A stretch of 64,000 nt of DNA from the NCBI GenBank assembly GCA_001770205.1, contig MEQL01000039.1, positions 322,787 to 386,786 on the forward strand, written 5' to 3'. The stretch's first letter is position 1. Each line of letters opens with the position of its first letter. Below the pieces are notes generated by a model, which was not told the origin of the DNA, ran no database searches, and saw nothing but the letters and a program-made list of their open reading frames with translations. The translations under genes and the position numbers were made by a program. The stretch comes from Bdellovibrionales bacterium RIFOXYD12_FULL_39_22. GTDB taxonomy: Bacteria; Bdellovibrionota; Bacteriovoracia; Bacteriovoracales; Bacteriovoracaceae. Shown piece after piece: positions 1 through 64,000 of the stretch.

Positions 1-1
1 G

Positions 2-862
2 GCCCTTCCCCAATTAATAAATCCAACCTCCCGGCGGATTCACACAATCTTTAGTCTTAGCACGGCGGCCACCGGAAGACTTAGCTCTCTTCATCCTAAT
101 TTGCAAAATATTCCCGTTCGCACAGAAGAAGGACGAAAAATTCGCAAGGCCTTTATCGCCACTCCAGGAAAGCTTCTTCTCTCCGCCGATTACTCCCAAA
201 TTGAATTGCGTATTCTGGCGCACATGTCTGGTGATCCTAAAATGATACAGGCCTTTGCACACAACGAAGATATACATCGTCAAACCGCCGCAGAAATTTT
301 GGCAATTCCATTGGCCGCGGTGACTAAAGAGGAGCGCTCTCGCGCAAAGGCCGTCAACTTCGGCCTTATGTATGGCCAATCTTCTTTTGGATTAGCGCAA
401 GAATTAGGTATCTCGCGCAATGACGCTAAAGATTACATTATAAAATATTTTGAGCGTTTTGCGGGCGTGAAAACTTATCTTGACTCCCTTCGTGAATTTT
501 GTGAATCCCACGGCCATGCTCAAACCTTACAAGGCCGCAAGCGCTTCATTCCCGAAATTCATTCACAAAACCGCAATATTAAGCTTTTCGGTGAACGCAT
601 GGCCATTAACAGCCCTATTCAAGGAACGGCCGCTGATTTATTAAAAACTGCTATGATTAGGATAGAAGCAGAAATGAATCGCCTTCATATAAAATCTAAA
701 ATGCTTATCCAAGTTCACGATGAATTGATTTTTGAAGTCGAAGAGAGCGAACTTGGACAAATGAAGCAGATCGTTCGTGAAAAAATGGAAAATGCTGCGA
801 CATTAAAAGTACCTCTTAAAGTCGATATGAAAATTGGGGTTAATTGGTTTGATTTAAAATAA
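2..862 (+). CDS. polA: DNA polymerase I, C-terminal polymerase domain (5'-truncated by window)
   Basis: Frame open from base 2 (ALPQLINPTSRRIHTIF...TGRLSS..PNLQNIP); family A motifs ADYSQIELRILAH, AKAVNFGLMYG, QVHDEL. Confidence 0.97.
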   Translation, partial: ALPQLINPTSRRIHTIFSLSTAATGRLSSLHPNLQNIPVRTEEGRKIRKAFIATPGKLLLSADYSQIELRILAHMSGDPKMIQAFAHNEDIHRQTAAEILAIPLAAVTKEERSRAKAVNFGLMYGQSSFGLAQELGISRNDAKDYIIKYFERFAGVKTYLDSLREFCESHGHAQTLQGRKRFIPEIHSQNRNIKLFGERMAINSPIQGTAADLLKTAMIRIEAEMNRLHIKSKMLIQVHDELIFEVEESELGQMKQIVREKMENAATLKVPLKVDMKIGVNWFDLK

Positions 863-878
863 TAACAAGGAGTATGAA

Positions 879-1265
879 ATGAAACAAAGTAAACTAACTA
901 CGGTTGTGAGCATTATTTTCGTTCTTTTGGTTTTCTCGATCATCACTGGTTTTTTCCCTGAGAACTCAACTTTTACTATAAATGGCACAGAAATTAACAA
1001 TCCTATTGTTAATTTCTTTGGTGGAATCGTAGGCCTAATAATTTCCACTGTTGTGCTTTTTTGTGTGGGGATTTTACTTCTTTTTATTTTTTCAGGACTT
1101 GGAGCTATCTTTCTTTCTGTCGGCCTTTTTATTATCGCGTTAATGGCAACTATTGCTCTTCCCTTTTTACTACCGATTATAGCTCCCTTGGCCATCCTTT
1201 TTGCTTTTTTATATTTCCAGCGGAAAAAGAACAAAAACGAACCATCTATTACCAATGCTGCATAA
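879..1265 (+). CDS. Small integral membrane protein, unknown function
   Basis: AAGGAG RBS upstream; about 3-4 hydrophobic segments and a basic C-tail. Confidence 0.75.
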   Translation: MKQSKLTTVVSIIFVLLVFSIITGFFPENSTFTINGTEINNPIVNFFGGIVGLIISTVVLFCVGILLLFIFSGLGAIFLSVGLFIIALMATIALPFLLPIIAPLAILFAFLYFQRKKNKNEPSITNAA

Positions 1266-1378
1266 ATTTATCTGGGTGTTGCCCCCCAATATAAAAAAAT
1301 CCTTTTCTAGATGATCCTGTATTTTCAGGCAATTACCTGTTGTAGATTTATCTTTAGAACTTTCTTTTTTTGTCACCC

Positions 1379-1406
1379 TTGACAATGATCCAAGCCATAT
1401 TAGATT
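1379..1406 (+). promoter_or_regulatory. Putative groESL promoter (TTGACA-N16-TAGATT; overlapping heat-shock-like CTTG...CCATAT)
   Basis: TTGACA 1379-1384 and TAGATT 1401-1406, upstream of the groES RBS. Confidence 0.45.
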
Positions 1407-1464
1407 GTTGCACGCTAAACAAACTAACAACGTCAACAGACTATTTTATAAACTGGAGGTTCAA

Positions 1465-1755
1465 ATGCAAGTACGACCATTACATGACAGAGTTCTAGTT
1501 AAGAGACTAGACGAAGAAACCAAAACCGCAGGCGGAATTATTATTCCTGACACTCACACCGAAAAACCATCTCAGGGCGAAGTTGTTGCCACCGGCAAAG
1601 GAAAAAAACTTGATGATGGCACCATTAGTAAAATGGATGTTAAAGAAGGTGACAGAATTCTTTTTGGCAAATATGCCGGAACAGAGGTGAAAGTTAACGG
1701 CAAAGAACTTCTGATAATGAAAGAAGATGACATCTTGGGAATCATAGAAAAATAG
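1465..1755 (+). CDS. groES: Co-chaperonin GroES
   Basis: [14 protein letters not shown]...[17 protein letters not shown] before ATG 1465. Confidence 0.98.
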
Positions 1756-1798
1756 TAAAAAAAATCGATAATCATAATATTAAAAAAATTAGGAGTAA

Positions 1799-3448
<1,650 letters not shown>

Positions 3449-3486
3449 TATCATTGCGCTGGCGCAACTCATTTGTAGATAAATTA

Positions 3487-3522
3487 AAAAAAGAGGGGGG
3501 GCGAATGCCCTCTCTCTTTTTT
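3487..3522 (+). terminator. Intrinsic (probably bidirectional) terminator after groEL
   Basis: AAAAAA-GAGGGGGGGC-GAAT-GCCCTCTCTC-TTTTTT. Confidence 0.85.
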
Positions 3523-3589
3523 ACAGGCCAGGGAAAATCAAAATACCATTTTCTGTTTTATTTCCTATTTTCGCTCTAGATATGTTTTG

Positions 3590-4036
3590 TTAACCATTTC
3601 CCCACTCAAAGCCTCGGCCATTTGTTATAACGTCATCACTTAACCACAGGCCATTGAGATATTCACCGTCAATGAAAACATCATATCTTCCATTGGGAAT
3701 TTGCGGTAAGTTTTCTCCTCGCTGTAAAAGGAAGCTTCCAGAATGTGCACCCACATCTGGCCTACAACTCGCCCTATATAGGGCCGTGCTTATCTCAATT
3801 TTTCCATGAATTTTGCCAATAGGTAGCAGCGTGATAATGCCGACTATTTTTAACTGACACTGCTCCGAGTATTTTTCTATTGTTTTAAAAGTAATGAGCA
3901 TTTTTTTTTGCTTCTGATCAATGAACTTAAAATTTGCGACATAGTGCTCCGAAGTGGCAGTTTGTGCTAGAGTACTCTGATTTGTCGCAAAAATAAAAAT
4001 TACTAGAAAAAAAAAGTAGGATGGTATTAGTTTCAT
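3590..4036 (-). CDS. Exported hypothetical protein
   Basis: AGGAG RBS, N-terminal signal-peptide-like segment, one Cys pair. Confidence 0.7.
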   Translation of the reverse strand: MKLIPSYFFFLVIFIFATNQSTLAQTATSEHYVANFKFIDQKQKKMLITFKTIEKYSEQCQLKIVGIITLLPIGKIHGKIEISTALYRASCRPDVGAHSGSFLLQRGENLPQIPNGRYDVFIDGEYLNGLWLSDDVITNGRGFEWGNG

Positions 4037-4054
4037 AAAAAACTCCTGGATTGA

Positions 4055-4810
4055 TTAATGCTGTTTATCTAACGGAAACAGGCCGATCGTCAGGCAATAT
4101 AGCTCTTTTGCTTCTCCACTTTCAAGGTATTTGCAAATTTTTCTAGCATACTTACCCAACATTTCTTTTGCTTCTGATAACCGTTTAGGATCTATGGCCA
4201 TCGTGATATCACGAAATTCTCGCCGCTCAAGTGGATCATTTTCTATCGACTCTTTGGCCAAATCAAAGACCTGTTTACGATGAGTTCTAATGGCCGCGGA
4301 GGGTATGTCTGATAATGCCGAGACTGGTGGCGTAAGCCGCTTAATTTTATTTTTTTTGGTATCAATAGAGATTAGGCCTAAATTTATCAATCTGGTTATG
4401 GCCGCCTTGGCCTCCATATGCGAAATGCCGAGACGCTCAGCAATCCATTCGCCCGATGCTTTATGGCCTTGAATTGAGGCCATTTCTACTATAGCACTAT
4501 GATACCAGTCGACAATGGCGTTAAACTGGTCCTCTTTCAAGTGTACACGATTAAGCGCTTCTAAATCTCCACGTTTTTTATCATTCAAAAGAGTGGCCGC
4601 CTCGGCCGGCGAAATTGCCAATCGCTCAACTATTTTCTTTACATTTTTGGCAGACAAGGTTCGTTTCATGGCCAGGCAATCTGAAAGCGAGGCGATTCCA
4701 ATTCCTAGAAATTTTCCGTAGGCGCGTAGTGAGTAGGCAGGATTTTTAATTTTCCGCTTAAGATATTCTGTCTCTAAAATTCTTTTAACAATTTCTTCTC
4801 TCATGGCCAC
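4055..4810 (-). CDS. TIGR02147/DUF4423-type HTH regulator-like protein
   Basis: N-terminal KNPAYSLRAYGKFLGI HTH, central WYHSAIVEM..WIAERLGI wHTH, C-terminal AIRTHRKQ..REF..ITMAID..LYCLTIGLFPL. Confidence 0.8.
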   Translation of the reverse strand: MAMREEIVKRILETEYLKRKIKNPAYSLRAYGKFLGIGIASLSDCLAMKRTLSAKNVKKIVERLAISPAEAATLLNDKKRGDLEALNRVHLKEDQFNAIVDWYHSAIVEMASIQGHKASGEWIAERLGISHMEAKAAITRLINLGLISIDTKKNKIKRLTPPVSALSDIPSAAIRTHRKQVFDLAKESIENDPLERREFRDITMAIDPKRLSEAKEMLGKYARKICKYLESGEAKELYCLTIGLFPLDKQH

Positions 4811-4887
4811 TAGATACTATCTAGGGAAAGTGGCGTCAATGGCCTGAAGTGATGTTTATGTGTGTAAATGCTCCGTTTTTTTGTCGG

Positions 4888-4920
4888 ATCAAAATCGGAT
4901 CATAGCGATCCGATTTTGAT
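4888..4920. promoter_or_regulatory. Perfect 14-bp inverted repeat, candidate operator
   Basis: ATCAAAATCGGATC-ATAGC-GATCCGATTTTGAT in the divergent intergenic region. Confidence 0.65.
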
Positions 4921-4986
4921 TGATTGCTCCGAAGGTTTGAAATATAAAGTCGCCGTGCAAACAAACCAACAACAAGGAGATTTGTT

Positions 4987-5439
4987 ATGAAAAATTTTAT
5001 TCTGATTGCAACTACCACCCTTTTGTCCTTTTACTCTTGGGCCGCTGCCGATTCCAATTTAGTTAAGCAATATGCTTGTTCCTTAAATCGCTCAAATTTT
5101 TTGATTATAACAATTATTGACGCTGGATCTAGCCGCCTTGATGTTATGCTACAGACAAAATTTTGGGCCATGGCAAATTTAAATCACATTACGACTCTCA
5201 AAAATGTAGAATTCATTAATTACGGTGACAGCACAATTATTTTATCTGACCTTGACCGTAGTGGATATTTTTTTGCTCACCTTGATGAGCAAGATGGTAG
5301 TGATACCATTTGTGGCCATCTCGACATCAACCTGTTTGGTATCGGCGGGGATCTATCATCCCCAAGCAAAAGCAATGGGATAAATACAGATGGAATGCGC
5401 GAAGTCCATTGTTCTTGGCAATATATTGTTTCACAATAG
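4987..5439 (+). CDS. Exported hypothetical protein
   Basis: AAGGAG RBS; signal peptide ending ..SWA-A. Confidence 0.75.
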   Translation: MKNFILIATTTLLSFYSWAAADSNLVKQYACSLNRSNFLIITIIDAGSSRLDVMLQTKFWAMANLNHITTLKNVEFINYGDSTIILSDLDRSGYFFAHLDEQDGSDTICGHLDINLFGIGGDLSSPSKSNGINTDGMREVHCSWQYIVSQ

Positions 5440-5639
5440 TTGGCATGTGATTTCAAAATGTTTAATTGAGATGCCCACAACTGTGGGCATACTTCGCCTC
5501 TGATAAAATTTCATTTCCCCATTTAACCTCCTATAAACACTCTCTGTGCCATTCTTAAGATAATGTTTTAGCAAACGACTGATATAATTTTGAATTATCA
5601 GAAATCTGCATTTTTTGGTAGACAGCCGAGGAGGGCCTT

Positions 5640-6680
5640 ATGTTTTTAGTCATATTTAGAAAGTTTGTTTTTTGTACTGCTTTATCGCTGCTTCTTTTTT
5701 CTTGTGTGGCAGATGTTAAAATCGGAGACAGCGAGGAGAATCTAGAAAATAACAACGTAAATGACGAAAATCCAGATTATAGAAAGTCACCAGATGAGCG
5801 AATGGTAATTGGCCACCAATATACTAATATTCACAATATTCCGGCCGAATGGATTGTGGCCGCCCAGGCCAATTTACACATCGTTTATAATCATACCTCT
5901 CATGGAAGCCAGCTAATTTCAGGAATGAATGCACTGGAAGGTTTTCCGGCGTTTTCAGGGCAATACTCCTGGGACGATGCCGGCAGAGAAGGTTCGGGCA
6001 TAGATCTGGATGATTTGGGAATTCCTGGCGCCGCAGATTTAAGTCAGGGTGATTCAGAAGACGCTAATGGAGATACTCCTTGGGCAATAGGAGCAAGAAC
6101 CTTACTAAACAATCCTGCAAACTATCATATTAACGTCGTTATGTGGTCATGGTGTAACATAGCAGGACATAATATCCCTCGCTATTTACGAAATATGGAA
6201 AAGTTAATTGCAGAGTACGGAGTCGGAGGAACAAATCCACGATCCGCACAACACCCAGTGGTTTTTGTATTTATGACAGGACATGCTAACAGTGGTGGGC
6301 CCAATGATAGTTCTGATAGTCAAAATCGATTGATTCGAGAGCATGTCGCTGCACATAATCGCGTGCTGTTTGATTTTGCCGATATTGAAAACTATGATCC
6401 CGATGATAACTATTTTCTCTCTTTAAATGTGCAAGATGATCTCGCTTATAATCTTCATGGGGTAGGCGATGCTAACTGGGCCACCGATTATCTGGCGCGC
6501 AATCCAAACTCTGAAGAAGATTTTTTAGTTCATGGAACAGAGGGGTATACTCCAATTAGTAGTTGTGCCCATTCTCCAGAGGCCGGAGGAAATCATGACG
6601 CAAAATTAAATTGTATTCTAAAGGGCAAGGCCGCTTGGTCACTTTTTGCAAGGATTGCAGGATGGGATGGTGTGCCGTGA
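5640..6680 (+). CDS. Lipoprotein of unknown function (YNHTSHGSQ motif; possibly hydrolase-like)
   Basis: GAGGAGG RBS; lipobox LFSC; conserved-looking motifs HTSHGSQ, MWSWC, FMTGH, LFDFADIE. Confidence 0.7.
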   Translation: MFLVIFRKFVFCTALSLLLFSCVADVKIGDSEENLENNNVNDENPDYRKSPDERMVIGHQYTNIHNIPAEWIVAAQANLHIVYNHTSHGSQLISGMNALEGFPAFSGQYSWDDAGREGSGIDLDDLGIPGAADLSQGDSEDANGDTPWAIGARTLLNNPANYHINVVMWSWCNIAGHNIPRYLRNMEKLIAEYGVGGTNPRSAQHPVVFVFMTGHANSGGPNDSSDSQNRLIREHVAAHNRVLFDFADIENYDPDDNYFLSLNVQDDLAYNLHGVGDANWATDYLARNPNSEEDFLVHGTEGYTPISSCAHSPEAGGNHDAKLNCILKGKAAWSLFARIAGWDGVP

Positions 6681-6932
6681 GAAAAAGCAGTTGTTTCCGT
6701 AGTTTTACTTTTAATATGAATTTTAATTCCAAAATCAAATAGGGATTTTTCAAGATCTAAAGTTAACTATGTATATAATATACGACTGTTTTTTTGAGAT
6801 ATTCTAAACCATATTAACATCTGTGGCCTTTAAACTGGCCAAGATCGGTTTGAGGTTTATACAAAAAGATATGTCTTGCGTGCGAATAAATTTAAACTCA
6901 TTGGCAAAACCCCCTTTAAAAAATTAACTTCG

Positions 6933-6961
6933 TTGACCATACATTAAAAAAGGCGTACAAT
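6933..6961 (+). promoter_or_regulatory. Sigma70-type promoter, near-leaderless for the AAA ATPase
   Basis: TTGACC-N17-TACAAT ending 8 nt before ATG 6970. Confidence 0.6.
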
Positions 6962-6969
6962 TTTAAGGC

Positions 6970-8130
6970 ATGATTAAAAGAATGCTAAGACCCTCAAAAT
7001 TAAAGAGTTTTTTCTTATTTGGCGCTCGAGGAACGGGCAAAACGACTCTTTTAAAACAACTTTTTGGCGAAAATGACTGTTTTTATCTCAATTTATTAGA
7101 CACAGAGTATGAAGAAAGACTATCTGCGTCGCCTCAACTCCTAGAGAAAATAATAGACGAAAGTGTTATAAAAAAAAAAATAAAATACATAATTATCGAC
7201 GAAATTCAAAAAGTTCCAAAACTATTAGACATTGTTCATCACCAAGTTGAAGTGAATGGTTTAGTTTTCGCTTTAACAGGGTCATCGGCGCGCAAACTAA
7301 AAAGGGGAGGCGCAAATCTTTTGGCCGGCCGAGCACTTACGAATCATCTTTTCCCATTTACATCAACAGAATTGGGCGATCAGTTTGATCTTAACTCCGC
7401 GCTAGCTTATGGCACCCTTCCCTCGATTTTCAATATGCCGCTTGAACTCCGCGCAGATTATTTGCGATCGTATGCTGAGACATATCTTAAAGAAGAAATT
7501 ATTATCGAGCAGATAATCAGAAAAATTCCACCATTTAGACATTTTTTGCAAGTGGCCGCACAATCAAATACAAAAATAATAAATTATTCTAAAATTGCAA
7601 GGGATGTTAAATCAGATGTTCCTACGGTACAAAACTATTTTCAGATATTAGAAGACACGTTGGTTGGTTTTATGTTGCCAGCATTTGACACATCAGTCAG
7701 GAAGCGTATGCGCAAAGCGCCGAAATTTTATTTCTTTGATTGTGGTGTTCAAAGTGCCCTGTCTAAACTGCTAAACGTAACGCTAGTGCCATCTACATCG
7801 CTATACGGTGAGCGATTCGAACAATTTGTGATCAATGAAATTAGATATCACGCAATATATAAGAAATTAGACTGGGAGTTTTCATATTTTGCGACAAAGG
7901 ATCAATTAGAAATTGATCTCGTAGTTGATCGGCCAGGAATGCCACGGGCGTTTATCGAAATTAAATCGACATCAACCGTCCAAGCAGAACATCTTCGCCA
8001 TCTACACAGAATAAAAAAAGATATACCCAGTGCTGAATATTATGTTTTTTCACAGGACACCATTATTAGAAATGAAGGTGGTATATCATGCTTTCCTTGG
8101 CAACGGGGCCTGCGAGAAATTGGACTTTAA
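6970..8130 (+). CDS. AAA_14 ATPase with C-terminal DUF4143 (PD-(D/E)xK-like) domain
   Basis: GARGTGKT Walker A, IIIDEIQK Walker B, TGSSARKL, KFYFFDCG, EIDLVV..FIEIK. Confidence 0.9.
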   Translation: MIKRMLRPSKLKSFFLFGARGTGKTTLLKQLFGENDCFYLNLLDTEYEERLSASPQLLEKIIDESVIKKKIKYIIIDEIQKVPKLLDIVHHQVEVNGLVFALTGSSARKLKRGGANLLAGRALTNHLFPFTSTELGDQFDLNSALAYGTLPSIFNMPLELRADYLRSYAETYLKEEIIIEQIIRKIPPFRHFLQVAAQSNTKIINYSKIARDVKSDVPTVQNYFQILEDTLVGFMLPAFDTSVRKRMRKAPKFYFFDCGVQSALSKLLNVTLVPSTSLYGERFEQFVINEIRYHAIYKKLDWEFSYFATKDQLEIDLVVDRPGMPRAFIEIKSTSTVQAEHLRHLHRIKKDIPSAEYYVFSQDTIIRNEGGISCFPWQRGLREIGL

Positions 8131-8290
8131 TTGCCAGCGTTGCTCTTATTATTAAGGCCTTTGTTAAAATAAGTGATGTTGGTTTTAAATAATCGGGGGT
8201 TTCGTATATGCTGTCACAGTATATTCGTAATAACATTATTGGTATATCCGCCACCAAATTAGCAAACAACACAATCTCTGTGTTTGGAAT

Positions 8291-8752
8291 AGTAAACTCA
8301 AAAATCAAAAGATTATAATTTGGGCGCACAATTATCATGTTTTAAAAGATTATTCGGAAGTTTCTACAAAATACGACAAAATGAATGTCGGTAATCTAAT
8401 GGGAGAAATTTTATCTAGACGCTTGTCAAAAAAAATGTACTCAATTGGGCTTTGCTCATACTCTGGTAAATTTATGCCCGAAGCCTGTTTTGGAAATTAC
8501 AAGAAAGAACAGGCCGTAAAAAAACCAAACCTAAAAAGTATCAAAAACGCAGTCGCCAAACACAACAACTCATTTGCACTGTTACCGTTAAGGGATGTGT
8601 TGAACGAGCGTAGATTTATTGCTTCGGCGCTGTTTCATAATCATCCACAGAAAGCAATATGGGGACGAATTTATGACGCTATTTTTTTTATAAAAAAGAT
8701 GAAAGGCCTTTCACGATGTTCGGCAGTGGAGCGCCTTCATGAAAAAGTCTAA
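8291..8752 (+). pseudogene. C-terminal remnant of an erythromycin-esterase (EreA/EreB-like) family gene
   Basis: In-frame KIIIWAHNYH upstream of the called ATG, then MGEIL..MYSIG and YDAIFFI; in-frame TAA at 8231 leaves no N-terminal half. Confidence 0.7.
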
Positions 8753-8763
8753 CATATTTATCC

Positions 8764-9645
8764 CTATATTCGGCGTTTTACTTTTAAAGCAAAACGCCGA
8801 GGTGCGGGAAATCCCTCAATGGTAAGAGAGCGATCTTGTGGATTTAAAAAATCATCAAGGGATTGAAATGGCGGCGGACACCAGGCCGTTGTTCGCTGCT
8901 CTTCATTCGTTAACAACGAATCAGAAATTACCTCGATTTCTTTAAACTTTGCCTTATGCGCCCAATTTATCAAGCAAGAAAGAGTGGGAATAAACCAAAC
9001 GTTACGCATGTTCGCATAGCGATCGGGAGGAAAAAGGGCGTGAGGCGCTTCTCCGGGAATGCCGATTGATTCAATAATGGCAACACCACCAGGTTGTAGG
9101 GCACGATTAATGTCTTCTAGTTGCGCAATGGGATGACGATGATGATAGATGATTCCCATTGAAAAAATTAAATCAAATTTTTCTTTAAAATTTTTAAGAT
9201 GCTCAATTCCCCAAGCTTCAAAGGAGGTATTGGGAAGCTTGGCATATTTGTTTAGTAGAGTAAATTGTGCTTGGTAGAGCGGGAATGGATCAATCCCTAA
9301 AAGTAATCGCGGATGTTGTTGGGCCATCTGAAAAAGATAGTGGCCATTGTTGCATCCTATATCCAAAACTGCCTTGTCACAAATCGTCGGTAAATGGCCA
9401 GCAATCCTCTCCCATTTTTTATCTGAGCGCCACTCGGCATCTATAAAAATGTCAAATAAATTAAAGGGCCCCTTTCTCCAGGGAATAAGGTCCTTGCACA
9501 AGGAGTGTAGCAATTCATGTTGAGAGGTAGACAAATCAGTACGCTGGCCAATTTCTACTACGCCACTGTTTATTGTCACCGAAACTTGGGCCTCGTGGGC
9601 CAACTCCGGAAGTTGCGCCAAAATTTGAGAATACTTATTCATCAC
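8764..9645 (-). CDS. cmoB: tRNA U34 carboxymethyltransferase
   Basis: LIPWRKGPF, IDAEWRSDKKW, LDIGCNNG, RYANMRNVWFIP, TIEGFPAP. Confidence 0.95.
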   Translation of the reverse strand: MMNKYSQILAQLPELAHEAQVSVTINSGVVEIGQRTDLSTSQHELLHSLCKDLIPWRKGPFNLFDIFIDAEWRSDKKWERIAGHLPTICDKAVLDIGCNNGHYLFQMAQQHPRLLLGIDPFPLYQAQFTLLNKYAKLPNTSFEAWGIEHLKNFKEKFDLIFSMGIIYHHRHPIAQLEDINRALQPGGVAIIESIGIPGEAPHALFPPDRYANMRNVWFIPTLSCLINWAHKAKFKEIEVISDSLLTNEEQRTTAWCPPPFQSLDDFLNPQDRSLTIEGFPAPRRFALKVKRRI

Positions 9646-10376
9646 TTAATTCCGATAAAGGAAGCGAAATTGTACCAGCGAAAAAGAGTATCGCATTTTA
9701 AAAATCCGGCCTTTCGCAAAAGTTTTAACTGCTGCTCGGTAGTCAGCGGAATTAAAATATCTTCCAAGGCCTGGCGTTTTTGAGCTATGGCCAATTCAGA
9801 ATAACCATTTCTTCTTTTGAAGTCATAGTATAGATCAGTAAAAAGCTCATCTATTTTAGAATTTTTGCATGATATCTTTTCACTCAAAATGAAAATTCCT
9901 CCGGGGAGCAGGGCCTTATAAATTTTCTCCAAGATTTGTGCTCTTTTTTGGGGATCAATAAATTGTAACGTATAGTTCATTATAATAAAGTTGGAGGGTT
10001 CAAGTTCAATGTTTTCAATAGTGCCACATAGTAGTTTGTAGTTTTTAACTCCCAAGCGTTTAAGTTTTTGACGACACTGCTTAATCATGGGAGCAGAGTT
10101 ATCGATACCAATAAAGCGAGGGGCCCTTTTTTGTGATTTAAGGTGTGAGTAGATTAACGAAATCGTGGTTCCCGTCGAACAACCCAGGTCGTAAATTAGG
10201 CCTTCTTTAAAATTAGTTTTATTCAAAATATCTTTAATTATAAAGTGAATTTCATCATAGAAAGGAACAGAACGGGTGACCATATCGTCGAAAACTTGCG
10301 CAACCCCGTTGTTGAATTTAAAATCCCGAACACTCTTAATCTTTTTATCGAAAACTTTATCCACTCTTTTTGCCAT
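9642..10376 (-). CDS. cmoA: Carboxy-S-adenosyl-L-methionine synthase
   Basis: VFDDMVTRSVPFY, YDLGCSTG, YTLQF, FKRRNGYSELAIAQKR; likely start MAKRVDK at 10376; stop overlaps cmoB start. Confidence 0.95.
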   Translation of the reverse strand: MAKRVDKVFDKKIKSVRDFKFNNGVAQVFDDMVTRSVPFYDEIHFIIKDILNKTNFKEGLIYDLGCSTGTTISLIYSHLKSQKRAPRFIGIDNSAPMIKQCRQKLKRLGVKNYKLLCGTIENIELEPSNFIIMNYTLQFIDPQKRAQILEKIYKALLPGGIFILSEKISCKNSKIDELFTDLYYDFKRRNGYSELAIAQKRQALEDILIPLTTEQQLKLLRKAGFLKCDTLFRWYNFASFIGIK

Positions 10377-10502
10377 TAAAAAGTGATAGGGGAAAATGGG
10401 CCAGTTTGCAATAAAAATATTGAATTCTCTTGTTTTGTATACTATGGCTTTTACTCTCAATCTATTAGTAAAGGTGGCCCGCGCTTTAAGGAGAATTAGT
10501 CT

Positions 10503-11636
10503 GTGATATATTTGGATAATGCGGCATCTACCCCCTTGCACCCCGAAGTTCTTTCGATACTGGCCCAGTCACAGTCAACAGACTTTGCCTCCCCCGCCTC
10601 CGCCCATCAGCTTGGACAGAGACTTGATAAAAAAATTACCGAGTATCGCGATTATTTTAAAGGCGCAGTCAACGCAGATCCGGCCAAATATCACTTTATA
10701 TTTACTTCTTCTGCCTCTGAATCAAACACTACCATTATCCGAGGAAATTCTAATTTTTCCAATACACCGGTGGCCCTTTCGCAAGCAGACCATCCTAGTC
10801 TCTGGGAATATTTTAATCACACCAACAACCCAAACGTCTGTTGGATAACATGTCTGGCCGATGGCCGTTATGAGGAAGCGGAATTATTCTCACGGATTAC
10901 CTCCAATACTTCGTTAGTATTACTGTCACAGGTAAATAACTACTGCGGAACTATCCAAGATATTAGTGATCTGGCAACTAAGATTAGAGCGATAAATCCT
11001 CTCGTCCACATTCATGTAGATGCCGTACAGGCGTTTGGTAAAATTAAAATATCGTTAGCTGATAATCTTATTGATTCCATGGCCATCTCTTCACATAAAA
11101 TTGGTGGCCCCAAGGGAGTTGCCGGACTATATTTGGCAAAAAAAGCTAAGATTGCCCCCTTAATTTATGGTGGCGGACAAGAGTTGGGGCTGCGCTCTTC
11201 CACACAGCCTTTTCCTTTGATTGCTGCTTTTGCTCTCGCTGCAAAACTGGCCTTAACAGATTTTAAAAAGCATCAAGCAGAGGCAGGGGCACGCATGCAA
11301 TTTTTACTAGAACAACTATCTAGAGAAATTCCCTCTTTGAAATTTCCCTTTAAAGAATATGCTTCCCCCTACATTTTAACCTTCCTGGTTCCTAAAATAT
11401 CTAGTGATATAATATTGCGCCACTTGGAACAAGTAGAAATTATTCTATCTAGTTCCTCGGCCTGCTCCTCTAAAATTAAGGGATTCAACCCAACTTACCA
11501 TGCTCTAAAAATCGCCGCGGCCGAACATAAATCAGTATTACGTCTTTCTATGTCAACAGAAACTACACAAGACGAAGTACAGAAGTTTGTTGTCAGCTTA
11601 AGTAAAATATTTAAAGATCTGGCCCACCTTTGGTAG
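10503..11636 (+). CDS. Cysteine desulfurase (IscS/NifZ-like), probably dedicated to ThiI
   Basis: IYLDNAAST, HVDAVQ, SSHKIGGPKG (PLP Lys), SSSSACSS catalytic Cys; directly upstream of thiI. Confidence 0.9.
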   Translation: MIYLDNAASTPLHPEVLSILAQSQSTDFASPASAHQLGQRLDKKITEYRDYFKGAVNADPAKYHFIFTSSASESNTTIIRGNSNFSNTPVALSQADHPSLWEYFNHTNNPNVCWITCLADGRYEEAELFSRITSNTSLVLLSQVNNYCGTIQDISDLATKIRAINPLVHIHVDAVQAFGKIKISLADNLIDSMAISSHKIGGPKGVAGLYLAKKAKIAPLIYGGGQELGLRSSTQPFPLIAAFALAAKLALTDFKKHQAEAGARMQFLLEQLSREIPSLKFPFKEYASPYILTFLVPKISSDIILRHLEQVEIILSSSSACSSKIKGFNPTYHALKIAAAEHKSVLRLSMSTETTQDEVQKFVVSLSKIFKDLAHLW

Positions 11637-11651
11637 GCAGGAGTTTAATGC

Positions 11652-12860
11652 GTGTTTAGTACAATTTTAATAAATGTAGATGAATTATGGTTGAAGGGAG
11701 ACAATCGCGCTTACTATTACTCCATTATGAAGCGAAATATTTCGCAAGTAGTTCGCGCATTACACCCTCATAAGTTTTCTTGCGTTAATCAATACCAGCG
11801 TCTTTTTCTAAAATCCTCTCAGGCCTTTTCTTCGGAGGTAATGGACGCACTTTCTAAGGTTTCTGGCATTCATTCGCTTATTCCGGCCATCGCCGTACCA
11901 CTAAAACTTGATAAAATAATGGAGGGAGTGGATTTTTTTTTAAGCGGCCAGAAACTAGATAATCTCACCTTTAAAATTCGCGCCAGTAGATCTAATAAAC
12001 AGTTTCCACAAACTAGCATGGAAATTGCGCGCGAAATCGGCCACCAAGTTCTAGTAAAATATCCGGCCCTTTCTGTAGATGTTAAACGGCCGAACATGTA
12101 CATTGATGTGCGTGTTTTGGATGATAAAATTTATGTCTCTCAAAAAAATATTTTAGGCCCTGGCGGACTACCTGTTGGAACAAGTGGCCACATCATAACT
12201 CTTATTTCGGGGGGGTTTGACTCTCCGGTGGCCAGTTATTTAATGAGCAAGAGAGGATGTCGCCAAACTTTTGCCTTCTTTTATGCCTACCCCTTTGTTG
12301 GAGAAGAGGTTAAAAATAAAATTTTAAAACTGATGGAAGTAATTTCGCAATACCAGATAGGATGCGACCTATATATTATTCCCTTTGGAGATATTCAAAA
12401 CACCATCGCTAAAAATTGTTGGGAGGAATATCGAACAATTCTTTTTCGGAAATATATGATTGAAGTAGCGGCCCTTTTGGCCAAACGTATTCGGGCCTCC
12501 GCCATTTTGACGGGAGATTCTTTAGGACAAGTCTCTAGTCAAACCATTACGAATATTTCTGTACTAGATCAACTATCTCCGCTACCTATTTTTCGCCCCC
12601 TCCTAGGACACAACAAAGCAGAGATTATCGAAATTTCTCGCCAGGTGGGATTTCATGATATCTCTACCATTCCTCATGATGACGCCTGTGCTCTTTTTGC
12701 CCCCAAACACCCAACTACCAAGGCAGACTTTCATTATGTTAAATCATTTTATGAAAATAATCCGTGGCCGGAAATTTTAGATGCGGCACTAAATCAGTCA
12801 GAAATTTTTCACTTTACTCCACTCGGAATAATTGCTTCCGCCAAACCAAAAATTAAGTAA
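11652..12860 (+). CDS. thiI: tRNA 4-thiouridine synthase ThiI (no rhodanese domain)
   Basis: ELWLKGDNR, THUMP domain, PP-loop SGGFDS, GDSLGQVSSQT; 402 aa. Confidence 0.93.
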   Translation: MFSTILINVDELWLKGDNRAYYYSIMKRNISQVVRALHPHKFSCVNQYQRLFLKSSQAFSSEVMDALSKVSGIHSLIPAIAVPLKLDKIMEGVDFFLSGQKLDNLTFKIRASRSNKQFPQTSMEIAREIGHQVLVKYPALSVDVKRPNMYIDVRVLDDKIYVSQKNILGPGGLPVGTSGHIITLISGGFDSPVASYLMSKRGCRQTFAFFYAYPFVGEEVKNKILKLMEVISQYQIGCDLYIIPFGDIQNTIAKNCWEEYRTILFRKYMIEVAALLAKRIRASAILTGDSLGQVSSQTITNISVLDQLSPLPIFRPLLGHNKAEIIEISRQVGFHDISTIPHDDACALFAPKHPTTKADFHYVKSFYENNPWPEILDAALNQSEIFHFTPLGIIASAKPKIK

Positions 12861-12973
12861 TCCGCTCAACTATCATTTGAAAGTTGCTAAATTTTCTTCC
12901 TTTCAGCTTTTATAAGTTACGCTTATCATATAGAAATTAAAGCACGCTACAAAACTACAAACTGGAGAAGTTA

Positions 12974-15262
12974 ATGAGCAAAATCAGATGGGCATCGCTT
13001 CCTTTATTACTACTACTTTCTATTACCATTGCTTTACAGGCAGAAGATAAAAATGATCCGGACAATGTGGATACCTTGGCCACACCTTTGGAGCTGAAGT
13101 TAGATATAACCAAGACGAAACTTCTTTCTCGCATCTTAAAAGATACTCTGGAAACCTATCACTATCGCCACATAAAAATAAATGACGATATCTCGGAAAA
13201 AGGGTTTGAAGAATTTTTTAAGAAAATCGATTACGGTAAACAATTTCTTCTCAAGTCTGATGTTACTGGCCTTTCTAAACATCGCACTAAATTGGATGAT
13301 GAGATGCAAACTGGGGATTTGGCATTACTAAAAGAATCTGTAAAAATAATCAATCAGCGAGTTTTACAGGCCGATAATTACCGTAAAGAATTTTTTAAAA
13401 ATGATTTTGATTTTTCTCAAAAAGAAATTTTAGAAATTGATCCAAAGAAACGTGATTTCGCAAAAAGTGAAACTGAATTAAAAGAGCATTGGCGAAAACT
13501 TTTTAAACAGGCAACTCTTTCTAGAATTTTTTCTATGATCGAAGAAGAAAGGGAAGCCGAAGAGACCTTGAAAAAAAATACTCCGGCGAAGGACAAGAAA
13601 AAAAGCAGTACTCCACCGGAAAAACCACTCTCCATGCCAGAAAAAATTGCTAAGGCAAGAGAGTCTATCTCCAATAAATACCGCAAAGTTTTTCAACGTA
13701 TTTTAACTGAGCGAGATGACGACAAGCTAGAGCTATTTTTTAATTCTGTAACCTCCGTTATTGATCCACACACCACCTATATGCCTCCTCAGCGCAAAGA
13801 AGATTTTGATATCGATATTTCTGGAAGCTTGGAAGGAATAGGGGCCGTTTTGCAAGAAGATGGTGCTTATATTAAAGTTGTCTCTATTGTTCCCGGCGGT
13901 GCCGCATGGCGCGAAAAGGAGTTAGAAGTTAACGATATTATTCTTACCGTTTCACAAGGAACAGAGGAGCCCGTTGATTTAGAAGATATGCGTGTTGATG
14001 ATGCTGTTCGCTATATTCGCGGAAAAAAAGGAACAGAGGTTCGATTAAATATTAAAAAGGCCGATGGAACCCGGAAGATGATCAGTATTATTCGTGATGT
14101 AGTACAAATTGCCGCCTCTTTTGCTAAATCATCTGTTCTGCAAATTAAGGGGCAAAATATCAAAGTTGGCCATATCAACGTTCCTAAATTTTATCGTGAT
14201 TTTGGCCATGCCGATTCTCGCAATTGCACCGATGATGTGCGAAAGGAACTGGAAAAATTAAAAAAACAAAAAGTCAGCGGAGTTATTTTAGACTTACGCA
14301 ATAATGGAGGTGGGGCCTTAGAAGATGCTAAACAGATGGCCGGATTGTTCATTAAAGAGGGGCCCATTGTTCAAGTGCGAAATTATGCTAACTCTATAGA
14401 GACCCTTACCGACACTGATCCCGCCGTTGTTTATGATGGCCCTTTAATTGTGCTAGTTAATCGTTTTAGTGCCTCGGCCTCGGAAATCGTTGCCGCGGCC
14501 TTGCAAGACTATGGAAGGGCGATTGTTTTAGGTGGAGAATTTACTCATGGGAAAGGCACTGTTCAAGCGTTGCTAAATCTAGATCAGGGCCCATTGATGT
14601 CCATGCTAAACTCATCTCTGGGCTCCCTAAAGGTTACCATTCAAAAATTTTACCGAATAACCGGAGTCTCTACTCAATATAAAGGCGTAACTCCAGATAT
14701 AATCATTCCCGATCCTTTTGGATACGGGGAAAATCGCGAGCAGGATTTGGATTATTCTCTACCCTGGGATGAGGTGGCCGGACTTCACTATACCCCTTGG
14801 ATTAAGCAAAAATATAATTTAGGGGAATTGAATAAAAAAAGCCAAGAACGAGTTGCTAAAAATTTTAAATTTCAACAAATCATTAAGAGCATTGATTACT
14901 TAAAACAAAAAAGTGAAGACACGACTGTGTCTTTAAATCTAGAGGAATTACAAAAAGAAGATAAAGAAAATAAAGCGATGATTGAAAAGCTAAAGTATGA
15001 TGATCCTAATAAAAATTTATTAGTAACAAATTATGAAGAATCCGTATCTCCCTCCGAACAAATCAAAAAAGCGGAGGAAAAACAGTGGAAAGAGGATTTA
15101 AAAAAACGCAACGAAGAATGGGTTGATGGACTACAAAAAGATCCTATTTTAGAAGAAAGCTTATATATAATACAAGATATGCTAAAACAAAATTCAACAA
15201 CCCAAAGCAATTCTTTGCCAATGGACACCTTGGCCTTTAATATCCTTTATGGCCGAAGATAA
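12974..15262 (+). CDS. prc: Tail-specific (carboxy-terminal processing) protease, S41A Prc
   Basis: Signal peptide; DPHT, GIGAVL (PDZ), DLRNNGGG, SASASE, GKGTVQ, QYKGVTPDI. Confidence 0.92.
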   Translation: MSKIRWASLPLLLLLSITIALQAEDKNDPDNVDTLATPLELKLDITKTKLLSRILKDTLETYHYRHIKINDDISEKGFEEFFKKIDYGKQFLLKSDVTGLSKHRTKLDDEMQTGDLALLKESVKIINQRVLQADNYRKEFFKNDFDFSQKEILEIDPKKRDFAKSETELKEHWRKLFKQATLSRIFSMIEEEREAEETLKKNTPAKDKKKSSTPPEKPLSMPEKIAKARESISNKYRKVFQRILTERDDDKLELFFNSVTSVIDPHTTYMPPQRKEDFDIDISGSLEGIGAVLQEDGAYIKVVSIVPGGAAWREKELEVNDIILTVSQGTEEPVDLEDMRVDDAVRYIRGKKGTEVRLNIKKADGTRKMISIIRDVVQIAASFAKSSVLQIKGQNIKVGHINVPKFYRDFGHADSRNCTDDVRKELEKLKKQKVSGVILDLRNNGGGALEDAKQMAGLFIKEGPIVQVRNYANSIETLTDTDPAVVYDGPLIVLVNRFSASASEIVAAALQDYGRAIVLGGEFTHGKGTVQALLNLDQGPLMSMLNSSLGSLKVTIQKFYRITGVSTQYKGVTPDIIIPDPFGYGENREQDLDYSLPWDEVAGLHYTPWIKQKYNLGELNKKSQERVAKNFKFQQIIKSIDYLKQKSEDTTVSLNLEELQKEDKENKAMIEKLKYDDPNKNLLVTNYEESVSPSEQIKKAEEKQWKEDLKKRNEEWVDGLQKDPILEESLYIIQDMLKQNSTTQSNSLPMDTLAFNILYGRR

Positions 15263-15650
15263 AAACAAAAAAGGGACCGATTGGTCTTTTTCTGTTGATG
15301 AATCTAAGATCGAAGATGGGGGCGTTAAAAATAATAAACACGCCCCGGGGGCACCCCCCAAAAATCATAAAACAATTGGCCACTCTTCGGCCAAAAAAAG
15401 CTCTCGCGAAATCACACTAGATTTTGAAAAAGTTCCTGTTCGCCGCTTACGTCGTGACTACCTAGACAACATAGAAGATGATCCCAGTTCACCGCCCTCT
15501 CCCCCTAAAAAAATCCCTAAAAAAAATAAAGACGGCCACCACGTCTCTTTGGCAGAAAAAGTAGAAACTTTTATCGTTGATAATATTCTTTTAGTGGGGA
15601 TGGCCATCGCTCTGGCCATGGCATTATTGGCCAGTAAGGTTATTCTATAA
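15249..15650 (+). CDS. Hypothetical protein with disordered charged N-terminus and C-terminal membrane anchor
   Basis: Start overlaps prc 3' end; single hydrophobic C-terminal helix. Confidence 0.6.
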   Translation: MAEDKNKKGTDWSFSVDESKIEDGGVKNNKHAPGAPPKNHKTIGHSSAKKSSREITLDFEKVPVRRLRRDYLDNIEDDPSSPPSPPKKIPKKNKDGHHVSLAEKVETFIVDNILLVGMAIALAMALLASKVIL

Positions 15651-16725
15651 GTAGTTTTTGAGAGAAATCCGCCGGTGAAGAAAACTCTTCTGCGGCAACC
15701 TCTCGGGAAATTATTTTTCGTTTAAATAGATCCAAAATACTTTGATCAAAAGATTGTCCCCCGCCGTTACTACTACCTCTTTCTATGATTGCGGTAATAC
15801 TTCGCAACTCTTGCTCTCCTAAAATACACTCTCTAATTCCGGGAGACATCATCATGATCTCTAGAGCGGCCACCATTTTTCCTGCTCCCTTTTCGCTTTT
15901 CAAAAGACGTTGCCCAATGGTCGCTTGTAAATTTTCGGCCAATGCCTTTTTAATATCTGCTTGCTGCTCACCTGAAAACATAGAAATTATACGGGTAATT
16001 GTCGCAATCGTATTTTTAGTATGTATGGTTGAGAGCACTAGATGGCCCGTTTCAGCAGCACTAAGGGCCGTGGAAATCGTCTCGGCATCTCGCATTTCTC
16101 CGATTAATATCACGTCAGGGTCTTGTCGCAATGCTGAGCGAAGTCCTTCTGCAAAAGTCGGCGTGTCAATAGTTACCTCTCTCTGGGAAAGTCGAGATTT
16201 AATTTGGGGATGAACAAACTCAATTGGATCTTCGATGGTAATAATGTGTGCTGCTTTTTTTTTATTAATCTCATTTATTATGGCCGCTAAAGTAGAACTT
16301 TTACCACATCCCGTAGGGCCGGTAACCAAAACTAGTCCTCGACTTAAATTTGATATGTTTTTTATAATAGGGTTTAAATTGAGGGATTCGATGGTGGGAA
16401 TCTCTTTAGAAATAATTCGCAAAACTAAACCAGGCCTTCCCGTATATTTAAAGAAATTAAAACGAACACGACATAAGTCGGGAATATTAAATGCACCATC
16501 GGCTTCCGTAATCTTATCTACCTGGCCTTGGTATTTATGGCCTGTAAAAATAATTGCACAAATTTCATAGATAGTTATCTCGGAAAGGGATTTGCTCTGT
16601 ACTGGTACTAGTTCACTTCCAATGCGTAATACCGGGGGTTCATCAGTTCTAAGATGGATATCACTGGCATTATACTTTATGGCCACATTGGCAAGATCTT
16701 TTAAGTTTGTTAGGCTAAATGCCAT
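15640..16725 (-). CDS. PilT/PilU-family type IV pilus retraction ATPase paralogue
   Basis: ASDIHL, GPTGCGKSST, TIEDPIE, LRQDPDVILIGEMRD, TGHLVLSTIH. Confidence 0.9.
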   Translation of the reverse strand: MAFSLTNLKDLANVAIKYNASDIHLRTDEPPVLRIGSELVPVQSKSLSEITIYEICAIIFTGHKYQGQVDKITEADGAFNIPDLCRVRFNFFKYTGRPGLVLRIISKEIPTIESLNLNPIIKNISNLSRGLVLVTGPTGCGKSSTLAAIINEINKKKAAHIITIEDPIEFVHPQIKSRLSQREVTIDTPTFAEGLRSALRQDPDVILIGEMRDAETISTALSAAETGHLVLSTIHTKNTIATITRIISMFSGEQQADIKKALAENLQATIGQRLLKSEKGAGKMVAALEIMMMSPGIRECILGEQELRSITAIIERGSSNGGGQSFDQSILDLFKRKIISREVAAEEFSSPADFSQKLLIE

Positions 16726-16789
16726 AGTCTTAGCTCCTATTTGAGATACCGCTTATCTAGAAGTTTATAGATTGTTTTTTGGAATGTTA

Positions 16790-17815
16790 ATGAAAAAAAT
16801 TTTGATTATCAGATTTTCAAGCTTTGGAGATATTGTTCAAGCGCTCTCCATTGTAGGCCCACTCTTAAGTAAATATCCCCTGTCGCAAATTAGTTGGTTA
16901 ACGAGAAAGGATATGGCCGCTCTTTTATCAATGGAGTCTAGAATAAATCACATTATTGAATTTGATAAAAAAAATGGACTCTGGGGACTACTTAAGCTGG
17001 CCTGGCGTTTGCGCCAAGAAAATTTTGACATGATTTATGATGCCCACTCTAATCTTCGTTCGCGAATTATCTCTTTTTTCTTGCATCCTAGCTTTTTTAG
17101 CTCCAACATCTTGGTGCGTCGCTCTAAGGAGCGTTGGAAAAGGTTTTTACTTTTTAACTTTAATCGCAATCTTTTTCCCTGGCCCTATCGAGGAATGATT
17201 TCCTATCAAGCACCTCTTTCTGCTATTGGCGTAGTTCCATCAGACAATCCCCGACTTGATTGGAATGTTTCTAATCAAGTTTTGAGCACTTTTCTTCCAC
17301 AAATCAATAATAAATTCGGGCCAAAAAATAAATTTATTACACTTGTTCCTTCTGCGGCCTGGGAAATGAAACGCTGGCCTGTTGACTATTGGGAAAAACT
17401 AATTCGTAGTATGCCTAAGGCCAACTTTGTTATTTTGGGTGGGCCGGATGATCATTTCTGTACAAACCTTGAGGCCATCTCTCCCGCTAATGTTTTAAAC
17501 CTAGCTGGAAAATTATCTCTCCTGGCCAGTTGTGCTGTTATTCGTGAGAGCACTCTTCTTATTTCTGCCGATACAGGCCTCTTGCATGTAGCGGATATTT
17601 TTCAAAAAGCGGCAATTGCTATCATTGGCCCAACGGCATTTGGGTTTCCCACGAACTCCTCTGTGAAAACTATGGAAATAGATTTGCCTTGTCGCCCTTG
17701 CACTAAAGATGGTCGAGGTAAATGTAAGCAGGTCATTTACCAGCGATGCATGGTGGAAATAGTCCCAGAGAAAATTGTTGAACACATTCGAAATTTTTTT
17801 CCCGCATTTTTATAA
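16790..17815 (+). CDS. Glycosyltransferase family 9 (ADP-heptose:LPS heptosyltransferase-like)
   Basis: KKILIIRFSSFGDIV, KRWP, DTGLLHVA, LPCRPC. Confidence 0.9.
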   Translation: MKKILIIRFSSFGDIVQALSIVGPLLSKYPLSQISWLTRKDMAALLSMESRINHIIEFDKKNGLWGLLKLAWRLRQENFDMIYDAHSNLRSRIISFFLHPSFFSSNILVRRSKERWKRFLLFNFNRNLFPWPYRGMISYQAPLSAIGVVPSDNPRLDWNVSNQVLSTFLPQINNKFGPKNKFITLVPSAAWEMKRWPVDYWEKLIRSMPKANFVILGGPDDHFCTNLEAISPANVLNLAGKLSLLASCAVIRESTLLISADTGLLHVADIFQKAAIAIIGPTAFGFPTNSSVKTMEIDLPCRPCTKDGRGKCKQVIYQRCMVEIVPEKIVEHIRNFFPAFL

Positions 17816-17904
17816 ATATCGTCCCAGTTTTAAGGTTCACCGTTGAATAGTTGAAATAAAGCATTGTATAATACAGTCATAACTAATGAGGATCTAACGA
17901 TAAT

Positions 17905-18909
17905 ATGGGCCAATGGAAAATTCGCGAAATTGATCTGCAACTAAAATATCCCTGGAAAACGGCCGATTACACGGTAACTAATAAAAAAAATTTTATTATT
18001 TCCATTAGAAATGGGGAAAATATTGGGGAAGGTGAAGTTGCCCTCAATCATAAATTTGGGGAAACTCCCGATTTAATTTATACTTCTTTTGAAAAATTTA
18101 CCGCCGCGCGCACTCCACCCGAAGTAACTTCTATTGAGGAATTAATAAACTTTGTCGACGAATTAGAACTACCATCCTCTTTGCGTTTTGGTATTGAGTC
18201 CGCATTCGTCCATTATCTAGCATCAATTTCTGAGAAAAAAGTCTCCAAACTTTTAGGAATAAAAGAGATTAACTCTATAAAAACCTCCTACTCGCTCCCG
18301 ATACTTCCAATCGAAGAGATTACCTCCTTCATTAACGATCATAATTTGCATCGCTTTAAGGCCTTAAAGCTTAAAATAACTCCGGCCTCTGGCCTAGAAA
18401 CAATCAGAGAAGTTCGCAAAAACTTCTCTGGCAACTTACGCTTAGACGCCAATGAATCTTTTTCTGATTCAAAGCAAGTTTTAGATTTTTTAGAAGCGGC
18501 CGGTGATGACTGTCCCATCGAATTTTTTGAGCAACCGCTTTCTCGAACTTCTCATGATGAATACCTCTCTCTTTGCGAAAATTCGCCAGTAGATATTATG
18601 GCCGACGAATCCATAACATCTCAAGATGTCTCCACCTACTACAGCGAACGCTTTCATGCTATCAATGTTAAACTCATGAAGGCCGGAGGATATTTGCGCG
18701 CTCTTAAGCAATTAAAAAATGCTAGGGAATTAGGAATGAAAGTGATGCTGGGCTGTATGGTTGAAAGTTCCCTGGGAATTTCTTCGGCCATGAAAATTGC
18801 TCACAACTTTGACTATTTTGATTTAGATGGATTTATGTTTTTAAAAAATGATCCTTTCAATTTAGTTTCAGAAGAAAATGGCCGCCTCTTTTTCTCTCAC
18901 CTGCAGTAG
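17905..18909 (+). CDS. Enolase-superfamily dipeptide epimerase (L-Ala-D/L-Glu epimerase-like)
   Basis: KLK, LDANE, EQP, ADES, VKLMKAGG, GCMVES, DLDG. Confidence 0.85.
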   Translation: MGQWKIREIDLQLKYPWKTADYTVTNKKNFIISIRNGENIGEGEVALNHKFGETPDLIYTSFEKFTAARTPPEVTSIEELINFVDELELPSSLRFGIESAFVHYLASISEKKVSKLLGIKEINSIKTSYSLPILPIEEITSFINDHNLHRFKALKLKITPASGLETIREVRKNFSGNLRLDANESFSDSKQVLDFLEAAGDDCPIEFFEQPLSRTSHDEYLSLCENSPVDIMADESITSQDVSTYYSERFHAINVKLMKAGGYLRALKQLKNARELGMKVMLGCMVESSLGISSAMKIAHNFDYFDLDGFMFLKNDPFNLVSEENGRLFFSHLQ

Positions 18910-18919
18910 TAAGGATAAA

Positions 18920-20047
18920 ATGAAAATAGGCTTTGATGCAAAAAGGGCATTTCATAATTTTCGCGGCCTGGGTAATTATAGTCGAACAACGATAGAAGGC
19001 CTCTGTAAATACTACCCTGAGCACCAGTACTACCTATACACTCCTCCAATAAACAGCTCCTCAAAGGTCTCCTGGCGTGAAACAATCCCGGCCACAAAAA
19101 TTATTGAACCTTCTGGAATTTTTTCTAAAGCACTTCCTTCCCTCTGGCGAAGTTTGGCCATCTCTTCTTTGATTATACGAGACAACCTCGATATTTATCA
19201 TGGCCTCAGTCATGAATTACCAGTAGGTATTGAAAAGTTCCGTGGAAAAAAAATTGTAACTATTCACGATCTGCTTTTCATGCGTTATCCACAAAATTTT
19301 GCCACTATTGATAGAATTGTTTACAAGAAGAAATTTTTACACAGCTGCCACGTTGCCGATCAGGTAGTGGCAATTTGTGGCCAGACGCAAAATGACATTA
19401 TCGAGTATCTAAATGTTCCCACTCATAAAATCAAAGTAGTTTATCAAGGCTGTAATCCAATTTTTTTTAAACGCGCATCTTCTTATGAAAAAGAATTAAT
19501 TAAAAAAAAATATAACTTACCTTCACAATTTCTTCTTTATGTCGGGGCCTTGGAACCAAACAAGAATGCCCTCTCTATTATCAAGGCACTTTCTATTGTT
19601 AATGATAAAAATATTTCTTTGGCCATTATTGGTAAAGGAGAACGCTATAAGAAAATTTTACAAGCAGAGATATCCAAAAAAGGACTAGGGTCTCGTGTAA
19701 TATTTTTAGGAAATGGTGTCGAGACGGCCGAACTTCCGGCCATATATCAAAGTGCCACTGCCATGACTTTTCCTTCCTTTTTTGAGGGACTCGGCCTGCC
19801 AGTTATTGAGGCGCTGGCGAGTGAACTTCCAGTTATAACCTCACAAGGCTCTTCTTTAACGGAAGCTGGTGGGCCAGATACTATTTATATCGATCCTCAC
19901 TCGAAAGAAGAATTGGCCGCGGCCATAGATCGGGTATCGGTAAGTGGTGCGCTGCGGGCCACTATGGCACAACGAGGGCGTAGCTATGTCGAACAGTTTT
20001 CTATACAAAATTGCTCAGATAATCTCTTTAATTTATATCGCTCATAA
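18920..20047 (+). CDS. Glycosyltransferase family 4
   Basis: MKIGFDAKRAFHNFRGLGNYSR, TIHDL, EGLGLPVIEA. Confidence 0.9.
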   Translation: MKIGFDAKRAFHNFRGLGNYSRTTIEGLCKYYPEHQYYLYTPPINSSSKVSWRETIPATKIIEPSGIFSKALPSLWRSLAISSLIIRDNLDIYHGLSHELPVGIEKFRGKKIVTIHDLLFMRYPQNFATIDRIVYKKKFLHSCHVADQVVAICGQTQNDIIEYLNVPTHKIKVVYQGCNPIFFKRASSYEKELIKKKYNLPSQFLLYVGALEPNKNALSIIKALSIVNDKNISLAIIGKGERYKKILQAEISKKGLGSRVIFLGNGVETAELPAIYQSATAMTFPSFFEGLGLPVIEALASELPVITSQGSSLTEAGGPDTIYIDPHSKEELAAAIDRVSVSGALRATMAQRGRSYVEQFSIQNCSDNLFNLYRS

Positions 20048-20131
20048 GATGCACCACTCCTTTTGACACTGGTGACAACTTCATTTTTACTAAGATACCT
20101 TTAATATTATATTTTTACCCCTGCGGTTAGT

Positions 20132-20146
20132 TGGCATATATGTTGC
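20132..20146 (+). promoter_or_regulatory. Sigma54 (-24/-12) promoter, copy 1
   Basis: TGGCATATATGTTGC, GG and GC 12 bp apart. Confidence 0.75.
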
Positions 20147-20203
20147 TTTTATAGAAAACAAAGAGATGTTAGGAAGACATCTCAAAAATCATGGAGGATT
20201 CAC

Positions 20204-20482
20204 ATGCGTACAGCAACTCTTTTGTTCATAATTTTCTCCCTCCCCCTAATGGTAAATGGAAAAGAAAACTCTTTGGGGTCTGCGCTGTACGCAAGTAAAA
20301 CAACAGACCCCAAAGAATTTTCTTCTCTAGAGAAACTAGTCTCTACCATCGTAAAAAAAGGAAAAACTCATACTCAACTAGTTAACAAACAACCAATATC
20401 AAAAGATTCAGTTCGCATTGACGCTAATTACTCCATTGGTGAATTAACCGGTGCAGGCAATTTACAATTAGCAGAAATTTAA
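20204..20482 (+). CDS. Small exported protein, paralogue 1
   Basis: GGAGG RBS, signal-peptide-like N-terminus; KEFSSLEKLVSTIVKKG core shared with next gene. Confidence 0.75.
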   Translation: MRTATLLFIIFSLPLMVNGKENSLGSALYASKTTDPKEFSSLEKLVSTIVKKGKTHTQLVNKQPISKDSVRIDANYSIGELTGAGNLQLAEI

Positions 20483-20513
20483 TCTTTATCAGTCACAACG
20501 ACACCATTTTAGT

Positions 20514-20528
20514 TGGCATATCACTTGC
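20514..20528 (+). promoter_or_regulatory. Sigma54 (-24/-12) promoter, copy 2
   Basis: TGGCATATCACTTGC, GG and GC 12 bp apart. Confidence 0.75.
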
Positions 20529-20588
20529 TTTATTGTGAGACAAGAAAAGATGTTAGAACGACATCTTAAACTCACGACGGAGAAATAT

Positions 20589-20825
20589 ATGCGAACAACA
20601 ATCATCTTTATAACTCTTCTAGGCATCAACTTCTTAGCTGCAGGGACAGAAGAAAGCACTCGGGCCACTGCCTCCATCCAAGGCCGTGTAGAAACAAAAG
20701 AACTAGTCGATTTACAAAAGATGGTTTCGAAAATTGTAAAGCGCGGGGAGAGCAGACAAGAGACAAACGAGGAAGTTCTTCCTACCAATTCAATCCAGGC
20801 TGATTTTGGGTTTAGAATTTTATAG
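20589..20825 (+). CDS. Small exported protein, paralogue 2
   Basis: GGAG RBS, start MRTTII; KELVDLQKMVSKIVKRG core shared with previous gene. Confidence 0.75.
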   Translation: MRTTIIFITLLGINFLAAGTEESTRATASIQGRVETKELVDLQKMVSKIVKRGESRQETNEEVLPTNSIQADFGFRIL

Positions 20826-21881
20826 TCAAGATTTACTGAATTCGTTTTTTAACTGGCCACATGCCGCTAAAATATCCTTTCCCTTTGATGCCCGAATTGT
20901 TGTAACTAATCCTCTCTTTAAAAGTTCTTCTTGAAACCAAATTATTTTCGCATCTGTCGGGCGCCGAAAAGGAGACTCCGGATAATCATTAAAGGGAATA
21001 ATGTTTATTTTCGAATCACGTTTAGAAATTAGTTGTGTAAGTCCGTCAATATCTTCCGGCCGATCGTTAACATCTTCGATAAGAAGATACTCATATGTTA
21101 TGCGCCTATGCGCTTTAAGGTGAACCTCCTTTATGGCATCAAAGAGGGCGTGAATATCATATCGATTATTAATTGGCATTAGTTTTGAGCGCACAACATC
21201 ATCTACTGCATGCAAAGAAATGGCGATATTAACGGGGGGAAAATCATTCAATTTTTTTATCTGTGGAACCCAGCCGGAAGTAGAAAGTGTTATCTTTCGT
21301 TGTCCGAGAGCAATACCACGACTATCCACCAAAATTTCTATGGCCGATTTTACATTATCAAAATTAAGCAAAGGCTCGCCTTGCCCCATAAAAACCATAT
21401 TAGTTAATTTGAAATCTGAAGCAACATTTGTGCGCATCCAAAAAGTAACCGCCAAATATTGTGCGATTATTTCGCCCGCAAAAAGATTGCGTTTAAATCC
21501 CATCTGCCCGGTCAAACAAAAAATACATCCCATCGGACAGCCAACCTGAGAAGAAACACAAATAGTATGCCTCTCTTCATTGAAAGGAATATACACCGTT
21601 TCCACCTGTTCTCCATCGGCCAAGGAGAGTAGAAACTTTTTAGTCCCATCACTTGAGTGATCAACCCGTAAAATTTGTGGCAACGCAATTGAAAAATTTT
21701 CTTGTAAAAAATTTTTGGCGGCCAAGGAAATATTACTCCACGAAGTAATTTCGAAATTACACTGTCGATAAAGCCATTTAAAAACTTGCTCAGAAACATA
21801 TTTTTTAAAACCATGGGCCATCAAAATTTCGTTAAGTTGCGAAAGGGTTAGTGAATAAAGCATTTTGTCTATTAACGACAT
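20826..21881 (-). CDS. rlmN: 23S rRNA A2503/tRNA A37 C2-methyltransferase RlmN
   Basis: CVSSQVGCPMGCIFCLTG radical SAM motif, FMGQGEPL, DILAACGQL. Confidence 0.95.
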   Translation of the reverse strand: MSLIDKMLYSLTLSQLNEILMAHGFKKYVSEQVFKWLYRQCNFEITSWSNISLAAKNFLQENFSIALPQILRVDHSSDGTKKFLLSLADGEQVETVYIPFNEERHTICVSSQVGCPMGCIFCLTGQMGFKRNLFAGEIIAQYLAVTFWMRTNVASDFKLTNMVFMGQGEPLLNFDNVKSAIEILVDSRGIALGQRKITLSTSGWVPQIKKLNDFPPVNIAISLHAVDDVVRSKLMPINNRYDIHALFDAIKEVHLKAHRRITYEYLLIEDVNDRPEDIDGLTQLISKRDSKINIIPFNDYPESPFRRPTDAKIIWFQEELLKRGLVTTIRASKGKDILAACGQLKNEFSKS

Positions 21882-22132
21882 TAGTTTTTCCTGGATACTT
21901 AAGTAAGGCAGGATTATCTAGCGGCCGGCAAAAACGCAACAAAAAACTCAACTTACCTAATATTTTCTTACAGCTCCTTTGTAATTTTTACAGAAGATAG
22001 GAATTTCATCAATATTTTCTGCATCTTCTGCCTTCTGCTGGCCGCTCCGAATCCATATCAAGGAACGATTGCCGGCCACACCGATTGAAAAAAAGAGTTA
22101 GCTCTGCTATCTAAAGGGACAGGAGGAATTTT

Positions 22133-22744
22133 ATGAAATTTAAAACATTAAAGACTGATGCGGAATTGTTGTCCTACAGTAAAACAGTTGCTCCACATAT
22201 TGATGTTGAACTTCCACTAGAGTACCTCAAACGAAGCAAAGTCGTAGCATGCTTTGATGATGAAAAAAATATTTGTGGTGGCTTTGTAATCGTTAAACAG
22301 GGCCCTTTTCGCGTGCTAGAATCAATCCCCACCGCTCACTCCTTGGCAACACGTCTCAATCGTTCTAGCAAGGTTGCTGAAATAACGGGCCTATGGCTCT
22401 CTGATAACGTTACTAAAAAAAGGGAGTCTCTAAATTTATGGTTGCGTCTTATTTGGGGAATGATTACTTCTGGAAAAAACAAATTTACTTATGCCTACAG
22501 TCTAAAAAAACCCAGCGTTGGTAAACTATATCAGGCCGCCAGACCGAGAGTCTTGTTCAGCGGCCCTACCAAAATCCTTCCTGGAATGCCATGCGCAGAC
22601 TACGAATCGGTGGAATTTTTCCATTTAAAAAATCTACTTTCTTGTCCATTTCGCCGGCCAGATCTTTTTATAAAACGCTTTTTTGGAGAGCGGAAGTGTG
22701 CAGAAAGCAGTGTAATGCTTACGACGATTAGTGGTGAAACCTAA
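22133..22744 (+). CDS. Hypothetical protein, possibly GNAT/acyltransferase-like fold
   Basis: AGGAGG RBS; ICGGFVIV and VAEITGLW segments resemble GNAT beta strands (weak). Confidence 0.6.
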   Translation: MKFKTLKTDAELLSYSKTVAPHIDVELPLEYLKRSKVVACFDDEKNICGGFVIVKQGPFRVLESIPTAHSLATRLNRSSKVAEITGLWLSDNVTKKRESLNLWLRLIWGMITSGKNKFTYAYSLKKPSVGKLYQAARPRVLFSGPTKILPGMPCADYESVEFFHLKNLLSCPFRRPDLFIKRFFGERKCAESSVMLTTISGET

Positions 22745-22751
22745 TTATCGT

Positions 22752-23153
22752 CTAAAAGATTTTCTTAAAAAAACTACCTTTTTTACTATAATCCAAATTT
22801 TCTATCTTATTGCCGTTGGTAACAATTAATTCGCGAAACTCTTCTGTTGTGCTCGCTTTCTCAATGATTGCGCTATATTCATCAACTGAATAAATACAAA
22901 TCTGTTTTTTTTCTACTTTTTCGCAAAGTTTCAAGGCATAGCGATTGAGTTCTACTAAATCCGCAAACGGGCCGATCATTCCAGGGATAGCGTTTTCCGC
23001 ACTGGCCATCGATGAATCTTTATACAACTCACGCAATAGCAACAAGTCCACTTCTCCACTATCATCAAAGATAACTTTAAAGTAATTAAATTGGCCCGCA
23101 TTTTCGCTGCTTATGGTGTCGTAAACGGCAACTACGATATCGTGATAATTCAT
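22752..23153 (-). CDS. Hypothetical protein
   Basis: GAGG RBS, co-oriented with upstream 584-aa gene. Confidence 0.7.
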   Translation of the reverse strand: MNYHDIVVAVYDTISSENAGQFNYFKVIFDDSGEVDLLLLRELYKDSSMASAENAIPGMIGPFADLVELNRYALKLCEKVEKKQICIYSVDEYSAIIEKASTTEEFRELIVTNGNKIENLDYSKKGSFFKKIF

Positions 23154-23170
23154 TTTACTTCCTCTAATAA

Positions 23171-24925
23171 TTAATCCCCAAAAACGCCAAAATCGATAGA
23201 GATAGAACCATTGGGTGAAAAATCAACCTCTATCTCGTTCTGTCGGGAAACCACCTTAGCATTTGTCTCATCCACTATCTTCATCAACGCAAAATTTTTC
23301 ATAAAACTTAACTTAACTTTTTTTCTATAACTGGTAGGATTATAAAGTCCTACTCTCCGTACTTCACTATAAGATAATTCTGCGGCCAAAGATGGCCGTG
23401 TACGCCAAAAGCATTCCACTCCATCCCCGCCAACGATTTGACAATGATATAAGCTAAAAGTGCTAACAATCTTTTCCCAAAAAGATAATATTTTACTGGA
23501 TGGTAGCGAAGCTAATGCTTCTCCAGAAAAATAGATCAATCGGCCATCTCCCAGAGATATGTTATTAACGATGGCCATAAAATTAACTCGTTCTACCTGT
23601 AAATTGTTCTCTAACACAAACAATTCCATTTTTTGTACAAACTCATTATTCATCGCGCTTGTATCAAGAATAACACTACCACCATTCATAAAAATTTCTA
23701 ATATCCTAGAAAAAATTTTTTCATCCACAAGATCACCAGTGAAAAAATGAATTTGGGTGCTGGACGGATGATCCTGTTCGTTCACCAAAACTCGACGATA
23801 GGTGTGGCCATAGTTGGAGGATAAAAATTTATACAAATGTAAAGAAGACCACCCTGAGTGGATAGAAAAAAGATCTTTCTCATAAATAGAAAAAAGCTCC
23901 AATTGTCGAAACGCCATCTCCTCCTCACTGGTTTTTCTGCCAGAAAGCAGTAAATTGGGGATGGCAGTCATTTCTACTAACTCACTAAGTATTCGCGCCA
24001 ACGCACCTCGCTTAACACCAAGAGGAAGTAGAATTGAAGAAGTGATTATACCATCACAAAGTCCACGAAAAACATCATGGCAATATTGCCAAACATCATC
24101 AACCTCGAAGGCCCTGGCACCTATATTACTTATCCTTCCTCCTAAAAAAAGCATATTAAAATGGCCGGCCCAATTGGCACTCAAGTGTTCACGAGCAGTC
24201 TCTGCGTAGAGCGAGTAGACCGAATCATAATACTCTTTTCGTAAATTTTGCTCTTCCTCCTGACTACTAATTTGAAAACTCTCTCCTTTTTTCTCTGCCT
24301 CCTGCATTTTTATGGATAAAAAGCGAGAAAGTCCGGAAGTAAAAGTATTAGAATAATCAGAAAAATAGCTATAAAGTACATCTTGATCGTAATAACAATT
24401 TGTAACCGTCCACACATCAACATCCACTCCTGTGGAGGAAAAATGGCCAGAGAGGGCCTCTAAAAATTTTACATAATTTTTAAAAAGTCTCGGATCAAAA
24501 AAAGAAAACATCTTATTAATGCGGCCTTCAGAATCAATTGCGGCGGTAGAAATATTGCTTTCTGAAATAGAAATATTTCTGGCCAATAAATGGGGAATTC
24601 CGCCATTCGGTAAAAAAGGAGAGGGAGTAATTGCTACTAAAAAAATTATTTCCTTCCCATTATTTTTTGCTGTTTGCACCAATTTCGCTAAATTGGCCTC
24701 TGGCCGATGTTCACCGAAATCGTAATTTTCTCCAGTATCAGAATGAAATGCCCAGTTAATTGGAACGATTATAATATTACTTTCCTGATATTCGGCCAGC
24801 TTAGAATTCCACAGCGAAGAAGAAGTTTTCCAATAAAGAAAATGGTTTTCTCCTGGAAAAACATAATCTCGATCACCTCTAAATTCAGGCGTTGTCAGTT
24901 GCAAAAATCCCTCACAGATAACCAA
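23171..24925 (-). CDS. Divergent GH35/GH42 beta-galactosidase-like protein
   Basis: VPINWAFHSDTGENYDFG..NLAKLVQTAKNNGKEIIF..NGGIPHLL resembles the GH35 N-terminal signature; remainder unrecognised. Confidence 0.55.
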   Translation of the reverse strand: MVICEGFLQLTTPEFRGDRDYVFPGENHFLYWKTSSSLWNSKLAEYQESNIIIVPINWAFHSDTGENYDFGEHRPEANLAKLVQTAKNNGKEIIFLVAITPSPFLPNGGIPHLLARNISISESNISTAAIDSEGRINKMFSFFDPRLFKNYVKFLEALSGHFSSTGVDVDVWTVTNCYYDQDVLYSYFSDYSNTFTSGLSRFLSIKMQEAEKKGESFQISSQEEEQNLRKEYYDSVYSLYAETAREHLSANWAGHFNMLFLGGRISNIGARAFEVDDVWQYCHDVFRGLCDGIITSSILLPLGVKRGALARILSELVEMTAIPNLLLSGRKTSEEEMAFRQLELFSIYEKDLFSIHSGWSSLHLYKFLSSNYGHTYRRVLVNEQDHPSSTQIHFFTGDLVDEKIFSRILEIFMNGGSVILDTSAMNNEFVQKMELFVLENNLQVERVNFMAIVNNISLGDGRLIYFSGEALASLPSSKILSFWEKIVSTFSLYHCQIVGGDGVECFWRTRPSLAAELSYSEVRRVGLYNPTSYRKKVKLSFMKNFALMKIVDETNAKVVSRQNEIEVDFSPNGSISIDFGVFGD

Positions 24926-25065
24926 TTATCTCTGTCGGCCTTTCTAAAAATTAAATGCTAAAAAAGGCCCAAAACTTTTTAACATAATGTAATAATGTAC
25001 CGATATAATGGGTATCGCAACTAGTTTTTACATGTTAGATAGACAGAGGAAAGAGGTGTATATCT

Positions 25066-25971
25066 ATGGCAGATGATGCAACCGTTGTTTTAACCGATAT
25101 CAAGGCGGCCCTCACGGCCGCCGATTCTGAAGCATCAAAAAAACCCGCGGCACTACTGGTCGTAGGAGGGGAACTTAACGGAACTATTTTTGACCTGATC
25201 GAAAAAGAAGTGACGGTTGGCCGTAGTGCTGAAAATATGATCGCGCTCGACTTCCCAGGAATTTCTCGCCTTCATTTCAAACTTTTGCAAAAAGAAAAAG
25301 AGTATCTCCTGGAAGATGCCGGCTCTCGCAACGGCACCTACTTGAATAATAAAAAAGTAGACGCTATTACTAAATTAGTTCGCGGCGATATTATAAAAAT
25401 CGGTAGCATGGCCTTGAAGTATTTACCGCATGGCGACCCCGAACGACTTACCTATGACAAGCTTAATCTCGAGGCCAATACCGATAAATGGACGAAATGT
25501 TACAATAAGGCCTATTTCAACCGTGCCTGCGAAATGGAAGTAAAAAAATCTAAAGTTACAGGCATACCGCTTTCGATAATTATGTTTGATCTTGATCACT
25601 TTAAAAAATTAAACGACACCTATGGCCATGATGCTGGCGATTATGTACTGCAACATCTCTCTCAGATATTAAGGAAACATGGTGTTCGCGACACTGATGT
25701 TCTCTCTAGATATGGCGGAGAAGAGTTTGTACTTCTATTGCCTAAGACTAATTTAAAACAGGCCTTTGAAATTGCCGAACGTCTTCGCAAAGTAATCGAG
25801 ACAGAGCAGTTTACTTATGACAATAAGGTTTTACCAGTTACCGCCTCCTTGGGTGTTGCTGACTATCGCCAGGGCGTATTGAGCGGTGTTGATCTTTTTA
25901 AGCGCGCCGACAAAGCACTATATCTGTCTAAAAGCAATGGCAGAAATCAGGTGCAATTTTATCGTGGTTAA
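25066..25971 (+). CDS. FHA-domain diguanylate cyclase (DgcB-like)
   Basis: FHA motifs VGR, ISRLH, GSRNGT; FDLDHFKKLNDTYGHDAGD and RYGGEEF with RxxD I-site (RDTD). Confidence 0.92.
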   Translation: MADDATVVLTDIKAALTAADSEASKKPAALLVVGGELNGTIFDLIEKEVTVGRSAENMIALDFPGISRLHFKLLQKEKEYLLEDAGSRNGTYLNNKKVDAITKLVRGDIIKIGSMALKYLPHGDPERLTYDKLNLEANTDKWTKCYNKAYFNRACEMEVKKSKVTGIPLSIIMFDLDHFKKLNDTYGHDAGDYVLQHLSQILRKHGVRDTDVLSRYGGEEFVLLLPKTNLKQAFEIAERLRKVIETEQFTYDNKVLPVTASLGVADYRQGVLSGVDLFKRADKALYLSKSNGRNQVQFYRG

Positions 25972-25976
25972 GGTAT

Positions 25977-27680
25977 TTGTTAGCGGTGCAAGCAAACAAA
26001 ATCAAACTACTTCCTGAACACATCATTGATCAAATTAAGGCCGGGGAGGTTGTGGAGAGGCCATCTTCATTACTTAAGGAGTTAATCGAAAACTCTATTG
26101 ATGCCAAGGCCGAGCATATTTTTATCGATATAAAAAACGGCGGACTTGACTTAATTGCTATTGAAGATGATGGGCTGGGTATCTCCTATGAAGATTTACC
26201 CTGGGCATTCTGCAGACATGCCACCTCTAAAATTTCCCACTTTGAAGATCTATATTCTCTGTACAGCTTTGGTTTTCGCGGAGAAGCACTGGCCAGCATT
26301 GCTAGTGTTTCTAAGGTTACTTGCGAAACCATTCCGCAAGATCAAGCTGTATCAGGAGGAATTTTAGTAATTGAGGGCGGCGAGCAAAAACTATTAAAGG
26401 AAATCCCTTCCGCAAAAACTGAAGATAATGAAAAAAATCATGGAACTAAAATTTTTGTTAAGGATCTCTTTTTTAACACCCCTGTTCGTTTTAAGTATCT
26501 AGCGTCTGAAAAAAATGAACATCGCGCCATCATGCGCACTATCTATAGTTTTATTATCTCCAATCCTCAAATAACCTTTTCTTTGAAGATAGATGAGGAG
26601 GAAAAAGAATTATACCCTCGAGTCGATGACGGGGGTGTCGAAAAACGCCTTCGTAAAATTTTTTTTAAAAATAGGCCACTGCCTATTTGGTCAACGAAGC
26701 AACAGTATGAAGAGTACTCTCTGTCCATGTATTTATCTGAATCCAACTCTGGAAAGGCCAATCCGCTAATCCAATATATCTTTGTCAATGGCCGATTAAT
26801 TACCGATATTCGAATTCATAAAACTATCTACAATTCTCTAGAAAAATATTGGGGAAGCAGTAGTGGCGCATACGTTATCTTTCTGGAGGCGGCCCCCTCA
26901 CACATTGACGTCAATATTCATCCGCAGAAAACACAAATTAAGTTTTTTAAAACTTCTTTGGTTTTATCTTTAATTCATGCCGCAATAAAAAAACTAGTCG
27001 AGGAGAAGATTTTTTCCTCTTCATTTGTCGACCGCCCACCACTTCCTAACCATCAACCCGCCTCTAATTTAAGTTCTTGCTCTAATTCCAATTTAAACTC
27101 TACAAATGCCCCCCCCCCAACGAATCATTCATCTGTTCAGGTCGGTGAGGGCCTTTGTCTGTCGCTATCTTCCAATTATTCGTTAATTAATTTTATCAAA
27201 AATCCATCTTCGTTTTTTCTAATAAACAAGGAAAGATTTATTGATTTTTATTTGAACACTTTGCTTTCTGACAAACTTCCTTTATCAGAAAATTATATTC
27301 TTCCAATGATTATCGGAATACCTTTTGATCTTACCTCGGATATAAGCAATGTTGCCCTCGTGACATTACGCGATCATGGATTTGATTTAGATGCTATGGA
27401 TGATCGAAGTTATATATTGCGCTCTATTCCTATTTTCTTGCGCCACACCGACTATCACTCCATGTTAGAAGAAACAATTCATCATCTTCAGGGAGTAGAG
27501 CAAAAAGAAGCATACATGATAATTCACACCGCCATCTCTCATCTTTTGGGAGAGACAGACATGGGGTTGTTGGTAGAATTAATTGATTCAACCGTTTACA
27601 ATTTACTTCTTCAAAAAAATGTAATGATTGAACTTAATGAGAATGAAATTGATAATTTTTTTTACCGGAAAAAATCCTAA
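25977..27680 (+). CDS. mutL: DNA mismatch repair protein MutL (divergent C-terminus)
   Basis: IKAGEVVERP, KELIENSIDA, RHATSKI, GFRGEALASI, DVNIHPQK; upstream of miaA. Confidence 0.92.
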   Translation: MLAVQANKIKLLPEHIIDQIKAGEVVERPSSLLKELIENSIDAKAEHIFIDIKNGGLDLIAIEDDGLGISYEDLPWAFCRHATSKISHFEDLYSLYSFGFRGEALASIASVSKVTCETIPQDQAVSGGILVIEGGEQKLLKEIPSAKTEDNEKNHGTKIFVKDLFFNTPVRFKYLASEKNEHRAIMRTIYSFIISNPQITFSLKIDEEEKELYPRVDDGGVEKRLRKIFFKNRPLPIWSTKQQYEEYSLSMYLSESNSGKANPLIQYIFVNGRLITDIRIHKTIYNSLEKYWGSSSGAYVIFLEAAPSHIDVNIHPQKTQIKFFKTSLVLSLIHAAIKKLVEEKIFSSSFVDRPPLPNHQPASNLSSCSNSNLNSTNAPPPTNHSSVQVGEGLCLSLSSNYSLINFIKNPSSFFLINKERFIDFYLNTLLSDKLPLSENYILPMIIGIPFDLTSDISNVALVTLRDHGFDLDAMDDRSYILRSIPIFLRHTDYHSMLEETIHHLQGVEQKEAYMIIHTAISHLLGETDMGLLVELIDSTVYNLLLQKNVMIELNENEIDNFFYRKKS

Positions 27681-27709
27681 AAACCTTTTGGGGCAAATAA
27701 TATTTAAAT

Positions 27710-28717
27710 ATGAACAATTTTGAACAAAATCCCATTTTCATAATTTCTGGACCTACTGCTTCCGGGAAAACGGCGCTAAGCATCGCCTTAGCTCAGGCCA
27801 TCGAAGCAAGTAGTAAGCGGAAGGTTGTTGTTGTCAACTTTGATTCACTGCTTTTTTATAAAGAACTTAACATTTGTACTGCCAAGCCATCCGCTCATGA
27901 AATGGCCATCGTCCCACACGAATTAATTAGCTTCGCCACCATTGCGGCCCCCATTAATGCTGCTCAATATTGTGAGATGGCAACTTCGTTAATTGAAAAG
28001 CTACGAAGAGAAAACAAAATAATTTTACTGGTAGGTGGAAGTGTTTTTTATGTCCGCGCACTAATAAAAGGGATGTATGCCAAAGAAAAATGCCATATTG
28101 GCGACTTATCTGATTTAGAAGTGCGCCACCGCTCTAATTTACTTTTTTCCAATGAAGGAATTGCTCCTTTTCTGCAAATACTAAAAGAACAAGATCCACT
28201 CTCCTATTCTTCTCTTCATCACAATGACCAATACCGCATAATTCGGGCAGTAGAATATTTTTGGAGTTGTGGAAAAAAAATATCCGATCAGAAGCAGGCC
28301 TTCGATCAAAATCGCCCTTATGATTTAACCTCCAGCGATATTCACCCCGATTGGCAGTTGGTACACATCTCTCTTGATATCGATAAGGTGGCTCATCAAA
28401 AAATTATTCAGGCCCGCACAGAGGCCATGTTTAGAAATGGAATTATTGAAGAAGTTAGCGAACTGCTAGCGCAGGGTTTTTCTAAAGAAACAAGGCCGCT
28501 ACAATCTGTCGGCCCAAAAGAAGTATTAGCGTTTCTAAACGGCGAAATACCCACAATTTCGGAATGCGTTGACCGCATCGTTGTTTCTACCAGACAGCTT
28601 GCAAAAGCTCAGCGGACCTGGCTAAATAAAAGTAATCCAAAATTCAAGTATGATCCGCGAGACGAGAGAGATCAACTTATTGCCAAAGCACTGTCTTTTT
28701 TAGGGCCTTCAAGCTAA
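27710..28717 (+). CDS. miaA: tRNA dimethylallyltransferase
   Basis: ISGPTASGKT, TAKPS, VGGSVFY, RIIRAVE, TRQLAKAQRTW. Confidence 0.95.
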   Translation: MNNFEQNPIFIISGPTASGKTALSIALAQAIEASSKRKVVVVNFDSLLFYKELNICTAKPSAHEMAIVPHELISFATIAAPINAAQYCEMATSLIEKLRRENKIILLVGGSVFYVRALIKGMYAKEKCHIGDLSDLEVRHRSNLLFSNEGIAPFLQILKEQDPLSYSSLHHNDQYRIIRAVEYFWSCGKKISDQKQAFDQNRPYDLTSSDIHPDWQLVHISLDIDKVAHQKIIQARTEAMFRNGIIEEVSELLAQGFSKETRPLQSVGPKEVLAFLNGEIPTISECVDRIVVSTRQLAKAQRTWLNKSNPKFKYDPRDERDQLIAKALSFLGPSS

Positions 28718-28797
28718 GACTTTCACAGATGATATTTTAAGTTAAAAAAAATATTATATTTGACCCAACTTTTACTCACTATGCCGCTTTCAAGGTT

Positions 28798-28990
28798 TTA
28801 TCCTCTTTCATATGGTGATTTGAATTTTGGAGGGGTCGGAATATAAACGGCCATGATAACCAGCCAGCTATTGCGCGTCCCACAAACTACATGAATTGGC
28901 TTTCCATCATCCGTAAAGCCGACTAAAAGACAACTAACTCCTCTGCCAGTATCTTCATAATTCTCAATAATTAATACTTCTTTTAAGCAT
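28798..28990 (-). pseudogene. C-terminal fragment of a DUF4258-family (RelE-like toxin) gene
   Basis: IIENYEDTGRGVSCLLVG....PIHVVCG....LVIMAVYIP...F....R; N-terminal part absent. Confidence 0.65.
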
Positions 28991-28994
28991 ACCA

Positions 28995-29530
28995 CTAGAC
29001 CAACAGGTTTTTCATATTAGGCCAGATATAAAAAACTTCGGTGATTTTCTCGCCATACATATCTTCAACTTTTTCACCATCTTGTTTGCCATCCATCTTT
29101 TGGTAAAAACCTTCCGTTGGATTATTTTTTAAAACCCATAGATAGACCGATTTAAAACCCCTCTTATAAAGCTCTTTAAGGCCGGTTAAAAGTAATTTTG
29201 CCCCGACTCCCTTGCTTTGATGCTTTTTTAAAAGATACAGTCCTACAATTTCGCCATAACCTGGGTATTGCTTCTCTCACCCCTCACATATCGTGACAAA
29301 CCCAATAACACCATCAACGCTAGACTCTGCGACCCAACAATTATTCAACTGTCTTTCATCTTCGAAAATTTTCTCCCACATTTTTTCTCTTCCTGTCAGT
29401 GATGTCTTTTGAAGAATAATATCTGGCATAATGCCTTTGTACGTTTCTATCCATGAATTATAATGAACACAGGCAACCTTTTTGCGTCGCCCTTATTTGC
29501 TTTGCGAATAACAACGTCTGAATTTGTCAC
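28995..29530 (-). pseudogene. GNAT acetyltransferase pseudogene
   Basis: Manual translation VIRKANKGDAK/KVACVHYNSWIETYKGIMP...EIVGLYLLKKHQSKGVGAKLL...LWVLKNNPTEGFYQKMDG; one-base frameshift in the A-run near 29480 and in-frame TGA at 29277-29279. Confidence 0.8.
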
Positions 29531-29683
29531 CTTTGTCCATCCTTATTAAAGAATAATAGTGTAGGCATTTTTACAAAACTTTCAGATGTTGTCGATATGC
29601 CAAAAACAAGTCGTGCGAGCAGTTGCGAGCAAACGTCGAAGTGATTAAAAAAATGTTATGATTATAATTAGTTGAGATTCGAA

Positions 29684-29772
29684 TGGCGGAGGACACAGGA
29701 TTCGAACCTGCGGTACCCGAAGGGTACAACGGTTTTCAAGACCGCCGCTTTCAACCACTCAGCCAATCCTCC
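29684..29772 (-). tRNA. tRNA-Ser(UGA), CCA encoded
   Basis: GGAGGATTGGCTGAGTGGTTGAAAGCGGCGGTC-TTGAAA-ACCGT, long variable arm GTACCCTTCGGGTAC, GGTTCGAATCC, ..GTCCTCCGCCA. Confidence 0.97.
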
Positions 29773-29819
29773 GCATTTGATGTGAAACATAATAGGGCAG
29801 AGGGCACTAATTTGACAAT

Positions 29820-31109
29820 CTAATTTTTAGCAGGTGTTCCCTGAATAAATTCCATTCCACCCATAAATGGACGTAGAACCTCTGGAATCGTAATAGAACC
29901 ATCTGCATTTTGATAGTTCTCTAAAATAGCAACCAGTGTGCGCCCAACGGCCAAGCAAGAGCCGTTTAGGGTATGCGCAAACTCTGGCTTGCCCCCTTCG
30001 CCACGATAACGAATTTGTGCCCGACGTGCTTGAAAATCCCAACAATTAGAGATCGAGGAAATTTCTCGATACTTATTTTGGCCAGGGAGCCAGACCTCTA
30101 AATCGACGCATTTTCTTGCACTAAATCCAATGTCTCCGCTGCATAAAAGCACGGCCCGATAGGGGAGCTTTAGATCCTCCAAAACAGAGCAGGCCATATC
30201 AATCATTGCTTGATGGGCAATCGTAGAGTCTTCTGCCTTTGTTATTTGCACCATTTCGACTTTATTGAACTGATGAAGACGAATAAGGCCTTTGGTATCT
30301 TTGCCATAAGAGCCTGCTTCGCTCCTAAAACAAGGAGTATATGAGGCATATTTAAAAGGAAGTTCATTACCAGCAAAAAGTTCATTGCATTTTAAATTAG
30401 TAACCGGAACTTCCGCCGTTGGAATCAAATACCACGGCCGGCCTTCAAGACGAAAGAGATCATCTTCAAATTTGGGAAGCTGGCCAGTACCATAAAGAGT
30501 GTTGGCGTTGACAATATAGGGCGGAATGATTTCTTCATATCCAGCAGCGATTAGCTTTTCTAACATATAGTTAATAAGCGCTCGTTCAAGCTTGGCAAGA
30601 TGCTTTTTGTAAACTACAAAGCGCGACCCCGCAATCTCTGCCGCCTTTTCAAAGTCTAACATTTTTAAGTTTTGCCCAAGATCAACATGATCTTTGGGAG
30701 TAAAGGAAAATTGACGAGGCGTTCCCCATTTTCTAATCTCCTGATTATGTCCATCATCTTGGCCATTCGGAACTTCGTTATCAATTATATTAGGAATCAT
30801 AGAGAGTAATTTTTTCTGTTCCTCTAAAATCTCTTCCAATTTTTTTTCATCGTTTTCAACATTGGCCTTTATAGCGGCAACTTTGTTCATTAATTCTGTC
30901 GCATCTTGCTTGGCCTTTTTTAAATTGCCAATTTCCATCGATGTGCTTTTAATTTCTGCCCGATAAGACTCAACAATTCGAATAAGTTCTTTGCGGCGAT
31001 GATTTATTTTCAGCACTTCATCCACTTGCATTGCTAATTCTGGCCTTCTCCGCACCAGATTTTTTTTTGCTTCTTCGGTATGCTCTTCAAAATATCTTAT
31101 ATCATGCAT
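29820..31109 (-). CDS. serS: Serine--tRNA ligase
   Basis: LIPTAEVP, FRSEAGSYGKDTKGLIRLHQFNKVE, YREISSISNC, HTLNGS. Confidence 0.98.
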   Translation of the reverse strand: MHDIRYFEEHTEEAKKNLVRRRPELAMQVDEVLKINHRRKELIRIVESYRAEIKSTSMEIGNLKKAKQDATELMNKVAAIKANVENDEKKLEEILEEQKKLLSMIPNIIDNEVPNGQDDGHNQEIRKWGTPRQFSFTPKDHVDLGQNLKMLDFEKAAEIAGSRFVVYKKHLAKLERALINYMLEKLIAAGYEEIIPPYIVNANTLYGTGQLPKFEDDLFRLEGRPWYLIPTAEVPVTNLKCNELFAGNELPFKYASYTPCFRSEAGSYGKDTKGLIRLHQFNKVEMVQITKAEDSTIAHQAMIDMACSVLEDLKLPYRAVLLCSGDIGFSARKCVDLEVWLPGQNKYREISSISNCWDFQARRAQIRYRGEGGKPEFAHTLNGSCLAVGRTLVAILENYQNADGSITIPEVLRPFMGGMEFIQGTPAKN

Positions 31110-31123
31110 CTGTTTATCTCCTG

Positions 31124-34100
31124 TTATTTTAAGTTTTTAATTAAAAGTTCAATTTGCGGGCGATCTGGAGCTGAAGGAAAAAGTGTGAGGTAAACCTGAA
31201 AATAATTAATAGCAATTTCTCCTTGGCCAATATCCTTGTATACCATTCCCAGCTTACGGCTTAGTTCTGGATTCTCCTGGTTATGTTTGTGTGCTCGAAC
31301 ATAATACTCGCGGGCCTCATCTAGATAATTTTGTCCATATTTCATATCCCCCAACGCGATTAGCACTTCGGGAGAATTTCCATTTCTGGCCACTGCCTCT
31401 TCTAGTCTGCGCATGGCCATTGTATAGCGTTCTTCAACTGTGTCTGCTAGATATGCCATGGCCTTGACGTAGTATCCATGTTCCTTACTAGGATTTATTT
31501 TTATTTCCATATCTGCCATTTCATGTGCTTTTTTCACATCACCTTTTTGTAGAGCAATTTTGGCCAAATAATAATATATAAGCGGATATTCTGGTAATCG
31601 CTTTTTTACTTCGCTAAAGGCCAGTTCTGCATCCTCAGTTCTTCCCTGTGAAAAGCAAAATTCTCCTAATTCAAAACGCATTTCCAAATCACCTGGTGAT
31701 ATTTTCAATAGCATGTCGTAATATTTTATAGCTTCATCCGTTTTTTCTTCTAACTTTGTGGCATAAACCAAAAAGCGATAAAACTCTTCGTCTTTTTTGG
31801 GAAGATTTTCAAATTTCTTTTTATACTCCTCGAATTCATTCATTTGGCCGCTCTGATAGTAGTACTTGCCAATTTCTCCAATGAGCTTAGGGTTCTCGGG
31901 ATTACTTTCTAAAAGATTGCGCAGATAACCAATGGCAACTTCTGGCGCGTCATATTTTTCTTTGTCAAATAAGATGCGAGCATATAGTAAGTGGAAATCA
32001 ATATTTTGCGGATCTAACTCCAACGCATTTCCCAACATTATTTTTGCCATATCATATGCCCGCTGCTTCAAATAAATCCTGGCCAAGCTGTAATAATCTT
32101 GCTCATTCAAAGGATCTCGATAAAGTGCTTCACGATAATTTCTCACCGCGGCCACTATATTTCCAGTGGCCTCTTGATATTTGGCCGAAATTGAAACGTA
32201 ACGAGCAGTATTAAAGAACTTGCTTTCTCCGGCCTGATTTAAACTTTTTTGCGCATCATCATATTGATGAGCATCAATATAAGTATCAATGAGGGTATAG
32301 CGAACGTTGTCGGAGGCAGAATACTCGGAAAAAAGTTTTTGCAAGGTTTCAATTGACTCCACAAAGTATCCTCTTTTTGCCTGCAACTTGGCCATATGAA
32401 GTCTGGCGTCTATATCTTTGGGGCAAAGATCCACGGCCTCAATTGCCAACATCATTGCTTTTTCCCACTCCAGCATCTCCATCATCTCTTTGGATTTTCG
32501 CACTAAATCGCGGGCCTTGGTTTCCAAAAGAAATTCTTGCACTGCTTTGCTTCCACCAATATCAATTGCGGCCAGCTTAGAAATTAAATCATCGGAGGGA
32601 TTAATTTTGAGAGATTTTTGTAAATATTGAACAGCTCCTTCATTGTTTCCCTTCATGGCCATTAGAATGCCGGAATACTCCAGATAGCGACTATAGTAGT
32701 AGGGACTCCTCTCATAATTTATAATTTTGATTCCTGAAAGTAAGGTTTCTAATTTTTCTTTATTTCCTTCGCGCAAGATGTATTCAGCAAAATCCAGCCA
32801 CACTATGGCAAAATCCTTGTACTTTTTGCTGGCCTCAACTAAAAGAGCTCGGCCCTCTTCAAATTTTTCATCATAACGATAAAATTTTGCTAGTCCGAGA
32901 TATACTTCCAGAGGAACGGCATCAACTCCTGCGGCCTGACGGCCTTGATCTAATTTGGCAGCAATTTCTCTTGCCCGATCCAAACGGCCAAGTTCAAGAG
33001 CAATTAAAAGGTGATACGCTCCTTTTTTAAAAGTTGCTACCGTATTTTCATTGATTTTTTTTGCGTCTGCCAACTCTATTAACTTTTTAGCTATTTCATC
33101 TCTTTTCTGTGAAAGGGCCACTGCTTCTTTTTCATCTAGCCCTTCCTCTTTTAATTGTTGATCTATTGCTGCTAGCTGCGATTCTCCAATCAGTCCATCT
33201 TCTGCTTCTTTTTCTAAATCTCGAATTTTCTTTAAAACCCCTATTCTGTGCGTATCAAAATTCTCCATAATATTAAAAGCTGTTTGATATTTTTTCATGT
33301 GATAGAAAAAAATTGCAGAGCCCAAAGCAATGTCTCTATCAACTAATGCCTGGCCTTTAACTAATTTAATTATTTTATAAATTGTCGATGCTGCCACGTC
33401 GCGATCTTGTGCATCTCTAAACAGCTCTGCATAACAAAGAAGTAGCTTTCCGATGGCCTTGTAGTTGTTCTCGTTATTATATTGCCATGATGATTGAAAA
33501 TAGTTGATCGCCTCTAATTTATTATAGTATCTGCCCTTTTGGTATTCTACTACTCCCGATTGATATTGCTCTTCACTTTTTATCTTGTTTATTTCCAAAG
33601 CAACAGGATAAGAAACTTCGACATATTGTGGTTCTCCTTCCGTTTTGATCCCTGTATCTTCATCCGGAACTAAAAGCACAATAAATATTGCTAAAAAAGC
33701 AATTGCCGCAATTGGGCGAATACCTTTTTGCTTTTTCTTATCCCCCTTTGGGGCCCCCTCATTGCTTGGAGGAAGAAGTGCATTCAGCTCTTTTTTTTCT
33801 TGTTCTTCTTGTTGTTTTTTTTCTTCTTCAACTTCTTGCTCTGTTAATTCCACTTCTCGATGCAATTCGGGCAGTAGTTCTTTAACGTTGGCAACTTTTG
33901 TTTCTTCTCTGGTATTAATTTTTTCTTCTTCTGGCGTTTTCTCTGCCTCTTCTAAAATTTCAATCTTCGCGGGGCCATTTTTTTCCATTGTTTTAGCAAA
34001 AAATTCTTTAGGATTATAATTCAAATCTACAATTCTCGTCGCATCGGCTGTCTTTGTGGTGGCCAGTTTTTTGTTTATAATTACTGTCTTGTCGTCCGAA

Positions 34101-34564
34101 GAATTGGATGGATTTGATTTTGTGGATGAATTGCTTTCCTTTTCTCCAGAAGACTTCTTATAATTAAATTCATTAAATGGCCCTGTCTTATCACCACTTT
34201 TTATCTTCGTTTCCAAAACATTTTCCTCTGTCTCATCCTCCTCTTGCACAGATGGTTCATCGCGATAATGCGCCATTTTAGCGGTTAGCTCTTTGTGTGC
34301 GGCGGCAATTGATAAATTTATGACCGTTTCCGATTCTTTTACATCTTGTTGGCCAAGATTTATTTCTTGAGAAATTATTTTTACGATGAGCTTACTAAGC
34401 TCCGAAACTGTTTCAATTGGCTCCCATTTACCATCAGGAAAAACCTGACATTCTTCTGATCCATCTATGATTTTTTTAAAAAACATTTCGCCAATTTTTT
34501 CTATTGGAAAAGGGCCAACAATTCTTTCATTTTTTAATTTAACTCGATATTTTGTACTCATCAT
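31124..34564 (-). CDS. Large membrane-anchored TPR protein with N-terminal GYF_2-like domain
   Basis: N-term YRVK..IVGPF....IIDG....DGKWEPI; acidic disordered linker; KKKQKGIRP then TM IAAIAFLAIFIVLLV; many TPR-like helical repeats (ALELDPQN, ALYRDPLN). Confidence 0.8.
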   Translation of the reverse strand: MMSTKYRVKLKNERIVGPFPIEKIGEMFFKKIIDGSEECQVFPDGKWEPIETVSELSKLIVKIISQEINLGQQDVKESETVINLSIAAAHKELTAKMAHYRDEPSVQEEDETEENVLETKIKSGDKTGPFNEFNYKKSSGEKESNSSTKSNPSNSSDDKTVIINKKLATTKTADATRIVDLNYNPKEFFAKTMEKNGPAKIEILEEAEKTPEEEKINTREETKVANVKELLPELHREVELTEQEVEEEKKQQEEQEKKELNALLPPSNEGAPKGDKKKQKGIRPIAAIAFLAIFIVLLVPDEDTGIKTEGEPQYVEVSYPVALEINKIKSEEQYQSGVVEYQKGRYYNKLEAINYFQSSWQYNNENNYKAIGKLLLCYAELFRDAQDRDVAASTIYKIIKLVKGQALVDRDIALGSAIFFYHMKKYQTAFNIMENFDTHRIGVLKKIRDLEKEAEDGLIGESQLAAIDQQLKEEGLDEKEAVALSQKRDEIAKKLIELADAKKINENTVATFKKGAYHLLIALELGRLDRAREIAAKLDQGRQAAGVDAVPLEVYLGLAKFYRYDEKFEEGRALLVEASKKYKDFAIVWLDFAEYILREGNKEKLETLLSGIKIINYERSPYYYSRYLEYSGILMAMKGNNEGAVQYLQKSLKINPSDDLISKLAAIDIGGSKAVQEFLLETKARDLVRKSKEMMEMLEWEKAMMLAIEAVDLCPKDIDARLHMAKLQAKRGYFVESIETLQKLFSEYSASDNVRYTLIDTYIDAHQYDDAQKSLNQAGESKFFNTARYVSISAKYQEATGNIVAAVRNYREALYRDPLNEQDYYSLARIYLKQRAYDMAKIMLGNALELDPQNIDFHLLYARILFDKEKYDAPEVAIGYLRNLLESNPENPKLIGEIGKYYYQSGQMNEFEEYKKKFENLPKKDEEFYRFLVYATKLEEKTDEAIKYYDMLLKISPGDLEMRFELGEFCFSQGRTEDAELAFSEVKKRLPEYPLIYYYLAKIALQKGDVKKAHEMADMEIKINPSKEHGYYVKAMAYLADTVEERYTMAMRRLEEAVARNGNSPEVLIALGDMKYGQNYLDEAREYYVRAHKHNQENPELSRKLGMVYKDIGQGEIAINYFQVYLTLFPSAPDRPQIELLIKNLK

Positions 34565-34569
34565 CTATT

Positions 34570-35988
34570 CTACTTGATAAAAATTGATGGAAAAATACCC
34601 AAAACAATAAGCGCGATTATCAAGGCCATTTGCATAATAGTGGAAGAGATGGTCACGCGGCCAATCTCTGTTTCATTACTAGAGGCCAATAGCAAATCCA
34701 TCTCCTGGGGATAAACATTAACTTCTGCAATAAATCGCAACAGCGCCACAACACCTAAAACAGATGAAATAATAAAAACAAAAGAAACCAGGAGATGGCC
34801 GTCGCTAATTAGGCCAGAAAATAATAATGCTCTGGAAACGATAACTCCGGAAAGAGGAGCCCCAGTTAAGATTAAAATCGCAAAAATAAATTTCCACTTA
34901 CCAAAATTACTAGCTACAAAATATCTTTTGACTCCACTAAATGTTATTTTTTCCTTTTGATCTTGTGCCCACAGTTCTAATATTACGCTAAACGCCAAAG
35001 ACAACGATAGCATCGTAATTACCAAATGATACATTAGACTACGAATATTTCCATGCTTGTCACTCAATAATATTACTGCCGCCAACAAACTGATTTGAGC
35101 GATCCCGTTGTATGATAAAGATTTTCGCAGTTCTCTTTGCGCAAGTGACATAATATTTCCATAAATGTTACTAGTTACAAATATAACTGCCATTGCCAAC
35201 AAGATAGAGGAATGGAAGGCCGGCGAACTCTTGGCCAGAATTGTCTGCATTGTAACAGTAAAAACGTATATGACTGGTGCTAAAAAAGTAAAAAAATAGG
35301 AAATAATTTGTCCTCGCGAAATACCTTGGTGAATGGCCAACACCCAAAAATTCAATGGGGCCAAGCCGATTTTAAAAATCATTGTTGTTAACAACAATAC
35401 AATGGAAATGCGATATGCCATTTCATTTCCAACAACAATGTTTTCTAGGCCCATCCTTCCGGTTGCCATATAGAAAATTCCTACTCCAATAAAAAAAATA
35501 GTCGAAACTATGGTGTTACTTAAACCTGATTTAATACTAATCTCAATGGCTTCTTTACGATTAGAAAATTGTGGGAGCACCGACATAATATATGAAAGTG
35601 CTTCAATAAAAACAAAAAAGGCAATTAAATTGCTTGTACCCAAAATAAAAATGGAAAAAATTAGCATAAAGCTTGATAGAATCGAACTACCTAGATCAAA
35701 ATATTTCTGAATTCCATTTATGACTACAGTAAGAATGTTCAGTAAACATAAAAGCATAGCAAAACGGACTTCAATCTTGGAAAGAGTCAAATATTTATAT
35801 AATACAATTTCTTTAGAAGAAAAAAATAAATTACCTAGAAGCATTGCCGTTGAAAAAATCAATAGCAGGCCAGAAGCTCTACGCCAGTTTTTACCACCAA
35901 AGGAAACTATTGCGGCAAAACAGGTGACAACAATAAATATCACTATTGTCGTATCGATTTTTAAAATATCATATGCATCAAATTTCAT
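34570..35988 (-). CDS. NuoN-like antiporter-type membrane subunit (divergent)
   Basis: NLIAFFVFIEALS, IEISIK, FKIGLAPLNFW, GNIMSLAQRELRKSLSYNGIAQ, LTGAPLSG. Confidence 0.75.
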   Translation of the reverse strand: MKFDAYDILKIDTTIVIFIVVTCFAAIVSFGGKNWRRASGLLLIFSTAMLLGNLFFSSKEIVLYKYLTLSKIEVRFAMLLCLLNILTVVINGIQKYFDLGSSILSSFMLIFSIFILGTSNLIAFFVFIEALSYIMSVLPQFSNRKEAIEISIKSGLSNTIVSTIFFIGVGIFYMATGRMGLENIVVGNEMAYRISIVLLLTTMIFKIGLAPLNFWVLAIHQGISRGQIISYFFTFLAPVIYVFTVTMQTILAKSSPAFHSSILLAMAVIFVTSNIYGNIMSLAQRELRKSLSYNGIAQISLLAAVILLSDKHGNIRSLMYHLVITMLSLSLAFSVILELWAQDQKEKITFSGVKRYFVASNFGKWKFIFAILILTGAPLSGVIVSRALLFSGLISDGHLLVSFVFIISSVLGVVALLRFIAEVNVYPQEMDLLLASSNETEIGRVTISSTIMQMALIIALIVLGIFPSIFIK

Positions 35989-35992
35989 AAAC

Positions 35993-37399
35993 TCACATCA
36001 CCAGATCTGCGCGAAAAAACGCAATTATATTTTCCGGCAATATCCCCATAAAAAAAATAATGGCCAACAATAAAATAAGCGGCATAAGCTTTCTCCATTG
36101 CAAATGTGCGGGAGCAGGCCACGCTACTTTTGCAGAAGTGAGTGTTGCGACAGCCCCCTTTATGAATATGTAATGGCCGTAAAGTAAAAGTAAAAGCGAG
36201 GCCAAAAGAAAAGCTAGGCCATTTTCTAGCATTGTTGATAGAAAAAAATATTCACTCCCAACAACTGCTGAAAATGGAAACATGATCATAAAAACATATA
36301 AAGCAATAACCAATCCTGCGGGAAAAAAGAAAAACTCTGAAGCGCGATGATATGTTAGTGCACCAAAAAAAGTATTTAACATAGAAATAATAAATAGAAT
36401 ATAAAAGGCCCCTTCATGTGCCCTGTTTGAGGGCGAAAGAATCATCAGGACAATAACAATTCTCGCAAGACGTAAAAAGAAATTGCCAGTGTTACTCTTA
36501 TAATCACTGGTCAGCAGACCTATCGCTGAAGAAAGGATAATTCCGCCTATTATCCATGGCATATAGGCTGTCATCCCCGCATAAAAATAGGTAAAGAAAT
36601 ATTTATATAATCCAAATATAAAAAGCGTGTCATATATAACCACCAGAGAAATATTTAATAGAGAGCTAATTTTTTTATCTGTCTTATTACTCCAATGCTT
36701 CAGTGGAAAAATTCCCATTTTCATCAAATATGCCAATAAAAGCATTGCTCCAACCAAAAGACGTTCTTTTGCGAATTGCTCATCTCCTAGAAATCGTCTG
36801 ACCATTTCATCACTTAATTCAATCACTCCGAAACTAATTTTACCCACAACTAATAATATAACCATTGAGGCCAAAACCAATGCTGATGATATGGATGCAT
36901 ACACCAAAATTTCTTTTACACTTTCCTTATTTCCTAACGTGGATATTAAAAGAAGATATGTGTAAACAACTAATTCTGAAACTAGATAATATTGAAAAAT
37001 ATTTGTACTGCTCAGTGCCAAGGTACTTAGTCCCAAAATAACCATCTGCATAAACATAATCGATCTGCTGTCATATATTTCCTCTCTATGCCAGGTGAGC
37101 AATAATATAATAGTGACAAAATAATTTAGCAGCACAATTAACGAAGATAATTTTGTAATTCCAAAAACAAACAAATAGTGGCCAGCAACCACCGCAGTAT
37201 CAACTGACGTAGTAGAGAAATCAGAAGGCCATCCCTCGTTATACCAAAGAAGACGCACAAGATAGGCAAAAACAGAGAACATACCTAAAAAGCTATAAAC
37301 CCTTACCAGTTTTTTATCTTTAATCTCTAGTAAATATCCTGCCGCCCATAGCATAGGGAGAAAAAGTATTATGGTTTGGCCCCAATAAAAATCCAACAT
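35993..37399 (-). CDS. NuoM-like antiporter-type membrane subunit (divergent)
   Basis: FGITKLS, YYLVSELV, LMKMGIFPLKHW, FPFSAVVGSEY, GILP; position between NuoL- and NuoN-like genes. Confidence 0.65.
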   Translation of the reverse strand: MLDFYWGQTIILFLPMLWAAGYLLEIKDKKLVRVYSFLGMFSVFAYLVRLLWYNEGWPSDFSTTSVDTAVVAGHYLFVFGITKLSSLIVLLNYFVTIILLLTWHREEIYDSRSIMFMQMVILGLSTLALSSTNIFQYYLVSELVVYTYLLLISTLGNKESVKEILVYASISSALVLASMVILLVVGKISFGVIELSDEMVRRFLGDEQFAKERLLVGAMLLLAYLMKMGIFPLKHWSNKTDKKISSLLNISLVVIYDTLFIFGLYKYFFTYFYAGMTAYMPWIIGGIILSSAIGLLTSDYKSNTGNFFLRLARIVIVLMILSPSNRAHEGAFYILFIISMLNTFFGALTYHRASEFFFFPAGLVIALYVFMIMFPFSAVVGSEYFFLSTMLENGLAFLLASLLLLLYGHYIFIKGAVATLTSAKVAWPAPAHLQWRKLMPLILLLAIIFFMGILPENIIAFFRADLVM

Positions 37400-39220
37400 C
37401 TACCTTCCTCCCAAAAGCGCGACAAGTAATAATACCAAAATGATCATTAAAACCAACGTAATGTTTTGTAGTAGATCACTCCGTCGACGTGACAGCAAAA
37501 ATATCCGCAGCATTCTCCAACCATCTGCCAGTAGGACTTGCGGCATTTCCAGCATTTTCTTTAACAAGACGAGGGGCCACACACAAAACTCAATTGCCGC
37601 CTTCGTGCTATAGGAAGTAAAAAGGCCAAGTTCATTACTCCGTCTCATTTTAAAGCTATGTGACAAAAGTAATTGTTCGAATTTTATCGCAATAGAAGAT
37701 CCTTCCTTTAGTTTCTTATGGTATAAAAAGGCAGCAAACGCGGCCAGAAGGGCCACCAAAGAGATGCTGGTTATTGGGATTAATGTTCTCGTGGCAGAAC
37801 TTTCCTCTTGGTTTATGATAAGAAAGTTTGCAACGACACTGTTTTCAGATAGAGAATGATACGTTATAAAAATTTGTGCAATAGACAAAACAAAGTATAG
37901 TGCGGTTAATATCTGTTCTTCTAGCGAAAATGGCCAATTTGTAGATTTAAGTTGCGGATTAAAAGATCGGCCAATCAACAACTCTCCCAAAAATCGCCCC
38001 ACGATAGCAAATGAAAAGATAAACCAGGAAAATCCAAGTATGATAATGTTACCTTGGCCCAGGCCATCATTTTTTAAAATGGCAGTTATCAATGTTGATA
38101 ATTCATGTGAAAATGTAAACGGGAAAATTCCAATAATTGTTGCAATCACATAAAAGACAAGGAATGTTTTAATATCCAACTTTGCCAACAATCGATTGTT
38201 ACTAGCGTAATGAGTATAGGCCAAAAACATCGTAATCAAAAGGCCCGATGCAAATATCTGCGGAGAAAGAGTTGGCAAAACATTAATTGCGGCAACGAAT
38301 GCAAGTAATGAAAAAACACCGGCAATGCGAACAAATACTGCAAAATAACTACTTAACAGAGAAAGACTAATAACACCTAGTAAGAGGTAGCATCCCAAAA
38401 TCATTGTAATTAACGGAGAATGGTTTTGAAACAAGTCAAAAAGGGGAGATAGTCTATAAAATATAATGGCCAAGGGAAAAGAAACAAAACTAATCTCTTG
38501 ATACAACGACATGAGCGGATGATCACCCAACTCCTCTCGATCAGGATAAAACAGTTGATTGCGTAGGCGCAAAATAATTACCATAAACAGAAAAAAATAT
38601 GCCATGGCCAACTTTTTAGAAACAATTGTTTCCGCACTGACTAGGTCATTAAGTTGATAAAAGCTCTCTATCTGAAATTCTGATTGAATCAAAATCCACA
38701 TAGCGGCAACAGCGAGATATTGACTCGTTCTAAGCACAATGTTGCCAACTGTAATTTCTGCAAAAGAAGCCTCAAAGAGGGCCATTAGATCTAAAGCAAT
38801 TAGTGACATCATTAATGTGATACCATTTCCTGACATGGCAACAAACGCCAATATCGTCATCTGTAAAATTAAAGTCATGCCAAATTTTGAACTATTTGTT
38901 GGCCTTGTTGCCTGATATATTTTTATTAAAAGAAAAATAGATAACTGTGCTCCCAATGTAAAAATAGTAAAGCGATCAACTTGAAACATTATGGAACTTG
39001 CTCCAACTCCGATAATCAAATATTTCCACCAAACAATAACTGTCCCAATGGCCGCTTCCGCAATGCTTTTGTTCATTATGAGAAGCAGCACACCCCACAA
39101 AAACCCCGCAATTATTGAAACATATTTAGTGTAGCGTCCATCAAAGAACAGCTTGTCATACAAGCAGAAAAAAACTGCTGAAAACGAAATACCGAAAAAT
39201 AAAAAGAGTAGCACTCCCAC
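37400..39220 (-). CDS. NuoL-like antiporter-type membrane subunit (strongly divergent)
   Basis: 606 aa polytopic; FQVDRFT (cf. D.LS), IFYRLSPLF (cf. RLSPLF), GIFPFT, C-terminal amphipathic helix plus last TM. Confidence 0.6.
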   Translation of the reverse strand: MGVLLFLFFGISFSAVFFCLYDKLFFDGRYTKYVSIIAGFLWGVLLLIMNKSIAEAAIGTVIVWWKYLIIGVGASSIMFQVDRFTIFTLGAQLSIFLLIKIYQATRPTNSSKFGMTLILQMTILAFVAMSGNGITLMMSLIALDLMALFEASFAEITVGNIVLRTSQYLAVAAMWILIQSEFQIESFYQLNDLVSAETIVSKKLAMAYFFLFMVIILRLRNQLFYPDREELGDHPLMSLYQEISFVSFPLAIIFYRLSPLFDLFQNHSPLITMILGCYLLLGVISLSLLSSYFAVFVRIAGVFSLLAFVAAINVLPTLSPQIFASGLLITMFLAYTHYASNNRLLAKLDIKTFLVFYVIATIIGIFPFTFSHELSTLITAILKNDGLGQGNIIILGFSWFIFSFAIVGRFLGELLIGRSFNPQLKSTNWPFSLEEQILTALYFVLSIAQIFITYHSLSENSVVANFLIINQEESSATRTLIPITSISLVALLAAFAAFLYHKKLKEGSSIAIKFEQLLLSHSFKMRRSNELGLFTSYSTKAAIEFCVWPLVLLKKMLEMPQVLLADGWRMLRIFLLSRRRSDLLQNITLVLMIILVLLLVALLGGR

Positions 39221-39510
39221 TATTCATCCCTTTCAAAAATATCTGTCTTTAACGACTTCTTTTCTTCATGTAAAAAAACAAACTGGCCCAACAGTAAAAT
39301 TAACATCAAAATAATAGGAACCATCGAATAGAGGCCAAAAACTACGCCTTCCGGGCCATGATTAGCAATAGAAAGAAAATACATTAAGAAAAATGAACCG
39401 TTCCAAAAAAATAAAATAGCAAGCAGTTGATCTACTGCTCCTCTTCTCATGGCCATCCGGATAATGCCAGAACAGATTATTAGTACGGTGATTAGCAAAT
39501 ATAAGTTCAC
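39220..39510 (-). CDS. NuoK-like small membrane subunit (divergent)
   Basis: 96 aa, 3 TM, MRR after TM1, EGVVFGL (cf. GQVFAL); position in operon. Confidence 0.6.
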   Translation of the reverse strand: MNLYLLITVLIICSGIIRMAMRRGAVDQLLAILFFWNGSFFLMYFLSIANHGPEGVVFGLYSMVPIILMLILLLGQFVFLHEEKKSLKTDIFERDE

Positions 39511-40019
39511 ACCGACTCATCCTTCTGTTTTTTTATTAATCCTAGCGTAAAAACAGTTATAAAAATTAATATAAAAATCGCAAAATATATCATACGGTGT
39601 TCCACAAAAATTGGATTTAAAACTTCAATAGAAGTTCCTACTACCTCTTGGCCAACTATTTTTTTTCCATCTTCAAAGAAAACAGCGTTTTCCTTTAGAA
39701 AAATTATAACTATCCCCAAAAGGGAAGAAAAAACAATTAAGAAAATTACAAACAGTGAGCGCTGGCACTCATCCATAAAATTTTTTCTAATTGGATCGGA
39801 GACCTTGTTTTGCACCAAAATAGCAAGAAGTGCTACAATTGTTGTTGCCACGGGAACAAAAATAACGGGGGTCGACCAAAAAACTTCCCCTACAACGAAA
39901 GTAAGCGTCATTGAGGTGAAAATCAAAGCACTAGCAGATACAACAATATTTTTGCTCCATAAAAATATCATCCCCGAAAGGAGCATAACTACGGCCACTA
40001 ATATTTCCCAGATTACCAC
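39507..40019 (-). CDS. NuoJ-like membrane subunit (divergent)
   Basis: 170 aa, about 5 TM, SKNIVVSASAL (cf. NPVHSAL); position between NuoH- and NuoK-like genes. Confidence 0.55.
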   Translation of the reverse strand: MVIWEILVAVVMLLSGMIFLWSKNIVVSASALIFTSMTLTFVVGEVFWSTPVIFVPVATTIVALLAILVQNKVSDPIRKNFMDECQRSLFVIFLIVFSSLLGIVIIFLKENAVFFEDGKKIVGQEVVGTSIEVLNPIFVEHRMIYFAIFILIFITVFTLGLIKKQKDESV

Positions 40020-41083
40020 TTAAAATACCCCTGTTTTATAAAAATGACGGTAGTAATTAGATTTAACAAACCAATAATAAAAAACCTATTCCAAGAAATA
40101 CTCATTAGAAAAAAGTTTGAATGTTTGGGTATAATTACCTTGGCAAAATTTATAATAAATAAAACTGCCGAAGTTTTTAACAAAAAGATAGAAACTTGAA
40201 TAATCGGGATATAGTGCTGTGAAGAAACAATGCCAATTTTATCCAAGTGGCCAGTGTAAAAAATTGGGCCATATCCTCCAAGAAAAATAGCTGTTATCAG
40301 CATGGCCCCAATAACTATATGTACGTTATTAAAAAAACGTAAAACAAGAATAAAAAAAAGATCTCGGCCCTTATCTATACCACCGATCCATTCCTTCTCC
40401 AGCTCTATCACACTATATGCGCTAGAATGATCCTTTGATAATACGACAAAAATCACTGATAAAAAGGCAATTGGTTGTATCAAACAGCCGATGGCCGGCA
40501 ATCCACCAATTGTATACTCATTTTGCAGTTGTATGATTTTGTGAAGATCAAAGGTGCCAAAGGCCAAAAAAACAGAAAGCAACGACACCAACAGTGGTAA
40601 CTCCGTCGTCAGTAGCTGTTTATATATGCGATATGATGAAAGCTTTGCTACATTATCTCGCTGGCCAATAGACAAAACAAGATAATATAGGGGATGCATG
40701 GCCATAAGTACTATGAAGAGAAGAAGGCCATCTTTCGAATATAGAACTTCTCCATAATTTAGTTGGCCCCAAAAAGAGAAAGGGGCCATGACTGGTAAAA
40801 CAACAACAGGAGCAATGATAACCACCGTTAGAAAATACAGCAAAAAAAGGTCATTAAAAAAATTATCTGCCGTCGATTTATTAAACATTTTTAAAATATT
40901 TCGTATTCCCGTATTAATTATTTTTCCAGCATTAAACCTATCTGTACGCAAGTTTGTAAGCTTACCAACAACCAACTCCCCCCAAAAAGCATTAAATGCA
41001 ACCAGTCCGGCCAGCAGTACAAGCAAAAATACAATTTTAAAGAATATAATCATTTCGAACATTAAACGCTCACTAATGGTCAT
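40013..41083 (-). CDS. NuoH-like membrane subunit (divergent)
   Basis: GLLLFIVL, KLSSYR..KQLLTTELPL (cf. LGA.R..AQ.ISYE), IIQLQ, LIQPIAF, IFLGGYGP, LLKT, IPK....MSISW; likely start 41083. Confidence 0.7.
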   Translation of the reverse strand: MTISERLMFEMIIFFKIVFLLVLLAGLVAFNAFWGELVVGKLTNLRTDRFNAGKIINTGIRNILKMFNKSTADNFFNDLFLLYFLTVVIIAPVVVLPVMAPFSFWGQLNYGEVLYSKDGLLLFIVLMAMHPLYYLVLSIGQRDNVAKLSSYRIYKQLLTTELPLLVSLLSVFLAFGTFDLHKIIQLQNEYTIGGLPAIGCLIQPIAFLSVIFVVLSKDHSSAYSVIELEKEWIGGIDKGRDLFFILVLRFFNNVHIVIGAMLITAIFLGGYGPIFYTGHLDKIGIVSSQHYIPIIQVSIFLLKTSAVLFIINFAKVIIPKHSNFFLMSISWNRFFIIGLLNLITTVIFIKQGYFKW

Positions 41084-41441
41084 TAAAAATTTTAAATCTT
41101 TGGAAAAAGCGCACACCGCCCAGTAAAAGATACGCCAAAAATAAAATACCAACAGAAAAAAGAACGATCTCAAATCCCGCCCCGTCTTTTTTGTTTAAGA
41201 AAAAAACCAAAGATGGGATTAAAAAAAGTAACGCAATAATAAAAACCGCTAAAATGACAAATTCAATTTCTCTACCTATAGAGTAGTTATTGGACAAAGA
41301 ACGCATCTTACTCTGCATTATCTCCTGGCCACTTGTTCTTGAAAAATTTTTGACATGACTACTGTTAACAAAACGCAACAACCCATAAATGGCCAAATCC
41401 AAAAAAAATAGGAAAATTAAAAAAGTAACTAATGACGACAA
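41073..41441 (-). CDS. NuoA-like small membrane subunit (divergent)
   Basis: 122 aa, 3 TM with long TM1-2 loop, LLFLIP, LAYLLLGG (cf. Y.W.KG); lacks ECG and FDVE motifs. Confidence 0.5.
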   Translation of the reverse strand: MSSLVTFLIFLFFLDLAIYGLLRFVNSSHVKNFSRTSGQEIMQSKMRSLSNNYSIGREIEFVILAVFIIALLFLIPSLVFFLNKKDGAGFEIVLFSVGILFLAYLLLGGVRFFQRFKIFNDH

Positions 41442-41464
41442 CGCCCGACTCCCTTCGTTTGCGA

Positions 41465-42844
41465 TTAAATTCCTAAAAAGTGCACATCCATTAAATCATG
41501 GTTTATTGAAATTGCTAAGACAAAACCGATGAAAAAATAGATGGCCATGATTATATTTTGCATCCTGCTTGCGGTTATGGCCGAATCTTCTTTTTCGCTT
41601 ATTAAAAGTGAGGAAATTAGTTCACTATCCCCCTTAATAATATCTCGTAAGAATTGTCGCTTACTTATTATAAAAATAATTAATGCAAAAAAAACAATTC
41701 CCCGTTGCCAAGAAAAAACCAGGGCACCTCTTTGACGAAATTGGATTAACAATATTTCAAAAAAAACCAGTATCGCAAGATAAGACACCATCATCCCAAC
41801 CACTTCATACCGGAAACGCTTAAACATGCCAACTAGTCGCTCGCGATGATCATTGTTAAACACAGAAACGACTCTGAGCTGAATTGCCTTGGCCGTCACT
41901 GCCACCAGAGCAACTCCTAGGGAAGAAATGGCCAAATACTTCCCTTGAGAAATAAAATTAATTATCAACAAACCACCAACCAAAAACATGTTGTCAAAAT
42001 TGCCAAGACGAACCAATGATCGCTCCCAAAGCGACAATACACCACCCATTACAATCGAAATAATTAACAAGTTAACTATGGAAAGTTCTATTCCCATGTA
42101 CGGTAGGGCCAAATCTAATGTTTTAAAGTTCAACAAAATTCTTAAATAAAAAGTAAAAATAGAAATTTTTATAAGAATATCCTCAAATGGCCATTTCTTA
42201 GAATCATTATTTGTATTTTCCATATTAATAAACGGAAAAATATAGATATGACGGCCAAACAGTAATACCAGGGCCAGCATTGTTGGTTTTATGAAAGAAA
42301 AACTATTCTCCTTTGCCTGAATTACCTGCGTCAAATTGCCACCATCCAATAAAAAGATAAGGGTAATGCTGGCCATCATGGTTAAAAAAATTTTAATTTT
42401 TTCCCCGCGGTGCCATGAAAAAAATTTATCTTCAAATGAAAATAGTGAATCCAAAAGAAAAAACAACTCCAAAAAAACGATCATCCAAAGATTGTTGGCC
42501 GATATTGTAAAAAACGAAATTAACAAAAAAATTTGTTTTCTTGCCGTCCACTTTTCTATTTGTGCAACAGAAAATATAGCAAAAAAAATGATCAGCAAAA
42601 ATTTCATAGCATGGCCGACGCGATCTATGACAAAAAATGATTCAGATAGCGAAATGGCCGGATAGTTAAGTAATAGTCGCTGGCCTAAAACAAGTGCAAT
42701 TATGGCAATTGCAAAGTAATTGATAAAAGCTGCTATCTTGCTTCCTTTGTTTTTCCTGGTGAAAAAAAAAGTAAGTAAAATAGAGGACAACAGAACAATT
42801 TCTGGTAACAAATTATCGAGAATAAAAAACGTCTGCATCAGCAT
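41465..42844 (-). CDS. Second NuoN/antiporter-like membrane protein (very divergent)
   Basis: LLPEIVLL, FVIDRVG, SANNLWMIVFLELF resemble the NuoN N-terminal half; about 13 TM. Confidence 0.5.
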   Translation of the reverse strand: MLMQTFFILDNLLPEIVLLSSILLTFFFTRKNKGSKIAAFINYFAIAIIALVLGQRLLLNYPAISLSESFFVIDRVGHAMKFLLIIFFAIFSVAQIEKWTARKQIFLLISFFTISANNLWMIVFLELFFLLDSLFSFEDKFFSWHRGEKIKIFLTMMASITLIFLLDGGNLTQVIQAKENSFSFIKPTMLALVLLFGRHIYIFPFINMENTNNDSKKWPFEDILIKISIFTFYLRILLNFKTLDLALPYMGIELSIVNLLIISIVMGGVLSLWERSLVRLGNFDNMFLVGGLLIINFISQGKYLAISSLGVALVAVTAKAIQLRVVSVFNNDHRERLVGMFKRFRYEVVGMMVSYLAILVFFEILLIQFRQRGALVFSWQRGIVFFALIIFIISKRQFLRDIIKGDSELISSLLISEKEDSAITASRMQNIIMAIYFFIGFVLAISINHDLMDVHFLGI

Positions 42845-42993
42845 AATGTATATATTATTAATGCCGCTACGGCCAAAGAGGGTAGTAATGATTCTTTTCC
42901 GTCACCTGAAGAAGTTGCAATTCTTCCGAACAGATTAAGAAGCAAAAAAGGGGCAATAAATATTCTCTCCAGCGGCAATAGATACTTTTTCAT
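42838..42993 (-). CDS. Small 51-aa membrane protein heading the Nuo-like operon (below ORF-track cutoff)
   Basis: MKKYLLPLERIFIAPFLLLNLFGRIATSSGDGKESLLPSLAVAALIIYTLC; TGA overlaps next in-frame ATG (TGATG). Confidence 0.45.
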   Translation of the reverse strand: MKKYLLPLERIFIAPFLLLNLFGRIATSSGDGKESLLPSLAVAALIIYTLC

Positions 42994-43088
42994 ATTATCT
43001 TTCGTTTAATCTTGTATTTAGAATAACCTAGGCCTATCGTTATGGAAATATATATTGCGCTTTGTTTTTTTCTCGAGGATTACCATAT

Positions 43089-46000
43089 ATGCATGGCCTT
43101 AATCTGGTGGCCGAAAAAATTTTGAATTGGCACAAATCCTCTAACGTGCCCATGAAAATTTCTGGAATGGGGCCATCTGAATGGCACTTTTTTTATACCA
43201 ACTTTTTATTGAAAAGAAAAAAAGAAGAAATACCATCGCATCATTTAATTGTTTGCCCAACAGCAGATGTTTTAGAAGATGTCTATAGCAATTTAAAAAA
43301 AGCAATCCCCGATATTTTGATTTTTCCTGGCCATGAAATAAATCCCTTTTCAGAGGTTTTTTCATCTTCCCGAAATCTTTTTCAACGCTTTTTTGCCTTG
43401 GCAAAAATTTTACAAGGGCCAAATCCCATAATCCTTCTATGCACTCCAGAAGGACTTGTTTTGAAAAATCCACCACTTTCTTTTTTTTCAGAAAATAGTT
43501 TATTGATTTCTACTTCTGATATTATCTCCCCTGTCGATTTGGCGGCGCGACTGATAAGAATTGGATATTTTTCGTCAACTACTGTTGAAGAGCCGGGAAC
43601 TTTCTCTAGAAAGGGCGAAATTTTTGATATTTTTCCTACGCTCGGTGGGCCTGTTCGTTTGCATTATTTTGATGAAATGATTGAAGATATTTTCTTAATT
43701 GACCAACAAACCAACAAATCAATTCGAGAGAAAAAACTTAAAGATATTTTTATTCCCCCGGCACCTGGAATTTTCACTAATGATCCGTTCCGTTCACAGC
43801 TTCGCGAAAACTTGCCGATGCCTTCTCCTTTGTTTAAGCGACGACATGAGGCACGAAAAGAGTTGTTACAGTCTTTGGCAAATGGCCGTCTTTTTGACAA
43901 TTATCCACTTTTTGTCTCTTCCTTTTTTGCTGAACATTCTACTCTTTTAGATTTTTTTACCACCCCAAATGGTTTGATAACTTTTATCTCCGCAGATGAA
44001 TCTGTTCGTTCACAGACAGAAGAGTTTGAACTAATTCGTGCAGACTATGCGCGCCGTCTTGCCGATTCTGAAGATGAAATGGTTACCCCTTCTCCCGAGA
44101 AAATATATGACCTAGATAGATTTGCTAAAATTGATTCAATAAAGGCATTGCAGGTAAACAGTGTTGCGATGGATGCTCTTACTTGCGATCTTGATAATAG
44201 CATCGCTGTGCAAATGGAGTCGGCCCGCATTTTCTTAAACAACCATGTCAATCCAGCGCAAGACAAGTTTGAATATTTTAATCAACTTTTTGATTTTTTT
44301 AAAACCCACTTCCAATATAACGGAAATATAATTTTTCTATATGAAAACATCAACGCCAAAGAAGAAATTGCCTTTTTAATTGATGGCCACGCTTTTTCTT
44401 CGGAACTGCTGTCACGAATTTCATATCAACAGTTTTCTCTTGATCAGGGTTTTTACTATTTTGCAGAAAAGTTATTAGTTCTAACTTCTGCAGATCTTTT
44501 TTCAAAAAAGCGCAACAAGGCCAAGGCCACAAGACAAATTAATATTGATCTTTTCGCCGAACAAATGGCATCCCTCGTTCCTGGCGATTATGTAATCCAC
44601 AGCACACATGGACTTGGCCAGTATTTAGGTCTGGAGGCAATGCAGGTTGGAAGCAGTACCTCAGATTTTTTAGTTTTACTTTATGATGAAAACGATAAGA
44701 TCTATGTTCCTGTTTATAAGATTAACCTGATCCAAAAAAGTGCACCAGCTACTGCCGGCCTAAAATTAAATAACCTTCGCTCAAAAAAGTTTCAACAAAT
44801 TAAAGAACGAGCAAAAAACGCGGCCAAAGAACTGGCCTTTGATCTTTTAAAATTACAGGCCGAACGAAAGTCATCACCGGCGTTTGCCTTTTCCCCTCCG
44901 GACCACCATTTTAAAGAGTTCGAATTGGCCTTTCCTTTCAATGAGACAAAGGATCAAGTTTCTGCCATTAACAATGTTCTTGACGCCATGCAGGCACCAA
45001 CACCGATGGATCACTTGGTTTGTGGCGATGTAGGTTTTGGTAAAACAGAAGTAGCAATGCGTGCGGCCTTTAAGGCCGTGCTTGATGGAAAACAGGTGGC
45101 CATTTTAGTTCCTACCACTATTTTAGCGCTACAGCACTATAACTCTTTTGTAGAACGTTTCGCCAACTTCCCAGTTAAAATAGATTTTCTTTCTCGCTTC
45201 AAGTCCGCCCCGCAGGCAAAAAAATTGAAAGAGGATTTGGCCGAAGGGAAAGTAGATATTGTCATTGGTACTCACATGTTGCTTGCTGATTCTATGAAAT
45301 TTAAAAGTCTAGGACTTGTTGTCGTTGATGAAGAGCAGCGATTTGGGGTAGGCCATAAAGAAAAACTAAAATTAATGAAAGCAACTTTGGATTTTTTAAC
45401 GCTAACGGCAACTCCGATTCCTAGAACTTTGCAGTTGGCATTTTTGGGACTACGCGATCTCTCCTTAATCCAGACAGCACCTCCAAAGCGACAATCAATA
45501 AAAACTTATTTGATAAAAGAGGACTTCAACACTATCAAGCATGCACTTGAACAAGAACTGGCCCGCGGCGGCCAAGTATTTTATGTACATAATCGCGTCA
45601 ACGATATTGAGATGGTACGAGAAGAAATTATAAAAATGGTTCCAACTGCCAAAATCGTGGTGGCGCATGGCCAACTTCCTGAGCGACAATTAGAAGAAAA
45701 AATTTCTGCTTTTTACTCTGGGAAATATCATATTTTACTATCCACAACTATCATTGAATCTGGAATCGATATTCCAAATGCTAACACCATGATAATTAAC
45801 CGCGCGGATACCTTCGGCCTGGCCCAACTCCATCAGTTACGTGGCCGCATCGGCCGCTCTGACCGCAAGGCCTACGCCTATTTTGTTATTCCCAAAGAGA
45901 AAAAACTAACCACAATTGCGGAACAAAGATTAAAAGCATTACAAACTTACGCCGATATGGGATCTGGATTTTCAATTGCTTCTTCTGATTTGGAAATTCG

Positions 46001-46580
46001 TGGGGCCGGCGACATCTTAGGAGCGTCACAGTCTGGCCATATTGAAGAAGTGGGCCTAGAGCTTTATATGGAGCTTTTAAAAGAGGCCATCGCCGAGCTG
46101 AAGGGAGAGCAAAGACGAGTTTCCCGCGATTTGGAAATATCAACTCCTTTCCCGGCCTATATTCCGCACTCATACATCACAGATTCAGCAGAGCGGTTGC
46201 GCATTTATAAAAAATTATCTAACTGCACCGATCTAAGCGTCCTATATCAAATTATTGACGATATTTCTGATATTTTTGGAAGTTTTCCAGAAGAGATTAA
46301 AAACTTGTTCACAATTATTGAGGCAAAAATTATTCTCGGCCCCTGCGCTTTAAAATCCATTGCGGTGGCCGGATCTACTTTGACCTTTAAGTTTGACCGC
46401 GAGGCCATTGACAAGGATACTGCTCTTCGTGATCGAATTGTTAAGCTTTTTACCTCTCGACCAAAAGTTTACAAAATTAATCCCGACTATAGCGTTATAT
46501 ATGGCCACCGAGAAGTTATCTCTCAAGAAGTTTTATTAAAAATCTCAAAAGATGTTGCGGAGCAACTGGTAAAATGTTAA
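43089..46580 (+). CDS. mfd: Transcription-repair coupling factor
   Basis: GEIFDIFP, VIHSTHGLG (RID), CGDVGFGKTEVA, DEEQRFG, TATPIPRTL, QLRGRIGR, DLEIRGAG; probable ATG 43089. Confidence 0.97.
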   Translation: MHGLNLVAEKILNWHKSSNVPMKISGMGPSEWHFFYTNFLLKRKKEEIPSHHLIVCPTADVLEDVYSNLKKAIPDILIFPGHEINPFSEVFSSSRNLFQRFFALAKILQGPNPIILLCTPEGLVLKNPPLSFFSENSLLISTSDIISPVDLAARLIRIGYFSSTTVEEPGTFSRKGEIFDIFPTLGGPVRLHYFDEMIEDIFLIDQQTNKSIREKKLKDIFIPPAPGIFTNDPFRSQLRENLPMPSPLFKRRHEARKELLQSLANGRLFDNYPLFVSSFFAEHSTLLDFFTTPNGLITFISADESVRSQTEEFELIRADYARRLADSEDEMVTPSPEKIYDLDRFAKIDSIKALQVNSVAMDALTCDLDNSIAVQMESARIFLNNHVNPAQDKFEYFNQLFDFFKTHFQYNGNIIFLYENINAKEEIAFLIDGHAFSSELLSRISYQQFSLDQGFYYFAEKLLVLTSADLFSKKRNKAKATRQINIDLFAEQMASLVPGDYVIHSTHGLGQYLGLEAMQVGSSTSDFLVLLYDENDKIYVPVYKINLIQKSAPATAGLKLNNLRSKKFQQIKERAKNAAKELAFDLLKLQAERKSSPAFAFSPPDHHFKEFELAFPFNETKDQVSAINNVLDAMQAPTPMDHLVCGDVGFGKTEVAMRAAFKAVLDGKQVAILVPTTILALQHYNSFVERFANFPVKIDFLSRFKSAPQAKKLKEDLAEGKVDIVIGTHMLLADSMKFKSLGLVVVDEEQRFGVGHKEKLKLMKATLDFLTLTATPIPRTLQLAFLGLRDLSLIQTAPPKRQSIKTYLIKEDFNTIKHALEQELARGGQVFYVHNRVNDIEMVREEIIKMVPTAKIVVAHGQLPERQLEEKISAFYSGKYHILLSTTIIESGIDIPNANTMIINRADTFGLAQLHQLRGRIGRSDRKAYAYFVIPKEKKLTTIAEQRLKALQTYADMGSGFSIASSDLEIRGAGDILGASQSGHIEEVGLELYMELLKEAIAELKGEQRRVSRDLEISTPFPAYIPHSYITDSAERLRIYKKLSNCTDLSVLYQIIDDISDIFGSFPEEIKNLFTIIEAKIILGPCALKSIAVAGSTLTFKFDREAIDKDTALRDRIVKLFTSRPKVYKINPDYSVIYGHREVISQEVLLKISKDVAEQLVKC

Positions 46581-46635
46581 TTTTTTACTAATATTATTTG
46601 TTATTTCTAATGGGTAACAATTTATCAAAGGACTT

Positions 46636-47460
46636 ATGATGAATTATCTTTTCTCTTTTTTCATCCTTTTCTCTATTCCTTTTTCAACAATGGCCCGGCC
46701 AAGTAATCCCAATGCGGTGGTTGCCTCCATCAATGGTACAAAAATTCTCGCTGGTGAATTAGAGGTTGCCTATCAGCAAAATGCTCTTTTTGTTTCGGAC
46801 AAAAAGGTAACTCGCGAGTCAGTATTGTTGGATCTTATTAATCGCGAACTAGGCATCCAAAAGGCCAAACAAGCTAAACTAGAAAATGATCCTACGGTCA
46901 AATATAAAATGGAAGATATTCTTTTTCATGCACAGGTTTCAAAAGACCTCGAGGGCAAGCTAAAAGAGATTGTTGTAACTGATAAAGATTTAAAGGACTA
47001 CTACGTTAAATTCCCAGAATATCGCACGGCCCACATTCTTTTTCGCACTACGATCAATCCCAAAGACGATGAAGTAAAGGCCGCCTTAGCACAGTCGCTA
47101 AAAGTTTACGAGGAACTGCGTAAATCTCCTGAGAAATTTCCAGAAATGGCCAATCGCTTCTCTCAGAGCAGCACCGCTCCGGCCGGAGGAGATATGGGTT
47201 TTCAACCGGCCAAAGCACTTGCTCCAGAATATTTCAAGGCCATAAATGGAAAACCAGTTGGCTATATTGCTCCACCAGTGCATACCGCTTTTGGATTTCA
47301 TATTGTCAAAATTTTGGCCATTAATTCTTTCGACCAAATTAATGTTGCCTATTATAAAAAAATTATCCACGATATTAAACGCGATGAAATTATGGAGCAG
47401 TATTTCGCTGCGCAACGCAAAAGTGCTAAAATTGAAATTGACAAGAAGATGCTAGAATAG
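46636..47460 (+). CDS. Exported PpiC-type (parvulin) peptidyl-prolyl isomerase
   Basis: Signal peptide; RTAHIL, GGDMG, HTAFGFHIVK. Confidence 0.88.
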   Translation: MMNYLFSFFILFSIPFSTMARPSNPNAVVASINGTKILAGELEVAYQQNALFVSDKKVTRESVLLDLINRELGIQKAKQAKLENDPTVKYKMEDILFHAQVSKDLEGKLKEIVVTDKDLKDYYVKFPEYRTAHILFRTTINPKDDEVKAALAQSLKVYEELRKSPEKFPEMANRFSQSSTAPAGGDMGFQPAKALAPEYFKAINGKPVGYIAPPVHTAFGFHIVKILAINSFDQINVAYYKKIIHDIKRDEIMEQYFAAQRKSAKIEIDKKMLE

Positions 47461-47467
47461 GGCCATT

Positions 47468-48388
47468 ATGAACATACTTTTACTTTTTACTTTGTTTTTT
47501 TCTTTTCTTGTCTCTCCGCTTCGTGCAGAGTTGCTGGATAAAATCGTTGCTGTTATTGATGATGAGGTAGTTTCTCTTTCGCAAATCAATCAAATCAAAA
47601 GCAATCTTGCTTCTCGCAAAACCATCTCCCCAATTGTTTATTCCAATGAAAAGATGACCGACCAACAAATAGTTGACACGATTATAAATGGCCGCTTATC
47701 CCGAGACAAGCTTAATGAAGTTGGTATTGTTATTGCTGATGAGATGGTAGAAGAGCAAATAAAGTTAACGGAGCAACGCCTAGGTCTTTCTAGGTCAGAT
47801 CTTTTACAATACTTAGAAAGCAATCGATTAACCTTTGATGAATATTTTGAACTAACTCGGGAGGCAATGGAAAATCAATATTTTCATCAAAAAGTCATTC
47901 GTCCACTGATCTCCATTACTGAACAAGAAGTTAAGAATGAATTTTACAAAAAAAATGTCAACAACCAAACCCTGGCATTTCGTTACAATCTAGTAGATTT
48001 TTCACTTCCTAAGGCCAGCGTTACTGGCGATATGTTGAAACATTTCAAGGATGTTTTAACCAATTTTCAAATATCCGGTGATCTTCCTAAAGAGTTTAAA
48101 AGTTTGGAGACCAACGTTATCGGCGATATAACAGAAGATGGCCTCGCAAAAAATTTAAAAGATCTTTTAAAAGTCACTGATGAGGGCAAGTTTAGTGATC
48201 CTCTTTCCCTCGGAGACGGCAAGCAACATGTTTTTTATGTAAAGAAAAAGGATCTGGTTGAATCTGAACTTTTCATTAAGCAGAAGATGGAAATTCAGGC
48301 GGAACTATTTTATAAGCAGTCAAAAATAACGGAAGAAGTTTGGTTTCAGCGAGAACGTAATAAGCATTATATTAAAACTTTTTTTTAA
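47468..48388 (+). CDS. SurA N-terminal-domain chaperone
   Basis: Signal peptide; LLDKIVAVIDDEVV; position between parvulin gene and pdxA. Confidence 0.75.
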   Translation: MNILLLFTLFFSFLVSPLRAELLDKIVAVIDDEVVSLSQINQIKSNLASRKTISPIVYSNEKMTDQQIVDTIINGRLSRDKLNEVGIVIADEMVEEQIKLTEQRLGLSRSDLLQYLESNRLTFDEYFELTREAMENQYFHQKVIRPLISITEQEVKNEFYKKNVNNQTLAFRYNLVDFSLPKASVTGDMLKHFKDVLTNFQISGDLPKEFKSLETNVIGDITEDGLAKNLKDLLKVTDEGKFSDPLSLGDGKQHVFYVKKKDLVESELFIKQKMEIQAELFYKQSKITEEVWFQRERNKHYIKTFF

Positions 48389-48401
48389 TACTTTGTAGAT
48401 T

Positions 48402-49340
48402 ATGATTATTGTCTCACAGGGACATGAAAGGTCTATAGCATTAGAGGTTTTTTTTAAAAGCTCTCTCTTGCTTTCTCCTCGTGAACTATCACAAATTTTA
48501 TTAGTGGCCGACGAAAGTTCCATTGCTAAAAATTTAGAAGATTTACGGTTTAAATTTAGCATTAAAAACAAAAGCATTATTATTAATAAGAAAATTATTC
48601 CTTTTCATGCCACAACAAGCTCTCTCGTTCCACTTTCTACTAATTCTTTGTCGACGGCACTGTCTCTTATAAATCCAATACGGGATGTTTTGTTGACATT
48701 ACCGACCTCCAAAGATCAGCTCTCAATCGGGAAAAAGCAACTGGCCGGATATACCGAGTATTTGCGTGAACACTTTGCTAATCAATTTTTGGCCATGAAT
48801 TTTGTGGCCGACAAGCATCAAATAATGCTTGTTACTGATCACTTGCCTCTTAAGCAAGTATCCTCGACTATTAATTCCAATTTAATTGTGCAAAAGAGTA
48901 TTCTTTCTCTCGATGGTTACCATAAATTTTTTCAAACTATTAATGAGATTTATTTTGCGGGCATTAATCCTCATGCTGGAGAAGCTGGAATTTTAGGAAA
49001 TGAAGATCGTGTTGTTTCTGAAGCAATTAAAGTTTTGGCGCAAAAGTATCCCTCTAAAAAATTCCATGGCCCTCTTTCGGGAGATACACTTCATACTATT
49101 TCACCTCTAAGCAATCGCTTATTTGTTTATATGTTTCACGACCAGGGATTGGCCCCCTTTAAGGCCCTCCATGGTTTCACTGGACTTAATGTTTCTCTCG
49201 GACTACCTTTCTTGCGATTAAGCGTTGACCATGGCACGGCCTTTTCTCTTTACGGAAAAGGAAATGCCGATCATTCCGGCTGCTCTTTTGTTTTAGCGCA
49301 GGCACTTTCGGTCAACCAAAAACTTGCAAGAGGTGAGTGA
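48402..49340 (+). CDS. pdxA: 4-hydroxythreonine-4-phosphate dehydrogenase family protein
   Basis: TDHLPL, GINPHAGE, MFHDQGL, GLPFLRLSVDHGTAF. Confidence 0.88.
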   Translation: MIIVSQGHERSIALEVFFKSSLLLSPRELSQILLVADESSIAKNLEDLRFKFSIKNKSIIINKKIIPFHATTSSLVPLSTNSLSTALSLINPIRDVLLTLPTSKDQLSIGKKQLAGYTEYLREHFANQFLAMNFVADKHQIMLVTDHLPLKQVSSTINSNLIVQKSILSLDGYHKFFQTINEIYFAGINPHAGEAGILGNEDRVVSEAIKVLAQKYPSKKFHGPLSGDTLHTISPLSNRLFVYMFHDQGLAPFKALHGFTGLNVSLGLPFLRLSVDHGTAFSLYGKGNADHSGCSFVLAQALSVNQKLARGE

Positions 49341-52165
49341 TGGCCATAAATGAAATTCAAATCACTGGCGCGCGCGTTCACAACCTAAAAAATATCTCTC
49401 TGGCTATTCCCAAAAATAAACTAGTCGTAATCTCTGGCCCTTCTGGTTCGGGAAAATCTTCCCTGGCCTTTGATACTCTCTATGTTGAGGGCCAACGCCG
49501 CTACATTGAATCACTTTCCTCTTATGCTCGCCAATTTTTAGAACAGTTTCAGCCTCCGGAAGTAGAATCTATCTCCGGCCTCTCTCCGGCCATAGCCATA
49601 AACCAAGGAACCTCCAGTCGAAATCCTCGCTCTACCGTTGGAACCATCACCGAAATATACGACTACCTTCGTATTCTTTATGCACGAATTGGAAAATTAT
49701 ATTGCCCTACTTCCAATATTGAAATTCGCAAATATTCTCCAACTCAAGTGGCCAATGAAATTTTAAATCATGAACTGGGGGCCAAGATAATTATCTTTGC
49801 TCCTCTTTATTCTAAGCTGGGAGAAAATATTCCCGAAAAACTACATCGCGCTATTGCCCAAGGATTTACCCGAGCACGTCTTAATAATGAAATCATTTCC
49901 CTCGAAGAAGTTAGTACTCCCAAAGAATTATCACAAATTGATATTGTAATTGACCGAGTTATTCTCAAGGCCGATATAAAAAAACGTTTAGTTGATTCCA
50001 TTGAATTAGCAATGAAGTTTTGTGATGGCAATGTACTAGTCGATATCTCTGGAAAGAATTTTCTCTTTAGTGAGAAGAATGTTTCTCCGGCCACTTTTGA
50101 AGTTTTTCCTCCTCTATCTCCTCAACTTTTTTCTTTTAATTCTCCCGTGGGAGCATGCCATACCTGTAAGGGAATTGGCTCTAGTCGCCTTTTTAGCATG
50201 GAAAAAATGATTCTAGATAAATCACTCTCCATAGCAGATGGCGCCATTCGTGCCCTTTCAAAGCGCAACTCTTTTTTTTATAAAATGGTGCAGACGGTGG
50301 CAGAAATTGAGGGCGTAGATTTGGCCACCAGCTATCGTCATCTTCCTAAAAGCTTTATTAAAATTTTATGGCATGGTACCTCCAAAAAGTATGAATTTGT
50401 TTTTACTTCTGAGAATTCACAATTTAATTTTACCAAACCGTTCGAAGGTATTTTATCCTTCTTAGATCGCAAATATCTCGATTCGGCCACCGATAAAAAA
50501 CGTCTGGAACTTGAGGCATTTATGTCCATTCAAACTTGCCCCGATTGTGCTGGACGAAAGTTAAATCCCATTGCTCTTTCCACTCGCATTGGGGAATGCA
50601 ATATTTCTGAGCTGGCGGAAATGACTATCGCCGATCTTTATCTTTTTATTACCACCTTAAAGCTTGATAATCATACCAGTGAGATTGCAAAAAATTTATT
50701 AAAAGAGATTCGCAATCGTTTACAATTTCTTTTAGATGTTGGCCTTCATTATTTAACACTTAGTAGAAATGCCGCCTCTTTGGCGGGAGGAGAGGCCCAA
50801 CGCATTCGTCTAGCAACTCAAATTGGCTCATCGCTCACTGGTGTTTTATATATATTAGATGAACCAAGCATTGGATTGCACCCGCGCGATACTCATCGCC
50901 TAATTAATACTCTGATTAATTTAAAAAACCTGGGTAATACCGTCATCGTAGTTGAACATGACCTCGAAGTTATAAATAGTGCCGACTACTTAATTGATTT
51001 TGGCCCAGAGGCCGGTAGTCGAGGAGGAGAGATAACTGCGGCCGGCACCCTGGATGAGATTCGTAATGCTACTCATTTTCCGCACTCAAAAACTGCCCAG
51101 CTTTTGGCCAATACCCTTTCTATCGCCGTTCCGGCCACTCGCAACGTCAGTACTAATTTTTTAAAAATTTTTGGTGTCAACAAAAACAATCTCAAAAACA
51201 TTGACGTGGAAATTCCACTTAACTCTTTTGTCTGTCTTACCGGCGTTAGTGGCTCTGGGAAATCAACACTCATGCACCAAGTTTTAGTTCCGGCAGTGCG
51301 TAACAGTCTAAGTAAAAAATCCTCCCTTGAACAATCCACGAATTATCGCGCTATTTCTGGCATTGGCCAGCTGAAGGGGATTATAGAATTAGACCAAGGG
51401 CCCATTGGCCGCACTCCTAATTCAAACCCTGCGACCTACACAGGAATTTTTGATGAAATTCGTAAAATTTTTGCAATGTCTAATGAATCCAAACTCCGAG
51501 GTTATTCTGCTGGCCGCTTTAGTTTCAATGTTAAAGGTGGCCGCTGTGAAGAGTGTGAGGGCGATGGTGTAAAAAAAATTGAAATGCACTTTCTTCCCGA
51601 TGTTTATATCAAGTGTAACGAATGCAACGGTACTCGCTATAACCAAGAAACTCTTTCCATTCTCTATAAGGGAAAAAATATTCACGATGTATTACACATG
51701 ACAGTGGCCGAAGCAATGGACTTTTTTTCTAATCATCCTAAAATTTATAAAACTCTTTCAACCCTCAATGATGTTGGCCTTTCCTATTTGCAGCTTGGCC
51801 AGCCGGCCAACACTCTTTCTGGCGGCGAAGCACAACGCTTAAAACTTTCTCGTGAACTCTCACGCAAAACTTATGGCAATACTCTTTACATTTTAGATGA
51901 GCCTTCAACCGGCCTGCATATCTATGATATTAAAATTTTACTCTCTGCTTTGATGAATTTAGTAAAAAATGGTAATTCCGTATTAGTCATTGAGCATAAT
52001 ATCGAAATTATCAAAACCGCAGACTACATAATTGATCTGGGCCCCGAAGGCGGTGCCGGCGGCGGTGAATTGGTGGCCTTTGGAACTCCCGAGCAAATTT
52101 GCCAAACGGCCGCAACACAAAACTCACATACTGTTAAATATCTGGCATCTGCGCTTACTCGTTAA
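49337..52165 (+). CDS. uvrA: Excinuclease ABC subunit A
   Basis: [41 protein letters not shown], zinc fingers, second ABC domain. Confidence 0.98.
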
Positions 52166-52257
52166 TAGCTAAGAAATTCATTTCGCGAAAAATTTACACA
52201 CCACTTTTCTTTTCAAAGACCTATAGATATCTTGGGAAAAAAAATTGGGAGAAATTT

Positions 52258-54240
52258 ATGAATTTATTTAAAAAAGGTATTTATTTATTATCCATTACTA
52301 TCTTTTTTTCGGCCTTTGCTCAAAATTATGAATCAACACCCTCTTCCCGCGAATATCGAAAAAAGGCCCTTTTTATATGCCACCAAATTAGTGCTTCTTC
52401 CGAATTAAATTATTCTGAGAATTTCTCTGCAGAATTTGTGGCAAACATAGATAAGTCAACTTTGCTAGAAAATTTTCAAGGAATCTATCGTGCACATGGG
52501 CCATGTACCCATATTAAGCTGGCCTCTCTCCCTTTTGATCCAACCAAAACCATTTATTATCATTTCTTTTTATCCGACAACCAATTTGCTGTTTTTAGCA
52601 TCAAATTACAAGATGACGGCAAAATTTCCGGCCTTCGCTTTCATGGCACCGATGATCCAACGATCAACCTCGACATCCGAGAACAGATGATTCCGATGCG
52701 CGACGGAACTCTTCTTCGAACCTTCTCTTATGTTCGCCAAGGCGATAACACTCCTCGCTCAACGATCATAACTCGAACTCCCTACCTGGTGCTAAACGAC
52801 AATCCGCGCCTGTATGAGAGTTTTTACGCGGTTACTGCCAAATATTTTATTCGGCGCGGCCACAACTTTGTATTACAGGCCATTCGTGGAACCCATGGCT
52901 CTGAAGGACAATATAAACTTTTTCATCCACACGAGATTAATGATGGATATGATACAATCGAGTGGGCCGCCACTCAATCTTTTTGCGATGGAAAAATTGG
53001 AGTAACCGGAACATCTTATGACGGATTTACCTCTCTTGCTGCCGCCATTTCCAATCATCCTGCATTAAAAGTTGTTTTAGCGGGAGGCTCACCTTCTAAT
53101 TTGGCAACAGACGCCTTTATGCCCAACGGCATTTTGATATTAAGCGCTCTCGACTATATTCGTTACAACCAAACAGGCCACGGTAACGCTTGGACACCTA
53201 ACTTTGCGGCACTCGCTGCTCAAAAATTACTTGATGTACCTTTGGTAGAAAATTACGATGAAATTCTTTTTGGCCAAGATTTTTCGGAATGGAATCTAAT
53301 GGTAAAAAACTATTCCGATCTTAGCGCCCCTTTTTGGAAGGAACGCCAGATTTTTGATCGCTTGCGAGATATTCAAGTTCCCACCTATCACATTGCTGGA
53401 ATGAGGGTGGACGGAGATATGCCCGATGTCGTACGCAATTTTGAAGAGATCAATAGAAATTCTCCCTATAAAAATAACCATCATCTTATCTTGGGTTATT
53501 GGGATCACGGCAACTCAACTCCCGCCTGGGGCGGAAGTAATCTTTCTCCTTTTATGCAAGAGCGATTCGGGGCCTTGCTAAATTATTATTTAAAAAATGT
53601 CGACACCCCTTTTGCCCACGCTCCTCGAGTACAAGTGGCCTCTAATTTCTCGGATAAATTTATTGAATCTGATAATTATCCCCTTCCCCTTTCAAGATCC
53701 AGCAAACTTTTTTTTAACCATCAGGCCAACACTTTCACCTTGGATGCCACCACTTTTGATAGTTCTCCCGCATCCTATGCCTTTCGTTCATTAGAACTTA
53801 ATAACTTTGATCCAAGCAGTGGGCAATCGCTTATCTACACCAAAGTTTTCAAAAAAGGCGAAGCCCTCAACATTAATGGTACCATCGACTTTAACCTCTA
53901 TCTTTCGATTGATACCCCTCAAACAGATTTTCTGGCCATAATTGCCAAGCTGGGAGTGGATGGAAAAGAAGAATTTGTTACCAACTGCTTAAATGGCACT
54001 CGCATTAAAAATGATGGCCCACCAAACGAGGTGATCAACGTACACTTTCAGTCATGTCCCATAATGAAGAAATTTCAAGAAGGCGAACAATTGCTAGTTA
54101 TTTTCGCCAGCAACCTCTTTCCATCCGTTGTTCGCAGCTCAAATAGTCAAACAGGAGAACTATCTTCTTTGAATGATGCCAATATTACACTATATCAGTC
54201 ATCAGAATACCCCAGCAGCATGGCCATCTCCGAAGAATAG
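52258..54240 (+). CDS. Exported CocE/NonD-family (peptidase S15-like) hydrolase with extra N-terminal domain
   Basis: Signal peptide; IPMRDGT, RTPY, RGTHGSEG, DGYDTIEW, GTSYDG nucleophile, GYWDHG. Confidence 0.85.
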   Translation: MNLFKKGIYLLSITIFFSAFAQNYESTPSSREYRKKALFICHQISASSELNYSENFSAEFVANIDKSTLLENFQGIYRAHGPCTHIKLASLPFDPTKTIYYHFFLSDNQFAVFSIKLQDDGKISGLRFHGTDDPTINLDIREQMIPMRDGTLLRTFSYVRQGDNTPRSTIITRTPYLVLNDNPRLYESFYAVTAKYFIRRGHNFVLQAIRGTHGSEGQYKLFHPHEINDGYDTIEWAATQSFCDGKIGVTGTSYDGFTSLAAAISNHPALKVVLAGGSPSNLATDAFMPNGILILSALDYIRYNQTGHGNAWTPNFAALAAQKLLDVPLVENYDEILFGQDFSEWNLMVKNYSDLSAPFWKERQIFDRLRDIQVPTYHIAGMRVDGDMPDVVRNFEEINRNSPYKNNHHLILGYWDHGNSTPAWGGSNLSPFMQERFGALLNYYLKNVDTPFAHAPRVQVASNFSDKFIESDNYPLPLSRSSKLFFNHQANTFTLDATTFDSSPASYAFRSLELNNFDPSSGQSLIYTKVFKKGEALNINGTIDFNLYLSIDTPQTDFLAIIAKLGVDGKEEFVTNCLNGTRIKNDGPPNEVINVHFQSCPIMKKFQEGEQLLVIFASNLFPSVVRSSNSQTGELSSLNDANITLYQSSEYPSSMAISEE

Positions 54241-54341
54241 TGCTCCTTCTTTTTAAATAACCATTGACCGCCTTTAATTCTTGGCCATAGAATTGAGGCG
54301 CCAAAATTCAATGCTTTTTCACCTAAAACAAGAGAGGAAAT

Positions 54342-55712
54342 ATGGACTTTTACACAATCAACCCAACTACTGGCGAAAAAATTAAAGGTTATAACTATGA
54401 ACCCTTTGCATCTATTTCAAAAAAATTAGATGCAGCACAGGAGGCCTTCAGTTTTTGGAGCAAACTCCCTCTTGCCGAACGATCTAAGCATGTAAAAAAC
54501 TTGGCGCAATCACTACGCAAAAATATCGAGGCTGGCGCAAAGGCCATTGTGGAAGAGATGGGAAAAACCATCGGTGAGGCCAAGGGCGAAATTGAAAAAA
54601 GTGCATGGCTTTGCGAAGTCTATGCGGATAAATCTGCAGAATGGCTATCTGAAGAAACCGTTCAGGCCGATGGCCTAATGCATAAGGTGCGCTACGAACC
54701 GCTCGGCGTGGTTCTTTGCATTATGCCTTGGAATTATCCATTCTGGCAGGCCATTCGCTTTGCCATTCCAGGGATTATGGCCGGAAATGTTTCTATTCTT
54801 AAGCACTCTAATAATGTTCCCGAAAGTGCATTAATTCTCGAAAAAATTTTTTCTGATGCCGGTTTTCCTAAAAATGTTTTTCAAGCGACTATTACCAACC
54901 ACGCCAACGTTGGCAAAATGATCGAGTCTCCCATTATCAAAGGAATTTCCCTAACTGGAAGTACGGCCGTGGGAATGAAAGTAGGGGAGATGGCCGGAAA
55001 AAATTTAAAGAAAATGGTATTAGAACTTGGGGGGTCTGATCCCTTTATTGTACTAGATGATGCCGACCTTCCTGCTGCGGCCAAGAATGCTGCACAAGCA
55101 CGCTTACAAAATTGTGGACAAAGCTGCATTGCCGGCAAACGCTTTATTGTTATGGAAAAAGCAGCAAAAGAATTTTCTGAACTTTTAAAAATCGAAATGG
55201 AAAAACGCATCACTGGCGACCCAACCAACCCTGCGACACAAATGGGCCCACTTTATGCCTTGTCTGCTGTAAAAGAGGTCGAAGAACAAGTTGCTGATGC
55301 AATAAGAAAAGGTGCCAAAGTTTTATGTGGCGGAAAAAAAATGGAAGGCCCCGGTGCTTTTTATCCTCCCACCCTTATCACCAATGTAACGATGGATATG
55401 AAGGTTATGACAGAAGAGGTTTTTGGCCCGGTTGCTCCCATCTTTATTGTTAAAAGCGAAGAGGAGGCAATTAAAATTGCAAATTCTACTGAGTATGGAT
55501 TGGGCGGCTGTGTTTGGAGTAAAAACCTAGACCGTGCTGAGCGCGTTGCTCAAAAGGTAGAGTGTGGAAGCATTTTTATAAATGCTTTTACTAAATCCGA
55601 TCCTCGTATGCCTTTTGGTGGAATTAAAATGAGTGGATTAGGCCGAGAACTTTCCAAATATGGCGCACGCGAATTTACTAATCTCAAGGCCTACAACATT
55701 TACAAAGCATAA
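54342..55712 (+). CDS. NAD(P)-dependent succinate-semialdehyde dehydrogenase-like ALDH (Sad/GabD type)
   Basis: IMPWNYP, LTGST, LELGGSDP, GQSCIAGKRF, EEVFGPV, PFGGIKMSGLGRE. Confidence 0.9.
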   Translation: MDFYTINPTTGEKIKGYNYEPFASISKKLDAAQEAFSFWSKLPLAERSKHVKNLAQSLRKNIEAGAKAIVEEMGKTIGEAKGEIEKSAWLCEVYADKSAEWLSEETVQADGLMHKVRYEPLGVVLCIMPWNYPFWQAIRFAIPGIMAGNVSILKHSNNVPESALILEKIFSDAGFPKNVFQATITNHANVGKMIESPIIKGISLTGSTAVGMKVGEMAGKNLKKMVLELGGSDPFIVLDDADLPAAAKNAAQARLQNCGQSCIAGKRFIVMEKAAKEFSELLKIEMEKRITGDPTNPATQMGPLYALSAVKEVEEQVADAIRKGAKVLCGGKKMEGPGAFYPPTLITNVTMDMKVMTEEVFGPVAPIFIVKSEEEAIKIANSTEYGLGGCVWSKNLDRAERVAQKVECGSIFINAFTKSDPRMPFGGIKMSGLGRELSKYGAREFTNLKAYNIYKA

Positions 55713-55914
55713 ATACTTTCGCCAGGCCGGCCATAAATCTGGTGGCCAGCTCTTTTTCTTTTTAAATTATCTCGATCCTAAGGGGATCTTTTAATGAGTA
55801 TATATTTTTTACAATTATCAAAAAAATTTTCCACTTGATTAAATTTATACAGTAGTGTAATTATCAGAAATATTTATATTGTTTTTATTAACTTTTTCTA
55901 ATTCAGGAGTTTTT

Positions 55915-56499
55915 ATGAAGCTTTCTTTTCTTTACTTGTTGATAATTTCGGCCCTCTTTCTTGTTATTGGCTGCGGTGGTGGTAATTCTAAAAAAGAAGA
56001 TAAAAGTTACACTGATTCACAATTTCAAGAAGGTGATTGTGGCAGTAGCGTAATTTATGATTACAATAGCATGGTGCTAACCTGTTCAGATATTTCTTCT
56101 CAGTCTGATATTAAAGAATGTGACAATAAAATTGGATCTTTAAAAAAGAAATATCCAGATATCAGCTGTAAAGCAATTATTGAAAATGAATCTGAAAAAG
56201 GGCCTGTAACCATCAACGAAGCGCGACTAAATTCAATTTCTGAAAAACTAGAAATACAAAAAGGAATTTGTACAGACGACGTAATCTCCGACTACAATAT
56301 TATGGTTAATTATTGTAAAAACTTGACTAATTACTCCACTTCTCACTCCGTTTACATGTGCAAAAACAGTATCAATGAATTAAAGATAAATTATCCGAAT
56401 ATTAACTGCATTGCAAAGTCTGATTCGTCTTTCTCCGAAATTGAGATAAGCATAGAAAAGCTGGATGAGTTGCTTGATGTGATTAACGATTCTGTTTAA
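55915..56499 (+). CDS. Cys-rich lipoprotein with internal tandem duplication
   Basis: AGGAG RBS; lipobox VIGC; two copies of C..VI.DYN.MV..C...C...I..LK..YP.I.C.A. Confidence 0.8.
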   Translation: MKLSFLYLLIISALFLVIGCGGGNSKKEDKSYTDSQFQEGDCGSSVIYDYNSMVLTCSDISSQSDIKECDNKIGSLKKKYPDISCKAIIENESEKGPVTINEARLNSISEKLEIQKGICTDDVISDYNIMVNYCKNLTNYSTSHSVYMCKNSINELKINYPNINCIAKSDSSFSEIEISIEKLDELLDVINDSV

Positions 56500-56525
56500 T
56501 AATTGAAAATATCGCTGGCACCAAG

Positions 56526-57293
56526 TTAGTCGATTAGTCCGCCAACTGGTGCCAGATAAATTGTAAATTCTTCTTTCCCGTTAACTTTGATAATTTTATC
56601 CACCAGCTCTTGAATGTATGCCGCAATCATACAGGTACCAAGACGTAGAGTCTCACACGATAGGTGCAAATTTTGGCCAACATGGCCGGCATCTAATAAA
56701 ACTGATTTCATTGCTCGCTCTATTCCATATCGCCACTCAGTGCGGTAAGGAAGTGCTGCCCAGATAAAAAGAATTGGTGCCTTGGCGCAAAAGACTTGGC
56801 CGCAACATGCCTCCAAAATTCTTTTTTGCGACACGGCCCGCTTGCTAACAACTACCAGAGAATTTAAGGTAGCAACATAGCGATAAACTCCGGGCGACAG
56901 ACCTTTTACGTTTTGCACGACAATATATGTTTCAAAAGGATGTCGCGATCCACCAGAAGGAACGGTTCGCTTTATGGCGTGATGTGAAATCTGCTGATCT
57001 AAATTTTCACGCATTCGGCGAATTCCCTGGGTGGCCCAAAGCAAAAAAGATAATTCCTGCATAGTAATTGCTCGATCCGCAAAACGTCTCGTGCTTTTGC
57101 GATCATGGATGCAGTCTTTAATTTCCGGTTTTATTGTAGCTGTTTGCAATGGATCAGGGAGTTTAACTATTTTCAAGCGGCCAACTTTTTTCTCCGGCGA
57201 AGGCAGCGGAAGGCCTTTCTGCTGATCTGATACTTTAAATTTTTCTCCCAGATGAATTCCCTGCATAAGATGAACAATTTTTTTTCGCAACAT
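56526..57293 (-). CDS. SagB/ThcOx-family nitroreductase-like oxidoreductase
   Basis: RKSTRRF, ELSFLLWATQG, RTVPSGGSRHPFETY, LDAGHVGQNL. Confidence 0.88.
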   Translation of the reverse strand: MLRKKIVHLMQGIHLGEKFKVSDQQKGLPLPSPEKKVGRLKIVKLPDPLQTATIKPEIKDCIHDRKSTRRFADRAITMQELSFLLWATQGIRRMRENLDQQISHHAIKRTVPSGGSRHPFETYIVVQNVKGLSPGVYRYVATLNSLVVVSKRAVSQKRILEACCGQVFCAKAPILFIWAALPYRTEWRYGIERAMKSVLLDAGHVGQNLHLSCETLRLGTCMIAAYIQELVDKIIKVNGKEEFTIYLAPVGGLID

Positions 57294-57336
57294 TTTATAT
57301 TCCTTTTATTTTCTGCCTTAATATTTCACTTAAAGG

Positions 57337-58098
57337 TTAAATATTATGAATGTCTGTTTCTAGCGCAAAAACATCCATGGGTATCATGCTAAAAATCCAG
57401 GTTACTGGCACAAACTCTTCATGACTAGATAAAAGCGAATCTCTAAAAGCAATCTCTCGATACTTTATTTCCAATTCTTGTATCTCGCGTCCAAAGTCCT
57501 CATATGTTCTTTGGGGAAGAGTAAAAAATCCCGGAAAGTCTGTTCTGAAATTTTCATTGTCCAGATTTTCCAATTGAAGTTGCACTATTTTTTTCATAAA
57601 TTCCGGGTAAAAACGTTTCATCCACGGCCCGTTGTGCAACCATCTCAATTTACCATAAACCAAAAAGCGCAGTCTATTTCCTGGGTGCACTTCTAAAAGG
57701 CCAAGCTTTTCTAGCCCCAGGATATACTTTAAAACAGATTTATCACTAAGCTTATATTCTTTTTTAATCTGTTCCAAATCTTTTTTCTCAAAAAAACATT
57801 CGCGAAAAAAATAGTAGTAATGAGGATTTTTGGCAAAAAAAGTTTCCTGTAAAATATTAAAAGAAAAGTCATTGGCGTCCTCTTTATTAGCAAGATTAAC
57901 CAGATCAGGAAAAGAAATATCTGCCAATTGGCAAATTTCTAATAACCTATCAATGGACATATTGTTTGCGTGAAACATATTTTTTAAAGTACTTTCGGAA
58001 AAAGAACTTTTCTCGCACAACATACGATAGGTAATTTTTCTACTCTTTAGAACTTGTTTTAAAACAACAAAAAGTTGCTTGCTATTAAACTTGCTCAT
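57337..58098 (-). CDS. XRE-family HTH transcriptional regulator with long C-terminal domain
   Basis: LKQVLKSRKITY..L..SESTLK..F....SIDRLLEICQL; GGAGG RBS. Confidence 0.85.
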   Translation of the reverse strand: MSKFNSKQLFVVLKQVLKSRKITYRMLCEKSSFSESTLKNMFHANNMSIDRLLEICQLADISFPDLVNLANKEDANDFSFNILQETFFAKNPHYYYFFRECFFEKKDLEQIKKEYKLSDKSVLKYILGLEKLGLLEVHPGNRLRFLVYGKLRWLHNGPWMKRFYPEFMKKIVQLQLENLDNENFRTDFPGFFTLPQRTYEDFGREIQELEIKYREIAFRDSLLSSHEEFVPVTWIFSMIPMDVFALETDIHNI

Positions 58099-58174
58099 CT
58101 CCCCCTCCGCTTGATATTTTACTCAGAGTAAATTTTACAGTATAAAAATATAAAAAATAACCCCTAAAAGGGCC

Positions 58175-58200
58175 AAAAAGTATAATATAGTAAACTTTTT
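58175..58200. promoter_or_regulatory. 26-bp imperfect palindrome, candidate operator
   Basis: AAAAAGTATAATA|TAGTAAACTTTTT (11/13 pairs) between divergent regulator and secreted-protein gene. Confidence 0.45.
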
Positions 58201-58271
58201 TGATATTTATTGCAAAAAGTCCGAAATGTGCTAGTTTGCGGCAACGAAATAACTCACACAAAGGAGAACAT

Positions 58272-58811
58272 ATGAAAAAGTTATTATTATCTGCCATTTT
58301 TTTACTTTCCTCTTCCCTTTTTGCCTCTAATTACCCTGCTGATTATTGCGCACAAGTTGCACGCTTTCAGTCTGATGCACATGTCCTTTTCGGAACTGTT
58401 TCTAGCGGCTGTATGACTACCAAATATTTAATCGGTTATAAGAATGGTGGCATCTTCGGCAGCAAAGATAGCATCGATGCCGTGATAACACTTCACTGTA
58501 CAAATTTTGGAAACTATTCAATCCAAGACACACAAGTTTATAGAATTGAAAGAGAGTGGAACGGTACCGGATTGCTTAGCATCCCTATTGATTTTCGCTA
58601 TTCCTCTTGCAGAAACGGCCTAGCAGTTACTTCTGTTGAAATAGCTTTTGCCGTTAAAGGCCAATGGGATTCTCGCTATGGCCAAAACTATAAATTTGAT
58701 CTGCAAAATCGCGATGACAACGTCCGGCAGTACAAATCATCTAACTACTCTTATCATGATTCAGTTAGTTCCGATATCTGGGATTTTGTTGTCGACTTAA
58801 TGAGAGAGTAA
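58272..58811 (+). CDS. Exported protein with CBM-like WDSxYGxNY motif
   Basis: AAGGAG RBS, MKKLLLSAIF signal; VEIAFAVKGQWDSRYGQNYKF. Confidence 0.75.
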   Translation: MKKLLLSAIFLLSSSLFASNYPADYCAQVARFQSDAHVLFGTVSSGCMTTKYLIGYKNGGIFGSKDSIDAVITLHCTNFGNYSIQDTQVYRIEREWNGTGLLSIPIDFRYSSCRNGLAVTSVEIAFAVKGQWDSRYGQNYKFDLQNRDDNVRQYKSSNYSYHDSVSSDIWDFVVDLMRE

Positions 58812-59021
58812 TTTATTTTTTCTTGAGGCGGTGTGAAGTGCACACCCCCTCAAGATTTTTTTATTTTCACACTACATGTTTTTTTCGCAAACGAATATTT
58901 AAAGACTCGACAAACAAAGAAAAGCCCATCGCAAAATAGATATACCCTTTTGAAATATGCTGCCCCAGTCCTTCTGCAATTAAAGTAACTCCAATGCTCT
59001 AAATTCCTCGTTCTGGCAAAA

Positions 59022-59771
59022 CTATACATCACACTCTGATTCAAATGTCGAATATTCATACAAGGATCTATCTTTAACCCATCTTGTCTGAGGATCTATG
59101 TTTTGTGCCCTGAAAAGCTCAATCTCGTTACCAAATGAATGCAAGCGGAAGGCCTTGGTCTTTTTCTCTTTTCCCTTACCAATAGTGATAACCAAGGTTG
59201 GTGTGCGTTCTCGTCCGTTGCTTATCTCTCCTTCTGGCACATAACTCCAAGTTCCGGCAGTTTCTTCATATCCAAAATGGCCAGAGTCTTCATCATAAGT
59301 TGGCCGCTTGGAAATAAGGGCCCCCTTTTCATTCAAATACAAATACTCAAATGGCCCCATGGCACCGCTGCCTCTTGCAAAAAAAACTGTATTAACTAAA
59401 AAATCTGGACTTCCTTTTTCTTTAGGAAATGCGGTTGTCCCAAAAGGTACTATGTTTTTTTCTAGTAACTTAAACCCAGCATTCTTCCACAATAAAATCC
59501 GAACATTTGATCCTGTGACAACGGCACTATCTTTTACTTTTGCTTTACGATATAAGTCAAAAACATCGATAACGGAAGCATCTAGCTCACACCCTTTGCC
59601 AGCAATATTGGCCTCTGCCAATTCGTCGGCAAGATCCATATACTTTTGGGCAAGCGACTCTCGAGTTGATGCTGGTGATCTAACTTTGATCGTTTTATCC
59701 GCAGATGATGAAATCTCGGCGGCAATTAATAATACTGGAAACAGTAAAAATGCAAGTAATAATTTATTCAT
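59022..59771 (-). CDS. Exported hypothetical protein
   Basis: AGGAGG RBS, signal peptide. Confidence 0.75.
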   Translation of the reverse strand: MNKLLLAFLLFPVLLIAAEISSSADKTIKVRSPASTRESLAQKYMDLADELAEANIAGKGCELDASVIDVFDLYRKAKVKDSAVVTGSNVRILLWKNAGFKLLEKNIVPFGTTAFPKEKGSPDFLVNTVFFARGSGAMGPFEYLYLNEKGALISKRPTYDEDSGHFGYEETAGTWSYVPEGEISNGRERTPTLVITIGKGKEKKTKAFRLHSFGNEIELFRAQNIDPQTRWVKDRSLYEYSTFESECDV

Positions 59772-59881
59772 AATTCCTCCTGTAAAATGGATTTTATATG
59801 AAATCTAAATTCGCGTCCAAAAATACAGCGAAGGAATAATGTTCCCACCGGAAAATTATATAAAAATTTTTTATATAATTA

Positions 59882-60376
59882 CTAAATGTGAACGTATTTT
59901 GCCGCCGGAACACCACAAATAGGACACTTGTTTGGAGGTTTCCCCAATTCAATATGTCCGCAAACTGGACACAAATACGCCTCCGCTTCGAGATCTTTTC
60001 CGGCCATAACCGCCTCTAGGGCCTTAGTGTATAACTCTGCATGAACTTTTTCTGCTTCCAATGCATACTTGAGTATTCTTTTGGCCTTATGGTTTTCTCT
60101 TTCTGCTTGCTCATACATGGCCGGATACATTTCTTTATACTCATATGTTTCTCCGGCCACTGCTGTTTTTAAATTTTCCAATGTTGATTTTACACCATCT
60201 AGCGCCGCAAAATGGCCGAGGGCATGGATCGTTTCGGCCTCCGCGGCGGCCAAAAAAAGCTTAGCTACATTTTTTAATCCCTCTTTTTCGGCTGCTTTTG
60301 CAAAGGCCAAATATTTGCGATTGGCCTGACTTTCTCCCGCAAATGCTGTTTTCAAATTTTCTTCTGTTGTTGCCAT
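59882..60376 (-). CDS. rbr: Rubrerythrin
   Basis: AFAGESQANRKY, EAETIHA, ETYEY, EKVH, C-terminal CPVCG..CPIC. Confidence 0.93.
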   Translation of the reverse strand: MATTEENLKTAFAGESQANRKYLAFAKAAEKEGLKNVAKLFLAAAEAETIHALGHFAALDGVKSTLENLKTAVAGETYEYKEMYPAMYEQAERENHKAKRILKYALEAEKVHAELYTKALEAVMAGKDLEAEAYLCPVCGHIELGKPPNKCPICGVPAAKYVHI

Positions 60377-60457
60377 GTGATCCTCCCTCGTTTATCCTTT
60401 TATTTTATGTTGGAATTAATCTAATCCATTTACAATCAAATGTGAACAATCAAGGAT

Positions 60458-61501
60458 GTGACTTTGGACTACATAATTTTGGACAATTTTGCTCAGACTT
60501 GGATAATCGCTTTAGCATCCACCTTCCTCTTATTTATTTTTTTTAAGCTCTCTCGTCGCATAATTAGAAAGCGACTTAAATTTATGGCCCAAAAAACAGA
60601 AACTATCATTGATGATCTGGCCTTTGAATTCATCTCTGCTATCGGCCCTTTATTTTCCTGGATTGTGGCCATCTATATCAGCTCCTCCTTTCTAGCTTTA
60701 TCAGAGGCCATTCGTGAAATCCTTTATAAAGTATTCATCGTCACCGCCTTATTACAGGCGGGAAGTTGTGGAAAAAAAGTTGTAACTTTTTGGGTAGAAA
60801 ATTATTTGCAGAAACGTTCCTCGCACGATCCGGCGGCAACCTCTAGCGTCTCTTTGGTGGATTTTGCTTTAAAATTTTTACTTTACACTATAATTTTCCT
60901 GCTTCTTCTACACAATATCGGAGTCAACATCACCACTCTGATTACCGGACTTGGGGTGGGAGGTATTGCTGTAGCACTTGCAGTGCAAAATATTTTAGGA
61001 GATCTTTTTGCTTCTCTAACAATAATTTTAGACAAACCTTTTTCTGTTGGTGATTCCATTACTGTTGATGGCTTCATTGGGACAGTAGAGCGAATTGGAC
61101 TTAAAACTACTCACTTACGGAGTTTATCTGGTGAGCAATTAATTTTTTCCAACAACAGCATCTTGCAGTCGCGAATCCGAAACTATAAAAGAATGTCTGA
61201 GCGAAGAGTGTCTTTTACGCTAGGAGTGGTTTACCAAACAGGCGCTGACCAATTGGAAAAAGTACCCAGCATCATCAAAGAGATTATCACCAGCACCTCA
61301 ACAGTTCGGTTTGATCGCTGTCATTTTTTAAACTTTGGCCTATCTAGCTTAGATATTGAAGTTGTTTATTGGGTTTTAAACTCTGATTTTAATGTATACG
61401 CTGATATTGCGCAGAAGATAAACCTAGAAATTTTTCGTCGCTTTCAAAGCGAAAAAATTGATTTTGCCTATCCTACTCAAACCCTCTTCGTGCAAAAATA
61501 A
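60458..61501 (+). CDS. MscS-family mechanosensitive channel
   Basis: GLGVGGIAVALAVQNIL, DKPFSVGD, GTVERIGLKTT, IDFAYPTQT. Confidence 0.92.
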   Translation: MTLDYIILDNFAQTWIIALASTFLLFIFFKLSRRIIRKRLKFMAQKTETIIDDLAFEFISAIGPLFSWIVAIYISSSFLALSEAIREILYKVFIVTALLQAGSCGKKVVTFWVENYLQKRSSHDPAATSSVSLVDFALKFLLYTIIFLLLLHNIGVNITTLITGLGVGGIAVALAVQNILGDLFASLTIILDKPFSVGDSITVDGFIGTVERIGLKTTHLRSLSGEQLIFSNNSILQSRIRNYKRMSERRVSFTLGVVYQTGADQLEKVPSIIKEIITSTSTVRFDRCHFLNFGLSSLDIEVVYWVLNSDFNVYADIAQKINLEIFRRFQSEKIDFAYPTQTLFVQK

Positions 61502-61512
61502 TCAATTGTAAA

Positions 61513-62088
61513 TTATTGTGAAAAACTAACGCTCCCCTCTTCTGTCTTTTGAAAAAAGACTAATCGTCCGCGAAGAGCTTCTGCCTCAGCTTTTTTGGCA
61601 AAAAGTTTAACATGCGACTCTATTTGATCACTATCTACATTTATCTTATAGTGAACTTGCACGAAAGAGGGAATTTTATCTTTTTCCCAAAGTTGTTTTT
61701 TAAAGTCATAGAGAAACATTGAATGATCCGAGTCATTCGGAGAAACAATAGCCGCCGCAATCTCTGCCCATTCATTTTTGATGATAAGATCAAAGTGTTC
61801 AACACAAAAAAGCATGCTGTCATGTTCTTTGGTACATGCCTCACAAAAAACCTTTTCACAAATTCTACAGACCGTACTGCCCGAAACATCTGGATGATTT
61901 TGACAAAAAAAAGTCTGTTCGCTGCGCCCCCGTTTAAAATCTCGCGTCAACTTATCAAAATATTGTTTTAAATTACTCTCTGGCCGTCTATTAAGTACTA
62001 AAATTAAATAGACAATCACTCCAACCAAAAGAGAGATTATTCCCAAAAAAAACAACAGAATATACAGGATAAATTTTTCATCCATCAT
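61513..62088 (-). CDS. Membrane-anchored protein with B-box-like zinc finger
   Basis: N-terminal TM; CQNHP...CRICEKVFCEAC......FCVEH. Confidence 0.75.
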   Translation of the reverse strand: MMDEKFILYILLFFLGIISLLVGVIVYLILVLNRRPESNLKQYFDKLTRDFKRGRSEQTFFCQNHPDVSGSTVCRICEKVFCEACTKEHDSMLFCVEHFDLIIKNEWAEIAAAIVSPNDSDHSMFLYDFKKQLWEKDKIPSFVQVHYKINVDSDQIESHVKLFAKKAEAEALRGRLVFFQKTEEGSVSFSQ

Positions 62089-62215
62089 TCTTTGTTATTT
62101 TAAGCGCATTTCTTTGCTTCGGCCAATATATAATCTTTTCATGTTCTCTTGTATAAATTTATGGCCGTGATAATTTGGCAAAATCGCATTTAATTTACAA
62201 TTGGGAGTACATATT

Positions 62216-62878
62216 ATGGGCCAACAACTTCTTGTGTATTTTTTATCAATTATCATGCTGATCGGCATCAGCACAAAGGACGCTGACGCATATTACGATT
62301 ATGTTACAAATCTATCTCTTGATCGCTCCGTTTTAAACAATCAAGAGATGGAATTCATTTCACGCGAAAGCAGTGGTGCCATGGCCATGAATATTCGTTA
62401 TTCACCGGTTGTTGCTCTTCGCAAACAAATAATTTTGGCACGGGGCCATGGACTAAAAATTTTTGATGGCTGGGATGAAAATGGCGAGGCACATGTCACG
62501 GTTATAACTCCTCCTGAATTCAACAATATCATACGCAAATATATTCCAATGAAAAGAATCGAGGCCATTGCTCTCAGACACAGCATTCAGTCAAGCGAAC
62601 TTCAAGTTTTGGGCCTAGGAAAAGGATCTGCCTTAGTAGATGGCCAAAAGCAATTAACATATTTCATAATCGTTGATGCCCCTAATTTGATAAAAATCAG
62701 AAGAGAAATATATAAAGAATTTATTCAACAAGGAGGGCCTGCCGCATCCTGGGACCCTGATCACTTTTATCCCCATATAACTATAGGGTTTACTAGTCGA
62801 GACCTACATGAATCAGATGGCGTGTTTAAAGATGTTTCGCATTGCCTTGATCCAGCATTTAATCTTCTTGTTGAATAA
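62216..62878 (+). CDS. Exported 2H phosphoesterase
   Basis: Two HxT motifs (AHVTVI, PHITIGF); signal-peptide-like N-terminus ending ADA. Confidence 0.75.
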   Translation: MGQQLLVYFLSIIMLIGISTKDADAYYDYVTNLSLDRSVLNNQEMEFISRESSGAMAMNIRYSPVVALRKQIILARGHGLKIFDGWDENGEAHVTVITPPEFNNIIRKYIPMKRIEAIALRHSIQSSELQVLGLGKGSALVDGQKQLTYFIIVDAPNLIKIRREIYKEFIQQGGPAASWDPDHFYPHITIGFTSRDLHESDGVFKDVSHCLDPAFNLLVE

Positions 62879-62945
62879 AAATTAGTTTAGCATTACCGCA
62901 AGTATCTCTGAAATCTTCCTACTTCCTGCTCTTCTTGGTTTGGCC

Positions 62946-63317
62946 TTATCCCACTTTAAAAAATTTCTTCTGCTCTCGCTCATGTTCTTCTGCGTGAGTA
63001 ATACAAAGACTTGCCCACGGATGTTTTTCAAGACGCTTCGAAGAAATTGGCTCCTCGCACTCTTCGCACAGTCCATAGGTCCCTTTATCTATTCGATGCA
63101 AGGCCATATCAATGGCGCGAAGTTTTGCCAATTCCTTATTTTTTATCTCAAAAGTAACATTTTGCGAAACAACATTGGCCGCAATATCTGTCTCATCTGG
63201 TAAATCTTCCACCGACAAGGTGAGATCATCACTGGAGCTCAAAACTCCGCTGTTAATTATTTTGGCCTTGTGCTGCAGTAGTTCTTTCTTAAATTTCACA
63301 GTATCAATGGTTGCCAT
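62946..63317 (-). CDS. dksA: DksA/TraR-family zinc-finger protein
   Basis: DETD coiled-coil tip, IDMALHRIDKGTYGLCEECEEPI..RL..P....CITH. Confidence 0.85.
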   Translation of the reverse strand: MATIDTVKFKKELLQHKAKIINSGVLSSSDDLTLSVEDLPDETDIAANVVSQNVTFEIKNKELAKLRAIDMALHRIDKGTYGLCEECEEPISSKRLEKHPWASLCITHAEEHEREQKKFFKVG

Positions 63318-63473
63318 AAACTCTCTCCTTGCTTTACTTGGTGCACCCTAATCAATGCACCTTTTAACTATTCTGAGATGAGGCCCATACTAAATTTTAC
63401 GATAAAAACAAAATTAAAGATAAACGTAAAATTTTGCCTAGTCCCTTGCTTGCTTCACAAGCGACTTCAACTC

Positions 63474-63499
63474 CTATCGGCAAATTTTAAAAAACTTTA
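63474..63499 (-). promoter_or_regulatory. Sigma28 (FliA)-like promoter upstream of dksA
   Basis: Minus strand TAAAGTTT-N10-GCCGATAG (consensus spacer N11). Confidence 0.55.
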
Positions 63500-63674
63500 G
63501 AGACTTTTATTCTGCCTTTTATTCTGCCTTGTAGTAGTCCGGAACATTTAACAAACAAAGAAATTGCTCTACTTACCTATGGATATCAACAAGTGGCACC
63601 CAAACCTTTTTATCAACCACTATCAAAAAGCTCAGCAAAAATAATTGTTTGTGAGCAGATTAATCAATAAAAAC

Positions 63675-63701
63675 TAAAAAAAACGAGAAAATATCCGATA
63701 A
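63675..63701 (+). promoter_or_regulatory. Sigma28 (FliA)-like promoter, near-leaderless
   Basis: TAAA-N15-TCCGATAA ending 6 nt before ATG 63708. Confidence 0.55.
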
Positions 63702-63707
63702 ATTTTT

Positions 63708-64000
63708 ATGACTAGACGACTTATACTCTTCCTTGTCTTCCAACTATTGATTGCCGCCCCACCGGCCAATTATAAGCGTCATTCTCGAGGAACAATCTGC
63801 TTGTATCAAGCAATTGCTTCAATGAAAAAAGAATGGAAGCAATTAACTAGTGGACTGGAAAGAACAATTGAATCAGAGATTAAAATTGATCAGATTCTTC
63901 CATACATTACTACTGACGATGGAACAATGAAATCGTTGGTTAAATACCATGGCCCGGAGTGGTTTGAAAAACTTTTCCCAAACAGACTTCCACAAAATGT
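63708..64000 (+). CDS. Hypothetical protein, 3'-truncated by window
   Basis: Open frame MTRRLILFLVFQLLIAAPPANYKRH... to window end. Confidence 0.55.
   Translation, partial: MTRRLILFLVFQLLIAAPPANYKRHSRGTICLYQAIASMKKEWKQLTSGLERTIESEIKIDQILPYITTDDGTMKSLVKYHGPEWFEKLFPNRLPQN

Follow-up and report, generated by a model that had tools for sequence, protein, structure and literature searches.

What is the role of a complex I-like operon that encodes only membrane subunits, many of them without their catalytic residues? The question is raised by Bdellovibrionales bacterium RIFOXYD12_FULL_39_22, in a 64,000-nt stretch of contig MEQL01000039.1 (hereafter the window), where nine co-oriented membrane ORFs are followed by a gene for a TPR protein, serS and tRNA-Ser (Table 1). 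A sequence-only reading had taken the array for a candidate membrane-arm-only machine, repurposed, for example, as a scaffold, sensor or energiser for the TPR protein. Its gene order and tight packing agree with our coordinates and junctions: 23 nt lie between the first NuoN-like gene (Nx) and A, J/K and K/L overlap by 4 and 1 nt, L and M are separated by 0 nt, and the M/N and N/TPR gaps measure 4 and 5 nt; serS starts 14 nt past the TPR gene. The frames are intact, as had been claimed, with 0 in-frame stops in 2,820 codons compared with ~186 in shuffles and 398 when the strand is read in its two other frames. Metagenome contigs placed on the stretch are identical to it.

Table 1 Features of the locus, with positions in the window and the basis of each assignment.
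Feature	Position	Strand	Basis
tRNA-Ser(tga)	29684..29772	-	ARAGORN
serS (seryl-tRNA synthetase)	29820..31109	-	61% identity to G018 serS
TPR protein, 1146 aa	31124..34564	-	TPR_19 1.1e-36
NuoN-like, 472 aa	34570..35988	-	Pfam Proton_antipo_M 6.7e-20
NuoM-like, 468 aa	35993..37399	-	NCBIfam NDH_I_M 7.3e-10
NuoL-like, 606 aa	37400..39220	-	position and architecture only
NuoK-like, 96 aa	39220..39510	-	Pfam Oxidored_q2 1.6e-6
NuoJ-like, 170 aa	39507..40019	-	position, size, weak best HMM
NuoH-like, 386 aa from longest start	40013..41173	-	Pfam NADHdh 8.9e-22
NuoA-like, 122 aa, ~3 TM	41073..41441	-	position, size, weak best HMM
Nx, degenerate NuoN-type antiporter-like, 459 aa	41465..42844	-	hhalign; position equals the N1 position in relatives
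51-aa hydrophobic ORF, status doubtful	42838..42993	-	ORF list; 7-nt overlap with next gene
mfd (transcription-repair coupling factor), divergently oriented; anchors the synteny of the locus	43062..46580	+	52% identity to G018 mfd

The subunit identities given in the earlier reading fare unequally: profile HMMs recognise H, K, M and N, give A and J weak best matches to the right family, and do not recover L by sequence. With custom profiles built from nine canonical relatives, the four supported subunits scored 1.3e-35 (N), 2.7e-20 (H), 2e-11 (M) and 5e-5 (K), and A and J 0.012 and 0.026; neither the L-like nor the first N-like gene was matched. Among PDB chains, the NuoH-like protein (367 aa in its database form, starting at 41116) finds NdhA (6hum_A, 6.3e-9), the NuoN-like protein finds Nqo14 of T. 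thermophilus (4he8_N, 5.9e-15) and the NuoM-like protein finds none; for the NuoK-like protein, jackhmmer converges on canonical NuoK. HMM, hhalign and jackhmmer searches gave no link for the L-like protein. Its layout is that of NuoL, with transmembrane segments up to residue ~504, ~75 non-transmembrane residues and a last segment at 580-606, and its language-model neighbours in the ESM Atlas carry PF00361 (0.95/0.94); its AF2 model is unusable (pLDDT 41). The 51-aa ORF has no Pfam or NCBIfam match, and no consistent counterpart was found among relatives.

The residue losses proposed for the membrane arm were largely confirmed by hmmalign and PDB phmmer alignments. In NuoA the YECG loop is replaced and the D/E pair of the FDVE motif has become I/A; NuoH has lost its N-terminal loop, and a hand count from the alignment table gives ~18 invariant polar columns kept out of 54. 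The YAGA stretch of NuoJ is not kept (the alignment is weak here), and both transmembrane glutamates of NuoK are leucines. NuoM retains E142 and K227, has T258 in place of the TM8 lysine, and its TM12 glutamate is probably E383, provided that P375 is aligned with the conserved proline (manual reading). NuoN, set against 4he8_N, retains the TM5 glutamate and TM7 lysine (E129=E112, K206=K186), replaces the TM8 lysine (A237=K216) and carries an arginine in TM12 (R386=K345). The L-like protein is unalignable to the canonical Glu/Lys positions. The Glu/Lys proton path of complex I is therefore incomplete in K, A, M and N.

The label 'membrane-arm-only' does not survive comparison with relatives. 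A nuoAHJKLMN cluster without B, C, D and I is the normal split layout at the mfd-TPR-serS site of Bacteriovoracaceae (Bdellovibrionota). In G018 the order is mfd, A H J K L M N twice, TPR, serS, with all 14 subunits strong in Pfam, TRCF, CarD_TRCF_RID and helicase domains in mfd, and tRNA-synt_2b and Seryl_tRNA_N domains in serS; both G018 and G019 have two canonical modules at the site (Pfam NuoH 5.9e-113 and 2.5e-105), with NuoD encoded at other loci. Diverged seven-ORF versions occupy the same site in G063, G003, G085, G077, G055, G071, G009, G088, G013, G091, G024, G096, G015 and G092. The window operon is a fast-evolving form of module 2: its N groups with module-2 NuoN (SH-aLRT 98) and its H lies on the module-2 side of the tree (SH-aLRT 99). 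Our comparison shows that this genome has lost module 1 from the site, save for a degenerate NuoN-like gene. This gene, Nx, aligns with the NuoN profile of nine canonical sequences (hhalign probability 88%, E 2.9e-6, 331 columns), and far more weakly with an N1-only profile (E 0.018); an N2-only profile and Pfam returned nothing. It is probably the remnant of N from the lost module.

The excerpts of a 2026 paper (PMC13147790) place a nuoAHJKLMN cluster at the same site in all Bdellovibrionota studied. Gene order, site (past mfd and ahead of TPR and serS) and remote peripheral genes are as here; the clusters described in those excerpts are conserved, whereas the window holds a diverged second module with eroded residues and no module 1. 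Our literature search found no published description of a strongly diverged, eroded second module.

The peripheral genes are on another contig of the same genome, C45, as a diverged lipoprotein-nuoB-nuoCD-nuoG-nuoI cluster (NuoB 1.6e-21; NuoCD 9e-71 for D and 2e-9 for C; plus an N-terminal NuoG-like part and NuoI), anchored by the upstream lipoprotein gene (X) as in relatives. Canonical relatives have B-CD-E-F-G-I; the C45 cluster has no nuoE/F, which among the nuo loci examined were seen just in C12, so that its NADH module is reduced to the G-like gene. The genome also has two complete canonical nuo operons, C10 and C12. The reported absence of NuoB/C/D/I and E/F/G thus holds within the window and not for the genome. 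The sequence-only reading had itself held that nuoBCDI found elsewhere with matching divergence would speak against it, and the C45 cluster is similarly diverged.

The iron-sulfur ligands of the C45 proteins are complete by manual alignment reading: 24/24, namely 4/4 cysteines in B, 8/8 in I and 12 in G. The quinone site is altered. A histidine in the β1-β2 loop and a tyrosine in the R-L-x-Y motif of NuoD (H38 and Y87 of T. thermophilus Nqo4) are what we take to be the quinone head-group ligands, and L and C stand in these columns of C45 NuoD. Across derived genomes, the histidine is lost in 24/24 and the tyrosine kept in 5/24. NuoI preserves 8/8 cysteines in 22/23 of them and NuoB 4/4 in 14/21, the N2 ligands being lost in 7/21; in the sampled genomes, the derived lineage has lost NuoE/F, usually NuoG too, and a large part of the membrane arm's chain of carboxylates and lysines.

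The two halves travel together. Both are present in 15/15 checked genomes that have the derived membrane module, and both are absent in G020, G017, G078, G062, G007 and G049. The derived state forms one clade of at least 20 genera. C45 NuoCD falls inside the derived clade of the CD tree (24 rows, SH-aLRT 95), to which long-branch attraction could contribute, with a terminal branch of 1.39 versus 0.13-0.18 for canonical rows.

The evolutionary rate of derived modules exceeds that of the housekeeping module by several-fold to tens of times; for the membrane genes of G009/G088, dN is 0.04-0.36 in the derived module versus 0.004-0.03 in module 1. In the same pair, X, B, CD and I have dN/dS of 0.039-0.058 at dS ~1, and derived A to N of G024/G096 have 0.06-0.20, so that the overall range of 0.04-0.2 comes from two congeneric pairs, of genera other than the window genome's. 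For G013/G091, A, H and J are 21-32% identical, the estimate for A is 0.455, and dS is saturated for H and J. Seven intact ORFs are present in every diverged locus examined. A genuine pseudogene of the family, NuoH of G044:C3, has 8 in-frame stops. The marks of neutral decay named beforehand, frameshifts and dN/dS ~1 in relatives, were both unobserved, and the window genes show no stops or frameshifts (dN/dS being taken from relatives). Because the ORFs are intact, the halves are retained or lost jointly and dN/dS is low, the operon appears to belong to a selected, functionally shifted complex I variant rather than to neutral decay. In this respect the argument of the sequence-only reading, from intact frames with lost chemistry to selection for a different role, is borne out as the better one, since the erosion is real as well.

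From synteny, orthology and the partner genes, we conclude that Bacteriovoracaceae encode two split complex I enzymes at this site and that the operon represents the membrane half of the second (A, H, J, K, L, M, N, with L placed by position and architecture); the C45 cluster is its hydrophilic half (lipoprotein X, NuoB, NuoCD, NuoG, NuoI), and canonical respiration is covered by the C10 and C12 operons. As a whole explanation, we think it probable that this second split complex I is an auxiliary redox variant kept by selection. Its eleven or twelve proteins would still form a complex I-shaped particle, with the full iron-sulfur wire predicted in this genome (N1b, N4, N5, N6a, N6b, N2); quinone reduction at the canonical site and E-channel coupling to proton pumping would both be lost. 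Most likely it would act as a loosely constrained redox complex, in which electrons may enter without an NADH module of its own, either from a ferredoxin-type donor or through NuoE/F borrowed from C12, and leave to an acceptor bound unlike the canonical quinone; pumping would be slight or absent. The TPR gene would be a co-transcribed neighbour.

More tentatively, and with limited credence on our part, the whole 11-12-subunit complex could have become a 'pseudo-enzyme' assembly with a new role in this predatory Bacteriovoracaceae clade. The role might be non-canonical redox chemistry where B meets CD, or a part in membrane structure or ion handling, leaving the sequence free to change ~10x faster than that of the housekeeping complex. 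The argument for a new role is that the assembly is kept in at least 20 genera despite the loss of the NADH module, the quinone ligands and the proton-coupling carboxylates.

We find it unlikely that the module is instead a slowly decaying relic. Its function would have been lost early, after Nqr or a complete nuo operon took over, and the frames would have stayed open through indirect constraints: stops would exert polarity on the co-transcribed TPR gene and serS, truncated membrane proteins would be harmful, and only missense drift, in-frame shrinkage and clean deletion would be tolerated. Several observations fit. The identity of lost invariant residues varies between genera, and diverged modules of separate genera barely match each other; L, M and N shrink among loci, five loci are 4-5-ORF remnants, and the module is deleted in 9/26 named loci, which gives a series from seven canonical through seven diverged and shrunken to four or five small ORFs and none. 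Such heterogeneous losses, shrinkage and deletions resemble gradual loss more than they do a new function that is stably kept. The N/TPR and TPR/serS gaps suit co-transcription; NqrA was found in G071, G075 and G003, all with a derived module, and not in G018 or G000, the latter with two complete nuo operons. Against the relic stand the low dN/dS values of the two congeneric pairs, a constraint on the amino acids beyond what keeping the frames open would explain, and the persistence of the derived state as a single clade. Moreover, the peripheral cluster lies at a separate locus, where the gene past nuoI is on the opposite strand (G063 and G071), yet B, CD and I are intact; all 24 iron-sulfur ligands are kept in the window genome, and those of NuoI in 22/23 derived genomes. 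The true pseudogene, finally, looks different.

Still less probable is a working quinone-reducing, ion-pumping variant whose erosion is only apparent, arising from alignment error at 20-25% identity or from substitute residues. The intact iron-sulfur chain and the charged residues left in M (TM5, TM7, probably TM12) and N (TM5, TM7, arginine in TM12) agree with it. However, the NuoD loop and tyrosine motif lie in well-aligned blocks and are altered in every derived genome, the NuoK, NuoA and NuoH losses appear in two independent sets of alignments, and no E/F is encoded with the C45 cluster.

The TPR gene brings us back to the starting proposal. Its product has a conserved N-terminal domain, one transmembrane segment and a long TPR region with 20+ further TPR-type matches; the GYF label given to it is not upheld, the only match being GYF_2 at E 0.17, below the cut-off. 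The gene is found in 78/81 family genomes, comes after module 1 at every locus that has lost module 2, and evolves slowly (dN/dS 0.056) while the module upstream diverges fast. Its place next to the last nuoN is conserved within the family, recurs in a second family of the phylum (G036), and holds for canonical modules too. From its sequence context, it is best described as a conserved neighbour of the last module at the site, whichever that is, and a candidate partner only; the claim of a dedicated partnership with this operon is not supported. That a membrane arm without hydrophilic arm serves as scaffold, sensor or energiser for this protein is hardly credible: the 5-nt spacing and the conserved adjacency are in its favour, but a matching B-CD-G-I cluster is kept or lost jointly with the module, canonical modules have the identical neighbour, and the TPR gene outlives module 2.

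Complex I belongs to the most conserved of energy-converting machines, and the variants known to us alter its electron-input module and preserve the quinone site and the charged residues running through the membrane arm. In this family, a second complex I can be followed through every stage of losing these hallmarks, with both halves intact and under purifying selection. Should the particle assemble, it would be a natural experiment separating the parts needed for folding and assembly from those needed for catalysis, and it may reveal a new activity; should it not, the family offers an unusually clear example of bacterial genes that decay over a long time with their frames preserved. For annotation, 'arm-only' nuo operons in Bdellovibrionota should not be taken as stand-alone machines.

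Compared with canonical complex I (T. thermophilus 4HE8/4HEA), the subunits are homologous, the ligand pattern of B, G and I is common, and so is the L architecture with its lateral helix and C-terminal transmembrane segment; here, however, the genes are split over two loci without E/F in the cluster, and the NuoD His/Tyr, the NuoK Glu pair, the NuoA D/E and the TM8 lysines of M and N are replaced. Mrp antiporters and the MBH/MBS complexes share antiporter-like subunits of the Proton_antipo_M family. Mrp identity is ruled out by the NuoH homologue and the B-CD-G-I cluster; this genome also encodes homologues of NuoA and NuoJ and a NuoB-CD-I arm. MBS is a complex I relative with terminal chemistry other than quinone reduction. 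The system described here has no large subunit of the hydrogenase type; a hydrogenase-like locus does occur in the genome, separately, on C13. A further parallel is with the 11-subunit complex I-like enzymes without N-module (PMC3144371, PMC11238625), which likewise have no NuoE/F of their own, share the core of A, B, C/D and H-N, and have no known electron donor; the 11-subunit complex of Dehalococcoides, according to the excerpts of PMC6005880, is encoded by an organism that has no quinones, and no such complex was detected. The state described here differs in that it arose secondarily, within a single family, from an ancestor of the 14-subunit type; in addition, NuoG is kept in this genome and absent from most derived relatives, the acceptor-site residues of NuoD and the E-channel carboxylates are lost, and the rates of evolution are strongly accelerated.

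The minus-strand nuo-like operon of the window encodes the membrane half of a paralogue of complex I that is split and derived (fast-evolving and diverged); the other half lies on contig C45 of the same genome (G000; 62 contigs, 94.6% complete). C45 carries the third hydrophilic-arm cluster of that genome, encoding a predicted lipoprotein, NuoB (1.6e-21), a fused NuoCD (D domain 9e-71, C domain 2e-9), a NuoG-like protein and NuoI. The sequence-only reading had taken the operon for a membrane arm standing alone, a view that is not supported: an operon devoid of nuoB, C, D and I is the normal split layout, and its counterpart is found on C45.

This layout is seen in G018, a relative with the gene order mfd, A H J K L M N, A H J K L M N, TPR, serS. 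We call the two tandem sets module 1 and module 2, and their NuoN proteins N1 and N2; all 14 nuo proteins there score as canonical (NuoH 5.9e-113 and 2.5e-105). Exactly two NuoH genes occur in G018, G019 and G036, both at the mfd-TPR-serS site, with the NuoD genes elsewhere. The peripheral genes of these three genomes form two clusters: B-C-D-I, which goes with module 1, and lipoprotein-B-CD-E-F-G-I, which goes with module 2. Among 40 relatives searched with the H-like protein, which gave matches at 21-29% identity only, several have two NuoH genes 7-10 kb apart. The split layout is already published: PMC13147790 (2026) places nuoAHJKLMN at one chromosomal site, in split arrangement, in all Bdellovibrionota studied there. 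Together with the relatives, this phylum-wide pattern makes an operon without B, C, D and I the ordinary arrangement.

Features of the window, of other contigs of G000 and of one relative (G044)
Feature	Position	Strand	Description
Nine nuo-like ORFs	42993 down to 34570	minus	51, 459, 122, 386 (or 367), 170, 96, 606, 468, 472 aa
TPR protein	31124-34564	minus	1146 aa
serS	29820-31109	minus	
tRNA-Ser	29684-29772	minus	
mfd	from 43062		divergent from operon
X gene (L047)	C45:358-2187		609-aa predicted lipoprotein
nuo operon	C10:437-11100		complete, 11 genes (A B C D H I J K L M N)
nuo operon	C12:86651-100360		complete (A B CD E F G H I J K L M N)
Hydrogenase-like locus	C13:12365-18470		complex I relative
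NuoH-like gene, for contrast	G044:C3:2377-3267		genuine pseudogene, eight in-frame stops

The proteins of the two complete operons on C10 and C12 share just 30-54% identity (best segments) with modules 1 and 2 of the family; this is below the identity of orthologues between other genera, suggesting acquisition or old paralogy. Homologues of X, the lipoprotein of C45, measure ~480-610 aa and precede nuoB in 21 other genomes, in canonical and derived clusters alike. They share a signal peptide, a lipobox-like Cys and several invariant Cys, are strongly constrained (dN/dS 0.039 in the pair G009/G088), and a Pfam search of the X protein gave no match.

The junctions of the operon are as tightly packed as first described, with 23 nt followed by gaps of 0-5 nt or overlaps. 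No in-frame stop interrupts the 2,820 codons of the nine ORFs, against 398 stops in the other two same-strand frames and ~186 in shuffled sequences. The operon is A+T-richer than its surroundings (GC 0.35 vs ~0.39), with a strong AT skew: over 34000-44000 GC drops to ~0.35 and the plus-strand AT skew climbs to +0.2, which fits a minus strand coding for membrane proteins with T-rich codons. A promoter scan of 29500-43300 was uninformative (38 promoter-like sites for 46.7 expected), and the scan of the same interval listed no terminator-like site at the N/TPR or TPR/serS junction. DNA identical to 34570-41441 occurs in groundwater and soil metagenome contigs from several studies; 8 of the 10 metagenome rows may stem from the data behind the assembly, and so do not count as independent evidence. 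No RNA record was among the entries listed for that interval. Contigs of four runs gave identical pieces or short unrelated matches to 31124-42993, with no within-lineage variant listed.

Pfam matches are confined to H (8.9e-22), K (1.6e-6) and the last N (6.7e-20), and NCBIfam adds the M-like protein (7.3e-10), for which a PDB search returned nothing at E 0.01. The A-like and J-like proteins were assigned from position, size and weak best matches of canonical HMMs to the expected family (E 0.012 and 0.026), and the first N-like gene, Nx, from an hhalign probability of 88% against the NuoN profile; jackhmmer runs with A, J and Nx as queries, across 882 ORFs of related loci, recovered just the queries themselves. 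The L-like protein is a candidate NuoL by its layout (a long non-TM stretch and one C-terminal TM) and its language-model neighbours with PF00361; neither hhalign against canonical L/M/N profiles nor jackhmmer across the 882 ORFs linked it to anything. Its single-sequence AlphaFold2 model scored pLDDT 41 and pTM 0.22, too low to serve in a fold search. When the H-like protein was queried against 5.8 billion proteins in a word-indexed search, it matched itself and two weak NuoH but no orthologues; these were located by synteny instead.

The operon of the window represents module 2 in diverged form. In trees, its N groups with module-2 N (SH-aLRT 98) and its H falls on the module-2 side (99), on terminal branches of 1.6-2.0, compared with 0.2-0.6 in canonical rows; these trees leave aside the unalignable copies from G003, G085, G077 and G055. 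A Pfam survey of 81 genomes places the NuoH adjoining the TPR gene on a continuum from canonical (2.7e-105) to 2.5e-4, through 4e-40, 1e-35, 2e-30, 5e-27, 2e-22 (the window), 3e-15 and 1e-8. In G003, G085, G077 and G055 Pfam detects no NuoH, yet seven tightly packed ORFs remain, in the right order and of decreasing size. Upstream regions were surveyed in 26 of 30 named loci (L058, L066, L078 and L081 were omitted, with ~460-1,970 bases upstream or a partial match): eight hold a canonical module 2, four the diverged seven ORFs, five a remnant of 4-5 small ORFs, and in nine the TPR gene comes directly after module 1. The remnant loci (L063, L073, L079, L080 and L083, from named Bacteriovoracaceae MAGs) have, upstream of the TPR gene, ORFs of ~96, 257-271, 146, 84-104 and 210-236 aa; a K-like ORF is recognisable in three of the five, and equivalents of L, M and N are mostly gone.

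Like G071, G024 and L060, G000 lacks module 1 at this site, and Nx occupies the place expected for N1. Nx matches an N1-only profile at E 0.018 and an N2-only profile not at all; on these comparisons we weakly favour a module-1 (N1) remnant over a module-2 duplicate.

The hydrophilic half has diverged in step. In most family genomes the second complex has its NuoD, fused as CD, with scores running from 1e-109 to 1e-32. We inspected 24 derived peripheral clusters, that of G000 and 23 from relatives; where neighbours are detectable they read lipoprotein-B-CD-I, without E, F and G, the exceptions being G011, with diverged E, F and G, and G000, with G. The lipoprotein gene went undetected in four genomes, as did B in G089 and in G066; in G001, CD alone was recognised. 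One clade (SH-aLRT 95) unites the 24 derived CD proteins, C45 included, and lies beside canonical G018/G019 (96); long-branch effects, flagged by the program, may contribute. All 15 genomes checked that have a derived membrane module also have a derived CD cluster (in G015 and G092, CD was detected only by querying with the C45 protein); conversely, both are missing from G020, G017, G078, G062, G007 and G049. G071, G075 and G024 contain no canonical NuoH or NuoD and have the derived complex only, to which G024 adds a hydrogenase-like locus.

The sequence-only reading had also proposed the TPR protein as a partner of the operon. This finds no support: the gene is present in 78 of 81 family genomes, comes after whichever nuo module is last, canonical ones included, persists where module 2 is deleted, and evolves at a rate that does not co-vary with the module. 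The first ~50 residues of the protein are strongly conserved in the family, with many invariant columns (Pfam GYF_2 at just E 0.17); its middle is a low-complexity E/K-rich linker followed by a single TM.

Outside L, alignments of A, H, J, K, M and N bear out nearly all the residue losses first called by eye. By manual count, window NuoH keeps ~18 of the 54 polar columns invariant in nine canonical sequences; the N-terminal ER...RxGP...GP loop and the PFD motif are gone, as are the YECG loop and the D/E of FDVE in NuoA and, in a weak alignment, the YAGA stretch of NuoJ. Both glutamate positions of NuoK are Leu. NuoM keeps E142 and K227, and probably E383 provided that P375 is aligned to the conserved Pro, with T258 replacing the TM8 lysine. 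Compared with T. thermophilus Nqo14 (4he8_N, 5.9e-15), NuoN keeps E129 (E112) and K206 (K186), while K216 and K345 correspond to A237 and R386. On C45, the Fe-S ligands are kept in NuoB (4/4 Cys), NuoI (8/8) and NuoG (12/12 over three clusters); in NuoCD the His of the GPxHPxxHG loop is replaced by Leu, and the RLxY Tyr by Cys. These two columns we take to be the quinone head-group ligands, Nqo4 H38 and Y87. All 24 derived genomes have lost the His, and 5 of the 24 keep the Tyr; Fe-S ligands are kept in 22 of 23 NuoI and 14 of 21 NuoB.

We estimated dN/dS by Nei-Gojobori (own script) for pairs from genera other than that of the window. Between G003 and G085, module 1 is 91-99% identical (dN/dS 0.006-0.066) and the derived module 33-66% (dN 0.24-0.68, dS saturated). 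For G009/G088, derived X, B, CD and I give 0.039-0.058 at dS ~1, and derived membrane genes have dN of 0.04-0.36 vs 0.004-0.03 in module 1. Derived A to N of G024/G096 give 0.06-0.20 at dS 0.6-2.0 (TPR, 0.056). In G013/G091, derived A, H and J are 21-32% identical, with dN/dS 0.455 for A and dS saturated for H and J. In rate, the derived complex thus exceeds its housekeeping counterpart several-fold to tens of times, without evolving neutrally.

The other initial inference holds, and extends to both arms: frames kept open despite the lost chemistry imply selection for a role different from canonical respiration. Most likely, the derived proteins would still form a complex I-shaped particle, with the Fe-S wire intact in G000, that would neither reduce quinone at the canonical site nor drive the E-channel any more. 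The chief alternative is that the complex decays slowly and is held back only indirectly, by polar effects on TPR and serS and by the harm that truncated membrane proteins would do. It accommodates the patchy, lineage-specific erosion, the shrinkage and repeated loss of modules and, among five genomes checked, the finding of Nqr or of complete nuo operons beside a derived module (NqrA was found in G071, G075 and G003, and not in G018 or G000), but leaves unexplained the low dN/dS, the conservation of ligands, and the unlinked peripheral cluster kept without any co-directional downstream gene in G063 and G071. A foreign origin of the window operon is rejected in view of synteny and trees.

Full-text literature searches of main texts, and a preprint on Nuo variants, gave no account of a fast-evolving paralogue of complex I, spread through a clade, in which quinone ligands and coupling carboxylates are gone and selection nonetheless persists. 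Complex I-like enzymes without the N-module are known already, as 11-subunit forms (PMC3144371, PMC11238625) and in Dehalococcoides (PMC6005880).
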